Assembly (NCBI GenBank): GCA_035718415.1
Contig: DASTHB010000019.1
Location: 1 to 36,776, forward strand
Length of the DNA: 36,776 nucleotides
Source: Minisyncoccota bacterium
Lineage (GTDB): Bacteria; Patescibacteriota; Minisyncoccia; Phycocordibacterales; Phycocordibacteraceae
Direction: 5' to 3'
The notes under the pieces are model-generated. The model was not told the DNA's origin and did not search any database. It saw nothing but the letters and a program-made list of their open reading frames with translations. The translations under genes and the position numbers were made by a program. Position 1 is the stretch's first letter, and the number at the start of each line of letters is the position of its first letter. This document shows positions 1 through 36,776 of the stretch, piece by piece.

Positions 1-1026
1 CTCAGCGGCGAGCATGCCGGCGATGTGCGCCATCTCTATCGAGTGCTGGAGCACGTTCTGGCCGAAGCTCGTACGGAAATGCAGTCGTCCGAGAAGCGCG
101 GTGAGCTTCGGGTCGAGCCCGACGACGCCCGCCTCATACGCCGCTTCCTCGCCCTTCTGCTTCACGATCTCCGCGACTTCCGCCTTTGTCTTTTCAACCG
201 TCTCCTCTATCTTCGCGGGCTGTATGCGGCCGTCGGCGATGAGCTTCTCAAGCGCCATTTTCGCTATCGCCCGGCGCAGAGGATCGAACGAGGAGAGCGT
301 GATGCGATCGGGGGCGTCATCAATGATGACGTCGACGCCCGTCGCGCGCTCGAAGCTCTTTATATTGCGCCCTTCCTTCCCGATGATCTTTCCTTTCACG
401 TCCGCGGAGGGAAGCGAAACGGACAGCGACATCACTTCCGCATTGACCGCGTTCGCCAGCCGATGGATGGTCGAGGTGAGTATCGAGCGGGCCTTATCCT
501 CGAGGAGTTCGCGGCCGTGCGTTTCGAGCTTCTGAAGGCGCGTCAATATCGCTTCCTCGTACGTCCGTTCGATCTCGGCGAACAATTCGTCCTTCGCGCG
601 GTCTTCGGATATGTTCGCGATCTTGGCGAGCTCGCGTTTGCGTTCCGCGATGAGCTTTTCCGCCTCGTTCCGTCTTCGTTCCACCTCCTGTTCGCGGGCG
701 CGCACGTCGTCTTCCTTGTCATCCAGGTCCTGCTGACGGGAATCGAGGAACCCTTCCCGCGCCGCTACGCGCTCCTCGCGGGTCGAGACCTTCTCTTCGC
801 GCTCCTCGACGGAAGCGAGCCGTTCCGTCTCGACGACTTCGCCTCGGAACTCCGCTTCCGCGATGATCTTCGCCGCCTGCTCCTTCGCTTGAAGCAGTTT
901 GTGCTTGATGTCGAGCTCGAGCGAGCCGCGCTGGGCGAGTCCGATAAGGACCCGTAGCACGTACCCGAGGACGATGCCGCCCACGCCCGAAAGCGCGAGC
1001 ATGATGAGTATTATTTTGAGTGACAT
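1..1026 (-). CDS. rny: Ribonuclease Y, N-terminal 342 codons (C-terminus runs off the window edge)
   Basis: Absent from the ORF track because it is open at the window edge. Reverse translation from the ATG at 1026-1024 gives the TM anchor MSLKIILIMLALSGVGGIVLGYV, a long E/K/R-rich helical region, the KH motif KGKIIGKEGRNIKSFERATGVDVIIDD, and the HD-domain start QNVLQHSIEMAHIAGMLAAE at positions 60-1. Confidence 0.9.
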   Translation of the reverse strand, partial: MSLKIILIMLALSGVGGIVLGYVLRVLIGLAQRGSLELDIKHKLLQAKEQAAKIIAEAEFRGEVVETERLASVEEREEKVSTREERVAAREGFLDSRQQDLDDKEDDVRAREQEVERRRNEAEKLIAERKRELAKIANISEDRAKDELFAEIERTYEEAILTRLQKLETHGRELLEDKARSILTSTIHRLANAVNAEVMSLSVSLPSADVKGKIIGKEGRNIKSFERATGVDVIIDDAPDRITLSSFDPLRRAIAKMALEKLIADGRIQPAKIEETVEKTKAEVAEIVKQKGEEAAYEAGVVGLDPKLTALLGRLHFRTSFGQNVLQHSIEMAHIAGMLAAE

Positions 1027-1228
1027 ACGGGCGCCCGTTTCATTAATCCCGACCCTTCAGGAGAGCCGAGCATGGATGCTAAAGAGGGAAGACGGTCAGG
1101 CAGGAAAGCGGTCGTGCGGCGGAGCGGTCGTAGCTAGAGCATACCACGCAGGAATCGTTGATTTTGCTATATTTTGTGTTATAACAGCCGCAGCTGCTGT
1201 TCATTCGTTCCCAAGAAAGGACATCCTT

Positions 1229-1876
1229 ATGTACTCCGAAGTCAGGGCTGACCCCGAGGCCGGCACGGCTCGCAAATGGCTGCTTGTCATAACGCTGGTT
1301 TCCGCCGCCGTCACGATCGTGTTCTGGAACACGCGGACCGCGTGGCTCATTGCACCGTTCGTCGCCGTGTTCGGCGGCTGGTTCCTCCAGCAAGTGTTCG
1401 CCGTCGCCTGGCAGAAGCACCGGATCGCGAGAAGGTACGGGAGGCATGCCTTCTGGACTCCGTTCTGGAAAGGGGAGAACTGGCACGACCTCGTTCGACT
1501 GGCCGATGAGGCAGACTCGGACATCCGCGCCCTCCGGAATACGGCCGGGCCGTTCTCCGACTATCACGGCGACAAGCTGCTCGATCTGATCAGAACAGCG
1601 GGATTCGACAGCGCCTTCGCTCTCCTCACGGCCGCACAGAAATGTCTGACCGAGCGCGAGAACGACATCATCCACCGCGGTCTCGTTCTCGGCCTCATGC
1701 CGGTCGAGACGCGCCGGATGATGGACGAGAAAGGCCTCGACGGCGCCGAAAAGTACCTGGAGGAAAAGGAGCGGGAGCCGCGAACGCGCTTAGGCGCGAA
1801 CGAGTGCATCCGCTCCGTTCTCGACCAGCACCGTTTCGGCCCGACGTCGGCGAAGGTTCTCAAGTTCGACAGATAG
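1229..1876 (+). CDS. Hypothetical membrane protein (two predicted N-terminal TM helices plus a soluble C-terminal domain)
   Basis: Internal Met of track ORF 899-1876. The upstream part overlaps rny and its promoter region. AAAGGA lies about 8 nt upstream of the ATG at 1229. Hydrophobic segments are WLLVITLVSAAVTIVFW and LIAPFVAVFGGWFLQQVFAVAW. I recognise no family. Confidence 0.55.
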   Translation: MYSEVRADPEAGTARKWLLVITLVSAAVTIVFWNTRTAWLIAPFVAVFGGWFLQQVFAVAWQKHRIARRYGRHAFWTPFWKGENWHDLVRLADEADSDIRALRNTAGPFSDYHGDKLLDLIRTAGFDSAFALLTAAQKCLTERENDIIHRGLVLGLMPVETRRMMDEKGLDGAEKYLEEKEREPRTRLGANECIRSVLDQHRFGPTSAKVLKFDR

Positions 1877-1886
1877 CATGCTCATT

Positions 1887-1912
1887 CAGGGCGGATCTCC
1901 GGATCCGCCCTG
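1887..1912 (+). terminator. Intrinsic terminator hairpin after the 1229-1876 gene
   Basis: CAGGGCGGATC (1887-1897) pairs with GATCCGCCCTG (1902-1912). This gives an 11-bp stem and a 4-nt loop, followed by TTCATTTA. Confidence 0.55.
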
Positions 1913-1983
1913 TTCATTTATGCGCCGGGACTGCGCGCGCCGCGCTATAACGAGGAGAGGTGCACACTTACAAGGAGGAAGAT

Positions 1984-2220
1984 ATGCGGCCTTCCATCGG
2001 CAAGGCGATGAACGTCGCCGGCGTCTGTCTCATCGCCAGCGCGGTGCTCATGAATCTCACGTTCCTTTTCGATCCGATGCTCTCGCTTCGGTTCGCGTAC
2101 GCAACGCTTGCGATGGCGCTCGTCCTGTTCGGTTTCATCGGCTACGCCCTCCTCTACCTCTGCTGGGCGTTCTGCGCCACGCTCGTGCGGCCGAGCGAAC
2201 CGCCTCTGGTCGGAAAATGA
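1984..2220 (+). CDS. Small hypothetical membrane protein (78 aa, two TM helices)
   Basis: A strong Shine-Dalgarno AAGGAGGA lies 4 nt upstream of the ATG at 1984, which is an internal Met of track ORF 1960-2220. Hydrophobic segments are VAGVCLIASAVLMNLTFLF and LAMALVLFGFIGYALLYLCWAF. Confidence 0.55.
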   Translation: MRPSIGKAMNVAGVCLIASAVLMNLTFLFDPMLSLRFAYATLAMALVLFGFIGYALLYLCWAFCATLVRPSEPPLVGK

Positions 2221-2224
2221 AAAA

Positions 2225-2249
2225 GCCCGCAACCGTCCTGGTTGCGGGC
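2225..2249. terminator. Bidirectional terminator between the convergent small membrane gene and clpP
   Basis: GCCCGCAACC (2225-2234) pairs with GGTTGCGGGC (2240-2249) around a 5-nt loop. An A-run lies on the left, which reads as a T-run on the minus strand after clpP. TTCTCC lies on the right. Confidence 0.7.
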
Positions 2250-2265
2250 TTCTCCTCTGCCCTAA

Positions 2266-2865
2266 TCACTTGAAGACCTGATCGACGATGCCGTACTTCT
2301 TCGCCTCGTCGGCGGTCATGAAGAAATCGCGCTCAACGTCCTTCTCGACTTTCGACAGCGGCTGGCCCGAGTTCTTCGAAAGGATCTGGTTGAGGCGCTC
2401 GCGGAGCTTCAGTATCTGCTTCGCGGTGATCTCGATGTCGGTCGCCTGGCCTTCCGCGCCGCCGTGCGGCTGGTGGATCATCACTTCCGCGTTCGGCAGC
2501 GCGAAACGCTTTCCTTTCTCTCCTGCGGAAAGGAGGATGGCGGCGCCCGAGGCGGCCATGCCGACGCAGACGGTCGAGACCGCCGGCTTCACATGGTTCA
2601 TCGTGTCCACCATGGCGAGCGTGGCCGTGACCGACCCGCCCGGCGAATTGATGTAGAGATGAATGTCTTTCTTCGGGTCCTCCGCTTCGAGGAAAAGGAG
2701 CTGGGCGATGACGAGATTCGCGACGTCATCATCGATAGGACCGCCGAGGAAGACGATGCGTTCCTTGAGAAGACGCGAATAGATATCGTACGCACGTTCG
2801 CCGAACTGGCTCTTCTCGATGACCATCGGTACGAGCATGGACGCGCGCGGTGTGGTGTTATGCAT
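2266..2865 (-). CDS. clpP: ATP-dependent Clp protease proteolytic subunit
   Basis: Family hallmarks are [33 protein letters not shown], the catalytic-Ser region GMAASGAA and the His region MIHQP. An alternative start at Met10 (2838) would match the canonical N-terminus MLVPMVIE. Confidence 0.95.
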
Positions 2866-2866
2866 A

Positions 2867-3055
2867 TTAGTTCGTGATATCAGAAGCGGTCTGAGTAATG
2901 AGTGAATTCTGCTCCGTGATGCGTTTCCCCCAGGAATAGAAGGCGCCGATGAGGATCATGAGCACGATGATAACGATGGAGATGACGACGCCCCAGGACT
3001 GCGCCTTGGCGGACGGCGCTCCGGGCTGTGCTTGCATCAGGGTAGCGTCCTGCAT
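2867..3055 (-). CDS. Small hypothetical single-pass membrane protein (62 aa)
   Basis: Internal Met of track ORF 2867-3115, chosen so that it does not overlap ppa (ppa stop at 3057). It has one TM helix, [22 protein letters not shown], and sits between ppa and clpP in the same orientation. Confidence 0.4.
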
Positions 3056-3056
3056 G

Positions 3057-3575
3057 TTATTTGCCGGAAAGATACATGGCGCGGCCTTTCTCGAACGCTG
3101 CTTCTCCTTCCGCACGGCCTTCGAATCCGGTGACGGACACCTGCTTGTTCTGCAGGTTCTTATAGGTCGAGTAGAAGTGCTCCATTTCCTTCAGCGTGTG
3201 CGCATTGATGTCGCGCAGGTCCTTCACCTCTTTCCAGCGCGGATCATCGACGGGCACGGCGATGACCTTGTCATCAACGTCCCCTGAGTCGACCATTTTC
3301 ATGAGCGCGACCGGGCGTGCGCGGACGAGTATGCCGGGAACGAGCGGATACGTCGTGAGCAGTATCACGTCGAGCGCATCGCCGTCTTCCCACAGGGTCT
3401 GCGGAACGAAACCGTAATCGAACGGGAAATTCTGCGCCGTGTGCGCGACGCGGTCGAGGGCGATGAGGCCCGTCTTCTTGTCGATCTCGTACTTATTGTG
3501 CGAGCCCTTCGGGACTTCGACGATGACGTTCATCTCCTCCTTCGTGCCCGGATCAATGTCGTGAAGTAGGTTCAT
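3057..3575 (-). CDS. ppa: Inorganic pyrophosphatase (family I)
   Basis: Motifs are VIVEVPKGSHNKYEID, FPFDYGFVPQT, GDALDVIL and DDKVIAVPVDDP. Confidence 0.95.
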   Translation of the reverse strand: MNLLHDIDPGTKEEMNVIVEVPKGSHNKYEIDKKTGLIALDRVAHTAQNFPFDYGFVPQTLWEDGDALDVILLTTYPLVPGILVRARPVALMKMVDSGDVDDKVIAVPVDDPRWKEVKDLRDINAHTLKEMEHFYSTYKNLQNKQVSVTGFEGRAEGEAAFEKGRAMYLSGK

Positions 3576-3582
3576 ACGCGTG

Positions 3583-3588
3583 ATTATA
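3583..3588 (-). promoter_or_regulatory. -10 hexamer TATAAT located 7 nt upstream of the ppa ATG (leaderless-type promoter)
   Basis: The minus strand reads CTTGTATAATCACGCGT-ATG. No Shine-Dalgarno sequence can fit in the 7-nt spacer. Confidence 0.45.
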
Positions 3589-3629
3589 CAAGAGCTGGTA
3601 GTGGCCCGCGAGCGGATGACGCGCGGCGC

Positions 3630-5009
3630 TTATTGGTCGTCCTTGGCGGGATCGCGGTCTTCCTTCTGATCGGCGACGGTCTCATCGGAGTCCGGCATCG
3701 ACGCGAGCTCCTCTTCAGCGGGCAGGGCCGTCTCCTGCGCTTCAGGAACGACGATGGCCTCTTCCGATTCGGTGGGTGAGACGCCGGCTTCGACGGCCGG
3801 ATCGTTTGCGGCTTCTTCGTCTGCGGGAGCCATTTCCACGTTATCGCCGTCGGATTCCGCGACTTCCGCACCGCCCGCCGAGACGATGTCGATGTTCCAG
3901 CCGGTCAGCTTCGCGGCAAGACGGACATTCTGCCCGCCGCGGCCGATCGCAAGCGACTGCTCATCCTCCGAAACGGTGACGACAGCGCGGTGGTCTTCCT
4001 CATTGAGCTCCACCGAGAGCGGCGTCGCCGGTGAAAGCGCTTCCTTCACGAACTCCTTCGCGTCATCGTTCCATTCGATGATGTCGATACGCTCGCCGCC
4101 GAGCTCGCTCATGACGGTCGAGACGCGGACGCCGCGCTGGCCGACAAGAGAGCCGACCGGGTCAACGTGCGGATCAAGGGAGGAGAGCGCTATCTTCGTG
4201 CGGCTTCCCGGTTCGCGGGCGAGCGCCTTCACTTCGATGGCCCCTGACGCGAGCTCCGGTGCTTCGAGCTCGAAGAGCTTCACGACGAACTTCGGGTGGG
4301 CGCGCGACAGACGGAGGTACACCCCACGGAATCCCTCATCTACCGCATAGAGGTACGCGCGGATGCGCTCGCCCATGCGATAGCGTTCGCCCGGGATCTG
4401 CTCCTCGTAGGGAATGATGCCGGTCGTGCGTCCGAGATCGACGAATATCGCGCCGCGTTCCATGCGCTGCACGATGCCGGACACGATCTCGCCCTTCTTC
4501 TCGCCGAATTCCTCCATCATGGAGAGCTTCTCGGCCTCGCGCACCTTCTGAATCACGACCTGTTTCGCGGTCTGCGCTGCGATGCGGCCGAAATCGTCCT
4601 GCGGTTCGAGCGGGAATATGAGCTCTTCGCCCACTTCCGCGGTGCGCTTGATGAGTTTCGCGTCCGCGAGGAGGATATGTTTCTCGGGATCGAATCGCGG
4701 CAGCTCGCCCTCAGCGAGATGCTCTTCGTCCATATGGAAGGCATGCGGGTGCGCGTGCTCTTCGATGACCTCTTCTCCCTCCTCCGGGAAGCGGACCGTG
4801 GTCTCGTCGACGACGGTCTTCACCTGCTCGAACGCGACCGTGCCCGAATTCATGTCGAGCTTCGCGCGGATGACTTGCCCGCGCTTGCCGTACTCGCGCT
4901 TGTACGCGGTGGCCATGGCGCTCTCGATGGCGCCCAGCATGGTCTCACGGCTGATGCCGCGGTCTTCGAATTCCCCGAGAACTGCATTGATGGTTTTGAG
5001 GTCTATCAT
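3630..5009 (-). CDS. nusA: Transcription termination/antitermination factor NusA with a long acidic C-terminal tail
   Basis: The N-terminal domain begins LGEFEDRGISRETMLGAIESAMATAYKREYG. The S1 region is GEIVSGIVQRMERGAIFVDLG. The KH regions are DPVGSLVGQRGVRV and LAIGRGGQNVRLAAKLTGWNIDI. About the last 75 aa are Asp/Glu/Ala/Pro-rich. Confidence 0.93.
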   Translation of the reverse strand: MIDLKTINAVLGEFEDRGISRETMLGAIESAMATAYKREYGKRGQVIRAKLDMNSGTVAFEQVKTVVDETTVRFPEEGEEVIEEHAHPHAFHMDEEHLAEGELPRFDPEKHILLADAKLIKRTAEVGEELIFPLEPQDDFGRIAAQTAKQVVIQKVREAEKLSMMEEFGEKKGEIVSGIVQRMERGAIFVDLGRTTGIIPYEEQIPGERYRMGERIRAYLYAVDEGFRGVYLRLSRAHPKFVVKLFELEAPELASGAIEVKALAREPGSRTKIALSSLDPHVDPVGSLVGQRGVRVSTVMSELGGERIDIIEWNDDAKEFVKEALSPATPLSVELNEEDHRAVVTVSEDEQSLAIGRGGQNVRLAAKLTGWNIDIVSAGGAEVAESDGDNVEMAPADEEAANDPAVEAGVSPTESEEAIVVPEAQETALPAEEELASMPDSDETVADQKEDRDPAKDDQ

Positions 5010-5040
5010 ATGGAATGTGTATGTCGCACTTTTGTAATGA

Positions 5041-5058
5041 AAGCCCCTCCCGGGGCTT
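5041..5058 (-). terminator. Putative terminator hairpin downstream of the 5111-5506 membrane gene
   Basis: AAGCCCC (5041-5047) pairs with GGGGCTT (5052-5058) around a 4-nt loop. The T-run is better on the plus strand (TTTTCGTTGTTT) than on the minus strand, so function and direction are uncertain. Confidence 0.4.
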
Positions 5059-5110
5059 TTCGTTGTTTATAAGGTACCAGCCGAACCGTGTTGCGTCAAG
5101 AGTACCGCTA

Positions 5111-5506
5111 TTACTTAGTTTCCTTGATAGTTTTGATCCCGATGTTGAAAAAGACCAGGGCCAAGAGAGCAAAGAATATGATGAAAATTTCTCCAATTCC
5201 TGCCCAGCCGTCGCCTGTCCAATCGTGTAAGAACCAATAGATAGTAATACCGATACTGCCGAGGACGCCAATTCCACCTCCGATCGCAAAAACCCATCCG
5301 ATGATTCTCGTTATAGTACGCGAGAGAGGAGACGCATCATCCATTTTTTGTTTTGAAAAAAACAATCCTAAAAGAAGGCCGCATATAGGACCTATCACCA
5401 GCGACCCGCCGAGACCTATCGTTCGACCAAGATCACTAAGATTCCAGGCGAATATCGGTCCAAGAAACAACCCTAATAGCACCCAAAAAAGTATTTTCGA
5501 ATTCAT
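5111..5506 (-). CDS. Hypothetical polytopic membrane protein (131 aa, about 4 TM helices) in an AT-richer patch
   Basis: Internal Met (MNSKILFWVLLGLFLGPIF) of track ORF 5111-5569. A TATAAT (5518-5513) lies 6 nt upstream of this ATG. The sequence is visibly more AT-rich than its neighbours. Confidence 0.6.
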   Translation of the reverse strand: MNSKILFWVLLGLFLGPIFAWNLSDLGRTIGLGGSLVIGPICGLLLGLFFSKQKMDDASPLSRTITRIIGWVFAIGGGIGVLGSIGITIYWFLHDWTGDGWAGIGEIFIIFFALLALVFFNIGIKTIKETK

Positions 5507-5512
5507 AGGAAA

Positions 5513-5518
5513 ATTATA
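5513..5518 (-). promoter_or_regulatory. -10 hexamer TATAAT located 6 nt upstream of the ATG at 5506
   Basis: The minus strand reads GCGGTATAATTTTCCT-ATG. Confidence 0.4.
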
Positions 5519-5590
5519 CCGCATATGAGTCTCCCGAGCGGGCGCCACCCAATCACGAGGAAAACGCACTAACGGTGCTCATGGGCGCGC

Positions 5591-5596
5591 TATACT
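5591..5596 (+). promoter_or_regulatory. -10 hexamer TATACT located 9 nt upstream of the pilB ATG
   Basis: The sequence reads GCGCTATACTTTAGCCAAT-ATG, with no Shine-Dalgarno sequence. Confidence 0.45.
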
Positions 5597-5605
5597 TTAG
5601 CCAAT

Positions 5606-7354
5606 ATGCACGTTTCAGAAGGCGAGCTGAAAGAATTCATTGCCGACTCCGGCCTTGTCGCTAAGAAAGAGCTTGATGATGCGGTCGAGGAAGCGGCGCG
5701 GCGCAAGCAATCCTTGGGCGACATCCTGGTGTCGCGCGGTCTCATCACCGAAGACGCGCTCCGACGCATCCAGGCGTACGTGCTCGGCATCCCGTTCGTG
5801 AACCTGCGGGACCACCGCATACCTATAGAAGTGCTCGCGCTCATCCCGGAACCTATCGCGCGCACGCACAACATCATCGCATTCAAGAAGGAAGGCGACT
5901 CCCTCGAAGTCGCCATGCTCGACGTCGAGGACCTCGCCTCGATCGACTCCGTGCGGAAGAAGACCGGCCTCAAGATACAGGCGCGCCTCACCGACACGGA
6001 AAGCATCAAGTTCGCGCTTCAGCAGTACCAGAAATCCCTGAAAGACGAGTTCGGGGACATCATCATGGAAGAGGCAGGGAAGATTCACCTTGTCGATGAG
6101 AACGCGAAAGACCTGTCCGGGGAAGACCTGAAGCAGATGGCGGAAGAGCTCCCCATCGTCCGCATCGTCGACACGCTTCTGCGCCATGCCATTTCCCAGG
6201 GCGCGTCCGACATCCACATCGAGCAGATGGAAGACCAGGTCTTGGTGCGCTATCGCATCGACGGCGTGCTCCACGATGCGATGAATCTCCCCAAAAGCGC
6301 CGGGCCGGGACTCGTCGCGCGCATCAAGGTGCTCTCGAACCTGAAGCTCGACGAGAAGCGGCTGCCGCAGGACGGCCGCTTCAAGATGGTAACGGAAGCC
6401 GACAAGGTGTCGTTCCGCGTTTCCATACTTCCCACGTTCTTCGGCGAGAAGATCGTCATGCGGCTTCTCCGCGAGACCGGCGAGGGATTCACCATGGAAG
6501 CGCTCGGTATTCACGGCTATAACCTCGAGCACATCCATCACGCGCTCAAACAGACGACCGGCATCATCCTCGTGTCGGGACCCACGGGCTCCGGCAAGAC
6601 GACGACGCTCTATACGATGCTCGATATCCTCAACCAGCCGGACGTGAACATCTCGACCATCGAGGACCCGATCGAGTACCAAATGAAACGCATCAATCAG
6701 ACGCAGGTGAACGCCGACATCGGCTTCACGTTCGCGAACGGATTGCGTTCGCTCGTCCGCCAGGACCCGGACATCATCATGGTCGGCGAGATCCGCGATA
6801 ACGAGACGGCATCGCTTGCCATAAACGCCGCGCTCACGGGGCACCTCGTGCTTTCGACCATACACACGAACAGCGCTGCCGGCGCGATACCTCGCCTCAT
6901 GGACATGGGCGTCGAGCCGTTCCTTCTCGTGTCGACCATCCGCGTCATCATCGGCCAGCGCCTCGTCCGCAAGCTCTGCCCGACGAAGGAAGGCTATACC
7001 CTCGACAAGACCGCGCGTGCGAAGATCGGCACCGACGAGCAATTCCACGTCGCGTACCAGGCGCTCCTCGATGAGAAGCTCGTCCCGAAGGAAACGTCGC
7101 TCGATAAGATACAGTTCTTCCGCCCCACGGCGTCGGCAGAATGCGAAGACGGGTACAAAGGCCGCATCGGCATCCATGAGGTGCTCGCCGTCTCTCCGGC
7201 GATACGCGACATCATCATCCACGAGAGCACCTCGGACGCCATCGAAGCGGAGGCGAGGAAGGAAGGCATGCTCACCATGTTCGAAGACGGCCTTTATAAG
7301 GCGGCCCGCGGCATCACGTCGATCGAGGAAGTGCTCCGCGCCGTGAGCGAATAA
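5606..7354 (+). CDS. pilB: Type IV pilus assembly / type II secretion ATPase, GspE/PilB family
   Basis: The N-terminal T2SSE_N-like domain includes LGDILVSRGLITEDAL...IPEPIARTHNIIAF. Walker A is SGPTGSGKTTTLY, Walker B is DPDIIMVGEIRD, and the His box is GHLVLSTIHTN. Confidence 0.93.
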   Translation: MHVSEGELKEFIADSGLVAKKELDDAVEEAARRKQSLGDILVSRGLITEDALRRIQAYVLGIPFVNLRDHRIPIEVLALIPEPIARTHNIIAFKKEGDSLEVAMLDVEDLASIDSVRKKTGLKIQARLTDTESIKFALQQYQKSLKDEFGDIIMEEAGKIHLVDENAKDLSGEDLKQMAEELPIVRIVDTLLRHAISQGASDIHIEQMEDQVLVRYRIDGVLHDAMNLPKSAGPGLVARIKVLSNLKLDEKRLPQDGRFKMVTEADKVSFRVSILPTFFGEKIVMRLLRETGEGFTMEALGIHGYNLEHIHHALKQTTGIILVSGPTGSGKTTTLYTMLDILNQPDVNISTIEDPIEYQMKRINQTQVNADIGFTFANGLRSLVRQDPDIIMVGEIRDNETASLAINAALTGHLVLSTIHTNSAAGAIPRLMDMGVEPFLLVSTIRVIIGQRLVRKLCPTKEGYTLDKTARAKIGTDEQFHVAYQALLDEKLVPKETSLDKIQFFRPTASAECEDGYKGRIGIHEVLAVSPAIRDIIIHESTSDAIEAEARKEGMLTMFEDGLYKAARGITSIEEVLRAVSE

Positions 7355-7357
7355 CGT

Positions 7358-8575
7358 ATGCGGTTCTACGTCACCATCCGCAAGCAGGGTGCGCCCGACG
7401 AGACCCGCGCGATGGAGGCGGAGAACCGTTTCAAGGTATACGACCTCGTCCGGGATGAGGGCGGCTACGTGACCGCTATCCGCGAAGAGAGCAAGTTCTC
7501 GCTCTCCCATTTTTCGAAATTCAATATCCAGTTCGGCAGCGGCGTCAAGAAGATGGAGATCGTTCGTCTGGCGAAGAATCTGTCGGCCATGATATCTGCG
7601 GGCCTGTCGCTCTCGCGCGCACTGTCCGTCATCGAGCGTCAATCGAGCAATAAGCGCCTCAAGGCGGTCGTCGTCGGTATCTCCGAATCGATTCGCACGG
7701 GCGCCTCGCTCCACGAATCGCTCGCGAAATACCCGGCGGTGTTCCCGAAGATATTCGTCGCCATGGTAAAGGCCGGCGAGGAGTCCGGTTCGCTCACCGA
7801 GTCGCTTCTCGTGGTCGCGCTGCAGATGGAACGCTCGGACGAGCTCATCCGCAAGATACGCGGAGCGATGATCTATCCCGCTATCGTCATATCCGTCGTT
7901 ATCCTGGTCGGCGTGCTCATGCTCATCTATGTGGTGCCGACGCTGACCGCGACGTTCAAGTCGCTCAAAGTGCAGGTGCCGCTCGCGACCCGCATCGTCG
8001 TCGCGCTTTCGGATTTCATGGCGGCGCACGTTATCACCGTTTTCCTTATCATCGCCGCGGTCATCGCGGGAGCCATCCTGTTCGTACGGTCGGACCGGGG
8101 CGGCCGCATCGTGCTCTCCGGCTCGCTCAAGATGCCGGTCATCGGGGAGCTCGTCCGCGAAACGTATTCGGCGCGCGCGGCGCGAACGCTCTCGTCGCTC
8201 CTTTCGGCGGGCGTGCCGGTGCTCGAAGCGCTCAGCATCACGAAAGAGGTCGTGCACGCCCCGGCTTTCGCTGACGTCATCACGGAAGCGGAGGAGCACG
8301 TGCGCAAAGGCGACCCGCTGTCCGCCGCCTTCGAAGAGCACACGAAACTCTACCCGGTCCTTATGGGCGACATGCTGTCGGTCGGCGAGGAAACGGGACG
8401 CATGGCCGACATGCTGAAGCAGATCGCCGAATACTACGAGTCGGACGTCGCGGAGAAGACGAAGGACCTGTCGACCATCATCGAGCCGGTGCTCATGGTC
8501 TTCATCGGCGCATTCGTCGGTGTCTTCGCCATCGCCATGATCGCGCCGATCTATCAGCTCTCCTCCGCCATCTGA
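7358..8575 (+). CDS. pilC: Type IV pilus platform protein, GspF/PilC family
   Basis: It is 405 aa with a duplicated T2SSF architecture. The first repeat contains LAKNLSAMISAGLSLSRAL and the second contains RTLSSLLSAGVPVLEAL, each followed by TM helices. It starts 3 nt after the pilB stop. Confidence 0.9.
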   Translation: MRFYVTIRKQGAPDETRAMEAENRFKVYDLVRDEGGYVTAIREESKFSLSHFSKFNIQFGSGVKKMEIVRLAKNLSAMISAGLSLSRALSVIERQSSNKRLKAVVVGISESIRTGASLHESLAKYPAVFPKIFVAMVKAGEESGSLTESLLVVALQMERSDELIRKIRGAMIYPAIVISVVILVGVLMLIYVVPTLTATFKSLKVQVPLATRIVVALSDFMAAHVITVFLIIAAVIAGAILFVRSDRGGRIVLSGSLKMPVIGELVRETYSARAARTLSSLLSAGVPVLEALSITKEVVHAPAFADVITEAEEHVRKGDPLSAAFEEHTKLYPVLMGDMLSVGEETGRMADMLKQIAEYYESDVAEKTKDLSTIIEPVLMVFIGAFVGVFAIAMIAPIYQLSSAI

Positions 8576-8579
8576 TCCT

Positions 8580-8960
8580 ATGTCGCGCGGATTCTCCCTC
8601 ATCGAAGCGACGGCAGCAGTGGCGGTGATAAGCATCGTCATGCTCGGCACATCGTTGCTTTTGTCGCGGCTGCCGATAACGGGCAGGGAAGCCCGCGATC
8701 AGGACGTGGCGCTTCGCGTCGCGCGGACGCGCCTTGAGCTTCTGCAGGGGGGCGGCTATGCCGCCCTTCCCACGACGACGCCGATGGCGTTCAATGACTC
8801 GCTCCTCACGACGCTCGCGTCCTCGAGCGCATCGCTTACGGTGGCGGATTACGCGTCCACGACCAAGCGGGTCGATGTGAACGTCTCATGGCTCGGCTCG
8901 AAAGGCATGCGCACCATCACCCTCACCTCGCTCATTTCGCAGAGCGCCGGACTGCCATGA
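8580..8960 (+). CDS. Prepilin-type (class III signal peptide) pilin or pseudopilin, 126 aa
   Basis: The N-terminus MSRG/FSLIEATAAVAVISIVMLG has Gly at -1, Phe at +1 and Glu at +5, then a hydrophobic helix. Confidence 0.8.
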   Translation: MSRGFSLIEATAAVAVISIVMLGTSLLLSRLPITGREARDQDVALRVARTRLELLQGGGYAALPTTTPMAFNDSLLTTLASSSASLTVADYASTTKRVDVNVSWLGSKGMRTITLTSLISQSAGLP

Positions 8961-9514
8961 ACCGAACCCGCGGCTTCACGCTCCTTGAGACCGGCATCGT
9001 CCTTGGCATCACGGTGTTCGCGATGGCAGCACTCACGAATCTGTACGTCACTTTTACGCGCGTGTACGGCTACGAGCAGGTCTATACGGGCATGGCGGGG
9101 TCGGCGAACGAATCGATGGCGGCCATCGAGGCCGCCGTCCTGCCCGCGGACGGCGTGCTCGTATCTCACGCGTTCTCCACGGGAACGTTCACGACCGGAA
9201 CGAGCACGCTCGTGCTCGAGCTACCCTCTATCGATGCGTCGGGTGTGACCTTGTTCGGGCTCAAGGATTACATCGCCATCTATGCGACCTCGACATACCT
9301 CATGCGGCGCGTTGAAGCGAATGTACAGAGCGTGCGGGTGACCGGAACGAAGCAGCTCGCCGGCTCGCTCGCCTCGCTCTCCCTCACGTATGACAACGCC
9401 GATGTAACGCTCGCGAAAAGCATAACCGCATCGCTCCGGATGAATGCGCAGTACAACGGGCAGACGGCATCGTCGACCCTCTCCCAGGTGCTTTACTTGC
9501 GCAACACGCCATGA
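8957..9514 (+). CDS. Prepilin-type pilin or pseudopilin, 185 aa
   Basis: Internal Met of track ORF 8888-9514. The N-terminus is MNRTRG/FTLLETGIVLGITVFAMAAL with Glu at +5. Its ATG overlaps the upstream stop (ATGA at 8957-8960). Confidence 0.8.
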   Translation: MNRTRGFTLLETGIVLGITVFAMAALTNLYVTFTRVYGYEQVYTGMAGSANESMAAIEAAVLPADGVLVSHAFSTGTFTTGTSTLVLELPSIDASGVTLFGLKDYIAIYATSTYLMRRVEANVQSVRVTGTKQLAGSLASLSLTYDNADVTLAKSITASLRMNAQYNGQTASSTLSQVLYLRNTP

Positions 9515-10833
9515 TGAAACTTCCTCGCGGTTATATCATGCTGCTTGCCCTCGTGTTCGGGTCAATATTCCTCACTGTCGGCACGGCGTTCGTGGGACAG
9601 CTCACTGCCTATATCCGGCTCTCGCGCACGGAGCTCGCTCGTGCAGAAGCGCTCGCGCTCGCCGAAGGCGCGCTCAATCTCGCATCAGAGAAATTGAACG
9701 AGAACTCGTTATACATGGGAGAAACCGCAACAGCGCTCGGACCGGGTTCCTTCACGATTTCCGTAACGCCTGTCGACGCATCGAACAAGCGCGTCACGGC
9801 GACCGGGTTCGTGCCCGACAATGTGAACCCTGTCGCTGTCCGCACCATCGTCGCCACGATAGGCCTGAGCAACAACGTCGTGTCGTTCCACTACGGCGTG
9901 CAGGCCGGCGAGGGTGGATTCTCTCTCCAGAACTCTTCGTCCATCATCGGCAACGTCTACGCGAACGGCCCTGTCATCGGTTCGAGCCAGAACATGATCT
10001 ACGGCGACGTCGTCTCCGCGGGCCCGAGCGGGCTCGTGTACGGCATACACGCGACGAGCTCGGTCTTCGCGCATACGATCGGGAAGGCAGGCGAAGCGAC
10101 CATCATCGATAAGAACGCGTACTACGCGACGTCGAAAGTGAACACGACCGTCGGCGGCACATCCTTTCCCGGAAGTCCCGACCAGTCTCCCGCACCGCTT
10201 CCCATAACGGATGCGCAGGTCATCGACTGGGAAAACCAGGCGGAAGCGGGCGGCGTCATAAGCACGTGCAACGCGAGCGGCGATTACGTCATCACGACAA
10301 GCATGACCTTGGGACCGAAGAAGATACTCTGCAACCTCCTCATTAAGAGCACGAGCGGAGTGCTTACGGTCGCCGGACCGATCTGGGTGGTCGGGAATAT
10401 AACCGCGCAGACCGGACCGACCATCCAGATGGACCCGTCGCTCGGGAGCCAGAACGTCGCCATCATCGCGGACAACCCGAACAACACTACCGGAAGCGGT
10501 CTCGTGAACGTCGGCCAGAGCACCGTCTTCAAAGGCTCCGGCTCGCCGAACTCGTTCGTATTCCTCATATCGCAGAACAACAGCGCGGAGCTCGGCGGCA
10601 CGACGGCCGCCCTCACGATGGGGCAGGGGGCGTCGGCCTTGGTCGCGTACGCGAGCCACGGTCTTGCCGTCCTCCAGCAGAGCGTGAACTTGAAGGAAGT
10701 GACCGCGTTTCAAATAAACCTAACCCAGTCGGCGAGCGTCACGTATGACCGCGGCCTTCCGAACACGGTCTTCGAGTCAGGCCCGGGGGCGAGCTGGGCG
10801 TTCGTACCAGGTTCATACGCCATCACCAGGTGA
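9511..10833 (+). CDS. Large pilus-associated protein with a pilin-like N-terminal helix lacking Glu+5 (GspK/PilX-like minor pilin or tip candidate)
   Basis: The N-terminus is MMKLPRG/YIMLLALVFGSIFLTVG. The start overlaps the upstream stop (ATGA at 9511-9514). The C-terminal 300 aa or so are rich in G/S/T/V/N with repeats such as GNVYANGPVIGSSQNMIYGDVVSAGPSGLVYG, which suggests a beta-helix. Confidence 0.6.
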   Translation: MMKLPRGYIMLLALVFGSIFLTVGTAFVGQLTAYIRLSRTELARAEALALAEGALNLASEKLNENSLYMGETATALGPGSFTISVTPVDASNKRVTATGFVPDNVNPVAVRTIVATIGLSNNVVSFHYGVQAGEGGFSLQNSSSIIGNVYANGPVIGSSQNMIYGDVVSAGPSGLVYGIHATSSVFAHTIGKAGEATIIDKNAYYATSKVNTTVGGTSFPGSPDQSPAPLPITDAQVIDWENQAEAGGVISTCNASGDYVITTSMTLGPKKILCNLLIKSTSGVLTVAGPIWVVGNITAQTGPTIQMDPSLGSQNVAIIADNPNNTTGSGLVNVGQSTVFKGSGSPNSFVFLISQNNSAELGGTTAALTMGQGASALVAYASHGLAVLQQSVNLKEVTAFQINLTQSASVTYDRGLPNTVFESGPGASWAFVPGSYAITR

Positions 10834-10857
10834 CCCAGGGCTTGCTATCATTACATA

Positions 10858-11601
10858 ATGCTCATCCTTGCGAATTGGAAAGCGTACGTCGGGGACCTGA
10901 AAAAGGCCCGCGAGCTCGTTGCGACCGCGAAGCGCCTGCGCGCCGCGTATAAGCATGAGATCGTCCTTGCGCCGCCCGCCCCGTTCATAGGACTTCTCGC
11001 CGTCCCGAATCGATCAAAAGTCGCCTTCGCCGCGCAGGACATATCGGAGACCACGGGCGGCGCCGCGACCGGCGAGATACCCGCGAGCGCATACCGAAGC
11101 GCTGGAGCGACCTACGCCATCATCGGCCACTCGGAGCGCCGAGCCCAAGGCGAGAGCGATGCCGCCATCGCCGAGAAGCTCACGCGCGCGCTCGCGCACG
11201 ACCTCACGCCCGTCCTCTGCGTCGGCGAACGCGAGCGCGACATGGAAGGACGCTACCTGTCTTTCGTACGCGAACAGATCACGTCCGCACTTTCGAAACT
11301 CCTGCCGAAGGAACGCAGCCGCGTCATCCTCGCGTATGAACCGGTCTGGGCCATCGGAAAGACCGCGGCCGATGCAATATCGCAAAGCGATCTCACGGAG
11401 ATGGTGCTGTACAGCCGGAAGGTGCTCGCAGAACTGCTCCCTGGCAAGAGCTCGCTCCAGTCACGAGTGCTCTACGGCGGCTCGGTGGAACCGACGAACA
11501 TCCGCGATCTGGCCGGCAGCTCCGGCGTCGACGGCTTCCTTATCGGCCACGCATCGGTCGATACCCTCATGTTCTCGAAGCTCGTACGAGAGCTCACGTA
11601 A
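10858..11601 (+). CDS. tpiA: Triosephosphate isomerase
   Basis: Motifs are ANWKAY, AAQDIS, IIGHSERR, CVGE and AYEPVWAIG. Confidence 0.93.
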   Translation: MLILANWKAYVGDLKKARELVATAKRLRAAYKHEIVLAPPAPFIGLLAVPNRSKVAFAAQDISETTGGAATGEIPASAYRSAGATYAIIGHSERRAQGESDAAIAEKLTRALAHDLTPVLCVGERERDMEGRYLSFVREQITSALSKLLPKERSRVILAYEPVWAIGKTAADAISQSDLTEMVLYSRKVLAELLPGKSSLQSRVLYGGSVEPTNIRDLAGSSGVDGFLIGHASVDTLMFSKLVRELT

Positions 11602-11603
11602 AA

Positions 11604-12755
11604 ATGAAAATAGTGACGGATATCCCGGTCCTCGAGAACATACCGGTCCTCGTTCGCGCTCCGCTCAACGTCCCCATCGAGAACGGCAAAGTGACGAACG
11701 ACTACCGGCTGCGTAAAGCGGTCACGACGGTCAATTATCTGAGAGGCAAGGGCGCGCGCGTCATACTTATCAGCCATATCGGCGAACAGGGCACGGAAAC
11801 GCTTGAACCGGTCGCCGAGGCCTTCGGCCGGCTCGTTCCGGGCGTGAGCTTCTGCCGCGAAAGCATCGGTCCCGCGGCGCGCGCCGCCATCCGCGAGCTC
11901 CGTCCGGGAGGCACGCTCGTGCTCGAGAACTTGCGTCGCCACAAGGGCGAGCGGATGAACGATGGATCATTCGCCGCCGAGCTTGCGGCGCTGGCCGATG
12001 TATTCGTTCAAGATTCTTTCGATACTTGTCACCGACTGCACGCGTCCATCGTGAGCGTGCCGAAACTTCTGCCGAGCTACGCCGGCCTCGAGCTCGCCGA
12101 CGAAGTGGCCGAGCTTCGCCAAGCGCTGACGCCGAAGCGCCCGGCGTTCGCCGTCATCGGCGGCGCGAAATTCAGCACGAAAGAAGCGGTGCTCACGTCG
12201 CTCATCGAAGATTACGATCATGTGTTCGTCGGTGGCGCCCTCGCGAACGATTTCCTGAAGGCGCAGGGCTACGGAGTGGGGAAGTCGCTCACGTCCCCGG
12301 AAGTTCCGAAGCATTTGCTCCATTTGCTCGACAACCCGCGGCTCGTGCTCCCGATCGACTGCATCGTGGTTCCCGCAAGCGAAGCCATGGGACCCAAAGC
12401 GCGGCAAATGGCGCGGGTCGCCTCGCTCGGGCAGGTCAATCCCGACGACATCATCCTCGATCATGGGCCGGGGACATCGGCGCTTCTCGCGAATCTCGCC
12501 GGCCAAGCGTCCGCCGTGCTCTGGAACGGACCGCTCGGCAATTATGAATGCGGGTTCACTGACGCGACGCTCGCGCTCGCAAGAGCGATAAGCGCCTCGA
12601 ACGCGCATTCCGTCGTCGGGGGAGGCGATACCATCGCGGCGATCGAAGATGCCGGACTGCTCTCGTGCTTCTCGTTCATATCGATCGGCGGCGGCGCAAT
12701 GCTCGAATACCTGGCGCGCGGCAGTCTGCCGGGCATCGACGCGCTCGAACGCTGA
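11604..12755 (+). CDS. pgk: Phosphoglycerate kinase
   Basis: Motifs are VLVRAPLNVPIENGKVTNDYRLRKA, ILISHIG, GGAKFSTK, WNGPLG and GGGDT. It starts 2 nt after the tpiA stop. Confidence 0.93.
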   Translation: MKIVTDIPVLENIPVLVRAPLNVPIENGKVTNDYRLRKAVTTVNYLRGKGARVILISHIGEQGTETLEPVAEAFGRLVPGVSFCRESIGPAARAAIRELRPGGTLVLENLRRHKGERMNDGSFAAELAALADVFVQDSFDTCHRLHASIVSVPKLLPSYAGLELADEVAELRQALTPKRPAFAVIGGAKFSTKEAVLTSLIEDYDHVFVGGALANDFLKAQGYGVGKSLTSPEVPKHLLHLLDNPRLVLPIDCIVVPASEAMGPKARQMARVASLGQVNPDDIILDHGPGTSALLANLAGQASAVLWNGPLGNYECGFTDATLALARAISASNAHSVVGGGDTIAAIEDAGLLSCFSFISIGGGAMLEYLARGSLPGIDALER

Positions 12756-13082
12756 TCACATCACTTTGTCCGAAAATGATTGCGGGATGAGATGCACGTG
12801 CACATGCGGCACGTCCTTCCCGACGATGGAAAGGCGCACATAATCCGCCTTGTATTTTTCTTTCAGTTCGATCGCGAGCGCGCGACACACCTTGAAGAGA
12901 TCGTTCGCAAGGTCGTCGGGTAGCTGCCAGAACCATTCGTAATGAGCGCTCGGGACCACGAGCGTGTGGCCCGGGCGCACGGGATGCTTGTCGGGGAACG
13001 AGACGATGCTCCCGTTCTCGTGGTGCATTTTTTCGGACGGTATGTCGCCCGCGGCTATCTTGCAGAAGATGCAATCATTCAT
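12756..13082 (-). CDS. HIT-family nucleotide hydrolase/transferase (108 aa)
   Basis: Internal Met of track ORF 12756-13460. The N-terminus is MNDCIFCKIAAGDIPS and the histidine triad is HVHVHLIP. Its stop codon abuts the pgk stop in the palindrome TGATCA (12753-12758). Confidence 0.88.
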   Translation of the reverse strand: MNDCIFCKIAAGDIPSEKMHHENGSIVSFPDKHPVRPGHTLVVPSAHYEWFWQLPDDLANDLFKVCRALAIELKEKYKADYVRLSIVGKDVPHVHVHLIPQSFSDKVM

Positions 13083-13109
13083 GCGCTCCAGCATACCGCA
13101 CCGCTTTGC

Positions 13110-13115
13110 TACAAT
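13110..13115 (+). promoter_or_regulatory. -10 hexamer TACAAT located 9 nt upstream of the recJ ATG
   Basis: The sequence reads TTGCTACAATCGAGGCACC-ATG. The 42-bp recJ/HIT divergent spacer also carries TATGCT (13095-13090) 7 nt upstream of the HIT ATG on the other strand. Confidence 0.4.
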
Positions 13116-13124
13116 CGAGGCACC

Positions 13125-14840
13125 ATGTTCCCGCTCCATGAGCCGATGCCCGATGACGTGCGCGCCGAGCTTTCTGCATATGACGACCTGACGGCCGCGC
13201 TTCTGTGGCGGCGCGGCATGAGAACGCGGGGCGACGCGGAGCGGTTCCTTGCGCCCTCGTATGACGATCATCTCCACGACCCGCTCTCGATGACCGATAT
13301 GAAAAAAGCGGCAGTGCGGCTTGCGCGTGCTGTGACCTCGAACGAGCAGATCGCGGTCTGGAGCGATTATGATTGCGACGGCATCCCGGGTGGCGTTCTC
13401 ATGCACGATTTTTTGAAGAAGTGCGGCGCGACGTTCGAGAACTATATTCCGCACCGGCATCTCGAGGGCTATGGAGTGAACGCGAGCGGGGTGGAGAAGT
13501 TGGCCGCGCGCGGCATCACGCTTCTTTTAACGATCGATTCCGGCATCACGGACCTTGAAGCGGTCGCGCGAGCGAACGAGCTCGGCATGGACGTCATCGT
13601 GACCGATCATCATTTGCCGGGAGCGGAACTGCCTCCGGCCTTCGCGGTCGTCAATCCGAACGCGCGCGCCGATGAGCCGTATCCGTTCAAAGGACTCTGC
13701 GGATCGGGCGTCGCGTGGAAACTCGCGTGCGCGACGCTCGCCGTTTCACCCGAGCTCCGCGCGCGCGTACCGGTCGGCTGGGAGAAGTGGCTCCTCGATA
13801 TGGTCGGGCTCGCGACCATCGCGGACATGGTGCCGCTTTCGGACGAGAACCGCGTGCTCGCAAATTTCGGTCTGCGCGTCATGCGCAAATCGCCGCGCAT
13901 CGGACTTCAGAAATTGCTCCGTGCCTGCCGCGTCGAACAGCGTGCGCTCTCGGAAGATGATGTCGGTTTCATGGTGGCGCCCCGGGTGAACGCCGCAAGC
14001 CGGATGGGAAGCGCCGACGACGCCTTCCGATTGTTCACGACGACGGACGAGTCCGAAGCCGATGCGCTCGCGAAGAAGCTCGAGGCGGCGAATCGAAAGC
14101 GCAAAGCGGAGGCCGGAGCCATCACGCGCGCCGTCCATGCGCGGCTCAAGGAGCGCGAGCTGCGGAGCGTCATCGCGCTCGGGGATCCCGAGTGGCGCCC
14201 CGCGCTGCTCGGACTCGTCGCGAATACGATCGCCGATGAGTACGAACGGCCGGTCTTCTTGTGGGGCCGGGAAGGGAATAATAGTTTGAAGGGATCGGTA
14301 CGCAGCTCAACCGTGCACGCGCTCGAGCTCATGCGCGCTGCTGAGAACATCTTCGCGGATTTCGGCGGCCACGCCGCCGCCGGCGGTTTCACCGTGCTCG
14401 AAACGGAAATACATTTCCTCGAAGACCGGCTGGTCGCGGCGCATGAGCGGTTGTCCGCCTCCGGACGCGTGAGCGATTCGCTCATGCTGCGCGCAGATGC
14501 GATCATCGATATAGCCGAAGCCACCGGCACGATGCTCAAGCACATGGAACGCCTCTCCCCGTTCGGTATGGAGAATCCGAAGCCTTTGTTTCTGGTCCGC
14601 GACGCCCTGGTGAGCTCCGTTTCGCGCTTTGGAAAGAGCGATGAGCATTTGAAGCTTCGCTTCGATGCCGGCGGTCTTGCCGTGGACGGCGTCGCATTCT
14701 TCGCGAAAGGTGCGCTCGCGAGGACCGCTGCGTCGCTCCACCCGGGCTCGAAGGCGCAGGTGCTCGCGCATCTCGAACGCGACTCCTTTTCGCGCGGCAC
14801 ACCGGTGCGATTGCGCCTTGTCGATATCCGCGTAGCATAA
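13125..14840 (+). CDS. recJ: Single-stranded-DNA-specific exonuclease RecJ
   Basis: Internal Met (MFPLHEP) of track ORF 12942-14840. The DHH motifs are VWSDYDCDGI, TIDSGI and IVTDHH. The DHHA1 region is FGGHAAAGG. Confidence 0.9.
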   Translation: MFPLHEPMPDDVRAELSAYDDLTAALLWRRGMRTRGDAERFLAPSYDDHLHDPLSMTDMKKAAVRLARAVTSNEQIAVWSDYDCDGIPGGVLMHDFLKKCGATFENYIPHRHLEGYGVNASGVEKLAARGITLLLTIDSGITDLEAVARANELGMDVIVTDHHLPGAELPPAFAVVNPNARADEPYPFKGLCGSGVAWKLACATLAVSPELRARVPVGWEKWLLDMVGLATIADMVPLSDENRVLANFGLRVMRKSPRIGLQKLLRACRVEQRALSEDDVGFMVAPRVNAASRMGSADDAFRLFTTTDESEADALAKKLEAANRKRKAEAGAITRAVHARLKERELRSVIALGDPEWRPALLGLVANTIADEYERPVFLWGREGNNSLKGSVRSSTVHALELMRAAENIFADFGGHAAAGGFTVLETEIHFLEDRLVAAHERLSASGRVSDSLMLRADAIIDIAEATGTMLKHMERLSPFGMENPKPLFLVRDALVSSVSRFGKSDEHLKLRFDAGGLAVDGVAFFAKGALARTAASLHPGSKAQVLAHLERDSFSRGTPVRLRLVDIRVA

Positions 14841-14844
14841 CCGT

Positions 14845-15261
14845 ATGCGTTACACGATCAATGCCGATGGGGGAGCGCGCGGCAATCCGGGGCCCGCGGG
14901 CGCGGGCGCGGTCGTTAAGGATGAGAGGGGACGCATCGTCGCCTCCATCTCCGAGTTCCTCGGCCATGCGACGAATAACGTCGCTGAGTACACGGCGCTC
15001 GTGAGCGCGTTCGATGCGCTTCTCGCGGAACTTCAGGACGCGGCGAAGCATGCGGACGTCGCCGTATTCATGGACAGCAAGCTGGTCATCGAGCAGATGA
15101 AGGGCGCCTGGAAAGTCCGGCATCCGAACATGAAGCCGCTCCAAGCCCGCGCAGCAGAGTCGGCGCGCGCGTTCAAGTCCGTCTCGTTCATGCACATTCC
15201 GCGCGAAAGAAATGCAGAGGCGGATGCGCTTGCGAATGAAGCGATGGACCGCGGCTCATGA
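14845..15261 (+). CDS. rnhA: Ribonuclease HI family protein
   Basis: Motifs are INADGGARGNPGPAGAG, TNNVAEYTAL, FMDSKLV and NAEADALAN, which fit the DEDD pattern. It starts 4 nt after the recJ stop. Confidence 0.85.
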   Translation: MRYTINADGGARGNPGPAGAGAVVKDERGRIVASISEFLGHATNNVAEYTALVSAFDALLAELQDAAKHADVAVFMDSKLVIEQMKGAWKVRHPNMKPLQARAAESARAFKSVSFMHIPRERNAEADALANEAMDRGS

Positions 15262-16757
15262 CGGCGCTCATTTCAGCGGTCGCTGGACTCGCGAGCGGGA
15301 TATTCATCCGCTCGCTTTTTGTTTTCGGGTGGCCGGTACCGGTATTTCTCGGGATCTTGGCTGCGATGTTCACCATCGCGTACCGGCATGCGCCGCGCTT
15401 GTCGTATCTCTTCTCAGCGCTTTTCATTTCCTTCGCCGCGCTCGGCATGCTCCGCACGATCGGCGCGGACGCGCCATTGCCGGCTGATTTTTCTCGCGAC
15501 GTCGGCAACCGAGTTTCGTATGAGGGCGTCGTCATGCGCGATGCCGATGTCCGCGACGCCACGGAGCGTATCGCGGTGCGCGTGCGGTCAGGCGCATCTT
15601 CGGTCGGCATGCTCGTCGTCACGGCGCGGGATGAAAGCGTCCGTGTCGGCGACACCGTTCGCATACGCGGCACGCTCGACATCCCTGAATCGTTCATGGA
15701 TGACAACGGCCGAACATTCCGCTACGACCGCTATCTCCAAAGCGCCGGCATCAGGTACGTGCTTAATTACGCGTCGCTCTCCGTCGTAACGCCGGCGCCG
15801 TGGTACTCGCTCCCATCCGCGTTGTCGCGCGCGAACCGATCCTTCGTTCGCGGCGTCCAGGCGGCGCTCCCCGAACCGCACGCATCGCTTGCAAGCGGCA
15901 TCGTCATCGGCGGGAAGTCTGGGCTTGGCCGCGAACTCCAGGATGAATTCGTGCGCAGCGGCCTCATTCAGATCGTGGTCCTGTCCGGCTATAACGTCAT
16001 GGTCGTCGCGGAATGGGTGATGCTCGTGCTCGCGCGCTTCGCGCTTCCGCGCCGCGCGACTGCCGTCGTCGGCGCGCTTGCGCTTCTTCTTTTCCTCGGT
16101 CTCGCGGGTGGTGGTTCGACCGCCGTCCGGGCGTCCATCATGGCGCTCATCGCGCTCTATGCTCGAGCGACGGGGAAGACATACGCTGCCGGACGAGCGC
16201 TTGCGGTCGCCGTCGTCATCATGCTTCTTCTGAATCCGCTTTATCTCGTATTCGATCCTGGTTTCGGGCTTTCCGTCGCGGCGACAGCCGGACTCATCTG
16301 GTTCGCCGACCCGCTGGCATCATTCCTGTCCCGATTCATATCGGCCCGGTTCTGGCGCGACGCATTAGCAACGACGCTCGCGGCTCAGATGGCCGTGCTG
16401 CCGCTGCTCCTCTATGACACGGGCGTTCTCTCCTTCGCCGCTCTTCCCGCCAACCTGCTCGTGCTTCCCGTCGTACCGCTCGCCATGGGTATGTCTGCGC
16501 TCGCGGGCCTCACCGGCATGGCGTCCTCGCTTCTTCTCCCCACGCTTGCTCCGGTCCTCGGACTTCCGGCATATGCCGCCACAAGCTATGTGCTTTCCGT
16601 GGCCCATTTCGCATCGAACTTCGACCTGAGCGCGCTCATTATCCCGCCGATCCCGTTCGCCTACGTCATGCTCGCGTATGCATTCATGGCCGCGGTATGC
16701 ATCTATGGACCCCGTGGTATGCTCAAAATATCACCGCTATGGCAGCGCTCCACGTAA
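15258..16757 (+). CDS. comEC: DNA internalisation channel protein ComEC/Rec2 (DUF4131 plus Competence domain only, no nuclease domain)
   Basis: It is a polytopic protein of 499 aa. The signature is ASGIVIGGKSGLGRELQDEFVRSGLIQIVVLSGYNV. Its start overlaps the rnhA stop (ATGA at 15258-15261). The protein ends right after the last TM block, without a metallo-beta-lactamase domain. Confidence 0.85.
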   Translation: MTALISAVAGLASGIFIRSLFVFGWPVPVFLGILAAMFTIAYRHAPRLSYLFSALFISFAALGMLRTIGADAPLPADFSRDVGNRVSYEGVVMRDADVRDATERIAVRVRSGASSVGMLVVTARDESVRVGDTVRIRGTLDIPESFMDDNGRTFRYDRYLQSAGIRYVLNYASLSVVTPAPWYSLPSALSRANRSFVRGVQAALPEPHASLASGIVIGGKSGLGRELQDEFVRSGLIQIVVLSGYNVMVVAEWVMLVLARFALPRRATAVVGALALLLFLGLAGGGSTAVRASIMALIALYARATGKTYAAGRALAVAVVIMLLLNPLYLVFDPGFGLSVAATAGLIWFADPLASFLSRFISARFWRDALATTLAAQMAVLPLLLYDTGVLSFAALPANLLVLPVVPLAMGMSALAGLTGMASSLLLPTLAPVLGLPAYAATSYVLSVAHFASNFDLSALIIPPIPFAYVMLAYAFMAAVCIYGPRGMLKISPLWQRST

Positions 16758-17152
16758 TCGCCGTCATGCTTACGCTCGCCGCCGTGCTGTACGCCGATGA
16801 GCAGGGGCTCCTGTGGTATCTCGGCAAGCGCGAGCATCTCGATGAGGAGCGCCTGCGCCTCCTTCATCGCATCGTCTCGGCAGGACTCCTCGTCATCGTC
16901 GCGTCGGGCGCGAGCATGGTGCTCCGACGGCCCGAGGCTTATGTGAGCAATCCGATCTTCCTCCTTAAGATGGTGCTCGTCGGGGCGCTTGTCGTAAACA
17001 GCGTCTTTATCGGGAAGATATCGGCGCTCGCGTCGGCGGGTCCGTACCGCGGACTCTCGGCGGTACAGCGGCACGCCATCCGGTTTTCAGCCGGCATATC
17101 ATTCATCGGTTGGGCAGGGGCCCTCCTGTGCGGAGCGTTAATCGGGGATTAG
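16739..17152 (+). CDS. Hypothetical membrane protein (about 4 TM helices)
   Basis: Track ORF 16697-17152. The start is uncertain and could be 16697 or the internal Met at 16739, and either overlaps the comEC 3' end. Hydrophobic segments are ALHVIAVMLTLAAVLY, GLLVIVASGASMVL, MVLVGALVVNSVFIG and ISFIGWAGALLCGALI. Confidence 0.5.
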   Translation: MAALHVIAVMLTLAAVLYADEQGLLWYLGKREHLDEERLRLLHRIVSAGLLVIVASGASMVLRRPEAYVSNPIFLLKMVLVGALVVNSVFIGKISALASAGPYRGLSAVQRHAIRFSAGISFIGWAGALLCGALIGD

Positions 17153-17742
17153 CGCATCGCCTCGTCGAAACGCTTTTCGATCACGCTCCAATTCATGTTG
17201 GCGAGGAAGGCGTCCACGTAATTCTTCTTCTCGGCCGGTACGTAGTCCACCATATAGGCGTGTTCCCACATGTCGAGCGCGAGAATGATAGGAAGGCCCG
17301 CGAGCTGACCGAGCTCATGATCGTTCACGAAAACCGTGTGGAGCGTCTTGGCGCGAGTGTCGGCGTAGACGACGACCCAGCCCGTACCTCGGGTGCCGGC
17401 GACCTCCTTTATATGTGCGATGAAATTCTCGCCGCTGCCGTATTTCTCCGCCGCTGCCTTCGCGAGCGCTGATTCGGGACTGCCGCCCTTCTCTCCCTCG
17501 AACTGTTCGAAGTAATACTCATGCATGCGCATGCCGTCGAACTCGAACGCAAGGCGCCGACGCAGCTCGGCGATAGCGTACTTGCCGCCCTCATCATCCG
17601 TTTTTCCGTATGCGGCGATGGTCGATAAGACGAGATTCACATGCTTCACATAGCCTTCGTAGAGCGCGAGATGGACCTTGATCTGCTTCTCAGAGAGGCC
17701 TTCAAGCGCCGGAAGGTCGAATTTCTTTGCGGTATAGGTCAT
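17149..17742 (-). CDS. Fe/Mn-family superoxide dismutase (197 aa)
   Basis: Internal Met (MTYTAKKFDLPALEG) of track ORF 17149-18018. The C-terminal signature is LALDMWEHAYMVDY. GWVVVY is also present. Confidence 0.85.
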   Translation of the reverse strand: MTYTAKKFDLPALEGLSEKQIKVHLALYEGYVKHVNLVLSTIAAYGKTDDEGGKYAIAELRRRLAFEFDGMRMHEYYFEQFEGEKGGSPESALAKAAAEKYGSGENFIAHIKEVAGTRGTGWVVVYADTRAKTLHTVFVNDHELGQLAGLPIILALDMWEHAYMVDYVPAEKKNYVDAFLANMNWSVIEKRFDEAMR

Positions 17743-17758
17743 AGGGCAATACTGTACC

Positions 17759-18232
17759 ATGGGCGCAAGAATGTTCCGTGAACTGACAACGGGATACCTT
17801 CTTATTCTTTGCGCGCTTCTCTTGGGAGCGCTCTTCCTCATCCATGCCGCGATCCCTCGTGACGACACCATGACGATATTCCGGTCGGGTAAAGGCAAAG
17901 GAGCGCTTATCGAGACGCCGTACGGCGCTCTGCTCGTCGATCCCGGCCCCGACGCTTCGGTACTCCGTGTTCTCGGAGCATCGCTGCCTCCCTGGGAGCG
18001 GCATCTCGCCGCTATCATCCTTTCAGGAACGCCGAGCGGGAGCGCTGAGCGTCTGCTCGATCGTTATACGGCGGGTTCGGTCCTCCGATTCGGCGCGAAC
18101 GGATTGCCGTATGGGAACGAAGTTCGCTTCGCGGACGGGATAACGGTCCGCGTGGATGCGCCCGGCCTCTTTTCCGTCCTGTCCCGCGCGATATCGTCCA
18201 CTACGGACACGGGAACCTTTCTTCTTAAATGA
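17759..18232 (+). CDS. Membrane-anchored protein resembling the ComEC C-terminal metallo-beta-lactamase domain, with the HxHxDH motif lost
   Basis: The N-terminal TM helix is GYLLILCALLLGALFLI. TIFRSGKGKGALIETPYGALLVDPGP resembles the ComEC MBL start (FLDVGQGDaxLIxTPxGxxxLIDxG). The position where THxHxDHxGG is expected reads AIILSGTPSGSAE. Confidence 0.5.
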   Translation: MGARMFRELTTGYLLILCALLLGALFLIHAAIPRDDTMTIFRSGKGKGALIETPYGALLVDPGPDASVLRVLGASLPPWERHLAAIILSGTPSGSAERLLDRYTAGSVLRFGANGLPYGNEVRFADGITVRVDAPGLFSVLSRAISSTTDTGTFLLK

Positions 18233-18234
18233 AA

Positions 18235-18256
18235 AACGCCGGGATTGCCCGGCGTT
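18235..18256. terminator. Bidirectional terminator between the 17759-18232 gene and rpmB
   Basis: AACGCCGGG (18235-18243) pairs with CCCGGCGTT (18248-18256) around the loop ATTG. An A-run lies on the left, which reads as a T-run on the minus strand after rpmB. CTTT lies on the right. Confidence 0.7.
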
Positions 18257-18269
18257 CTTTCGACCCGCG

Positions 18270-18512
18270 TTAAACGCGCCCCGCCTTCTTGAGCGCTGCG
18301 TAGGCTCCTTGCTTCTTGATGGTCTTGAGGCCTTTCATCGAAACGAGGGCGATGACCGTCTTCCCGAGCTCGGGAACGTAGATGCGCCGCTTCTGCAGGT
18401 TCGCCTTCCGGCGCACCGCGCCCGTCGGATTGAACTGCGTCGCACGGGTGCGGTTAGAGTACCGCCCGCCGATCTGCGTGCTTTTACCCGTTATTTCGCA
18501 TGAGCGTGCCAT
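18270..18512 (-). CDS. rpmB: 50S ribosomal protein L28 (80 aa)
   Basis: This is the last 80 codons of track ORF 18270-19235. The sequence is MARSCEITGKSTQIGGRYSNRTRATQFNPTGAVRRKANLQKRRIYVPELGKTV. The upstream part of that ORF is antisense to the M50 protease gene. Confidence 0.9.
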   Translation of the reverse strand: MARSCEITGKSTQIGGRYSNRTRATQFNPTGAVRRKANLQKRRIYVPELGKTVIALVSMKGLKTIKKQGAYAALKKAGRV

Positions 18513-18521
18513 AGTCGTCGC

Positions 18522-19181
18522 ATGGTACCATACCCCGTAACAGACGCAAACATGCTCACCGCCCTCACGCTCATCGTCCTCGTGCTCTCCATCATCATCC
18601 ATGAAGTAGCCCACGGGTATGCGGCGAATTCGCTCGGCGACCCCACCGCCCGGCTCGCCGGACGCCTCACCCTGAACCCGGTCCCGCACATCGATCCCAT
18701 GGGATCGGTCGTCATCCCGCTCCTCCTTACGTTCACCCATTCGCCGATATTCTTCGGTTGGGCGAAACCCGTGCCCTACAACCCTTTCAACCTGAAGGAC
18801 CAGCGCTGGGGCGAGGCGAAAGTGGCCGTCGCCGGGAGCGCGGCGAACATCCTCCTCGCCGTCATCTTCGGGCTCATCGTGCGCTACGGGGTATCGCTCC
18901 CGCCCGCCGCAATAAGCCTCGCGGTGAGCATTTCCTTCATTAATCTCTTCCTCGGGGCGTTCAATCTCATCCCGATACCGCCGCTCGACGGGTTCACGGC
19001 GCTCCGTGCGGCCCTGCCTTGGAGCCTGTCGCGGAGCCTTGCGCATCTTGAAGAGCGTGCGCGCGGCGGCGGAGCCGTTACGCTCCTCGTCCTGCTCCTC
19101 CTTTTCTCGTACGTCATCGCCGGACCGTTCTACGCATTCGTGGCGTGGCTCTTCACGCTCCTTACGGGAACCGGTTTCTGA
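18522..19181 (+). CDS. Site-2 protease family (peptidase M50) membrane metalloprotease
   Basis: The HExxH motif IIIHEVAHGYAAN is followed by LTLNPVPHIDPMGS and a late NLIPIPPLDG motif, with multiple TM helices. The start could instead be Met11 (18552). Confidence 0.85.
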   Translation: MVPYPVTDANMLTALTLIVLVLSIIIHEVAHGYAANSLGDPTARLAGRLTLNPVPHIDPMGSVVIPLLLTFTHSPIFFGWAKPVPYNPFNLKDQRWGEAKVAVAGSAANILLAVIFGLIVRYGVSLPPAAISLAVSISFINLFLGAFNLIPIPPLDGFTALRAALPWSLSRSLAHLEERARGGGAVTLLVLLLLFSYVIAGPFYAFVAWLFTLLTGTGF

Positions 19182-19276
19182 CAGGCCGAGCGCCCGACAC
19201 CTGCTTCGTGCGGTATTACCCGTGGGATATGGCATCCATACACACGATGGTAGTGATATAAATCCATCTCACGGGG

Positions 19277-19282
19277 TATACT
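19277..19282 (+). promoter_or_regulatory. -10 hexamer TATACT located 8 nt upstream of the prgI-like ATG (head of the T4SS-like cluster)
   Basis: The sequence reads GGGGTATACTAATGAACG-ATG. The octamer GGTATACT also occurs upstream of dnaA. Confidence 0.45.
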
Positions 19283-19290
19283 AATGAACG

Positions 19291-19716
19291 ATGGAGTACC
19301 AAGTGCCTCAGTTCATCGAAGTCGAAGATAAGCTCATCGGACCGCTCACGCTTCGCCAATTCATATATTTGGCCGGTGCCGGCGGCATCTGCGTCATCGC
19401 GCTCCTCTATCTGCCGTTCGTCGTCGGACTGCTCGTGGCGCTTCTCGCGGGCGGTTTCGGCGCAGCGCTCGCGTTCTACAAAGTGAACAGCAAGCCGTTC
19501 GTCGAGGTCCTTGAGGACGGTTTCAATTACTACACGCGCTCGAAACTCTTTCTCTGGAAGCATAGCGGCAAGGCTGCCGCCGAGATGAATGCCGCGGCCG
19601 CGGCCGCGGCACAGTCTCCTGAGGCGCTCCGGCCCATCCGCCCGGTCTCCCGGCTCACGAGCGGCAAGCTTTCCGAGCTCGCGTGGTCGCTCGATGTAGA
19701 AAAGGGTACGCAATAA
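19291..19716 (+). CDS. PrgI-family (VirB3-like) small membrane protein
   Basis: The N-terminus YQVPQFIEVEDKLIGPLTLRQFIYLAGAGG is followed by two TM helices, as I recall for the PrgI/VirB3-like family of Gram-positive and CPR T4SS loci. It sits just upstream of a VirB4-type ATPase, and the tail contains a poly-Ala run. Confidence 0.7.
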   Translation: MEYQVPQFIEVEDKLIGPLTLRQFIYLAGAGGICVIALLYLPFVVGLLVALLAGGFGAALAFYKVNSKPFVEVLEDGFNYYTRSKLFLWKHSGKAAAEMNAAAAAAAQSPEALRPIRPVSRLTSGKLSELAWSLDVEKGTQ

Positions 19717-19717
19717 C

Positions 19718-20344
19718 ATGGCGACGGCTACCGCAACACCTACGCAACAGTTCGTTCCGGTCAAGGAGATCCGGAACGGGGTCGTCATCCTGAAGGACGG
19801 GAGCTACCGCGGCATTCTCATCTGCTCGTCCATCAATTTCGCGCTTAAGTCGGAGGACGAACAGCACGCCATCACGCTCGGATTCCAGAATTTCCTCAAC
19901 ACGCTCGATTTCTCAATTCAGATCGTGGTGAACTCTCGCCGCATGGACCTCCGCCCGTACCTTGCGCTCCTCGACGCGAAGATGTCCGACCAGAAATCCG
20001 AGCTCATGCGCATCCAGCTCCGCGAATACATGGAATTCATCCGCTCGTTCGCCGATCAGGCGAACATCATGACCAAATCGTTCTATGTCATCGTGTCGTA
20101 CGTGCCGCACATGACCGCCTCGAGCGCCATCGGCTTCTTCAAGAAGGGCGGTACGCCGCCCAAGTCGGCGACGACGTTCGACGAGGAGCGGGCACAGCTC
20201 GAGCAGCGCATGACCTTGGTGGCGAACGGGCTCGCGGGCACCGGCGTCCGGGCCGTCCCGCTTGGAACCGAGGAGATCATCGAACTCCTGTACCGCTCGT
20301 TCAATCCGGGCGAGCTCGAAAACCCTATCCGCCTCGACAAATAA
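19718..20344 (+). CDS. Hypothetical protein resembling a VirB4 N-terminal domain without an ATPase module
   Basis: It starts 1 nt after the prgI-like stop. VVILKDGSYRGILICSSINFALKS and LDFSIQIVVNSRRMDLRPYL parallel LELGEKFVRAFYTISYPRFLS and LDVSIFIHPVDTEQALRTF in the next gene. There is no Walker motif. Confidence 0.5.
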   Translation: MATATATPTQQFVPVKEIRNGVVILKDGSYRGILICSSINFALKSEDEQHAITLGFQNFLNTLDFSIQIVVNSRRMDLRPYLALLDAKMSDQKSELMRIQLREYMEFIRSFADQANIMTKSFYVIVSYVPHMTASSAIGFFKKGGTPPKSATTFDEERAQLEQRMTLVANGLAGTGVRAVPLGTEEIIELLYRSFNPGELENPIRLDK

Positions 20345-20345
20345 C

Positions 20346-22169
20346 ATGGCTCTTCTCGATTTTCTCAACAAGAAGAAGCAGAGGGACGAAAATCCGATCG
20401 TACCGGTCCTCCCGAAGGATATTTATACGCAAGGATCGCTCGATCTCGTTGATACCATCGCGCCGACGGCGCTCAAGATAGGCTCGCGAGAACTCGAGCT
20501 CGGTGAGAAATTCGTCCGCGCATTCTATACGATCTCATACCCGCGATTCCTCTCGGACAGCTGGTTCAGCCCGGTCATCAACCTCGATAAAGTGCTCGAT
20601 GTGTCGATCTTCATCCATCCGGTCGATACGGAACAAGCGCTCCGCACGTTCCAGAAGAAGGTCGCCGAAGTGCAGAGCCAGATCAACGAGCGTGAAGCGA
20701 AAGGGCTCGTGCGCGACCCCTTGCTCGACACCGCGTACCAGGATCTGGAGACGCTGCGCGATTCGCTCCAGCAGGTGCAGGAGAAATTGTTCGATGTGGG
20801 GCTCTATCTCGCGCTCTACGGCGACACGAAAGAGGAGATCGAAAAGACGGAAGGGGAGATCCGGAGCGTCCTTGATTCGAAACTCGTGTACACGAAACCC
20901 GCGCTGTTCCAGCAGGAGCAGGGGTTCCGCTCATGCCTCCCGCTCGGTTCCGACGAACTCCTCGTGAACAGCAAGCTCAACTCGTCGCCCTTGTCGTCCA
21001 TATTCCCGTTCGTCTCGTTCGACCTCACCTCCGACCGCGGCATTCTTTACGGCATCAATCGCCACAACTCGTCGCTCATCCTCTTCGATCGCTTCTCGCT
21101 CGAGAACTACAATTCCGTGGTGTTCGCGAAGTCAGGCTCCGGCAAGAGCTACGCGACGAAGCTCGAAATACTGCGGTCGCTCATGTTCAACACCGATGTC
21201 ATCGTCATCGACCCGGAGCGCGAATACGACCAGCTCGCCGAGGCGACGGGCGGACGCTCGTTCCACATCTCGCTTTCGTCCGAGCACCATATCAATCCGT
21301 TCGATCTGCCGCCCGTGCGCAAGGACGAGGACCCGAAAGACATTTTGCGTTCGAACATCATCGCGCTCGTCGGCCTCTTCCGCATCATGCTGGGCGGCCT
21401 CACGCCCGAAGAGGACGCCATCGTCGACCGCGCGATAAGCGAAACGTACGCATTGAAGGACATCACCGGGGATTCGGACTTCACCGGAGCCGAATCACCG
21501 CTCCTCTCCGACTTCGAGCAGGTCCTTTCCGGCATGGAGGGAAGCGAGTCCCTGATCGAGCGGCTTTCGAAATACACGCGCGGCACCTGGCAGGGATTTT
21601 TGAACCAGCCGACGAACATCGACATCAACCAGCAGTTCGTCGTCTTCTCGGTCCGCGACATGGAAGACGAGCTGAAGCCCGTCGCGATGTACATCATCAC
21701 GCACTATATATGGAACGCCGTCCGCCACGAACTGAAGAAGCGCCTCCTTATCATCGACGAAGCGTGGTGGATGATGAAAAGCGAAGATACGGCATCCTTC
21801 CTCTATTCGGTGGCGAAGCGCGGGCGTAAGTACTATCTCGGCGTTCACACCATCACCCAGGACGTCGAGGACTTCCTGAAGAGCCCGTACGGCCGCCCCA
21901 TCCTCACGAACTCATCGCTCCAGCTTCTCTTGAAGCAGTCGCCGACCACGATCGATGTGCTCCAGCAGACCTTCAATCTGACCGATGAGGAAAAATACCT
22001 CTTGCTCGAGGCGGGCGTGGGGGAGGGTCTCTTCTTCGCGGGCCTCAAGCATGTCGCTATCAAGATCGTCGCGAGCTACACCGAGGACCAGATAATCACC
22101 TCCGACCCGTCCCAGCTGCTTGCGATAAAGCAGGAGAAAGACCGCCATGCCGCGCAAGCCGAGCAATGA
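20346..22169 (+). CDS. virB4: VirB4/TrbE/TraC-type type IV secretion ATPase
   Basis: Internal Met (MALLDFLNKKK) of track ORF 20262-22169, starting 1 nt after the upstream stop. Walker A is FAKSGSGKSYATK and Walker B is RLLIIDEAWWMM. VIDPEREY and HTITQDVEDF are also present. Confidence 0.88.
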   Translation: MALLDFLNKKKQRDENPIVPVLPKDIYTQGSLDLVDTIAPTALKIGSRELELGEKFVRAFYTISYPRFLSDSWFSPVINLDKVLDVSIFIHPVDTEQALRTFQKKVAEVQSQINEREAKGLVRDPLLDTAYQDLETLRDSLQQVQEKLFDVGLYLALYGDTKEEIEKTEGEIRSVLDSKLVYTKPALFQQEQGFRSCLPLGSDELLVNSKLNSSPLSSIFPFVSFDLTSDRGILYGINRHNSSLILFDRFSLENYNSVVFAKSGSGKSYATKLEILRSLMFNTDVIVIDPEREYDQLAEATGGRSFHISLSSEHHINPFDLPPVRKDEDPKDILRSNIIALVGLFRIMLGGLTPEEDAIVDRAISETYALKDITGDSDFTGAESPLLSDFEQVLSGMEGSESLIERLSKYTRGTWQGFLNQPTNIDINQQFVVFSVRDMEDELKPVAMYIITHYIWNAVRHELKKRLLIIDEAWWMMKSEDTASFLYSVAKRGRKYYLGVHTITQDVEDFLKSPYGRPILTNSSLQLLLKQSPTTIDVLQQTFNLTDEEKYLLLEAGVGEGLFFAGLKHVAIKIVASYTEDQIITSDPSQLLAIKQEKDRHAAQAEQ

Positions 22170-22746
22170 GCCGCCGCCGAAGGTGATGACCTGGCGGAAA
22201 GCCATGCCCGTCATTCTCGTCGGGTTTGTTTTCGATGCTCTCCGTTTCCTGTTCGAGTGGTTCATCATCGCCGGTCCGGCTATCGGCGCCGCGTTCTGTT
22301 CCTATATCGTCCAGTCCGATAACACCATACTGAACGCGGCAAAGGTCGCATCATGCACCGTCGGCGCTACTGCCGTCGGTATCGTCGCGGCTCCGGCGAT
22401 CGCCGGCTTCGGAGTCATCATGGCCATGGCGGTCGGTTTTCTCGGCTGGTTCTTTATCGGAGGATATCTTTTCATGACCAATCGCCGAATTTTCAAGGAA
22501 AACGCCCTCTGGTTCGTGCTCAGTCTTGTGGTGAGCGAGGTTCCGCTTCTTGGTTCTGTGCCGGCTATCTCGATCACGCTCTGGAAGATGTACCGGACCC
22601 AGATACGGACCGAGCTCGCAGCGCGGAAGCGGTATGACGAGAAGCGGGCTGCGGAAATGGCGCGTCTGGCTCTCGAGAACGCCGCCGAAGCCCAGTACGC
22701 GGCGCAGGCCGCCGAAATCCCCGAAGGGGCGGCACAACCGGCATAA
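22147..22746 (+). CDS. Hypothetical polytopic membrane protein (4-5 TM helices plus an Ala/Glu-rich tail)
   Basis: It overlaps the virB4 3' end by 23 nt, with an alternative start at 22186. Hydrophobic blocks are PVILVGFVFDALRFLFEWFIIAGPAIGAAF, GATAVGIVAAPAIAGFGVIMAMAVGFLGWFFIGGYLF and LWFVLSLVVSEVPLLGSVPAISITLW. Confidence 0.6.
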   Translation: MPRKPSNEPPPKVMTWRKAMPVILVGFVFDALRFLFEWFIIAGPAIGAAFCSYIVQSDNTILNAAKVASCTVGATAVGIVAAPAIAGFGVIMAMAVGFLGWFFIGGYLFMTNRRIFKENALWFVLSLVVSEVPLLGSVPAISITLWKMYRTQIRTELAARKRYDEKRAAEMARLALENAAEAQYAAQAAEIPEGAAQPA

Positions 22747-22763
22747 CCGAGGCCGTTCTGCTC

Positions 22764-22769
22764 TATACT
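22764..22769 (+). promoter_or_regulatory. -10 hexamer TATACT located 6 nt upstream of the ATG at 22776 (possible internal promoter of the T4SS-like cluster)
   Basis: The sequence reads CTGCTCTATACTGAAGCC-ATG within a 29-bp spacer. Confidence 0.4.
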
Positions 22770-22775
22770 GAAGCC

Positions 22776-23765
22776 ATGCGACGGCATGTTCTCTCCCTCG
22801 TTCTTCTTCTAGGCATCCTGCCGGGCCTCGCTTCCGCGCAATCGCTCGACCTCGGGGTAAGCGGCGATGCATTCTCCATCTCCGTATTTCCGACACAGCT
22901 CGTGCCGGGGGGCACCGCGACCTTGTCGTTCGTTTCAACGGCCATCGATCTCTCGAGCGCGACGCTCCGGGTGACCGCGAACGGGAGGGAAGTCTATGCG
23001 GGCACCGTGCATGATGTCGACATCGCTCTTCCGAAGGCAGGGTCCGTCACGACCGTCACGGCGACGGTCACCGCGCGCGGTGCGCCGTATACGAAAACCC
23101 TCACGCTTCAACCGCAGGACATCCTCCTTATCGTCGAACCGATCTCGACAGCGCCGGCGCTCTACCCCGGCAAACCGCGCGTCCCGCTTGCCGGCGCTTC
23201 CCGCATCGTCGCCATGACGAGTTTTCGGACCGCCGGAGGGTCGGTCATCGGCCAATCGTCGCTCGCCTACACCTGGACCGTGGACGGGACGAGGATCGCG
23301 AATTCCTCGGGCATCGGCAAAAGCTCCATCATCGTGGCCTCGCCGCTCCAGTACCGCGGTCGAACCGTTTCCGTGGCCGTGTCGACCCAGGATGGAAAAC
23401 TCACGGGCAACGCCTCCTTGTCCATCGCTCCGTACGAACCGACCGTTCGGCTCTATGAGAATGATCCTCTGCTCGGCATACGCTTCGACCGCGCGCTCCC
23501 GGATGCGTACGCGGTCGCCGGCGCGGAGGCCGGGCTTTTCGCAGTCCCATTCTCGTTCGCGAGCGACGGCCATGCACCTTTTATCGAGTGGTTCTTGGAT
23601 GGGGCCTCAGCGCAAACGGGGAACAGCATCACGCTGCGTCCGGCGGGATCGGGAGAAGGAAGCGCCTCATTATCAGCGGTCGTCTCGAAAGGGGAAGCTC
23701 GAGCGACTGACAATCTGCAGATCATTTTCGGCCGAAAATCGGCCCAGAATTTCTTCGGCCTATGA
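22776..23765 (+). CDS. Secreted hypothetical protein with about three beta-sandwich-like segments
   Basis: The Sec signal peptide is MRRHVLSLVLLLGILPGLASA/QS. The sequence is rich in Thr/Ser/Val/Ala, with alternating patterns typical of Ig-like folds. I recognise no family. Confidence 0.6.
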   Translation: MRRHVLSLVLLLGILPGLASAQSLDLGVSGDAFSISVFPTQLVPGGTATLSFVSTAIDLSSATLRVTANGREVYAGTVHDVDIALPKAGSVTTVTATVTARGAPYTKTLTLQPQDILLIVEPISTAPALYPGKPRVPLAGASRIVAMTSFRTAGGSVIGQSSLAYTWTVDGTRIANSSGIGKSSIIVASPLQYRGRTVSVAVSTQDGKLTGNASLSIAPYEPTVRLYENDPLLGIRFDRALPDAYAVAGAEAGLFAVPFSFASDGHAPFIEWFLDGASAQTGNSITLRPAGSGEGSASLSAVVSKGEARATDNLQIIFGRKSAQNFFGL

Positions 23766-24706
23766 AAAAACATCTCATCGTCCTCATCGTCGCCGCGTTC
23801 TTCATCGCCGTTCCGCACGTTTTCGCGCAAGCGGACAATTTCGTGCCCCTCGCCCCGATCTCCGGGCTCACCGACCTTCAGCCGGCTGGCGATAATGTTC
23901 TCGCGACATTTTTCAATAATCTGTATAAATTCCTCATCGGTATCGCTGCCTCGATAGCCGTCATCATGATCATATGGGGCGGTTTCGAATATTCGACCCA
24001 GGACAGCGTTTCGAAGAAGGGAGACGCCAAGAAGCGCATCTATCAGGCACTCTTCGGGCTGCTGCTCGTTCTCTCTCCGGTGCTGGTATTCTCCGTCATC
24101 AACCCGAGCATCCTGAATCTTTCGGTCGGTTTAAAAAAGATCGATCTGACGGTTCCGCAAACGACAACGACAACGAATCCGCGCCCTCCGGTCCAGACAC
24201 CCTCAGGATGTTTGGTGTCCGGGAGTAGTGGGACTGTGCTGCAATATGCGATATGCCCTTCTTCGGATGCAGCAAAGCTTTGGGGTCAAACCTGCACCGA
24301 TAATTTGTCGTCAGTCTATCCCTACACCACGGCGGGGGGAGGTCAGACTTCGCAATATCTCATATTCTGTAGTACGAAAACCGAGTATGTTTTCATTGAA
24401 ACCGTTGGTACGTTCTTGGGAACAATTGAAGGGCTCCAACCATTGGCTAAAACCGACAGTAATCCGAACAATGCCAGCCAAGCGATACAATTTGCGAATC
24501 TCTGCAAGGCAGTCGGTCCTACGTGGGCGACTTGTGTAAGCGACTTAACGGGAACGAGCTTCTCCGTTCCTTGCTCGCCGCCCCCATCAACGCTCATTCC
24601 AGCGGGTCAAGGAAGCGGCAAATGCTATAAAGAAACGTTGACTTGTTTTCAGTCCGCATTGGGCGCTCGGTGCAGCAAAAGTCCGAACTGGGCTCCTTTC
24701 AATTGA
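23762..24706 (+). CDS. T4SS-pilin-like (VirB2/TrbC-type) protein fused to a Cys-rich C-terminal domain
   Basis: The start overlaps the upstream stop (ATGA at 23762-23765). The signal peptide is MKKHLIVLIVAAFFIAVPHVFA. Two hydrophobic helices follow, LYKFLIGIAASIAVIMIIWGG and ALFGLLLVLSPVLVFSVINP, which is the layout of CPR T4SS pilins. A Thr/Pro linker (TVPQTTTTTNPRPPVQTP) leads into a domain of about 165 aa containing 10 Cys. Confidence 0.65.
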   Translation: MKKHLIVLIVAAFFIAVPHVFAQADNFVPLAPISGLTDLQPAGDNVLATFFNNLYKFLIGIAASIAVIMIIWGGFEYSTQDSVSKKGDAKKRIYQALFGLLLVLSPVLVFSVINPSILNLSVGLKKIDLTVPQTTTTTNPRPPVQTPSGCLVSGSSGTVLQYAICPSSDAAKLWGQTCTDNLSSVYPYTTAGGGQTSQYLIFCSTKTEYVFIETVGTFLGTIEGLQPLAKTDSNPNNASQAIQFANLCKAVGPTWATCVSDLTGTSFSVPCSPPPSTLIPAGQGSGKCYKETLTCFQSALGARCSKSPNWAPFN

Positions 24707-24707
24707 T

Positions 24708-25922
24708 ATGCGACGCATCTTTATCATCGCCACCATACTCGTGCTTCTTCTCGGAGGCGGCATCGTCGCATACTTCACTCTTCGCGGAGGTCGCCCGACG
24801 GTAACGGTCGCTCTGCAGAATTCAGATACCGGTCTTCCCGTCGCTGGAAAGGGGACCGTGCCGCAACCCGGCGAAGGGAAAAGCGATACCGGCTCGGCGG
24901 CACAACCGTCGCCCTCGCCGGTTCCCGTCACGAGCCGGCTGGTGAAGGTAAGCGCTGGACCGGTCGTTTACGGCCTGTCGATCGTCGACCAGAAGACTGC
25001 TACAGCGAGCTCCTCTCCAACGACGAACGTTTCCTATATCGAACGGCAGAGCGGCAACATTTTTTCGTACAGCGTCCAAACGAGGACGGCGACCCGTACG
25101 AGCAACCGGACCGTTCCGGGCATCCAATCGGCGCTCTGGCATCCAAGCGGCAGCACCGCGTATGTGCGCTATCTTTCGGGAAGCGATTTCTCCACGATCA
25201 ACACCTTCGCCCTTCCCGCAAGCGGTATCGGTGGTTTCTTCCTCCCGCAGAATACGGTCGACCTCGACGTTTCCTCGACGAGCATTCTTATACTCGCCTC
25301 CGGAGTCAATGGTTCGACCGCGACCGTCGCGCGTGTCGACGGCACGCACGCGGTGAGCGCGTTCTCAACGCCGCTCACGTCGATACGCGCCTCGTATTTG
25401 GGTAGATCGCAATATCTCGTCGTCACAAAAGCGACCGCCACGCTTCCCGGCGCTGCATTTGTCGTCGACGCTTCAGGGAGTTTTTCGCGATTGATCGGGC
25501 CTCTTCCGGGGCTGTCCGCCCTTGCAAGCCCTTCGGGCAAATGGGTGTTCGCGACTTACACCTCGGGCAGCGACACGACTTCGGAGCTCGTGAATGTTGC
25601 CACGGGAGACGTGATACCCGTACCGCTCGCAACGCTTGCAGAAAAATGCGCTTGGTCGGCTGATGAGTCTTCTCTCTACTGCGGCGTTCCTCGCACGATG
25701 CTCACGGGTACTTATCCTGACGATTGGTACCAAGGAGTCCTTCATTTCACCGACCGGCTCTGGCGCATTAATGTGGCGGGCCGCTACGCCCAGCTCGTCG
25801 CGGATGTAAGTAATGACGCCGATACGCCTATCGACATCACCTCGCTCACTATCAATCGTTCTGGTACGGTCGTCGCCTTCGTCAATAAGAACGACGCGTC
25901 GCTTTGGGTGTACTCGCTATAG
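24708..25922 (+). CDS. N-terminally membrane-anchored hypothetical protein, probably a beta-propeller ectodomain
   Basis: It starts 1 nt after the upstream stop. The TM helix is IFIIATILVLLLGGGIVAYF, followed by a Pro/Ser linker. The remaining 300 aa or so are Ser/Thr/Val-rich with recurring strand-like blocks (WHPSGSTAYVRY, SPSGKWVFATY, NRSGTVVAFV), reminiscent of TolB-like propellers. Confidence 0.55.
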   Translation: MRRIFIIATILVLLLGGGIVAYFTLRGGRPTVTVALQNSDTGLPVAGKGTVPQPGEGKSDTGSAAQPSPSPVPVTSRLVKVSAGPVVYGLSIVDQKTATASSSPTTNVSYIERQSGNIFSYSVQTRTATRTSNRTVPGIQSALWHPSGSTAYVRYLSGSDFSTINTFALPASGIGGFFLPQNTVDLDVSSTSILILASGVNGSTATVARVDGTHAVSAFSTPLTSIRASYLGRSQYLVVTKATATLPGAAFVVDASGSFSRLIGPLPGLSALASPSGKWVFATYTSGSDTTSELVNVATGDVIPVPLATLAEKCAWSADESSLYCGVPRTMLTGTYPDDWYQGVLHFTDRLWRINVAGRYAQLVADVSNDADTPIDITSLTINRSGTVVAFVNKNDASLWVYSL

Positions 25923-26651
25923 CGAGGCCATCTCCGCGTCCAATTTTCGGCGCACATACCACTCCTGTGCCGCTCCGGCGAGGTTCGTGGTGATGAAATA
26001 AAGCGCGATGGCGCCTGATGTCGTGTATGAAATGACCCCGATGATGAACGGGAAGACGTACTTGAGCTGCATACCCATCACTTTCTGAAAATCGCCTTGC
26101 ATGCTCTTGCCTTCCGGGGGTTTCAGCGTCCCTTTTAGTGCGAGATGCGCTTGGAAGAATTGCGCGATGCCTGCGAGGAATGCGAGCGTCAGGCTCTTGC
26201 CGGCGACTAGCGTGAGCCCGAGGAAATGGAGCGAGACCGCGCCGGGCGTCGGTGTGAACGGATAAAGGATCGCGGTGTTGATGGCCGGGAACGGCTCGTA
26301 ATAGAAGACCCAATAGACCGCGAGCAGTACGGGGATCTGTATGAACGCGGTCAATAGGCTCGCGAACGGGTTCACTTCGGCTTCGCGGTAGAGCGCAAGC
26401 GTCTCGAGCGCTTCCTGCTCTTTGTTATCCTTGTGCTTCTCCTTGAGATCCTTGAGTTTCGGTTCAAGGACTTTCATGATCCGTTGCGTCCGGGCCGCTG
26501 AAAGCGAGAAGGGGAGGAGGACGAGGCGGATGAGTATGGTCAGGATTATGACGGCCACGCCCACGTCCCCGCCAGGAACGAACGAGACGACCGCCACGAG
26601 GGCGTTATAGATCGGGTTATAGAAGACGGCGTGGAAGAAGGACGATATCAC
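25917..26651 (-). CDS. yidC: Membrane protein insertase YidC/Oxa1 family (short form)
   Basis: Motifs are GVAVIILTILIRLVLLPFS, KLKDLKEKHKDNKE and NPFASLLTAFIQIPVLLAVYWVF. It sits downstream of rnpA. Its stop overlaps the convergent gene's stop in CTATAG (25917-25922). Confidence 0.9.
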   Translation of the reverse strand: MISSFFHAVFYNPIYNALVAVVSFVPGGDVGVAVIILTILIRLVLLPFSLSAARTQRIMKVLEPKLKDLKEKHKDNKEQEALETLALYREAEVNPFASLLTAFIQIPVLLAVYWVFYYEPFPAINTAILYPFTPTPGAVSLHFLGLTLVAGKSLTLAFLAGIAQFFQAHLALKGTLKPPEGKSMQGDFQKVMGMQLKYVFPFIIGVISYTTSGAIALYFITTNLAGAAQEWYVRRKLDAEMASL

Positions 26652-26652
26652 G

Positions 26653-26967
26653 TTACTTTTTGAGACTTGTTATGAGTTCGGTTAGTTCCTGCCGTACTTC
26701 CCCATAGCTTACACTATCGGCAGCCTTTTTCGGGAATATGAGGACGCATTCCGGCAAGGATGGAATGGTCCGGAGGGCTGAAACCACGCGGCGCTTCAGT
26801 TTATGCCGGTCTGCGGACAATTTTACGGTCTTTTTCGAGATGATGACCGCATAACCGGACCCCTCGTTCGGCACTAAAACGTTGAAGTGGGGCGACGAGA
26901 GGCGCTTCCCTGACGCTTTAAGGGAAGGGAACCGCTGCCGGGGTATGCGTTTCCGGCGTGGAAACAC
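26653..26967 (-). CDS. rnpA: Ribonuclease P protein component
   Basis: It is a basic 104-aa protein in the canonical rpmH-rnpA-yidC order, with the motif VIISKKTVKLSADRHKLKRRV. Confidence 0.85.
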   Translation of the reverse strand: MFPRRKRIPRQRFPSLKASGKRLSSPHFNVLVPNEGSGYAVIISKKTVKLSADRHKLKRRVVSALRTIPSLPECVLIFPKKAADSVSYGEVRQELTELITSLKK

Positions 26968-26972
26968 GGCAA

Positions 26973-27110
26973 TTAGACGGCGAGGCGCTTGCGGCCGCTG
27001 CGGCGGCGTCCTTTGAGTATCTTTTTGCCCGACGCCGACTTTGAGCGGGAGCGGAATCCGTGGGTCTTCGCCCGTTTCCGCTTCTTTGGTTGATAGGTTC
27101 GTTTAGCCAT
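26973..27110 (-). CDS. rpmH: 50S ribosomal protein L34 (45 aa)
   Basis: Too short for the ORF track. Manual reverse translation from the ATG at 27110-27108 gives [45 protein letters not shown], with TAA at 26975-26973. Confidence 0.92.
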
Positions 27111-27123
27111 GTTCGAGTTTTAG

Positions 27124-27132
27124 TTATGCACA
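27124..27132 (+). promoter_or_regulatory. DnaA-box-like 9-mer TTATGCACA in the rpmH-dnaA spacer
   Basis: It matches the consensus TTWTNCACA and lies between the divergent rpmH and dnaA genes. Confidence 0.5.
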
Positions 27133-27188
27133 CAATAGTAACAGTTTCTCCCCGAAAGGCCAGTCTGTCGTGCGGCCTAGAATGCGGG

Positions 27189-27194
27189 TATACT
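27189..27194 (+). promoter_or_regulatory. -10 hexamer TATACT located 9 nt upstream of the dnaA ATG
   Basis: The sequence reads GCGGGTATACTTCCGGCATT-ATG. A second candidate -10, TAGAAT, lies at 27178-27183. Confidence 0.4.
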
Positions 27195-27203
27195 TCCGGC
27201 ATT

Positions 27204-28556
27204 ATGGATAAGCGGAATCCTAAAGAACTCTGGGAATATGTGATGACTCAAGTAGAGCTTTCAATATCCGCTGCAAATTTCAATACGTGGTTCAGGAACA
27301 GCTTCATACAGAAGATCGGGGAGGACGGGGTGGTCTATATCGGGGTGCCAAGCCAGTTCTTCAAGGATTGGTATCTCAAGAAGTTCCACACTCTCCTCTT
27401 GAAGATCCTGCGCGATGTTTCCTATGAATTCCGTAATATCGAATACGTCATCGTCAAAGACGAGCACCGCAAGCAGATAAAGGAAGTGAAGCCGCAGAAG
27501 GCGTCCATAGAGCTCCCGCTTGATGAGTTCTATATCAATAAGAGCGACAATCTCAATCCGCGTTATACGTTCGATACGTTCGTCATCGGTTCGTTCAACA
27601 GCCTTGCGTATGCCGCCGCGCAAGCGGTCCTTGCCAGACCGGGTATCACGTACAACCCGTTATTCATCTATGGCGACACAGGACGAGGGAAGACCCATCT
27701 CATTCAGGCGATCGGGAACGAGTTCAAAAAGAAGTACGCGGGCAGGAAAGTGTTCTATCTCACGTCCGAGAAATTCGTCGTTGACTACACTGATTCGGTC
27801 CAAGCCGGCACCGCGAACCGGTTCAAGGATAAATACCGCCATTACGACCTTCTCATCATGGACGACGTGCAGTTCCTCTCGAAGAAGGAGCGGAGCGAGG
27901 AGGAATTGTTCCACCTCTTCAACGCGCTCCATGATATGAACAAGCAGATCATTTTCTCCTCAGATAGGCCTCCGGTCGCCATCCCGGACATCACTGAGCG
28001 GCTCAAGGGCCGTTTAGCGAGCGGTATGACCGTCGACATAGGGGAGCCCGACTCGGAATCGAGGATGGCTATCATCCAGAAGAAGGCGGCGTTGCATAAT
28101 ATCGTCCTTTCCCCGGACGTCATCGAATATATCGCCACGTCCATGAGCGGTTCGATCCGCGAGCTTGAGGGAATGGTCAATAGCATCATCTGTCACACGC
28201 AAGTGAAAGGTTCCGTTCCGAATATCACCGAGGTGCGCCAATCCATCCGCTCGTTCGTGCGACCCCAAAAGACCATCTCCGTGAAGAACGTCGTCGATAA
28301 GGTCGCCGAGTACTATGGCATCGATGAGGAGAGTATTTATGAGAAGACCCGACGGCGCGAGATCGTCAGACCGCGGCAGGTCATCATGTACCTCTTGCGG
28401 GAGGATTTCAGTATTTCGTACCCGACCATCGGTTCGAAGCTTGGTGGACGCGACCATACGACGGTTATCCACTCGTGCGAGAAGATAAAGAAGGAAATAG
28501 TTGTGGACAATGAACTGGCCAAGGAAATACAGAATATTCGGACGCTCCTTGTATGA
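27204..28556 (+). CDS. dnaA: Chromosomal replication initiator protein DnaA
   Basis: Internal Met (MDKRNPKELWEYV) of track ORF 27060-28556. The upstream part overlaps rpmH. Walker A is GDTGRGKTHL, Walker B is LLIMDDVQF, sensor motifs are present, and the C-terminal DNA-binding region is GSKLGGRDHTTVIHSCEKI. Confidence 0.93.
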   Translation: MDKRNPKELWEYVMTQVELSISAANFNTWFRNSFIQKIGEDGVVYIGVPSQFFKDWYLKKFHTLLLKILRDVSYEFRNIEYVIVKDEHRKQIKEVKPQKASIELPLDEFYINKSDNLNPRYTFDTFVIGSFNSLAYAAAQAVLARPGITYNPLFIYGDTGRGKTHLIQAIGNEFKKKYAGRKVFYLTSEKFVVDYTDSVQAGTANRFKDKYRHYDLLIMDDVQFLSKKERSEEELFHLFNALHDMNKQIIFSSDRPPVAIPDITERLKGRLASGMTVDIGEPDSESRMAIIQKKAALHNIVLSPDVIEYIATSMSGSIRELEGMVNSIICHTQVKGSVPNITEVRQSIRSFVRPQKTISVKNVVDKVAEYYGIDEESIYEKTRRREIVRPRQVIMYLLREDFSISYPTIGSKLGGRDHTTVIHSCEKIKKEIVVDNELAKEIQNIRTLLV

Positions 28557-28642
28557 TCTTTATCGGAAGCTTACCCACAGGTTATAACGCGGAGTATCAT
28601 GAAAAGAGCCAGTATTCATGCGCTGATTACGGCTTTTCCACA
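28465..28642. promoter_or_regulatory. Cluster of four DnaA-box-like 9-mers across the dnaA 3' end and the dnaA-dnaN spacer (oriC candidate)
   Basis: The sites are TTATCCACT (28465-28473, +), TTGTCCACA (28509-28501, -), TTACCCACA (28571-28579, +) and TTTTCCACA (28634-28642, +). Each has 0-1 mismatch to TTATCCACA/TTWTNCACA. Confidence 0.45.
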
Positions 28643-28668
28643 CTACTAACAGGACTAATAAGGATGGT

Positions 28669-29769
28669 ATGAATATTTCCTTTGAAAAAAAGATATTCTC
28701 TGAAGCTGTTCATATCGTCTCACGCTTCACTGAACGTAAGGCAGGAACGCTCCCTGCGCTCGCGTCGATTCTGATCGTCGCCGGCGATGAGGGTATCAAG
28801 ATGCGCGCGACGAACCTTGAAACGGGCATCGATCTTAAACTTTCAGGAGACCAGAAACTTCCTGGTGTGGTCGCGATACCTGCCGCCATACTGGTCCAAT
28901 TCGCAAGTTCGCTCTCTCCAGAAGGAAAAGTAACGCTCGAACATACGGGAGACATCGTCACGCTGACGAGCAATACAGGGAAAAGCTCCATAAAGACCGT
29001 ACCGTACGATGATTTTCCCTCCATACCGTTCCCAGAGAATCCTAAGAACCGCGTCGTGCTTCCTGGCGTGCTGCTTAAGAATCTCCTGACTTCGATCGCA
29101 TCGGTCGCTTCGACCTCGACCGTCCGCCCTGAGCTCGCGAGCATCTATCTTTCCATCGAAGGAGGAATCCTGACCGCGGTCGCCACAGACTCGTTCCGTC
29201 TTGCTGAGAAGAAAGTGCCGCTCCAAAACAAAGGAACACAAGGGAAGCTCCTCCTGCCAGCAAAGAATGCCGTCGATATCGCGAGCGCGCTTCCGAATGA
29301 TGACATCATCATTTCATTCGACGAACATCAGTGCGCGTTCGTCTCACCGGGCGGCATGATCGTGTCGCGTCTCACGAACGCAGTGTACCCGGACTATCGC
29401 CAGATCATTCCGAAAGAATCGATCGTCGAGGCGACGGTATTGAAGCGTGATTTCGAGAACGCACTCAAACAAGCGTCGATTTTCTCCGATACGTTCCAGA
29501 AAGTGAAAATGAGCTTCGATATGAAGAAGAACACTGTGGCCCTCTTCGCTCAGAATTCCGAGATAGGACAATCTTCAGAAACCATAACCGCTAAAATATC
29601 AGGAAGTCCGCTCGAGCTCTCATTCAATCATCGCTACTTATCTGCAGTGCTTCCGCTCACGCAAGCAGAAAGTATTTCTTTAACTGCTGCCGGCGTCGGT
29701 CGTCCGCTCATCATTAAAGGAGTCGGTGACACCTCTCTTCTTTATTTGGTTTCTCCGATGAACCAATAA
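28669..29769 (+). CDS. dnaN: DNA polymerase III beta sliding clamp
   Basis: It is 366 aa and lies directly downstream of dnaA, with AAGGA upstream. Family-typical segments are TNLETGI, PELASIYLSIEGGILTAVATDSFRLAEK and PDYRQIIP. Confidence 0.92.
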   Translation: MNISFEKKIFSEAVHIVSRFTERKAGTLPALASILIVAGDEGIKMRATNLETGIDLKLSGDQKLPGVVAIPAAILVQFASSLSPEGKVTLEHTGDIVTLTSNTGKSSIKTVPYDDFPSIPFPENPKNRVVLPGVLLKNLLTSIASVASTSTVRPELASIYLSIEGGILTAVATDSFRLAEKKVPLQNKGTQGKLLLPAKNAVDIASALPNDDIIISFDEHQCAFVSPGGMIVSRLTNAVYPDYRQIIPKESIVEATVLKRDFENALKQASIFSDTFQKVKMSFDMKKNTVALFAQNSEIGQSSETITAKISGSPLELSFNHRYLSAVLPLTQAESISLTAAGVGRPLIIKGVGDTSLLYLVSPMNQ

Positions 29770-29771
29770 GA

Positions 29772-31913
29772 TCAGTACGCGAGCGGCGCGAAGATAGGGG
29801 GGTTCGTGAAAAGCTCCGGATGCAGGGAATACCAGGCAGAGATACCGTATTCCCAATTAGAGAACTGGGGATCCTTCGCGGGGAATGCGGGAGCCGGACC
29901 AAGCGGGTTCGATTTATCAGTCCAATAGAGAAGACTGTGCGGGTATATCGAACCAGTACCGTCCGGGATCATCCAATCGCCCCGGAGCATGGGCGGCACG
30001 GTTGAAGGTATTGGGTCCGGTTCACCAAAATACGCCTTCGGATACTTATCGAGCGCATACGCCATCACCGCATGCCACATAGGAGCTGCTATGAACCCAG
30101 CGATGGACTTCACCATAGGCGAGTTGTCGTTATTACCGGCCCACACGCCGACCGCAACTGATGGCGTGTAGCCGATCACCCACGCGTCCCGAGTATCATC
30201 GGTCGTACCGGTCTTCACCGCCACATCGTAGTTCGGGAACGAGAGCGGGGAATCAAGCGGATACTCCGGAACGCGTGCCGGCGCGTCCGACAGCATTGCG
30301 GACATATCGCGAGCGATGTTTTCCGTGACGACCCGCGTCGGGTTCGCCTGGTACTTTTCAAGAACATTGCCTTGCGCATCGTCGATCTCAAGAATGCCGG
30401 TCGGCTGATTCTTCACCCCGTCGTTCGCGAACGCCGAATATGCGCCGACTAGGTCGAGGAGCCGTACTTCGCCGCCACCAAGCACGAGGGTAAGACCGTA
30501 CTGGCTCGGATCACCGAGCGTGGTGAGGCCGAACGACTTCGCCAGATTGATGGCGTTCTGGATGCCGACCAGATAGAGGACCTTGATCGCCGGGATGTTG
30601 ATGGACATTGCGAGCGCAGACTCGAACGTCATTGGTCCCCGGAACTTTCCGTCGAAGTTCTGCGGCGCATAACATGGCGGAGTGCTTTTCGTCGTATCCG
30701 AGGACCGGCAGGCCGTCGAGAATTGGGTCGGCACGTCGAAAACGACGGTATCGCGGGTATAGCCGTTCATAAGGGCGAGGGAATAGATGAACGGCTTCAT
30801 TGTCGAACCCGGCTGGCGGAGCGCGAGCGCGGCGTTGTACTGACCGTCGATACTTGTATCGAAGAAATCGCGCGAACCCACCATGGAAAGTATCTGTCCG
30901 GTCGTCGGATCGAGCGCGACCAAGGAAGCGTTCGACGCCCTGAATTTCTTGGTGTTGTCGAGGGCGTACTGATTCAAGGTCGCCTCCGCCTTCGCCTGAA
31001 GCTCGGCATCAAGCGTGGTGATGACCTTCAGTCCCGACTTGAGAGTGTTCGGACCGTATTCGTCTTGCAGCTGTTGGAGGATATAGAACACGAAGTGTGG
31101 GGCCAAGATCGAATTCTGCGTATTTTGCGGCGCGAACGCGACCTTCTCCGCCTTCGCGACGGCATATTCGTTCTGATCGATGAAACCGAGCGCGAGCATG
31201 CGACCGAGGACTACATCTTTACGGGTGTCGAGGTCCGCCTTGTGAGAACCGTACGGCGAATAGAAGGACGGTGCCTGCACCATAGCGGCCAGATACGCCG
31301 CCTGTGCGAGCGAGAGGTCGCGGGCAGGGATGCCGAAATACGACTCCGAAGCGGATTCGATACCATAGATCGTGCCGCCATACGGCACGTTGTTGAGGTA
31401 CGTCTCGAGGATCTGGTCCTTCGAGTACGCCTGCTCCATCTTAATGGCCAGTATCCACTCATGGATCTTCCGCACCACGCTTTTCCGGCTCGTCAGTAGG
31501 ACGTTCTTCACCACCTGCTGCGTGAGGGTCGATCCGCCCTGCGAGAACGAGCCGCCGAGCACGTCCGCGATCATCGCGCGTATGATCGAGGTGAAGCGGA
31601 TGCCGCCATGCTCGTAAAAACTCGAGTCCTCGATGGCGATGGTCGCGTTGATGCTGTTCGGAGAGATGTCAGCGATGGGAACGATGCTCCGCCGAGCATC
31701 GCGATTATAGTCGTAGAGCAATATCTGACCGGTCCGGTCGTAGATCTTCGTCGACTGCGTCTCTTCGCGCGACGCGAAGGAGTTGATGTCCGGCACCGGA
31801 GTGAAGGCGACTGCGACGAGAATGGCGCCTATGCCGAAAAAGATGAGTCCGAGAAGGGTAAAGCCCACCGTAAGAACGGCATGGCGCCATGATGCGCTTC
31901 GCCATCTCAACAT
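29772..31913 (-). CDS. Class A penicillin-binding protein (glycosyltransferase plus transpeptidase)
   Basis: The N-terminal TM helix is followed by the GT51 motifs AIEDSSFYEHGGI and GGSTLTQQ. The transpeptidase motifs are PGSTMKP and KTGTT. Confidence 0.92.
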   Translation of the reverse strand: MLRWRSASWRHAVLTVGFTLLGLIFFGIGAILVAVAFTPVPDINSFASREETQSTKIYDRTGQILLYDYNRDARRSIVPIADISPNSINATIAIEDSSFYEHGGIRFTSIIRAMIADVLGGSFSQGGSTLTQQVVKNVLLTSRKSVVRKIHEWILAIKMEQAYSKDQILETYLNNVPYGGTIYGIESASESYFGIPARDLSLAQAAYLAAMVQAPSFYSPYGSHKADLDTRKDVVLGRMLALGFIDQNEYAVAKAEKVAFAPQNTQNSILAPHFVFYILQQLQDEYGPNTLKSGLKVITTLDAELQAKAEATLNQYALDNTKKFRASNASLVALDPTTGQILSMVGSRDFFDTSIDGQYNAALALRQPGSTMKPFIYSLALMNGYTRDTVVFDVPTQFSTACRSSDTTKSTPPCYAPQNFDGKFRGPMTFESALAMSINIPAIKVLYLVGIQNAINLAKSFGLTTLGDPSQYGLTLVLGGGEVRLLDLVGAYSAFANDGVKNQPTGILEIDDAQGNVLEKYQANPTRVVTENIARDMSAMLSDAPARVPEYPLDSPLSFPNYDVAVKTGTTDDTRDAWVIGYTPSVAVGVWAGNNDNSPMVKSIAGFIAAPMWHAVMAYALDKYPKAYFGEPDPIPSTVPPMLRGDWMIPDGTGSIYPHSLLYWTDKSNPLGPAPAFPAKDPQFSNWEYGISAWYSLHPELFTNPPIFAPLAY

Positions 31914-31921
31914 ACCGCCCT

Positions 31922-31930
31922 ATAGTAGCA
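31922..31930 (-). promoter_or_regulatory. Extended -10 TGCTACTAT located 8 nt upstream of the PBP ATG
   Basis: The minus strand reads GTGTGCTACTATAGGGCGGT-ATG. Confidence 0.4.
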
Positions 31931-31944
31931 CACTGCCCTTTTTG

Positions 31945-32082
31945 TCAGAGCGAATCAGGCTCGTCCTCCAAATCCTCGGAGAATTCTTCGTCCTCCGAAC
32001 CGTCCTCCTCATCCTCGTACGAATCGAAACTATCGCCGTAGTGCTCGAGCTTTTCCTCGTCGCTGCGTTCGTCGTAATCCAT
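31945..32082 (-). CDS. Possible small hyper-acidic protein (45 aa)
   Basis: Too short for the ORF track. Manual translation gives MDYDERSDEEKLEHYGDSFDSYEDEEDGSEDEEFSEDLEDEPDSL, with 24 of 45 residues Asp or Glu. It fills most of the 219-bp ruvC-PBP gap. CATATT lies 6 nt upstream of the ATG. Coding status is unproven. Confidence 0.3.
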   Translation of the reverse strand: MDYDERSDEEKLEHYGDSFDSYEDEEDGSEDEEFSEDLEDEPDSL

Positions 32083-32132
32083 ATAGCAAATATGTAACAA
32101 AAAAAGCCGTTACCGCAAGCGGGGGTCGTGGA

Positions 32133-32630
32133 TTATGAGAGGCGGCCGGCCGCAAGCGCCGCGATGCCGATCGCGATGGCATCGAGTTCATCATCGAGAC
32201 GCTTCTTAGGCGGCAGCGTGATGAGCCGCGGCACCATGAGCGCTACCCCTTTCTTGTCCGATGCGCCGTAGCCCGTGACGGCGATCTTCACCTGCTGGGG
32301 GGAGAACTCGCGGACCGGAATATCGGCCAATCCAGCGGCGGCAAGGATAGCCCCTCGTGCCTCAGCGACCCCAATGGCGGTCTTCTTGTTCACGCTGAAA
32401 AACAAAGTCTCGAGCGCGAGGACGTCGGGCGCGTGTTCCTTGATGGCGTTCTGTATGGAAGAGAAGACGACCGATAGGCGCATTTCCCGCACGCCCTTCT
32501 CCGGCGTCACGCAGTCGCTCATGATAAGCGTCGGCTTCGAGGGATCGCCTTCGAGGACAGCGATACCGAGACGATCGTAGCCTGGATCGACGGCCAGGAT
32601 TCGAAGGGACCTATTCTTCGGTCGATTCAT
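32133..32630 (-). CDS. ruvC: Crossover junction endodeoxyribonuclease RuvC
   Basis: Internal Met (MNRPKNRSLRILAVDPGYDRLG) of track ORF 32133-32720. Motifs are ILAVDPG, LALETLFF and DDELDAIAIG. It overlaps the yebC 3' end by 20 nt. Confidence 0.88.
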   Translation of the reverse strand: MNRPKNRSLRILAVDPGYDRLGIAVLEGDPSKPTLIMSDCVTPEKGVREMRLSVVFSSIQNAIKEHAPDVLALETLFFSVNKKTAIGVAEARGAILAAAGLADIPVREFSPQQVKIAVTGYGASDKKGVALMVPRLITLPPKKRLDDELDAIAIGIAALAAGRLS

Positions 32631-33165
32631 AACCGCGCGCGTTCGTGACCACGCGTTGGATGTCATCGTGGTCGTCGAGCGCCGTGAGAAGGGCGTCGAT
32701 CTTCGACGCGTCCTCTTCACCGAGGTCGACGAGCGGTTCGTTCGGCGTGAGAAGTCCCGCCGCTTTCGAGAACGCCCAGCTCGCGGCGCCAGGCGAGGCG
32801 AGCTCGATGTTGTGCTGCGAAAGAAGGTGCTTCAGTTCCTGCGTCGTGCGGTTCTTACTATCGGTCACGGCCTCGATGAGGATGGCGACGCCGCCGGGCC
32901 CGTACGCTTCATAAAGCACATCGAGCAATTCTCCCGCATCTTTTGCGGTGCCTTTGGCGATAGCGCGTTCGATGTTCTCTTTGGGCATATTGACCGCTTT
33001 CGCGCGAGCGATCGCGCTCGCGAGGTTCGGCGCCGAGACGACGCCGCCCGCTTTCTTCGATTCGACCGTAAGGAGACGCGCATAACGGGAGAAGATGCGG
33101 CTGCGCGCCGCGTCAGTCACCGATTTCTGCCGTTTAATCTGCGCCCACTTGCTATGGCCCGACAT
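32611..33165 (-). CDS. YebC/PmpR-family transcriptional regulator (short, 184 aa)
   Basis: Motifs are MSGHSKWAQIKRQK, MPKENIERAI, YEAYGPGGVAILIE and DSKNRT. It appears to lack about 60 aa of the middle domain compared with my recollection of E. coli YebC. Confidence 0.88.
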   Translation of the reverse strand: MSGHSKWAQIKRQKSVTDAARSRIFSRYARLLTVESKKAGGVVSAPNLASAIARAKAVNMPKENIERAIAKGTAKDAGELLDVLYEAYGPGGVAILIEAVTDSKNRTTQELKHLLSQHNIELASPGAASWAFSKAAGLLTPNEPLVDLGEEDASKIDALLTALDDHDDIQRVVTNARGYESTEE

Positions 33166-33167
33166 AG

Positions 33168-34169
33168 TCAGAACATACCATCCGTTCTTTCACCGCTCAA
33201 ATAGGCGCGGCCTTCCTGGGTCAAGATGCGGCCGCGAGGGCTTCGTTCGATGTAACCGAGCCGAAGCAGATAGGGTTCATACATATATTCCACCGTGTCG
33301 GCATCCTCATGGAGAGAAGCGGCGAGCGAGCGCACCCCGACGGGGCCGCCGCGGAAACTGGTCTTGAGCGTCTCGAGATACCGTCGGTCGTCCTTCGTAA
33401 GGCCCCTGCTGTCTATGCCGAAGAGATCGCACGCCTCGTCGCACAATTCTGTGGAAAGCGGCCGTTCGTGGACCTCGGCGAAATCGCGGACGCGCTTCAA
33501 GAGGGCGTTCGCGACGCGAGGCGTGGCACGGCTCCGGCCGGCGATGCGCTCGACGACCGCGTCCGGCACGGAGAGGCCGAGGAGTTTCGCCGAGCGGTTA
33601 ACGATGTCCCGCAAGTCCTCATCGCTGTAGAAATCGAGCTGGAAGACACCGCCGCCGAATCGGGAGCGGAGCGGTCCAGACAATTCCGCAACACGCGTCG
33701 TGGCGCCGACGAGCATGAACGGCGGCAACGAAAGCTCGACGGTCCTCGCGGACGGTCCTTTTCCGAGCACTAGATCGAGATGCCCGGATTCGAGAGCAGG
33801 GTAGAGAAGTTCCTCGATCTTCCGGGAGAGCCGGTGTATCTCGTCGATGAAGAGCACCGTGTTCGGTTCAAGGTTCGTGAGGATCGCGGCGAGATCGCCC
33901 GCGCGTTCTATAGCGACGCCAGAAGTCGTTTTCATCGGCGAACCGAGCGTCGTTGCGACGAGATAGGCGAGCGTCGTCTTGCCGACGCCCGGCGGACCGT
34001 AAAAAAGGATGTGTTCGGGCATGCCCGACCGCTTCTTGGCGGCATCGATGGCGATACGAACGTTCGCTTTGACCTGCTTCTGGCCTACGTATTCGTCCCA
34101 GACGGAGGGGCGGAGCGCCGCATCAAGGCTGGGCGTTACCAATGTCGACGTGACGGCAGCTCTTGACAT
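33168..34169 (-). CDS. ruvB: Holliday junction branch migration helicase RuvB
   Basis: Motifs are RPSVWDEYVGQ, Walker A GPPGVGKTTLA, Walker B LFIDEIHRL, and the sensor region and winged helix (GLTKDDRRYL). An extended -10 TGATAGAAT lies 20 nt upstream of the ATG. Confidence 0.95.
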   Translation of the reverse strand: MSRAAVTSTLVTPSLDAALRPSVWDEYVGQKQVKANVRIAIDAAKKRSGMPEHILFYGPPGVGKTTLAYLVATTLGSPMKTTSGVAIERAGDLAAILTNLEPNTVLFIDEIHRLSRKIEELLYPALESGHLDLVLGKGPSARTVELSLPPFMLVGATTRVAELSGPLRSRFGGGVFQLDFYSDEDLRDIVNRSAKLLGLSVPDAVVERIAGRSRATPRVANALLKRVRDFAEVHERPLSTELCDEACDLFGIDSRGLTKDDRRYLETLKTSFRGGPVGVRSLAASLHEDADTVEYMYEPYLLRLGYIERSPRGRILTQEGRAYLSGERTDGMF

Positions 34170-34191
34170 AAAAAATATATGATGCTAGTAT
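34163..34191 (+). promoter_or_regulatory. Near-consensus sigma-70-type promoter TTGACA-N17-TAGTAT with a TGn extended -10, reading away from ruvB
   Basis: TTGACA lies at 34163-34168 and overlaps the ruvB start codon on the other strand. After a 17-nt spacer ending in TGC comes TAGTAT at 34186-34191. The predicted transcription start is about 34198. Confidence 0.6.
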
Positions 34192-34197
34192 TCTATC

Positions 34198-34385
34198 ACA
34201 GATTTTGATCCTGTTCATGCTCCTCTAGGCAAGGCTTGACGGCTTCTGGCGTCTCCCCAAGGACTCTCTGGTTTCGGCTGGTGGGCTCCTCAGGTGTTTC
34301 GTCTACCCCGCGATTTTGCGGGTTTTGCCTTGAGGATCATGCACGGGAAAAAAGCGGCGCGGGGGTATCCCCGCGCCGCTTTTTG
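34198..34385 (+). ncRNA. Candidate small non-coding RNA of unknown family (about 190 nt)
   Basis: It is bounded by the promoter at 34163-34191 and the terminator at 34354-34384. It contains no credible ORF. Internal complementarity includes GATCCT (34207-34212) and CAAGGC (34231-34236) against GCCTTGAGGATC (34327-34338), and the hairpin CCCGC-GATTTT-GCGGG (34307-34322). Confidence 0.5.
34354..34384. terminator. Strong bidirectional intrinsic terminator
   Basis: GCGGCGCGGGG (34354-34364) pairs with CCCCGCGCCGC (34369-34379) around the loop GTAT. It is flanked by an A-run (34348-34353) and T5 (34380-34384). It serves the candidate sRNA on the plus strand and the pilB-like gene on the minus strand. 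Confidence 0.85.
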
Positions 34386-34400
34386 TCTGCCCGCCCGTCC

Positions 34401-36116
34401 TTAATAGGGAAGATCGACGGTTTTCGCGAGCTCCGCAAGCGATGTCACGCCGTCGAGCGCCTTCAGTATGCCGTCCTGGGCCATCGTGAGGTACCCTTGG
34501 GTCGCCGCGTGCTTCGCGATATCGGACTCGAGCGGATTGTCGCGCAAGAACGAACCGAGCGCATCGTCCATGAATATCGCCTCATAGATGCCGATGCGGC
34601 CCTTGTAGCCGGTGCCGCCGCTCTCTTCAAGCGGTTCCCATACGGTCTCTACTTTCTGCGGCGCGAGCGACTTGTCCGCAAGCGGCGCGAACACCTTCTC
34701 TATCATCGCCTTTTCCGCGTCCGTCAGCGCGCGCTCTTTCTTTTTATCCGGATCGAGCTTGCGCACGAGGCGCTGCGCCATCGAGACGGTTATTGCCGAG
34801 CCGAAAGATTTCGGATCGACGCCGAGGTCGACGAGGCGAGGGTACGTGCCTGCCGCGTTGTTCGTGTGGAGCGTGGAGAAGACGAAATGCCCCGTGAGCG
34901 CGGCCTGTATGGCGATGTCCGCGGTCTCGCCATCGCGTATCTCACCGACCATGATGACATCAGGGTCCTGCCGCACGATGGACTTCAGTCCGTCCGCGAA
35001 CGTGTATTTTTCCGGCACGACCTGCGTCTGCACGATGCCGTCGATGTGGTATTCGATCGGGTCCTCGATAGTGATTATCTTGATCTCGGGTGAATAAATC
35101 TCCCGCAGGAACGAATACAGCGTCGTCGTCTTGCCGGAACCCGTCGGTCCGGTCGTGAGAAGCATGCCGTTCGTTCGCCGGATCTCCTTTTCAAGCCGAG
35201 CGAGAAGTTTCGGATGAATACCAAGCTCCTTGTAGGAGACCGTTATCGATTCCGGATCGAGAATGCGCATCACGATAGATTCCCCGTAATTGCCCGGGAT
35301 GAACGAAACGCGCACCTCGATCTCCTTGCTCTTGCGAGTCACGGTGAAGCGCCCATCTTGCGCGCGGTTTGAGATATTGAGCTTCACGCCGGCCAAGAGC
35401 TTTATGCGCGAGGTGAGTTGGCGCGAGGTCTCTTCGTCGAAGAAGAACACGTCGGTCAGAATGCCGTCGATGCGGAAACGCAGACGCGTCCGCGATTCCT
35501 CGGGTTCGATATGTATATCCGATGAATGGAGCGCAAAAGAGCCCGTGAGGACGGTCTCGAAGATGCGCGTGACCCGGTCGAGAAGCTTCAGTTTCGATGC
35601 CGACTCAAGCTCCGCGCGAATGGCGGCGAGGCGGTCCGCCGACGACATCGTCTCCATGACGCTATCGGAAACGGAAAGCTGCCCCGCGCGGGATTCGGCG
35701 GCGAACGAGAGGTCATGATAGCGCGTAAGCACCTTCTCGAGGCTCTTTTTCGACACGAGGAATTTCGCGATGGAGAAACCGCGCTTCTCGAGGTCCTCGA
35801 GGAGTTTCGCGAGCGCCGGATTGTTCGGATTATGGATCGCGAGCGATATGTTCTTCGCCGTTTTCACGAAGGCCGCCGCCTCGGCCTCCCGCGCGAGGGG
35901 CTCGGGCACGACGCGCAGCGCTTCACTGTCGATCTCCTGGAGCGAGAGATCGGCATACGTCATCCCGTACTTATCGGAAAGGATCTGGGTCACATCCTCT
36001 TCCTCGCGAGCGCGTATTTCCTCAAGCTTCGTGTCCCCCTTCCCGGTATCAAATGGCAGATCCATATGCGCCCCATCATACCACCCAAGGAGGAGGGCAC
36101 TTGACAAATGGGCCAT
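34401..36116 (-). CDS. Second GspE/PilB-family secretion/pilus ATPase (orphan paralogue)
   Basis: The T2SSE_N-like N-terminal region includes VVPEPLAREAEAAAF. Walker A is TGPTGSGKTTTLY, Walker B is DPDVIMVGEIRD, and the His box is GHFVFSTLHTN. The start at 36116 is supported by TGATATAAT 9 nt upstream. An alternative Met lies at 36065. Confidence 0.9.
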   Translation of the reverse strand: MAHLSSALLLGWYDGAHMDLPFDTGKGDTKLEEIRAREEEDVTQILSDKYGMTYADLSLQEIDSEALRVVPEPLAREAEAAAFVKTAKNISLAIHNPNNPALAKLLEDLEKRGFSIAKFLVSKKSLEKVLTRYHDLSFAAESRAGQLSVSDSVMETMSSADRLAAIRAELESASKLKLLDRVTRIFETVLTGSFALHSSDIHIEPEESRTRLRFRIDGILTDVFFFDEETSRQLTSRIKLLAGVKLNISNRAQDGRFTVTRKSKEIEVRVSFIPGNYGESIVMRILDPESITVSYKELGIHPKLLARLEKEIRRTNGMLLTTGPTGSGKTTTLYSFLREIYSPEIKIITIEDPIEYHIDGIVQTQVVPEKYTFADGLKSIVRQDPDVIMVGEIRDGETADIAIQAALTGHFVFSTLHTNNAAGTYPRLVDLGVDPKSFGSAITVSMAQRLVRKLDPDKKKERALTDAEKAMIEKVFAPLADKSLAPQKVETVWEPLEESGGTGYKGRIGIYEAIFMDDALGSFLRDNPLESDIAKHAATQGYLTMAQDGILKALDGVTSLAELAKTVDLPY

Positions 36117-36125
36117 TGTGGTGTT

Positions 36126-36134
36126 ATTATATCA
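36126..36134 (-). promoter_or_regulatory. Extended -10 TGATATAAT located 9 nt upstream of the pilB-like ATG
   Basis: The minus strand reads TGATATAATAACACCACA-ATG. It overlaps face-to-face with a plus-strand TGTTATTAT (36122-36130) that could serve the lipoprotein gene. Confidence 0.45.
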
Positions 36135-36172
36135 ACAGCCAGTAGAGGTCGTATTCAACTTTAGGAGGCGAA

Positions 36173-36484
36173 ATGAATAGGATACCTGTTCTTCTCTGCG
36201 TGTTTTTCTTGGCCGGCTGCGCCGGCCCAACGATCGTCGCGCACGGCGCGGCGCCCGGGGAGCGCATCACGCTCCCGCCCATCCCGAACGCCCGTTGCGA
36301 CGGAGAGTGGGTGCTCCGGGGGAGCGACAACGTCTGGACCTGCACCGCCGCCGTGGCAGTGCGGCAGGGGACGCCGCTCCAGCGGTGGCTCGTGAACCCG
36401 TATGTGCAGTCGTATGGGTACTCCTCCGGATACATCCAGAGCTGCGGCCGCCGCTTTTGCGCCGGCTACTCCTGGGTGAGGTAG
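36173..36484 (+). CDS. Small lipoprotein (103 aa), Cys-containing, function unknown
   Basis: AGGAGG lies 5 nt upstream of the ATG. The signal peptide carries a lipobox, MNRIPVLLCVFFLAG/C. Confidence 0.7.
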   Translation: MNRIPVLLCVFFLAGCAGPTIVAHGAAPGERITLPPIPNARCDGEWVLRGSDNVWTCTAAVAVRQGTPLQRWLVNPYVQSYGYSSGYIQSCGRRFCAGYSWVR

Positions 36485-36495
36485 TCGGGGATTTT

Positions 36496-36535
36496 TCGCG
36501 CTCGCTTCATTTTCGAAGCGGGCGCGTTTTCTTTT
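36496..36535 (+). terminator. Intrinsic terminator after the lipoprotein gene
   Basis: CGCGCTCGCTTC (36496-36507) pairs with GAAGCGGGCGCG (36514-36525). This gives 12 bp including one G-U pair, followed by TTTTCTTTTC. Confidence 0.8.
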
Positions 36536-36542
36536 CGGGCGG

Positions 36543-36548
36543 TACAAT
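36543..36548 (+). promoter_or_regulatory. -10 hexamer TACAAT located 7 nt upstream of the tsaE ATG
   Basis: The sequence reads GGCGGTACAATTGCGGGA-ATG. Confidence 0.4.
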
Positions 36549-36555
36549 TGCGGGA

Positions 36556-36776
36556 ATGGATGAGAAGCAGTCCCGGGATATCGGCGAGTTCGAAGAAGAG
36601 GCGGCGCGCTTCGTTCGCGCTCTTAGGCCGAACGAGCAGGCGACCCTCGTGACGCTTTCCGGCGAGCTCGGCGCAGGGAAGACCGCCTTTACGAAAGCCG
36701 CCGCTCGCGCGCTCGGCATAACCGAAACCGTTACGAGCCCCACGTTCGTTCTCGAGAAGATATATCTCCTCCCGGA
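36556..36776 (+). CDS. tsaE: tRNA threonylcarbamoyladenosine biosynthesis ATPase TsaE, N-terminal part (runs off the window)
   Basis: Absent from the ORF track because it is open-ended. Manual translation gives MDEKQSRDIGEFEEEAARFVRALRPNEQATLVTLSGELGAGKTAFTKAAARALGITETVTSPTFVLEKIYLLP, which carries the P-loop GELGAGKT and the SPTF motif. Confidence 0.8.
   Translation, partial: MDEKQSRDIGEFEEEAARFVRALRPNEQATLVTLSGELGAGKTAFTKAAARALGITETVTSPTFVLEKIYLLP

Follow-up and report, generated by a model that had tools for sequence, protein, structure and literature searches.

The locus considered here raises the question of what becomes of the nuclease of a DNA-uptake channel when the channel protein itself carries none, and whether a neighboring gene makes up for it. 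The window, a 36,776-nucleotide stretch of contig DASTHB010000019.1, belongs to a genome of Candidatus Kaiserbacteria (CPR), an ultra-small bacterium. It encodes ComEC in a tightly packed series with recJ and rnhA and, beyond a small membrane gene and an oppositely oriented sod gene, a membrane-anchored protein of unobvious ancestry. Genes were called by Pfam and NCBIfam profile searches and their junctions were read directly from the sequence (see table).

Features of the comEC locus (positions are those of the window)
Feature	Coordinates	Strand	Description
recJ	13125..14840	+	571 aa, single-stranded-DNA 5′-3′ exonuclease; TIGR00644 460 bits (cut-off 396.9)
rnhA	14845..15261	+	Type 1 RNase H, 138 aa; Pfam RNase_H 41.8 bits (cut-off 25.8), RVT_3 76.9 bits
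comEC	15258..16757	+	Putative DNA-uptake channel, 499 aa; DUF4131 + Competence
DUF2214-like small membrane ORF	16739..17152	+	Pfam DUF2214 E 3.4e-6, 27.5 bits, below cut-off; bystander
Fe/Mn sod	17149..17742	-	Between both ComEC genes; Sod_Fe_C 73.6 bits
Remnant of ComEC-type MBL nuclease subunit	17759..18232	+	157 aa; homologues in 43/60 relatives
Remnant N-terminal TM helix	17789..17851	+	Residues 11-31; helix in structure model
GKGKG, relic of MBL motif I	17888..17902	+	Residues 44-48; aligns with GQGD of intact relatives
SGTPSG, relic of H-x-D-x-D-H metal-binding motif	18023..18040	+	Residues 89-94; alignment with intact relatives
GC-rich hairpin	18231..18261		Between convergent remnant gene and rpmB; -19.7 kcal/mol, z -3.15 vs shuffles

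The initial annotation described ComEC as lacking its C-terminal metallo-β-lactamase (MBL) nuclease, and the profile searches bear this out. The OB fold (DUF4131, PF13567; residues 25-171) is matched with 46.7 bits (cut-off 31.6), and the Competence domain (PF03772; residues 216-483) with 144.1 bits (cut-off 23) over profile positions 2-266 of 270. The protein gives no Lactamase_B match, its chain stops 16 residues past the Competence domain, and it scores 58.1 bits against the three-domain equivalog TIGR00361, whose cut-off is 190.05. The Competence domain occurs in a single copy in the whole genome, and neither an intact full-length comEC, which would have been at odds with the initial reading, nor a ComEC-type MBL was found elsewhere in the assembly (89% complete). 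Of 60 sampled relatives, 55 carry a comEC orthologue; these frames span ~450-630 aa, too short in every case for a fused MBL domain. A role of ComEC in DNA import is predicted from the strong purifying selection on comEC in the closest pair of relatives (G014/G005, dN/dS 0.085) and from the presence in the genome of DprA, a ComEA-like HHH_3 protein and three pilus-type ATPases.

The 157-aa protein encoded downstream of sod returned no Pfam hit at E values up to 1, Lactamase_B included, and no NCBIfam hit. Its ancestry emerged from comparison with relatives, among which intact forms are TM-anchored proteins of 281-293 aa that carry GQGD, HPDxDH, TGD, GHHGS and YGHP motifs and match solved ComEC nuclease domains at E values of about 1e-34 to 2e-34. 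One continuous alignment joins these intact forms, a dead form still of full length (G012, 286 aa) and shortened forms of 236 to 152 aa, the window copy included. A profile built from 13 dead forms, with intact copies excluded, found as its top matches the ComEC structures 30bt (E 1.4e-9) and 9ic4 (E 2e-9); positions 11-62 of this profile pair with residues 513-563 in the full-length 30bt protein, which makes the TM helix of the remnant the counterpart of the final TM helix that precedes the MBL domain of single-chain ComEC. These profile matches and the graded alignment sustain the MBL-fold similarity on which the initial annotation depended. An AF2 model of the remnant (pLDDT 87.6), which is biased toward the MBL fold because intact MBLs were used in its alignment, retains the first sheet together with two helices; the 50 top Foldseek matches to this model all belong to the MBL superfamily, although weakly (E 7e-4, TM 0.35-0.49). 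A complete αβ/βα sandwich is missing from the remnant. On the strength of the sequence comparisons, the 157-aa protein genuinely descends from the ComEC-type MBL nuclease domain, although it has degenerated and is catalytically dead.

The alignment also upholds both motif claims of the initial annotation, a retained MBL entry motif and SGTPSG where HxHxDH should stand. The Asp of motif I (GQGD) is replaced by Lys47 (GKGKG), and the metal-binding motif T-HPDKDH-IGG reads SGTPS-G, in which H has become G, D has become P, and the second D and the H fall in a 3-residue deletion (see PMC12455585 for the definition of the ComEC H-x-D-x-D-H motif). Deletion has removed the GHHGS and YGHP regions, and every metal-ligand motif, TGD included, is lost. 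What is retained is the TM anchor, followed by the first (N-terminal) half of the MBL fold and its final strand, with ~120 residues outside the membrane. The window copy is among the most eroded: motif II has the additional 3-residue deletion, and the C-terminal motif is degenerate.

The initial annotation interpreted the locus as a split of ComEC followed by catalytic decay of the detached domain. While the decay is borne out by the aligned dead motifs, the split did not arise in this genome, being a phylum-wide state. Among ~90 Patescibacteria genomes sampled outside the order, the fused nuclease domain was found in 0 of 90, and 72 of the 90 encode the MBL separately, as a protein of ~275-310 aa whose gene in most cases lies shortly after comEC. 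ComEC itself is present in 89 of 91 genomes, with open frames of no more than 576 aa. At least 2,595 protein clusters of the separate-MBL type exist, which databases label ‘MBL fold metallo-hydrolase’ or ‘competence protein ComEC’. Absence of the fused ComEC form from the CPR has been reported (Meheust 2019, PMC6744442); this absence is all that the searchable literature states, and no paper describing the separate MBL gene of Patescibacteria was found.

The loss of catalysis appears to have a defined phylogenetic range. In a RecJ tree, a 23-genome Kaiserbacteria clade (SH-aLRT 96) contains MBL copies that are dead in 16 genomes and absent from the other 7; the 8 intact copies in the tree all lie outside this clade, and all but one of the sampled copies outside it are intact. 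Judged from this distribution, MBL decay is clade-wide and not private to the window genome. The dead gene is the fastest-evolving of its block and yet, by the substitution rates, is still under purifying selection: in the G014/G005 pair its dN/dS is 0.20 at a dS of 0.79 (neighbors, 0.08-0.12), and in more distant pairs pN is 0.27-0.40 versus a pS of 0.6-0.8. The window copy may be less constrained than the copies of the pair in which dN/dS was measured.

These rates bear directly on the possibility that the 157-aa ORF is a functionless relic awaiting deletion, which is open only for lack of time, and that ComEC works or itself decays without it. The clade has lost the gene cleanly and repeatedly. 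It is deleted from four clade genomes of the RecJ tree that keep a syntenic comEC, and because it is missing there while comEC is kept, the remnant appears to be dispensable for the ComEC role in those genomes. It is also missing from two further loci without a complete recJ, in which sod abuts rpmB, and in four of the loci that have lost it the gap between sod and rpmB measures 4-23 nt. One copy is frameshifted, another contains an in-frame TGA, in 4 genomes comEC is either broken or no longer at the site, and the window copy shows the additional erosion described above; all of this would be expected of a relic. Against it stand not only the substitution rates but also 13 positions that are invariant across forms only 26-42% identical to the window copy, an ORF that is open in nearly all genomes despite the saturation of synonymous sites between most of them, and the strong constraint on comEC. 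We therefore regard a functionless relic as unlikely.

Selection on a protein without any catalytic residue could also mean that the remnant now does something other than DNA uptake, such as serving at the cell surface as a small membrane-anchored protein, and the block DAS-[IV]-LRALG...LPPW-x-R, which is more uniform in dead than in intact forms, is in line with such a change. This explanation is quite improbable given that the gene has kept its position downstream of comEC, that it has gained no new domain or motif, and that in the loci examined it is never found without a syntenic comEC (17 of 17 remnant-bearing loci, window included, comEC being broken in one).

The locus is a two-gene Patescibacteria ComEC at a late stage of nuclease loss, and we propose that the ligand-free remnant is probably kept as a non-catalytic accessory of the channel. 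The first gene, comEC, supplies the OB fold and the membrane channel, and the second, normally of ~285 aa, supplies one TM anchor and an outer domain that is the ComEC-type metallo-β-lactamase nuclease. In one Kaiserbacteria clade, to which the window genome belongs, the second gene first lost every metal-ligand motif and then shrank by internal deletions to 157-255 aa. The remnant should lie outside the membrane, N-terminus in and C-terminus out, where it might shape or guide DNA at the outer mouth of the channel, as the inactive nuclease domain of Streptococcus pneumoniae ComEC may do. DNA import would continue, with the non-imported strand being cut by another nuclease or simply displaced. 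A bolder form of this idea, which we hold only tentatively and think somewhat doubtful in its full extent, is that the remnant is a selected, non-catalytic subunit docked on the ComEC channel mouth. If true, the clade would amount to a natural experiment in DNA import by ComEC without any ComEC-family nuclease, the second strand being lost by displacement or to a nuclease from a family that has so far had no link to competence.

Could RecJ be the nuclease that took over? The initial annotation, in addition to linking recJ and rnhA to the DNA-import channel, suggested that RecJ supplies strand degradation or that the system imports DNA mainly for nucleotide scavenging, and several observations favor a replacement by RecJ (with RNase H) or a salvage operon. 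Direct reading confirmed the close-packed recJ-rnhA-comEC chain, with the recJ stop codon (TAA, 14838-14840) followed by 4 nt and the rnhA ATG (14845), and with rnhA and comEC overlapping by ATGA (15258-15261). RecJ contains DHH, DHHA1 and RecJ_OB domains, each above its Pfam threshold, and the RNase_H match (PF00075) spans the full length of the rnhA product. The gene order is conserved, as the initial annotation would require, across the genus and most of the order's other sampled families. Nucleotide synthesis is lacking in CPR bacteria, which have been proposed to scavenge DNA by way of Com proteins (PMC6744442, PMC10633639). Furthermore, a search for an alternative nuclease here found no homologue of EndA, NucA, NucA/B, SNase, Endonuclease_1 or Endonuclease_NS, the absence of the first two and of SNase and Endonuclease_1 being a point in favor of RecJ. 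As to the junctions themselves, their tightness is nothing special: this compact genome has many ATGA overlaps, and the rnhA-comEC spacing in relatives ranges from overlap up to about 4 kb.

The evidence on the other side is considerably more extensive. A signal peptide and a TM segment were looked for in RecJ and neither was found, so that RecJ is cytoplasmic, while the ComEC nuclease works on the outer side of the membrane. Eight genomes have this gene order beside an intact MBL gene, and recJ-rnhA persist at three loci from which comEC has been lost; because of both observations, RecJ does not appear to compensate for the missing nuclease. Conversely, one relative keeps comEC without recJ at the site, and in none of the 90 phylum-level genomes outside the order is recJ on the same contig as comEC and within 30 kb of it. 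The locus also contains tpiA, pgk, rpmB and genes for a HIT protein and an M50 protease, which with sod make the block one of general synteny. Thus recJ and rnhA are conserved same-strand neighbors of the channel gene within this order only, any functional tie of recJ to comEC is at best putative, and the recJ-rnhA-comEC arrangement is an order-specific general synteny. Finally, nucleotide scavenging is an existing hypothesis for the CPR that was not borne out in Saccharibacteria, in which comEC is needed for transformation and not for growth (PMC10633639). RecJ is unlikely to be the substitute nuclease, and the broader reading, takeover by RecJ or an operon for salvage, has very little probability in our estimation. 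In the two-gene model that we favor, RecJ and RNase H would act in the cytoplasm on their usual substrates, and recJ and rnhA would be co-transcribed with comEC through gene packing and not as a nuclease replacement.

The system thus seems to be a variant of known biology. With the single-chain ComEC/Rec2 proteins (B. subtilis ComEC; Neomoorella ComEC, PDB 30bt, and the nuclease domain, PDB 9ic4; TIGR00361) it shares the OB fold and the Competence domain, and the intact relatives of the second gene share the H-x-D-x-D-H motif and match the β-lactamase-like domain of those proteins. It differs in that the nuclease domain is a separate polypeptide without metal ligands from which ~130 residues are missing. 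With the lineage-wide two-gene arrangement of Patescibacteria the window shares architecture and gene order, but the usual second gene is intact, while the window copy is a dead 157-aa remnant. S. pneumoniae ComEC likewise retains a nuclease domain thought to be inactive, for which a guide or structural role has been proposed (PMC8579336, PMC12455585), although that domain is full-length and fused and its replacement is the membrane nuclease EndA, whereas the domain here is separate and half deleted. Lastly, the ‘DC-profile’ ComECs, which consist of DUF4131 and Competence only, present the same nuclease-less polypeptide, but in this lineage a neighboring gene encodes the missing domain, whose decay can be traced stepwise. 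Helicobacter pylori ComEC is an example of the DC-profile type.

DC-profile proteins make up about half of all ComECs (Pimentel & Zhang 2018), and the question of how nuclease-less ComECs remove the second strand is acknowledged to be open (Silale 2021). Patescibacteria offer one answer, which is to encode the nuclease domain as a separate membrane-anchored protein. Within this group, the Kaiserbacteria clade provides a graded natural series from intact to dead to half-deleted to absent, with the channel under strong selection throughout. Such a series should mark the parts that are kept for non-catalytic reasons, namely the TM anchor, the first β-sheet and the last strand, and the clade supplies matched genomes in which a replacement nuclease may be sought. 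For annotation, this means that the ‘hypothetical proteins’ of 150-250 aa found downstream of sod and comEC in such genomes should be annotated as remnants of the ComEC nuclease, and that a ‘nuclease-less ComEC’ in the CPR should not be equated with loss of the nuclease until the neighboring gene has been checked.

The remaining features of the locus are of lesser consequence. The sod gene, which had been suspected of being an insertion between the two ComEC genes, occupies the same position across the genus as well as in three further families of the order (it was not found there in other families) and is an old resident instead of a recent arrival. The DUF2214-like ORF overlaps the 3′ end of comEC by 19 nt (61 nt with the ATG at 16697) and the 3′ end of sod by 4 nt; tblastn found no counterpart in 20 syntenic loci, in which comEC and sod abut. 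The hairpin at the end of the remnant gene resembles a bidirectional terminator.

The window is contig 19 of an 84-contig, 457-kb assembly that is 89% complete, and most loci with a VirB4 89–93% identical belong to MAGs named Candidatus Kaiserbacteria, Paceibacterota or Parcubacteria, which makes this organism a Kaiserbacteria-like patescibacterium. Searches of Pfam and NCBIfam bore out the gene calls of the initial annotation (recJ, rnhA, comEC, sod and a small membrane gene), and the 4-nt gap between recJ and rnhA and the ATGA overlap of rnhA with comEC are both as it gave them. The ComEC had been described as lacking its metallo-beta-lactamase (MBL) nuclease, and the profile search agrees, finding DUF4131 and Competence and no Lactamase_B domain; the 157-aa ORF downstream matched no family in either database. 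The block is preceded by tpiA, pgk and a HIT gene and followed by rpmB and an M50 protease gene.

Features of the window, with coordinates, strand and basis of assignment
Feature	Coordinates	Strand	Basis
Pilus-type T2SSE ATPase gene	6140-7339	+	
recJ	13125-14840	+	TIGR00644, 460 bits
rnhA	14845-15261	+	Pfam/NCBIfam
comEC	15258-16757	+	DUF4131 + Competence
DUF2214-like membrane ORF (putative)	16739-17152	+	Pfam 27.5 bits, below cut-off
sod	17149-17742	-	Pfam/NCBIfam
157-aa ORF (ComEC nuclease remnant)	17759-18232	+	no family of its own
GC-rich hairpin	18231-18261		-19.7 kcal/mol, z -3.15
Pilus-type T2SSE ATPase gene	34428-35573	-	

Judged by sequence comparison, the 157-aa protein is the remnant of a ComEC nuclease. 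Homologues occur in 43 of the 60 relatives searched; those from part of the genus and from the order's other families are 281–293 aa long, with one TM helix at the N-terminus and the GQGD, HPDxDH, TGD, GHHGS and YGHP motifs all intact. These intact homologues pass Pfam Lactamase_B, and among solved structures their closest matches are without exception ComEC nuclease domains (the isolated domain 9ic4, E 2e-34; full-length Neomoorella ComEC, 30bt, E 3.5e-34). The alignment is continuous from them into a graded series, which includes a full-length (286 aa) but ligand-free copy in the relative G012, intermediate forms of 236, 232, 230, 193 and 190 aa, and the shortest forms, from 170 down to 152 aa, to which the window's copy belongs. 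Length was lost through internal deletions that spared, in every form, the anchor, the initial beta-strands, two helices and an ISSSTP-G-Y strand at the C-terminus, the counterpart of the final strand in the intact domain. In the window's copy the motif I Asp is replaced by Lys47, HPDKDH has become GTPS followed by a 3-residue gap, and deletions have removed the GHHGS and YGHP regions. A profile built from 13 dead forms and no intact ones also found ComEC as its top PDB matches (30bt, E 1.4e-9; 9ic4, E 2e-9), which upholds the earlier suggestion of a degenerate MBL domain, and the remnant's TM segment aligns with the last TM helix preceding the nuclease domain in full-length ComEC. In an AlphaFold2 model (pLDDT 87.6), a TM helix leads into a beta-sheet accompanied by two helices, and all of the model's best 50 Foldseek matches belong to the MBL superfamily, though weakly (best E 7.5e-4, TM 0.35–0.49); because intact MBLs were present in the model's alignment, this fold match represents consistency rather than proof.

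Decay of the nuclease is clade-wide and graded. A RecJ tree built from 32 syntenic loci contains a 23-locus clade (SH-aLRT 96) whose members carry a dead second gene (16) or show it as absent (7), absence meaning that it was not recovered in assemblies, all of them MAGs, whose completeness is stated; all eight intact copies fall outside this clade, and by the same tree G012 represents a separate inactivation. The remnant has been cleanly lost beside a retained syntenic comEC in four clade genomes of the tree, as well as at two further loci without a complete recJ, where sod abuts rpmB. In another relative, G029, it is frameshifted (loci L030/L060; ORFs of 86 and 108 aa, ~6788–7304 of L060); recJ is also missing there between HIT and rnhA. 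The channel gene itself is broken in L050 (5286–6811; 256 + 273 aa, one TGA) and deleted at the rnhA-sod junction in three close relatives (L061, L068 and L076). In two of these three, the assembly contains no Competence domain at all; the third, probably G009, has a divergent comEC elsewhere (488-aa frame); the G009 comEC lies at nearly the same place as that gene and is 28% identical to the window's ComEC.

The initial annotation had proposed a split of ComEC followed by catalytic decay. The nuclease gene is indeed separate and dead, but the split is phylum-wide rather than a local event: a separate ComEC-type MBL gene of ~275–310 aa, mostly directly 3′ of comEC, is present in 72 of 90 genomes drawn across the phylum, in which ComEC open frames reach at most 576 aa (~450–630 aa in 55 of the 60 sampled relatives). 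Clusters of this separate MBL number at least 2,595 in the protein database, where they are named "MBL fold metallo-hydrolase" or "competence protein ComEC". The two-gene arrangement is thus the norm for the phylum; the fused form is absent in CPR (Meheust et al. 2019, PMC6744442), and nuclease-less ComECs are common across bacteria generally (Pimentel & Zhang 2018). No ComEC-type MBL was found at E 1e-12 in 18 of the 90 genomes, two of which also lack ComEC, and it is missing from whole families of this sample (f35, f38 and f43; 0/4, 0/2 and 0/3); these genomes may be additional cases in which the subunit was independently lost or decayed. The comEC matches of G063, G117 and G092 (family f31) and of G100 contain in-frame TGA, TAG or TAA codons, which suggests an alternative genetic code or broken genes.

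The block tpiA-pgk-(HIT)-recJ-rnhA-comEC-(sod)-MBL-(rpmB)-M50 is kept throughout the genus, and the linkage of recJ, rnhA and comEC noted earlier extends beyond the genus into other families of the order, some of whose genomes have an intact MBL gene. The linkage is older than the decay of the nuclease and is unlikely to make up for its loss, contrary to the proposal that RecJ may stand in for it. Because rnhA-comEC spacing varies among relatives from overlap to ~4 kb, G029 lacks recJ at the syntenic site, recJ-rnhA stay where comEC is gone, recJ and comEC lie on different contigs or >30 kb apart in the 90 phylum genomes outside the order, and the window's RecJ has no export signal, we regard the arrangement as lineage-specific synteny in a compact genome. 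Synteny also identifies sod, once considered as a possible insertion, as an old resident between the two genes and not the cause of their split.

Nor was a replacement candidate found among the nuclease families and MBL genes searched: the assembly (89% complete) yielded no Endonuclease_1, Endonuclease_NS, SNase or NucA/B homologues, and its other MBL genes encode an RNase J, a beta-CASP RNase and a small cytoplasmic hydrolase. The remaining uptake components seem to be in place, given DprA on contig 30, a ComEA-like HHH_3 protein on contig 39 and pilus ATPases encoded by the two genes in the window and a third on contig 78.

Selection was estimated mainly from one unsaturated pair, G014/G005, the closest available (dS ~0.7–0.8). 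Its dN/dS for comEC, 0.085, shows the channel to be constrained as much as housekeeping genes (pgk, recJ, rnhA, sod and the M50 protease gene, 0.08–0.12). That the remnant is simply a slowly dying gene seems unlikely; its ratio of 0.20 is relaxed about twofold relative to its neighbours, yet clearly constrained. It also always accompanies a syntenic comEC (17 of 17 loci examined), a co-occurrence that is only suggestive, given a small sample of related genomes. The remnant would be a type II membrane protein with its small domain on the outer side of the membrane, next to ComEC. In single-chain ComEC, a small OB-fold interface holds the nuclease domain at the channel entrance, to which that domain contributes (PMC13539106), and a guide role has been proposed for the inactive nuclease domain of Streptococcus pneumoniae ComEC (PMC8579336). 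A structural role of this kind has probably been retained by the remnant, although its repeated loss implies that this role would be minor or conditional.

The GC-rich hairpin lies where the remnant gene and rpmB converge and, with its flanking A- and T-runs, resembles a bidirectional terminator. The DUF2214-like ORF occupies the 392-nt space separating comEC and sod. In 20 syntenic relatives the two genes abut and no equivalent ORF is present, and this putative gene looks like an insertion private to the window's genome.

Follow-up and report, generated by a model that had tools for sequence, protein, structure and literature searches.

Gene organization of the locus

The window analyzed in this study is the whole of a 36.8-kb contig from a Paceibacteria MAG, and ORF calling showed that it carries seven tightly packed, co-directional ORFs on the plus strand, which together occupy 6.6 kb (19291-25922; Table 1). 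Three of the junctions (19716/19718, 20344/20346 and 24706/24708) are gaps of a single nucleotide; at 22147-22169 the genes overlap by 23 nt, and at 23762 they share an ATGA. All the coordinates that a sequence-only reading had given for seven packed co-directional genes and their junctions were reproduced. The start of g3 was placed at the ATG at 20346, its ORF opening upstream at a TTG at 20262, while the stop of g7 overlaps the convergent yidC gene by 6 nt. A weak sigma-70-like sequence (GTGATA-18-TATACT) is a candidate for the operon promoter; the match alone is not significant, because two such sites were observed in 8.8 kb where 3.0 were expected.

Table 1. Features of the operon and of the adjoining origin region.
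Feature	Coordinates	Strand	Description
Candidate operon promoter	19253..19282	+	weak sigma-70-like, 9 nt upstream of g1
g1	19291..19716	+	PrgI/VirB3-like small membrane protein, 141 aa
g2	19718..20344	+	TrsD-like protein, 208 aa
g3	20346..22169	+	VirB4 ATPase, 607 aa, CD1110/MPF-FATA type
g4	22147..22746	+	four-TM membrane protein, 199 aa
g5	22776..23765	+	Sec-signal protein, 329 aa, three tandem Ig-like beta-sandwich domains
g6, N-terminal part	23762..24136	+	residues 1-125: signal peptide and VirB2/TrbC-like two-helix pilin domain
g6, C-terminal part	24137..24706	+	residues 126-314: Thr/Pro linker and 10-Cys domain
g7	24708..25922	+	TM anchor, Pro/Ser/Gly-rich linker and 7-bladed beta-propeller, 404 aa
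yidC	25917-26651	-	Pfam
rnpA	26653-26967	-	Pfam
dnaA	27204-28556	+	Pfam; begins 1.3 kb downstream of g7
dnaN	28669-29769	+	Pfam
DnaA-box-like sites	27124-27211 and 28465-28642		origin region, flanking operon

Core proteins

Profile HMM searches backed the earlier guesses of a PrgI/VirB3-like protein, a VirB4-N-domain-like protein, a VirB4 ATPase and a pilin, and these core assignments hold, with the matches of the PrgI, TrsD-like, VirB4 and pilin proteins passing or approaching the curated cutoffs. The g1 protein matches PrgI (PF12666) with 37.4 bits (cutoff 27). The g2 protein matches positions 1-121 of the NCBIfam conju_CD1110 model (E 1e-7), as well as VirB4_plasma (E 1e-8) and TrsD (E 6e-4, under the curated cutoff), and it aligns with residues 33-146 of PrgJ (E 0.003). 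For g3, the conju_CD1110 score was 383.6 bits (cutoff 325), and the match spans positions 183-733 of the 752 in the model; g2 and g3 thus jointly cover the CD1110 VirB4 model (1-121 and 183-733). The g2 protein corresponds to the N-terminal domain of a full-length monoderm VirB4, encoded here as a separate gene.

The g3 protein carries a Walker A motif (GSGKS, residues 264-268, nt 21135-21149) and a Walker B motif (IIDEAWW, residues 469-475, nt 21750-21770), and it also matches P-loop_TraG (E 6e-26) and PDB entry 4AG5 (E 1.5e-42). Its identity to pCF10 PrgJ is 27% over residues 38-566, the alignment reaching PrgJ residues 228-772. The nearest plasmid VirB4 proteins share at most 35% identity with g3, and the best 12 listed are all from monoderms.

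The pilin and its C-terminal extension

The sole pilin domain in the window is that of g6, whose residues 45-109 match T4SS_pilin (PF18895) with 37.0 bits (cutoff 26.6), in addition to a match to TrbC (PF04956, E 1.4e-5). The motifs conserved across 63 pilin orthologues are FVPL..IPGL, G74, G99-L100 and I113-N114-P115. The topology of the protein is a signal peptide, a helix, a basic loop and a second helix, from which the C-terminal domain is predicted to lie outside the cell.

The C-terminal extension of g6 is about 190 aa long and contains 10 Cys; it has only two relatives in 5.8 billion proteins, both of them pilin fusions. When the extensions of 55 orthologous pilins were compared, they fell into 42 unrelated BLAST groups, and the Cys count was even in 49 of the 51 extensions with two or more Cys. 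The length of the extension also varies, from 16 aa or less in 8 of 63 orthologues up to 290 aa in some. The pilin C-terminal domain, predicted to be extracellular, is hypervariable from one species to the next.

Accessory envelope proteins

The remaining three proteins, g4, g5 and g7, gave no family match in Pfam or NCBIfam, in agreement with the earlier description of a small polytopic protein, an Ig-like protein and a propeller-like protein of no recognized family. The g4 protein is fast-evolving, and its four TM segments lie between a basic N-terminus and a C-terminal tail that is charged and resembles a coiled coil. An iterative HMM tied 52 of 53 same-slot proteins to g4, D30, P133 and P139 being near-invariant, and 200 representatives were found in 1.84 billion proteins. 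No similarity was seen between g4 and PrgH, PrgG or PrgF (hhalign probability 0.2), and a profile search of 43 g4 orthologues returned no TrbL/VirB6 match. The g4 protein is a candidate for a membrane platform or channel partner of VirB4.

AlphaFold2 models backed both folds that had been proposed for the other two proteins, namely Ig-like segments behind a signal peptide and a TM-anchored propeller. In the g5 model (pLDDT 73.7) the three domains (33-122, 142-217 and 225-318) are all beta-sandwiches; the C-terminal NFFGL is invariant, Foldseek returned generic Ig/FnIII arrays only, and every one of the at least 454 homologues is 'hypothetical' or without a name. In the g7 model (pLDDT 84, pTM 0.76), a TM helix (2-25) and a disordered linker (28-65) precede the propeller (78-403); Foldseek returned generic propellers only (TM about 0.5, about 10% identity), and none of the at least 650 homologues has a Pfam domain. 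The g5 protein is a candidate for a wall-spanning stalk or adhesin. Position, fold class and conservation are the sole grounds on which we infer roles for g4, g5 and g7.

Genomic context and conservation

The operon adjoins the yidC-rnpA-dnaA-dnaN genes, and all six matches to TTATCCACA with at most one mismatch cluster in the origin region at 25917..29769. Pfam scans of the entire contig turned up nothing but housekeeping genes, ComEC and genes for type IV pili among the other sizeable ORFs and, in agreement with the earlier claim that no relaxase, coupling protein or integrase lies in the window, none of VirD4/TraG, a relaxase, VirB1, VirB6, VirB8-11 or an integrase was found on the 36.8-kb contig. 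In the seven proteins themselves there was no Pfam or NCBIfam match to the canonical VirB channel parts (VirB6/TrbL/PrgH, VirB8/PrgL, VirB1 transglycosylase). The contig also shows no tRNA or repeat boundary and no compositional break, and no relative was found in IMG/VR.

To describe the conservation of the operon, we used 80 loci, which are the best VirB4 matches of 543 confirmed relatives in GTDB genomes; all are from MAGs, the chromosomal VirB4 orthologues of these 80 Paceibacteria species are 74-93% identical, and the informative titles are all of CPR groups, several reading only 'bacterium'. The gene order PrgI-TrsD-VirB4-(g4)-g5-pilin-g7-yidC-rnpA-dnaA-dnaN is conserved in up to 79 of the 80 related species genomes. 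The PrgI gene lies directly upstream of the TrsD-like gene in 77 loci, and the split into TrsD-like and VirB4 genes, side by side, is kept in 79. The results also bore out the expected linkage of the downstream genes to virB4, with g5 in 75, g7 in 66 and the pilin in 64 loci, and with the slot of g4 filled by a protein of its family in at least 52. Synteny of the operon with yidC-rnpA-dnaA-dnaN was seen in 57 to 65 of the 80 loci. The recurrence of the same gene order in 80 species-level genomes is far beyond chance.

In every one of the 54 genomes compared, VirB4 showed a higher identity than DnaA (median 77% versus 60%), a comparison in which VirB4 is slightly favored since the loci were picked by best VirB4 match. 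This points to very strong purifying selection on VirB4. The earlier proposal of a chromosomal, non-conjugative machine is borne out by this conservation and by the fixed place of the operon beside dnaA across species.

Relation to described systems

The locus is a chromosomal T4SS/pilus operon which is common to most Patescibacteria (CPR), lies beside the replication origin and was described between 2023 and 2025. In a survey of 2,474 patescibacterial virB4 loci, Quiñonero-Coronel et al. (2025; PMC12102498) reported a core of VirB4, TrsD, PrgI/VirB3 and a VirB2-like pilin, without a relaxase and near dnaA, dnaN, rnpA and rpmH; of 3,035 patescibacterial genomes, no more than 103 had a relaxase, while VirD4-like genes were frequent elsewhere in the genomes, and a VirD4-like coupling protein could likewise sit elsewhere in the present genome. 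By Tn-seq, Wang et al. (2023; PMC10633639) showed that Southlakia epibionticum requires a homologous cluster, pilins included, in order to grow as an epibiont, and the Patescibacteria system is also covered in a 2025 T4SS review (PMC12857230). The suggestions of an undescribed system and of one for which no function has been shown therefore do not stand, the former in view of the survey and the latter in view of the Tn-seq result. The present locus has the features of the Patescibacteria clade, namely a VirB4 lineage with patescibacterial relatives (a placement by profile scores and identities rather than by a computed phylogeny), the TrsD-like and PrgI proteins, the pilin, no relaxase or T4CP, and proximity to dnaA.

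Like SEML1_0006-0019 of S. epibionticum (PMC10633639), the Paceibacteria locus encodes VirB4, a TrsD-like protein, PrgI/VirB3 and VirB2-like pilin together, and like the Patescibacteria-clade T4SS in general it is a chromosomal cluster that adjoins dnaA, dnaN and rnpA in a monoderm CPR host lineage. The key differences are that the Paceibacteria locus has only seven genes, with one pilin bearing a large variable Cys-rich domain in place of six short pilins, and that it is without the lysozyme or peptidase, the VirB6-like protein of roughly 1,000 aa and the NTF2/VirB8-like protein of the S. epibionticum cluster, having instead the four-TM protein, the three-Ig-domain protein and the TM-anchored propeller.

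In comparison to the MPF-FATA Prg/Pcf system of pCF10, the likeness lies in a VirB4 that exceeds the CD1110 equivalog cutoff and in a PrgI-family gene upstream of virB4, whereas VirB4 is here encoded in two genes and is accompanied by a VirB2-like pilin, which Gram-positive systems do not have. Furthermore, PrgH/VirB6, the PrgK hydrolase, PrgL/VirB8, the coupling protein PcfC, the relaxase and the adhesin PrgB of pCF10 are missing here, and no mobile element carries the locus. The g6 protein resembles the VirB2/TraA/TrbC pilins in having a signal peptide and a pair of hydrophobic helices with a basic loop, but it adds the 10-Cys extension, which is swapped for unrelated sequence in sister species. 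The archaeal Ced and Helicobacter ComB systems likewise do without a relaxase and a coupling protein and consist of a minimal set made up of a VirB4-type ATPase, a VirB2-like pilin and small membrane proteins, a likeness to be taken as a lead. The CedB match (E 1.8e-9), however, reaches 36.8 bits (cutoff 700), so that the protein is not a member of the CedB family; the CedD match is at E 0.008, and no CedA/A1/A2-like membrane protein was detected in the locus.

Alternative explanations

The Ced likeness bears on the possibility that the locus encodes a DNA or nucleotide import machine, in which host DNA would be drawn to the cell surface by the VirB4-type ATPase, the small polytopic membrane protein and a VirB2-like pilus, ComEC then carrying it across the membrane. 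The retention of VirB4 and pilin with no T4CP or relaxase follows the component logic of T4CP-less uptake systems, the weak CedB match points the same way, genes for ComEC, RecJ and type IV pili are located between 2.5 and 14 kb upstream of the operon, and import is the hypothesis preferred in the conclusions of PMC12102498. On the other hand, the linkage to ComEC is confined to close relatives (16 of 80 loci), and in S. epibionticum deletion of comEC ends competence but not viability, competence relying on type IV pili, while the T4SS is essential (PMC12102498, PMC12857230); the essentiality of the Saccharimonadia cluster is independent of ComEC. We regard import as rather doubtful. Export of protein effectors to the host without a coupling protein, as in Bordetella Ptl and Brucella VirB, seems unlikely: although T4CP-less effector T4SSs exist (PMC12102498), protein export was suggested by Wang et al. 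(PMC10633639) and the extracellular Ig-like and propeller proteins could build a conduit, no candidate gene for an effector, toxin or immunity protein was found within or next to the operon, either in the window or among the 80 loci, and the locus is without channel parts of the VirB6, VirB8 and VirB11 type.

It is also quite unlikely that the VirB2-like domain serves as a membrane anchor only, with no pilus formed, the Cys-rich domain, g5 and g7 acting as adhesins and VirB4 serving in insertion or turnover. A large variable C-terminal domain is atypical for polymerizing VirB2 pilins, and in some orthologues the extension has the upper length noted above, but the helices and Gly/Pro positions of the pilin N-domain are under strong constraint and the 8 orthologues at the lower end are nearly without an extension. 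Pilus biogenesis is the only pilin-related activity known for VirB4. Least probable by far is an ordinary or decayed ICE with its relaxase, T4CP and integrase outside the window, for which one may cite the conjugative CD1110 family of the VirB4 and the fact that the analysis covered this one contig. A conjugative element is effectively ruled out for this locus, because the operon keeps the same oriC place between housekeeping genes and yidC-rnpA-dnaA-dnaN in dozens of species, VirB4 is conserved beyond DnaA, and no relaxase, oriT, T4CP, integrase or element boundary was found on the contig; the rarity of relaxases in the phylum also argues against an ICE.

Proposed function

Taken together, we consider it likely that this operon is the form which the chromosomal T4SS of the Patescibacteria clade takes in Paceibacteria, serving contact and exchange with a host and not conjugative DNA export. 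It combines in one operon a split VirB4 (TrsD-like protein and ATPase), a PrgI/VirB3-like partner, a VirB2-like pilin and three lineage-specific envelope proteins, and it is kin of the monoderm MPF-FATA (pCF10/CD1110-type) conjugation machinery, with the DNA-processing partners lost and with vertical inheritance by oriC. The VirB4/TrsD motor would be tethered at the membrane by PrgI, beside g4, and could pull the two-helix pilin out of the membrane into a polymerized surface filament or short conduit. The disulfide-rich, species-specific C-terminal domain would then lie on the outside of the filament and may recognize the host surface, while g5 and g7 may act as wall-spanning or stalk scaffolds, substituting for parts of the VirB6, VirB8 and VirB1 type. 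A 190-aa domain on each pilin subunit may hinder helical packing of the VirB2 type.

The extreme conservation of VirB4 is in line, though only indirectly, with a need for the system in a host-dependent (epibiotic) lifestyle, a need shown only for S. epibionticum. Essentiality has been shown only in Saccharimonadia, whose cluster has different accessory genes, a point that counts against the reading proposed here.

In the two primary papers (Quiñonero-Coronel et al. 2025; Wang et al. 2023) we found no mention of the three conserved lineage-specific accessory proteins (four-TM, Ig-like and propeller), of a pilin with a conserved VirB2 domain and a hypervariable C-terminal domain, or of the near-universal even Cys count of the pilin C-terminal domains. 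The only fresh detail is the hypervariable Cys-rich head on the pilin. We tentatively put forward, as a possibility well short of an even chance, a distinct compact architecture for the Paceibacteria T4SS. In it, the three lineage-specific proteins g4, g5 and g7 would stand in for VirB6, VirB8 and VirB1 as the envelope-spanning scaffold of an import or contact conduit, and VirB4 would build a filament that exposes, along its length or at its tip, the hypervariable, disulfide-bonded head of a single VirB2-type pilin, a head that is swapped between sister species and would set the host range.

Operon Organization and Family Assignments

The locus under study is an operon of seven co-directional genes, designated g1 to g7. 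An ORF check placed all seven on the plus strand and bore out every junction claimed for them: gaps of 1 nt, an overlap of 23 nt and one of the ATGA type. Promoter and terminator scans gave results not above chance. The virB4 ORF opens at a TTG at position 20262; the 607-aa product was taken as the right call because the orthologue alignments begin at the ATG at position 20346. HMM support for the PrgI, VirB4 and pilin assignments had been set beforehand as a test of the sequence-only reading, and it holds, with g1, g3 and g6 all scoring above curated cutoffs. HMM searches of the seven operon proteins returned no curated family match for g4, g5 and g7.

Coordinates and assignments of the features in the window, and the number of loci in which each marker was found in the window order and orientation (best 80 of 543 loci, many of which end at contig edges)
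Feature	Positions	Strand	Assignment or observation	Loci (of 80)
ORFs at contig start	25-957, 899-1876, 1878-2273	+	upstream of clpP; no family match	
PilB	5606-7354		type IV pilus set	
1011-aa ORF	5615-8650	-	antisense to pilB and pilC; no family match; most likely a spurious long ORF from high G+C	
PilC	7358-8575		type IV pilus set	
N-methyl pilin	8580-8960		type IV pilus set	
Two ORFs	8888-9514, 9511-10833		after the N-methyl pilin; unannotatable	
ComEC	15258-16757		Competence and DUF4131 domains, without metallo-beta-lactamase domain	
157-aa ORF	17759-18232	+	no Pfam match; overlaps an over-extended SOD ORF	
Operon g1-g7	19291-25922	+		
g1	19291-19716	+	PrgI-family (VirB3-like), 37.4 bits against a cutoff of 27	77
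g2	19718-20344	+	VirB4 N-domain-like, TrsD-like	79
g3 (virB4)	20346-22169	+	CD1110 VirB4 equivalog, 607 aa	
g4	22147-22746	+	no curated family match	
g5	22776-23765	+	no curated family match	75
g6	23762-24706	+	T4SS_pilin, 37.0 bits against a cutoff of 26.6, residues 45-109	64
g7	24708-25922	+	no curated family match	66
yidC				65
DnaA-box region	27124-28642			
dnaA	27204-28556			59
dnaN				57
Second PilB-type ATPase	34401-36116	-		

The g3 product matched the CD1110 VirB4 equivalog with 383.6 bits (curated cutoff 325) over model positions 183-733, and also matched the solved VirB4 C-domain 4AG5 (E 1.5e-42). The g2 product matched the first ~120 positions of monoderm VirB4 models with E values of 1e-7 to 1e-8, and TrsD more weakly (E 6e-4). 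As g2 covers the N-terminal part of the VirB4 models and g3 the later positions noted above, the two together constitute a split VirB4, which is confirmed by alignment to PrgJ of plasmid pCF10, where g2 falls on residues 33-146 and g3 on residues 228-772 with 27% identity.

Chromosomal Surroundings

Upstream of the operon, Pfam scans that covered all the other ORFs of appreciable size identified ClpP, pyrophosphatase, NusA, a type IV pilus set (PilB, PilC and pilin), TIM, PGK and HIT, followed nearer the operon by RecJ, RNase H, ComEC, SOD, L28 and an M50 peptidase. After the operon come the convergent yidC and rnpA and then dnaA, dnaN, PBP1, RuvC, YebC, RuvB and a second PilB. The flanking DNA is thus a housekeeping chromosome segment. 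The same scans found no VirD4/TraG, relaxase, VirB1, VirB6, VirB8-11 or integrase in the window, which spans the whole of a 36,776-bp MAG contig and also holds no tRNAs and no Rfam matches.

Six near-consensus DnaA boxes were found in the window, all flanking dnaA. The operon is transcribed toward this region and converges on yidC with a 6-nt overlap, so that it would be head-on to replication if oriC lies there; every related locus showed the same arrangement. GC skew runs with gene strand in this stretch; it is no confirmation of an origin and was not used by itself.

Conservation across Relatives

VirB4 relatives were scanned in one genome per GTDB species and 543 were confirmed, the best 80 of which have VirB4 identities of 74-93% to the window. 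Titles that name a group are all CPR for these 80 loci (Kaiserbacteria, Paceibacterota, Parcubacteria and a generic "Saccharibacteria" label), and several read only "bacterium". ORF calling found the same series on the 3' side of virB4 in nearly all 80 loci: first a polytopic membrane protein, then a protein of ~330 aa with a signal peptide, a 140-580-aa pilin and a ~405-aa protein with a single TM segment; in a subset of loci the order of pilin and g7 is swapped and no ORF was called in the g4 slot. BLAST recovered g4 in only 22 of the 80 loci, and an iterative HMM joined 52 of the 53 proteins of the g4 slot. Linkage of the downstream genes to virB4, on which the sequence-only reading had staked its claim, is conserved for g4 as well as for g5, g7 and the pilin.

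Among the 54 loci holding all markers, the median identity to the window was 77% for VirB4, 60% for DnaA, 56% for TrsD, 47% for PrgI, 44% for YidC, 39% for DnaN, 34% for g7 and 32% for g5. VirB4 identity exceeded DnaA identity in 54 of these 54 loci, a comparison to be read with the caveat that VirB4 similarity served to rank the loci, and the constraint on VirB4 relative to DnaA is unusually strong for a secretion ATPase.

An ordinary integrative conjugative element (ICE) was considered as an alternative, and was rejected in view of synteny and conservation. No relative was found in IMG/VR, and the 12 best plasmid VirB4s, all from monoderms, reach at most 35% identity. Judged from these comparisons, the locus is a core operon passed on by vertical inheritance, not a mobile element.

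Pilin and Accessory Proteins

The first ~125 residues of g6, comprising a signal peptide, a helix, a basic loop and a second helix, are conserved across 63 orthologues, in which the C-terminal extension is anywhere between 0 and 290 aa long. The 55 extensions that reach 40 aa or more fell into 42 groups unrelated by BLAST, and 11 different groups were present among the 16 pilins from genomes with VirB4 at least 87% identical. Of the 51 extensions that contain Cys, 49 have an even number of them. For the 10-Cys domain of the window, which is predicted by topology to lie outside the cell, only two relatives were found in 5.8 billion proteins, both of them pilin fusions. The VirB2-like pilin is single, and its heads are unrelated even between sister species whose VirB4s share 87% identity or more.

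The g4 product has four TM segments, is basic at the N-terminus and ends in a charged tail; its residues D30, P133 and P139 are nearly invariant, and only 200 cluster representatives were found among 1.84 billion proteins. Pfam searches of 43 g4 orthologues gave scattered noise only, and hhalign against pCF10 PrgH, PrgG and PrgF gave a probability of 0.2. With no link to VirB6, TrbL or PrgH found, an assignment of g4 as VirB6 is unsupported, though not disproved, by these sequence comparisons. Some members of the g4 family (P0245, P0284 and others) are 510-619 aa long and carry a long charged C-terminal extension, probably cytoplasmic, and a globular region, neither with a Pfam match.

The AlphaFold2 model of g5 (62 homologues, pLDDT 74) places three Ig-like beta-sandwiches after a signal peptide, and its C-terminal NFFGL is invariant. 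That of g7 (72 homologues, pLDDT 84, pTM 0.76) shows an N-terminal TM helix, a disordered Pro/Ser/Gly linker (residues 28-65) and a 7-bladed beta-propeller. Foldseek searches of the PDB for specific structural relatives gave only generic Ig/FnIII arrays for g5 and generic propellers for g7 (TM ~0.5, ~10% identity), and because these matches are generic and of low TM-score, no functional inference was drawn for either protein.

Relation to Known Systems and Proposed Mechanism

VirB4 was reported in 2,417 of 3,035 patescibacterial genomes searched, mostly as one monophyletic clade nested in MPF-FATA, with TrsD, PrgI/VirB3, VirB2-like pilins and sometimes VirB6 nearby; relaxases occurred in only 103 of the 3,035 genomes, genes for the type IV coupling protein mostly lay far from virB4, and the locus was close to dnaA, dnaN, rnpA and rpmH in classes that include Paceibacteria (PMC12102498, 2025). 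The proposal that the locus is an undescribed system thus falls, since the same core and dnaA-proximal position were published there. Nor does the statement that no function had been shown stand, since the homologous Southlakia epibionticum cluster, including its pilin array, was essential for epibiotic growth by Tn-seq (PMC10633639, 2023). A recent review treats them as a new type of T4SS with a possible pilus (PMC12857230, 2025), and the earlier description, in which a minimal chromosomal machine forms a surface filament or makes contact and does not conjugate, agrees in essence with what has been published. Unlike the window, the Southlakia cluster has as accessory genes a lysozyme, large VirB6-like proteins, an NTF2-like protein and six short pilins. 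The locus is a compact Paceibacteria form of this known, recently published system and adds no new kind of system; what goes beyond the literature is confined to the variable head of the pilin and the conserved trio of accessory proteins, and our search found no paper on g4, g5 and g7 as a set or on a variable Cys-rich pilin head.

In the account which we consider most likely, and every step of which we infer, the split VirB4 motor, tethered by PrgI, would act with g4 to pull out and polymerise the VirB2-like pilin, whose variable disulfide-rich head would face outward and touch the host, with g5 and g7 as putative wall-spanning scaffolds. As to cargo and direction, the machine may import DNA or other material, export effectors or serve for contact only; DNA uptake coupled purely to ComEC is disfavored, in that T4SS essentiality in Saccharimonadia is ComEC-independent.

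The Patescibacteria T4SS is one of a small number of machines that host-dependent life is known to require in a very large and mostly uncultured share of bacterial diversity. For the large Paceibacteria class, the locus shows a machine cut down to seven genes, a T4SS ATPase under tighter constraint than DnaA, and a pilin with a rapidly exchanged, disulfide-rich domain predicted to be extracellular, which together offer a candidate determinant of host specificity and a short parts list from which structural and genetic work can start.

Follow-up and report, generated by a model that had tools for sequence, protein, structure and literature searches.

We think it likely that a gene in an origin-proximal Paceibacteria T4SS cluster (23762..24706, + strand) encodes a T4SS pilin built from modules, one of which is an exchangeable head displayed for recognition; it is the sole VirB2-type pilin that we found in this cluster. 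The protein is bipartite, with a signal peptide and a VirB2-type helical hairpin followed by a Thr/Pro linker and a 167-aa domain. The near-invariant core carries this ten-cysteine domain in about half of the species, and in the other species the same core carries one of at least 20 unrelated cysteine-rich tails, or none. Because close relatives have replaced the tail wholesale, it is probably through this outward-facing tail that the target cell is recognised.

A VirB2-type pilin in a conserved T4SS cluster

Within the window (the whole stretch of DNA that was analysed, 36.8 kb), the pilin gene is surrounded by these genes:

19291..19716 (+): PrgI/VirB3-like T4SS membrane protein (PF12666 PrgI, 37.4 bits; cut-off 27)
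19718..20344 (+): conserved 208-aa protein directly upstream of VirB4 (no Pfam match; position kept in 66 loci)
20346..22169 (+): VirB4-like conjugal-transfer ATPase of the monoderm (CD1110) type (NF045971, 384 bits, cut-off 325; also PF19044 and PF12846)
22147..22746 (+): conserved multi-pass membrane protein (no significant family match; syntenic in 75 loci)
22776..23765 (+): conserved secreted protein upstream of the pilin (visible N-terminal signal-like sequence; syntenic in 77 loci)
24708..25922 (+): conserved membrane-anchored or secreted protein downstream of the pilin (its start is the 3' edge of the variable cassette; syntenic in 73 loci)

The gene array is fixed: PrgI, the TrsD-like gene, VirB4, a transmembrane protein, a secreted protein, the pilin, another secreted protein, and then, directly after the cluster and in this order, yidC, rnpA, dnaA and dnaN. 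The same array is present in 78 loci of other species, and the pilin is the positional orthologue. VirB4 is in the same cluster as the pilin in 72 of these 78 loci, and PrgI, which is five genes upstream of the pilin, is syntenic in 63; the remaining loci end before the gene in question. VirB4 proteins from different species are 91-99% identical in amino acid sequence. The gene for the upstream secreted protein, whose matches to Ig-like domains are weak and below threshold, overlaps the start of the pilin gene by 4 nt.

This arrangement matches the description of chromosomal T4SSs of Patescibacteria, which adjoin dnaA/dnaN (PMC12102498). The cluster is of the same kind, with a monoderm-type VirB4, a PrgI/VirB3 gene and a TrsD-like gene; the 208-aa protein is possibly this TrsD-like component, as judged by its position and by comparison with PMC12102498. 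The VirB2-like pilins of those systems have the same Pfam core (PF18895/PF04956; PMC12102498, PMC10633639). As in those systems, we saw no relaxase or coupling protein: none of the ORFs scanned in the 36.8-kb window (which include most of its ORFs of at least 100 aa) belongs to a relaxase or T4CP family. The window also contains ComEC and type IV pilus genes, and neither ARAGORN nor Rfam identified any RNA genes in it.

The pilin ORF is the only match to the pilin core in the window, and 79 of 80 related loci (each covering up to 8 kb on either side of the pilin) have a single pilin as well; the exception, L045, has two pilins in tandem. Thus, a search for other, unfused pilin genes came back empty for the window. 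The first-pass annotation had also raised the idea of a tip or adhesin variant; we do not favour a tip or minor variant, because this is the sole pilin gene of the cluster both here and in nearly all of the related loci. The rest of the genome may still hold a further pilin, for instance a tail-less major one.

The ORF encodes a product of 314 aa with these parts:

23762..23827 (+): Sec-type signal peptide, residues 1-22, MKKHLIVLIVAAFFIAVPHVFA (hydrophobic segment 1-25; modelled helix 2-20)
23828..23890 (+): short exposed mature N-terminus, residues 23-43, with the motif FVPLAPISGLT (low-to-moderate pLDDT)
23891..24100 (+): VirB2-type pilin core, with a helix (44-79), a polar/basic loop (STQDSVSKKGDAKKR) and a second helix (83-113) (PF18895; AlphaFold2 helices)
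24098..24124 (+): junction motif INPSILNLS, residues 113-121 (5' edge of the variable cassette)
24125..24202 (+): disordered Thr/Pro-rich linker, residues 122-147 (low pLDDT; length and sequence variable in the family alignment)
24203..24703 (+): ten-cysteine alpha/beta module, residues 148-314, modelled on its own (T1, the commonest tail type of the family)

Residues 45-109 match the Pfam model T4SS_pilin (PF18895) with 37.0 bits, and the cut-off is 26.6. The TrbC model (PF04956) gives 25.7 bits, just below its cut-off of 27.9, which two of ten scanned homologues do reach (P0041 with 30.2 bits and P0083 with 27.9). The match to PF18895, and a VirB4 gene three genes upstream, bear out the first-pass annotation's reading of residues 1-130 as a T4SS pilin. 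The two hydrophobic stretches that it quoted are both found in the protein: hydropathy identifies three hydrophobic segments (1-25, 52-77, and 92-124), and the AlphaFold2 model has helices at 2-20, 44-79, and 83-113. No type IV pilin model in Pfam matches this protein, and the class III signal (a G/FTLIE-type motif) is absent; the Sec-type signal is instead followed by Q. We infer that the signal peptide is cleaved between A22 and this residue (Q23). K3 and A22 are kept in at least 90% of 66 homologues.

Across 66 aligned homologues, F27, I33, L36, and T37 in the mature N-terminus are invariant, and 15 orthologues have an extra cysteine-rich module inserted in this region (residues 23-43). The core is the most conserved region of the whole protein in the family alignment. 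At the end of the core, eight of the nine residues of INPSILNLS are invariant in the 66 homologues; the exception is S116, where serine still predominates (72% of 61 loci). The synonymous sites of the motif vary freely, so its conservation acts at the protein level. For the same reason, we rejected the idea that the DNA at the junction is a dedicated recombination signal.

Could the hairpin be a mere two-helix membrane anchor that does not polymerise, so that the protein is a surface receptor or adhesin at or near the T4SS channel, as adhesins are in Gram-positive conjugation? T4SSs of monoderms (MPF-FATA-type) are generally without pili and use surface adhesins (PMC12102498; PMC12857230), a bulky head on each subunit would be sterically awkward, and the long Thr/Pro linker would suit a stalk through the cell wall. 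Furthermore, neither sequence-profile searches of the PDB nor Foldseek recovered a solved VirB2, TraA, or Ced pilin, so only the Pfam profiles indicate homology to pilus-forming pilins. Nevertheless, we consider an anchor unlikely. The core does match pilin profiles, its conservation (as in INPSILNLS) goes far beyond what an anchor needs, and the tail-less orthologues of 140 aa at the same locus would anchor nothing. Also, both the chromosomal T4SS and its pilin genes are essential in the only species of Patescibacteria in which this has been tested (PMC10633639).

A ten-cysteine tail that relatives exchange

All of the cysteines of the protein lie in the C-terminal domain, at residues 150, 165, 178, 203, 248, 258, 271, 288, 295, and 304, exactly where the first-pass annotation had placed them, and there are none before residue 150. 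The models likewise agree with its claim of a separate domain after a linker. The linker is predicted to be disordered: pLDDT is below 50 at residues 122-137 and averages 41 and 44 in the ten-residue blocks 121-130 and 131-140. The stretch TVPQTTTTTNPRPPVQTP (residues 130-147, nt 24149-24202) lies inside this low-confidence region (122-147). Beyond it is a compact module with a cysteine scaffold, which has a pLDDT of 91.1 and a pTM of 0.87 when modelled alone.

The same ten-cysteine pattern is found in more than 100 full-length homologues. Of 151 copies of the domain, 147 retain the full set of ten cysteines, even as the mean column identity among copies is just ~35%. In one homologue C258 and C304 are lost jointly, which is the sole hint as to which cysteines may pair. 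Purifying selection is strong on the core and on the cysteine scaffold; elsewhere, the module evolves fast. We looked for a close relative of this genome that would date its tail and found none: the best database match is 76% identical in the core and 54% identical in the tail.

The domain is a confidently modelled addition without a relative in the PDB. With the full model, Foldseek found nothing at E ≤ 1e-3 in the PDB or BFVD; with the domain alone, it found nothing at this threshold in the PDB (best E = 0.44, TM ≤ 0.23); and a sequence-profile search of the PDB with the protein found nothing. When we searched 1.84 billion cluster representatives with the domain, we obtained only 69 matches. 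Those of at least 215 aa all carry the pilin core too, except for two weak repeat matches (P0157 and P0163), and the remaining matches (under 215 aa) are short fragments. As judged by sequence across these cluster representatives, the domain is confined to these pilins. Scanning IMG/VR with a pattern of the pilin core identified no viral relative. In the domain we found no ligand, lectin-like fold, or other functional signature, and among the window's ORFs that were scanned against Pfam (which include most of its ORFs of at least 100 aa) there is no gene for a thiol-oxidoreductase (Dsb or VKOR). We also rejected the possibility that the domain is duplicated within itself, because hhalign, run between its two halves, gave a probability of 0.3%.

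The tails of the family fall into 25 BLAST classes, and the eight largest classes have no profile-level similarity to each other. We rejected the idea that the short tails with 4-8 cysteines are truncated versions of the ten-cysteine domain (hhalign at most 1.5% for seven tail classes). The tail-less orthologues at the same locus have 140-168 aa, which is the size of a small subunit, and they are genuine, since the next gene begins 1-4 nt past their stop codon.

Among close relatives, DNA identity collapses just 3' of INPSILNLS and recovers at the next gene. For example, between loci L028 and L022, VirB4 is 99% identical, the core is 98% identical, and the upstream protein is 89-91% identical, but the tails are just 27-32% identical. 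At the DNA level, these loci are 80-99% identical up to the end of the core, 29-47% identical across the tail, and 94% identical directly after the stop codon. The same pattern is seen for L040/L059, L071/L069, and L061/L060, and more weakly for L076/L036; in a control pair (L039/L050), the identity of the tail stays at 70-91%. More broadly, among 64 pairs with an upstream gene that is 70% identical or more, 60 have tails of less than 40% identity. The tail classes are also interleaved on a neighbour-joining tree of VirB4, which carries no support values. Comparing the orthologues thus showed that the tail is variable and is replaced wholesale. At the level of the family, the unrelated or missing tails and the sharp, tail-only replacements strongly support the first-pass idea of a swappable specificity module.

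No direct or inverted repeat anywhere in the window involves 24150-24706. Mutagenesis by a DGR was rejected, as there is no template/variable repeat and no RT among the ORFs scanned. Silent cassettes of the pilE/pilS type were rejected as well: an HMM for the C-terminal domain matches only the pilin ORF, both in the window and in the 80 loci.

Instead of recognising anything, the tail might be a structural accessory that stabilises or spaces the filament, helps it to cross or attach to the wall or the S-layer, or protects it from proteases, in which case its variation would reflect neutral drift and escape from phages or predators. The disulfide scaffold does suggest robustness outside the cell, the tail has no recognisable binding fold, and pili are common phage receptors. 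However, an indispensable structural role is hard to reconcile with swaps to unrelated modules and with species that lack the tail altogether, and sharp breaks in near-identical backgrounds look like selection for novelty and not like drift. Escape from enemies is compatible with a recognition head rather than opposed to it. On balance, a structural role strikes us as improbable.

We give little credence to another reading, in which the tail is cleaved off at maturation and becomes a secreted effector or signal rich in disulfides, the pilin core having served as its export carrier. C-terminal processing is established for TrbC and VirB2, which lose C-terminal residues on maturation; the invariant INPSILNLS lies exactly at the junction of core and tail and could be a processing site; and small secreted cysteine-rich proteins are often effectors. 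But a protein with a Sec signal peptide would need no carrier, and the domain was never found as a stand-alone gene among the 1.84 billion cluster representatives. Also, no protease gene is conserved within the cluster, and the nearest one encodes an M50 peptidase upstream of PrgI.

Codon composition of the tail

The first-pass annotation had described the DNA of the domain as AT-richer than the pilin half. This is correct at third codon positions; total GC hardly differs, at 0.508 in the C-terminal part and 0.526 in the pilin half (just 1.8 points apart), and both values are below the mean of the window, 0.593. GC3 is 0.705 for residues 1-129 versus 0.503 for residues 148-314 (Fisher p = 5e-4). 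Given the amino acids of the domain and the codon usage of the window, a GC3 of 0.777 would be expected for the domain (z = -8.8); for the pilin core, whose GC3 is ~0.70, the same comparison gives z = -1.5. Stretches of 166 codons from the other genes in the window have an average GC3 of 0.767 ± 0.061 and a minimum of 0.56. Because none of these stretches is as low as the domain, and given the z score, the shift is far beyond chance.

The shift is not peculiar to this genome. Across the family, GC3 is 0.41 in the tail, 0.62 in the core, and 0.56 in the flanks. Of 69 orthologous pilin genes, taken from loci of different GTDB species with background GC3 ranging from 0.25 to 0.81, 67 have a tail that is poorer in GC3 than the core (p = 9e-13). 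The exposed N-terminal modules are likewise GC3-poor in 14 of 15 loci, and so are dnaA and dnaN, which are vertically inherited core genes. AT-richness at synonymous sites marks exposed, exchangeable modules throughout the family and does not indicate a recent foreign insertion here. It is a clean example of a strong anomaly in codon composition that belongs to the exposed modules of a whole family and does not point to recent horizontal transfer.

The idea that the domain is foreign DNA that was recently grafted onto an ordinary pilin in this genome, hence its AT-richness, can point to residues 148-314 being the most atypical stretch of the window in both GC3 and codon usage, but it fails by the refuting condition that the first-pass annotation itself had set, a conserved full-length protein inherited vertically, and we give it almost no chance: the full-length ten-cysteine architecture is found, with identical synteny, in the more than 100 homologues; the drop in GC3 recurs in the orthologous pilin genes and in dnaA and dnaN; and no database homologue is over 54% identical across the tail, hence there is no identifiable donor.

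Proposed function and comparison with known pilins

In the mechanism that we infer, the modular pilin would be exported by Sec and would lose its signal peptide, and the core (helix, basic loop, helix) would then enter the membrane. By analogy with VirB2, TraA, and TrbC, a machine powered by VirB4 would extract the core from the membrane and polymerise it. Both ends of the hairpin would face outward, and therefore the linker and the 167-aa module would be displayed outside of the cell; if this subunit builds the filament, then the heads would sit on its outer face. The ten near-invariant cysteines would hold the module together, presumably as five disulfides. The whole tail has been replaced repeatedly, whether by a deeply divergent allele, by an unrelated cysteine-rich module, or by nothing, and the breakpoints are the junction motif INPSILNLS and the beginning of the downstream gene. 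The module therefore most likely sets what the filament or the cell surface binds. The binding target would be the host or partner cell of the episymbiont. Diversification may be a response to host range, to enemies for which the pilus is a receptor, or to both, and new heads may be supplied by inter-strain recombination, plausibly via natural transformation.

With a 167-aa head on each of the subunits, space would be tight. A rough geometric estimate with the parameters of the F pilus suggests that such heads would fit only if the linker of ~26 residues sets them at a larger radius.

The classical pilins VirB2, TrbC, and TraA (from the Ti plasmid, RP4, and F) also have a signal peptide, two hydrophobic helices, and a basic loop, and are encoded in clusters with VirB4. 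Their termini face outward, and in TrbC and VirB2 the C-terminus is trimmed and the protein is cyclised. In contrast to these small, single-domain VirB2/TrbC-type pilins, which have ~70-110 aa when mature and no extra domain, the mature protein here is predicted to have ~292 aa, with ~190 residues beyond the second helix.

In Neisseria PilE, the N-terminal core is conserved and the C-terminal region, which is hypervariable and bounded by a disulfide, is replaced by recombination. The pilin described here is similar in that its assembly core is conserved and its exposed C-terminal region, framed by cysteines, changes by recombination and not by point mutation. However, the units that are replaced here include entirely unrelated folds and complete loss. 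Another difference from PilE, and from the arrays of VirB2 paralogues in Bartonella and Anaplasma, is that silent cassettes and paralogues are lacking here in the window and within 8 kb of the pilin in the 80 loci. Exchange therefore appears to take place between strains or lineages and not within a genome.

For other Patescibacteria, mainly Saccharimonadia and Microgenomatia, small pilins and arrays of 2-11 divergent paralogues have been described (Quinonero-Coronel et al. 2025, PMC12102498; Wang et al. 2023, PMC10633639). Here, in contrast, there is a single gene per locus and the diversity lies in a large, C-terminal, disulfide-rich cassette module; some species also vary an N-terminal module. 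The word "disulfide" does not occur in PMC12102498, which mentions "cysteine" once, in relation to VirB1, and the main text of PMC10633639 contains neither of the two. We found no description of disulfide-rich modules on VirB2-type pilins in the literature that we searched.

There is a parallel in design with modular type IV pilins such as those of Streptococcus sanguinis, PilB (with a vWA module) and PilC (with a lectin module) (Raynaud et al. 2021, PMC8179133). In those pilins, a linker connects a small pilin module to a bulky adhesion module displayed by the filament, and many different modules are found on one kind of core. The core (44-113), disordered linker (122-147), and independent domain (148-314) of our protein follow the same design, but this is an analogy and not membership: modular type IV pilins belong to an unrelated superfamily, with a class III signal and a single N-terminal helix instead of a Sec signal and a VirB2 hairpin. 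Also, they are minor pilins, probably located at the tip beside a major pilin, whereas our protein is encoded by the sole pilin gene of its cluster. And unlike the vWA and lectin modules, the module here matches no known domain.

A large part of bacterial diversity belongs to the Patescibacteria, whose way of life is thought to be attachment to other cells. With its near-invariant assembly core, hypervariable head, and clear breakpoints, this locus is a concrete, testable candidate for how they contact their targets, and the tail classes could be used as markers for typing strains and hosts in metagenomes. A bolder version of our proposal, which we put forward tentatively and think may well be wrong, is that every subunit of a VirB2 filament bears an exchangeable head that is locked by disulfides and has a fold not seen before, and that specificity is set by the swap of one cassette. 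If so, the pilus would be a dense brush of recognition domains and the first modular major pilin among T4SSs. At the genetic level, one short locus would then chiefly decide to which host cell a Paceibacteria episymbiont can attach, and it could be reprogrammed, from INPSILNLS to the next gene, by recombination of DNA acquired by natural transformation. Our main proposal already extends the principle of the modular pilin, so far known from type IV pili, to the unrelated VirB2 family of pilins.

The pilin, its domains and its gene cluster

The ORF at 23762-24706 (+) encodes a 314-aa product whose sequence is identical to an NCBI record annotated "pilin". [quoted passage not shown] PF04956 (TrbC/VirB2) scored 25.7 bits, slightly under its cut-off of 27.9, and the match to a Mycoplasma ICE pilin-like family was also sub-threshold. 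Neither sequence nor fold search retrieved a solved VirB2, TraA, or Ced pilin from the PDB. The protein is organized as follows.

Residues 1-22: Sec-type signal sequence
Beginning of the mature pilin: short, conserved, exposed N-terminus
Residues 44-79 and 83-113: hairpin core of two long hydrophobic helices with a basic loop between them
Residues 113-121 (nt 24098-24124): junction motif INPSILNLS, invariant except for S116
Residues 122-147: Thr/Pro-rich linker (pLDDT <50 at 122-137)
Residues 148-314: compact alpha/beta C-terminal domain (the tail, or head)

Synonymous sites of the junction motif vary freely across loci, so it is conserved at the protein level only. The motif ends in an N-L-S sequon and may serve for packing, for processing, or for glycosylation.

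A core HMM identified this gene as the only pilin gene in the T4SS cluster of the window, which is arranged as follows.

19291-19716: PrgI/VirB3-like gene
19718-20344: conserved 208-aa gene (o19718)
20346-22169: VirB4, CD1110-type (384 bits, cut-off 325)
After VirB4, in order: a membrane protein, a secreted protein, the pilin, and a second secreted or anchored protein
Directly after the cluster: yidC, rnpA, dnaA, and dnaN

This is the T4SS already published for Patescibacteria, which lies near the origin, lacks a relaxase, is of the monoderm type, and has VirB2-like pilins (PMC12102498; review PMC12857230). In Southlakia, the pilins of this system are essential (PMC10633639). Our data establish the architecture of the pilin and its T4SS context. 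We also observed that VirB4 is exceptionally conserved, with 91-99% amino-acid identity between GTDB species whose adjacent genes are only 60-89% identical; it scores 1.95 bits per residue, versus 1.76 for DnaA.

The window has several other features.

5010-5605: gene-free stretch (~590 nt) flanked by nusA (-) and a PilB-like ATPase (+)
5606-8575, 8888-10833, and 34401-36116: type IV pilus/competence set
12942-14840: RecJ, between that set and the T4SS
15258-16757: ComEC, likewise
18270-19235 (-): 321-aa ORF matched in Pfam by ribosomal protein L28 alone (residues 244-308)
18522-19181, opposite strand to the L28 ORF: M50 peptidase gene

Among 500-nt windows across the sequence, those with the lowest GC (0.45-0.47) overlap the gene-free stretch, in which we found no tRNA, Rfam family, or convincing ORF. 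The type IV pilus set comprises the PilB-like ATPase, PilC (T2SSF), and two downstream ORFs without a Pfam match, the first of which bears a prepilin-like GFTLLE motif; it also includes a second paralogue of the T2SSE ATPase, encoded on the other strand (250-nt inverted match, 74%). The L28 ORF, which overlaps the peptidase gene, is probably over-extended at its 5' end, with a short true rpmB.

Cassette-like replacement of a hypervariable tail

As previously noted, the pilin has ten cysteines (positions 150, 165, 178, 203, 248, 258, 271, 288, 295, and 304) and none N-terminal to residue 150. A model of the C-terminal domain by itself, built with 36 homologues, reached a pLDDT of 91.1 and a pTM of 0.87. 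We found no sequence relative in the PDB. Foldseek runs with the full model (PDB and BFVD) and with the domain-only model (PDB; best match E = 0.44, TM ≤ 0.23) yielded nothing at E ≤ 1e-3. Judged against PDB and BFVD, the domain is provisionally without a known fold. When the domain profile was run exhaustively with HMMER against 1.84 billion cluster representatives, only 69 proteins matched. Matches of at least 215 aa all carry the pilin core as well, barring two weak repeat matches (P0157 and P0163), and the remainder are short fragments. The domain is therefore lineage-restricted and occurs solely as a pilin tail.

Searching 5.8 billion protein clusters yielded 529 homologues of the pilin; among the best 120, many are full-length (310-320 aa, 40-54% identity) and share the cysteine spacing. 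In an alignment of 66 homologues, nine of the cysteines never vary and at least 90% of the sequences have the tenth; 147 of 151 full-length copies of the domain keep all ten. Conservation centres on the cysteines and on the stretch QPLA...NPNNG...QF..C (residues 226-248), and variation peaks in residues 177-221 and 252-281. Purifying selection acts on both the core and the cysteine scaffold.

We retrieved 80 related loci, each from a different GTDB species. Gene order (M50-PrgI-o19718-VirB4-TM-secreted-pilin-secreted-yidC-rnpA-dnaA-dnaN) is constant in essentially all of them, so the genes in the pilin's place are positional orthologues. The core HMM matches once per locus, except twice in L045. 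The 10-Cys domain HMM matches only the pilin ORF, in about 33 of the 80 loci (E ≤ 1e-3). By BLAST, 78 tails fell into 25 clusters; 39 of the 78, including the window's, form T1, the class of the 10-Cys domain, which is wider than the HMM set because it also takes in more divergent copies. The other tails form at least 20 classes (80-265 aa, 2-16 cysteines), plus short cysteine-poor tails of 35-75 aa. The 7-aa tail of L063 was below the length for clustering and lies outside the 78. Tail-less pilin genes are genuine, with 1-4 nt between the stop codon and the start of the next gene. Seven other tail classes lack profile similarity to the domain or its halves (hhalign probability ≤1.5%). Tail classes intermingle in a neighbour-joining tree of VirB4 (built without support values), and sister taxa frequently carry different classes.

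The locus L045 (672-2621) is the only related one with a tandem pilin pair, with similar cores and tails of two classes (4 and 8 cysteines); it may stand midway between loci with one gene and the arrays of pilins in other CPR classes. Some orthologous pilins have a second cysteine-rich module (45-154 aa, 2-13 cysteines) at the opposite exposed end of the protein, between the signal peptide and the core (L004, L026, L027, L031, L032, L040, L048, L057, L059, L065, L067, L069, L071, and L074).

Comparisons of closely related loci are decisive here. Between L028 and L022, VirB4 is 99% identical, the pilin core 98%, and the upstream protein 89-91%, and the tail is 27-32% identical. At the DNA level, identity is 80-99% over 3.4 kb ending with the core, falls to 29-47% in the tail, and returns to 94% right after the stop codon. 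Identity drops and recovers in the same way in L040/L059, L071/L069, and L061/L060, with a fainter version of the pattern in L076/L036; in a control pair (L039/L050), tail identity stays at 70-91%. Where two loci share at least 70% identity in the upstream gene (64 pairs), their tails are under 40% identical in 60 cases. Collapse of identity confined to the tail is the signature of cassette replacement, with boundaries at the INPSILNLS junction and the start of the downstream gene. Thus, the suggestion that the tail is a swappable module is borne out for the family as a whole, by the 25 clusters, the tail-less genes, and the sharp breaks in close pairs.

Modular pilins have been published for type IV pili (PMC8179133). 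In our literature search, no paper described VirB2-type pilins bearing large modules rich in disulfides, or the exchange of such modules in cassette fashion. A preprint reports PF18895 in 69 freshwater-specific structure clusters (10.1101/2025.04.23.650224), which fits many tails on one core, an interpretation that the preprint itself does not make.

Codon composition of the tail

The domain had also been described as AT-richer than the pilin half. In total GC the difference is slight (0.508 versus 0.526; window mean 0.593), but at synonymous sites the claim stands: GC3 falls from 0.705 in residues 1-129 to 0.503 in the domain (Fisher p = 5e-4). The GC3 expected for the domain's amino acids under the codon usage of the window is 0.777 (z = -8.8); the same calculation gives z = -1.5 for the core. 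In other window genes, 166-codon stretches have a mean GC3 of 0.767 ± 0.061, and none is as low as the domain.

The deficit is family-wide. Over 69 pilin genes, mean GC3 is 0.41 for tails, 0.62 for cores, and 0.56 for flanking genes, and 67 of the 69 have a lower value in the tail than in the core (Wilcoxon p = 9e-13). Against background GC3, slopes are 0.48 for tails and 0.89 for cores, and the lines cross at a background of ~0.26. The N-terminal cysteine-rich module is GC3-poor relative to the core in 14 of 15 loci. The two secreted proteins flanking the pilin have no deficit (0.58 and 0.57). A one-off foreign graft peculiar to this genome, one reading of the grafting first suggested, is contradicted by the full-length homologues with the same 10-Cys architecture, the conserved synteny, and the family-wide drop in GC3.

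The origin-adjacent genes dnaA (27060-28556) and dnaN (28669-29769), which are core and vertically inherited, have a gene-specific anomaly of their own: GC3 is 0.68 and 0.57, versus ~0.77 for other window genes, and clade-wide (52 loci) it is 0.47 for dnaA, 0.37 for dnaN, and 0.66 for VirB4. Because these core genes are also GC3-poor, low GC3 alone does not indicate foreign origin. Four candidate explanations for the deficit of exposed modules, unranked by the present data, are a flux of cassettes from a low-GC pool with partial amelioration; hypervariable DNA escaping both GC-biased gene conversion and homologous recombination; weaker selection on accurate translation where residues vary; and selection for slow translation that aids oxidative folding.

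Predicted display of the head and its possible role

In the VirB2 family, both termini of the hairpin face the membrane exterior and the outer surface of the pilus, so the linker and head would be displayed outward. If a filament is made, it is probably built from this subunit. The F-pilus is ~87 Å in diameter with five subunits per ~12-Å rise. By rough estimate, these parameters leave each subunit ~700 Å² at the pilus wall, not enough for an 18-kDa head, and over 1,100 Å² at a radius 30 Å larger, which is within reach of a ~26-residue linker. A "brush" of heads on the pilus is feasible, if unproven. We also considered that the protein might be a non-polymerising membrane anchor displaying an adhesin, that the tail might be a structural or protective coat, or that it might be cleaved off and released.

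Patescibacteria are naturally transformable (PMC12857230). Together with the ComEC and type IV pilus genes in the window, this offers alleles a plausible way to be exchanged. The core is invariant, the disulfide scaffold rigid, and the surfaces fast-evolving, and the head is exchanged wholesale among close relatives; this is the pattern of a recognition determinant. The head probably binds the surface of a target or host cell, and it probably diversifies under selection by host range, by enemies that bind the pilus, or by both.

Follow-up and report, generated by a model that had tools for sequence, protein, structure and literature searches.

A putative non-coding RNA gene that appears to share control DNA with ruvB and probably represents a previously undescribed structured family in Kaiserbacteria-like Patescibacteria

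Results

The ruvB–pilB-like intergenic region

The DNA analysed here, referred to below as the window, is a stretch of 36,776 nucleotides (contig DASTHB010000019.1) from a Minisyncoccota bacterium, and it carries dnaA, dnaN, yidC and a PBP1a gene as well as ruvB, which is read from the minus strand and lies in the gene order ruvB–yebC–ruvC. The gene on the other side of the ruvB start is a pilB-like gene for a T2SSE ATPase, also on the minus strand, and the 231 bp gap between the two houses a promoter, an extended RNA fold and a terminator (Table 1). In bacteria of the candidate phyla radiation the genome is only about 1 Mb in size and non-coding DNA is very scarce, and the regulatory RNAs of these bacteria are, to our knowledge, almost unexplored.

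Table 1. Coordinates of the genes, promoter elements and RNA features at the ruvB–pilB-like locus
Feature	Position in the window	Strand	Remarks
ruvB	33168-34169	-	start codon ATG, 34169-34167
-35 hexamer TTGACA	34163-34168	+	exact in 162/162 detected promoters
Extended -10 TGcTAGTAT	TG 34183-34184, hexamer TAGTAT 34186-34191	+	TG and TAnnnT in 162/162 detected promoters
ruvB promoter-like site	34190-34217	-	-10 TAGAAT (34195-34190) with TGn; -35-like TGAACA (34217-34212)
Predicted transcription start and short U-rich 5' leader	34198-34209	+	start at about 34198, inferred from the -10 position
Conserved core	34210-34348	+	139 nt
P1 closing helix	34210-34230 with 34327-34347	+	18 modelled pairs, 14 compensatory
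P1 3' strand plus invariant A	34327-34348	+	from alignment and window mapping
P2 hairpin AGGCU-UGAC-GGCUU	34232-34245	+	nearly invariant across homologs
Long arm P3-P6	34247-34304	+	covariation in P3, P6 and P7
P3 (GGGCG/CGUCC)	34247-34251 with 34300-34304	+	covaries
P4 (CCCC/GGUG)	34255-34258 with 34293-34296	+	register refined by mutual information
P5 (AGG/CCU)	34260-34262 with 34288-34290	+	in the long arm
P6, UUCG cap 34273-34276	34265-34272 with 34277-34284	+	covaries; invariant tandem G-U
P8 hairpin CCCGCG-AUUU-UGCGGG	34307-34322	+	all modelled pairs covary; 2 more by mutual information
Intrinsic terminator: A-run, 11-bp GC stem (34354-34364 with 34369-34379), U-run 34380-34384	34348-34386	both	sequence not conserved
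pilB-like gene	34401-36116	-	stop codon 34401-34403

Promoter and control DNA

A sequence-only reading of the window had placed a TTGACA-N17-TAGTAT promoter with a TGn extension at 34163-34191, and an 11-bp GC hairpin followed by a U-run at 34354-34384, and both are found exactly there. The promoter is kept in relatives: 162 of 173 distinct upstream regions have TTGACA-N16-18-TGnTAnnnT, with a spacer of 17 nt in the window and 16-18 nt among the 162 detected promoters. The same reading had called it the strongest promoter in the window, which goes slightly too far: a whole-window scan gives two sites that match at least 10 of the 12 consensus positions and carry the TG extension, and while this one (10/12) is among the two best, the other, at 36101-36130, matches at 11/12.

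The -35 hexamer of this promoter overlaps the ruvB start codon, and in 161 of the 162 detected promoters the sequence is TTGACAT, the CAT of which is the start codon of ruvB. On the minus strand there is a promoter-like site for ruvB, whose -10 element overlaps that of the RNA promoter by 2 bp and whose -35-like hexamer sits within the 5' strand of P1, the closing helix of the RNA described below. The ATTCTA block, which is TAnnnT when read on the minus strand, is kept in relatives, and the conserved block ATGCTAGCATTCTA has TAnnnT hexamers on both strands. We infer that the ruvB promoter-like site is used by RNA polymerase and that the region thus contains two back-to-back extended -10 promoters, which RNA polymerase could not occupy simultaneously.

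The -10 element and P1 are separated by 10-29 nt in 95 relatives and by 40-170 nt in most others, a variation that comes from optional 5' hairpin modules placed between them. Such variable 5' leaders suggest that processing trims the RNA back to the closing helix to give its mature form.

The 3' end of the unit

The GC terminator is preceded by an A-run and lies 17 nt past the stop codon of the pilB-like gene, and by these two properties it is bidirectional; as read from the sequence, it is the terminator both of the RNA on the plus strand and of the pilB-like gene on the minus strand. It is specific to the genome of the window, as the sequence is not kept in relatives. In most of these the RNA would end instead at a U-run just past P1: a U-rich tail follows directly after P1 in 83 of 161 distinct homologs, and separate hairpins are found in the others. 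Of the unit of about 190 nt ending in a terminator that had been proposed earlier, the features are all present, but the part that is conserved is a 139-nt core (about 154 nt in relatives, with a range of 139-173 nt), and the terminator is both genome-specific and bidirectional.

Fold of the RNA

The overall fold is closed by a helix of about 21 bp, P1, and its four-way junction carries the invariant hairpin P2, a long arm and the covarying hairpin P8. P1 is formed by long-range pairing of GATCCT...CAAGGC with GCCTTGAGGATC, and in most relatives it is lengthened by a U-A and further pairs. The suggestion, made from the letters of the window, that a long-range pairing closes a structured core with an inner hairpin is borne out, the two elements being P1 and P8 respectively, both of which covary. 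Changes in P2 are rare and preserve pairing (GGUC/GGCC in loci L010 and L016). The internal loops of the long arm, a U-rich 3x3 loop between P3 and P4 and a small A/CA loop between P4 and P5, are invariant. P7 is a variable UUCG-capped hairpin in relatives that is absent from the window, where the UUCG caps P6 directly, and other changes of size are likewise peripheral: P7 is longer in L023, the P8 loop of L035 is enlarged by about 79 nt, and 5' leaders range from 10 to 170 nt.

On the plus strand the fold does better than chance, with a folding energy of -94.8 kcal/mol (z = -7.0) for 34198-34386, against -82.3 kcal/mol for its reverse complement; the corresponding values for the 139-nt core are -60.4 kcal/mol (z = -3.4) and -47.4 kcal/mol. 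The comparative data are far stronger than this single-sequence fold of the window RNA.

Distribution among relatives

A search with RuvB retrieved 80 species-level genomes, carrying the labels Kaiserbacteria, Paceibacterota, Minisyncoccia or Patescibacteria, at 77-85% protein identity, and in nearly all of them the segment 34205-34348 is found directly upstream of ruvB with 72-83% identity (blastn). A covariance model, R1, built from 73 cores, detects a single copy per locus in all 80 loci as well as in the window, with scores of 88-182 bits against at most 39 bits on the mirror strand, and in all 81 loci the RNA adjoins ruvB. A degenerate pattern of the invariant part retrieved 120 metagenome stretches, of which 114 carry the RNA and 6 do not. 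Of the metagenome contigs, 108 have flanks long enough to show the neighbouring gene, and in all 108 this is a divergent ruvB, at 41-202 nt from the 5' end of the RNA, and the RuvB identities there reach down to about 72%; all sampled relatives accordingly have a RuvB that is at least 72% identical, and the clade may be narrow. A single viral match, L081, is a chance 18-mer within a phage coding region and has no RNA. The opposite flank of the RNA gene, unlike the ruvB side, is variable among relatives.

Covariation and strand

In a structure-blind MAFFT alignment, the result of which is independent of any fitting to the model, RNAalifold gives 51 pairs, 26 of them with compensatory change. 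Two further alignments were fitted to the model, and hence favour the structure. In the first, of 78 sequences, 97.3% of cells are paired and 27 of the 51 pairs are compensatory, with slid controls at about 46%; in the second, of 93 non-redundant homologs (less than 90% identical, metagenomes included), the values are 96.0% and 33 of 51, with slid controls at 43-50%. None of 500 shuffles reached the observed value in either case. The modelled pairs also rank top by mutual information, which supplies two more pairs for P8 and one more for P6 and moves P4 to a different register. Conservation and covariation in relatives, on which the sequence-only reading had staked its candidate RNA, are thus both found.

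Among paired cells G-U accounts for 18.6% and A-C for 1.2%, and it follows from this difference that the helices exist only in RNA read from the plus strand. A DNA element, or a leader of ruvB on the minus strand, is ruled out by the asymmetry together with the model scores.

Comparison with known RNA families

Earlier, no signature of SRP RNA, tmRNA or tRNA had been seen, no family could be assigned, and a scan against Rfam had been suggested. That scan gives no family match, and together with ARAGORN and the literature it leaves the assignment as it was. At the gathering threshold Rfam 15 has no match in the window or in 20 loci. With permissive E-values, applied to the window region and L007, there are sub-threshold matches only, which cover or include terminator hairpins: CsrC scores 24.7 bits in the terminator region against a gathering score of 61, the match being the terminator hairpin only, and RsmZ scores 19.8 bits against 44. 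The 6S models have no match in regions of 451 nt at E values up to 10 (window) or 5 (L007), and ARAGORN finds 0 tRNA or tmRNA genes in the window. For SRP RNA (RF00169) the motif is absent from the consensus and there is no Rfam match, and for RNase P there is no match to the Rfam models, an RNA of 139-173 nt being below the known minimum size. The literature searched, which covered non-coding RNAs of the candidate phyla radiation, Kaiserbacteria and the strings of invariant sequence, contains no description of this RNA.

Discussion

Because of these patterns of conservation and covariation, we propose that the plus strand between 34198 and about 34386 carries a stand-alone gene whose product is a non-coding RNA, stable and highly structured, a reading to which we would give a probability of roughly 0.8. 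That there is a real structured RNA gene at the ruvB-adjacent locus appears, from the comparison of homologs, almost certain. The locus has what is generally found with stand-alone small RNA genes, namely its own promoter, a terminator, no conserved ORF and conservation as a unit. The general kind is therefore a familiar one, that of the stand-alone structured bacterial small RNA, and it is the family that is new; judged by sequence comparison, the RNA probably represents a previously undescribed family present throughout the Kaiserbacteria-like Patescibacteria, as far as these have been sampled. With its near-perfect promoter, 33 covarying pairs and long invariant stretches, kept across about 190 genomes and contigs, the RNA is very likely important to the bacteria that carry it.

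The arrangement at the 5' end deserves comment, as the control DNA of about 45 bp appears to be common to the RNA gene and ruvB and would make the two promoters mutually exclusive, and we infer that this is why the RNA gene has never been rearranged away from ruvB. Back-to-back promoters with overlapping -10 elements have been described for many bacteria, and there too two divergent units share one A/T-rich -10 block, here ATGCTAGCATTCTA. The present case differs in that one partner is the gene of a structured RNA, with a -35 element placed on its neighbour's start codon, and in that about 190 genomes and contigs show this arrangement without variation; the locus is thus a clean natural case of two genes locked together through an overlapping promoter block. 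The gene order of RNA and ruvB may be conserved partly by descent, and the absolute linkage could reflect a role of the RNA in cis, in the control of ruvB, rather than a function in trans. Two more specific ideas about this neighbourhood were considered and set aside. One is that ruvA is missing and that the RNA takes its place or mimics a Holliday junction, which is rejected since RuvA homologs are encoded 8-10 kb away in relatives. The other is SOS control, as a LexA/Cheo-box-like CGAAC-N4-GTTC is present downstream in some relatives, but this motif belongs to a partial copy of P1 and does not occur in the window.

Could the conserved segment be something other than the gene of a functional RNA? 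The linkage to ruvB (81/81 and 108/108), the overlap of the -10 elements of both strands and the -35-like hexamer of ruvB inside P1 are what might be expected of control DNA, or of a minus-strand 5' leader, of ruvB, with transcription on the plus strand merely competing with the ruvB promoter. We regard this as very improbable, since compensatory changes maintain helices up to 135 nt from the promoter, the G-U and A-C frequencies show that the pairing works only in plus-strand RNA, and a ruvB mRNA begun at the minus-strand -10 would exclude the structure, that -10 being downstream of it. A small protein translated from the frame that starts with TTG and crosses the unit has next to no chance of being the product, even though 57 of 93 homologs keep this frame open as far as the core extends, as it is closed after 3-40 codons in the other 36, core lengths differ by non-multiples of 3, there is neither a third-position excess nor codon periodicity, and the frame has no SD and starts with a TTG within an invariant hairpin; the earlier description of the unit as free of ORFs, this frame being the sole one, therefore stands. 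An orphan riboswitch, with P1 and the U-run gating read-through, or with action in trans after binding a metabolite, would account for the likeness of the four-way junction and invariant internal loops to aptamer architecture, and in about 15% of genome loci an SD and ATG do occur 30-40 nt past the RNA. However, these belong to small genes that are unrelated to one another, the window and most relatives' loci have no same-strand gene downstream of the RNA, and no consistent class of such genes is found in the window or relatives, in keeping with the earlier view that the unit is not a leader. Since a P1 of at least 21 bp is also too stable for switching and no Rfam riboswitch family matches, we consider a riboswitch improbable.

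Two further possibilities grant that the RNA is functional and stands alone. Its own promoter and terminator and U-rich 3' tail are typical small RNA anatomy and would suit a trans-acting RNA that makes antisense contacts with mRNAs, although the conserved nucleotides are almost all helical, the conserved single-stranded stretches are just 2-4 nt long, and complements of the invariant segments are no commoner in the window than in shuffles, so that base pairing as the mode of action is rather unlikely. Somewhat better placed, if still unlikely, is the idea that the RNA is the 6S RNA analogue of the clade, in which P1 and the long arm would form a rod with a distorted centre that mimics an open promoter and sequesters a sigma-70-type holoenzyme. 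The length of 139-173 nt, which had earlier been noted as lying in the 6S range, the two ends paired with each other over about 21-24 bp with a second arm of similar length opposite, and the very strong, conserved sigma-70-type promoter are all shared with 6S RNA (SsrS, RF00013), as are the probable trimming from longer precursors and the single copy at a fixed locus. The leader is variable in length and some loci have genes directly downstream on the same strand; in E. coli (ssrS–ygfA) a gene likewise lies directly downstream of 6S RNA on the same strand. Moreover, no 6S RNA has been reported from candidate phyla radiation bacteria in the literature searched. The resemblance, however, ends at size and shape, as the Rfam 6S models have no match in the short regions searched even at E values up to 5-10, the centre is modelled as a four-way junction with two paired hairpins and not as an open bubble, and the RNA has far more invariant sequence than 6S RNAs usually do. 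If the RNA were nevertheless a true equivalent, it would explain how this clade throttles transcription.

With these alternatives weighed, we return to the RNA as the product of a stand-alone gene and to what it might do. Because both of its ends are buried in a helix of 21-24 bp, the RNA would be expected to be abundant and stable. The invariant residues are located in P2, the top of P1, the junction and the P4-P5 loops, and there is room for insertions and deletions of up to about 80-170 nt in P7, in the loop of P8 and in the 5' leader. An invariant core with a variable periphery can be read as the conservation signature of a ribonucleoprotein RNA, and on these grounds there is perhaps an even chance that the RNA binds protein and acts in trans, in which case it would serve as the scaffold of a ribonucleoprotein or as the regulator of a housekeeping protein. 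A more detailed proposal, which we hold tentatively and think somewhat doubtful, is that the RNA is the core of an undescribed ribonucleoprotein or regulator that is none of 6S RNA, SRP RNA, RNase P RNA, tmRNA, riboswitch or antisense small RNA, that it is a housekeeping component of the reduced genomes of Kaiserbacteria-like bacteria, and that it is possibly coupled to expression of the RuvB–YebC–RuvC operon through the promoter block. If it is neither 6S RNA nor another known class, the RNA would define a new ribonucleoprotein or regulator.

The housekeeping RNAs of bacteria offer a partial parallel. Like 4.5S/SRP RNA, RNase P RNA and tmRNA, the ruvB-adjacent RNA has helix-protected ends, an invariant core, variable peripheral hairpins, high predicted expression and a clade-wide single-copy gene. 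It lacks, however, the helix-8 GNAR loop and internal loops (GGAA...AGCA) of SRP RNA, the CR-I/IV/V regions and P4 of RNase P RNA, and the tRNA-like domain and tag of tmRNA. With the CsrB/RsmZ sponges (CL00106) it shares several GGA motifs (CAAGGAC, UGAGGA, UCAGG), but these are base-paired, in P1, P4 and P5, and not in loops, there is no repeated-hairpin architecture, and the scores are below gathering, all of which speak against placing it in that clan. A further parallel is given by the lineage-specific orphan RNAs that comparative genomics has brought to light, such as the raiA motif and the Pedo-repair motif, some of which occur consistently beside DNA-repair genes. These too are defined by covariation in one clade, whereas the ruvB-adjacent RNA has a clear promoter and terminator, the promoter being fused with that of ruvB; as all such motifs are in Rfam and none matched, it is not related to them. 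The covariance model of the RNA is ready for use in annotating the genomes of the clade.

Variable parts of the RNA and optional 5' modules

The length of the predicted structured RNA differs among loci at two of its hairpins. At L035 (2688–2920) approximately 79 extra nt are carried within the loop of P8, the covarying hairpin, whilst at L023 (2544–2716) P7, the variable hairpin on the long arm, is longer by about 19 nt, and the window RNA has no P7 at all. These differences reveal parts of the RNA that are dispensable.

Some loci also have optional structured 5' modules situated between the transcription start and the RNA core. One type is a hairpin with AUAAGUGUUCCCUUA after it; a second, larger type of about 140 nt is conserved. 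When scanned against Rfam at permissive thresholds, L007, the sole module-bearing region treated in this way, gave zero matches. In more divergent lineages a short hairpin and a U-run are present between the promoter and P1 (the closing helix of the core), and this arrangement looks attenuator-like.

Features in the window and in related loci
Feature	Location	Details
Insert between promoter and P1	L006, L012, L016, L017, L041, L055	~40–60 nt
Insert between promoter and P1	L007, L008, L010, L015, L026, L047	~140 nt
Hairpin and miniature P1 (example)	L053, 2720–2803	minus strand
Second near-consensus promoter	window, 36101–36526 unit	TTGACA, 18 nt, TGnTATTAT; 11/12 positions match
103-aa ORF	window, 36173–36484	3' of second promoter; lipoprotein-like signal sequence
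12-bp terminator	window, 36497–36526	after 103-aa ORF
ORF with T4SS pilin / TrbC-VirB2 domains	window, 23762–24706	

Sequences downstream of the RNA

The GC hairpin at 34348–34386 lies between an A-run and a U-run, 17 nt beyond the stop codon of the pilB-like (T2SSE ATPase) gene. Because of these flanks and this spacing, we predict that the hairpin is a bidirectional terminator serving both of the units that converge on it. Relatives do not conserve the hairpin's sequence. At eight loci (L001, L004, L009, L014, L028, L037, L038 and L053) AGAGAGG comes after the RNA, then a hairpin of roughly 30 nt. Beyond this hairpin the closing helix recurs in miniature as CCGTTCATATG-CTTA-CATATGGACGGGATTT, apparently a partial P1 duplicate serving as a terminator. 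The miniature P1 stretch includes CGAAC-N4-GTTC, similar to the Gram-positive LexA (Cheo) box.

Genomic surroundings

The gene order ruvB-yebC-ruvC, with no ruvA in the operon, is found in the window (32133–34169), at L168, L138, L128 and L185, and at others. RuvA homologs of relatives are encoded 8–10 kb away, and at such a distance ruvA would be positioned past the end of the window. The grouping of yidC (minus strand), dnaA and dnaN at 25917–29769 suggests that the window is probably near the chromosomal replication origin. About 5 kb separates dnaN from the RNA/ruvB pair. The 404-aa ORF (24708–25922) adjoining the pilin-domain ORF has no Pfam matches.

The start codon of the pilB-like gene (36116) is back-to-back with the second promoter. 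The arrangement is as in the RNA/ruvB pair: in both, the -35 element overlies the divergent gene's 5' end.
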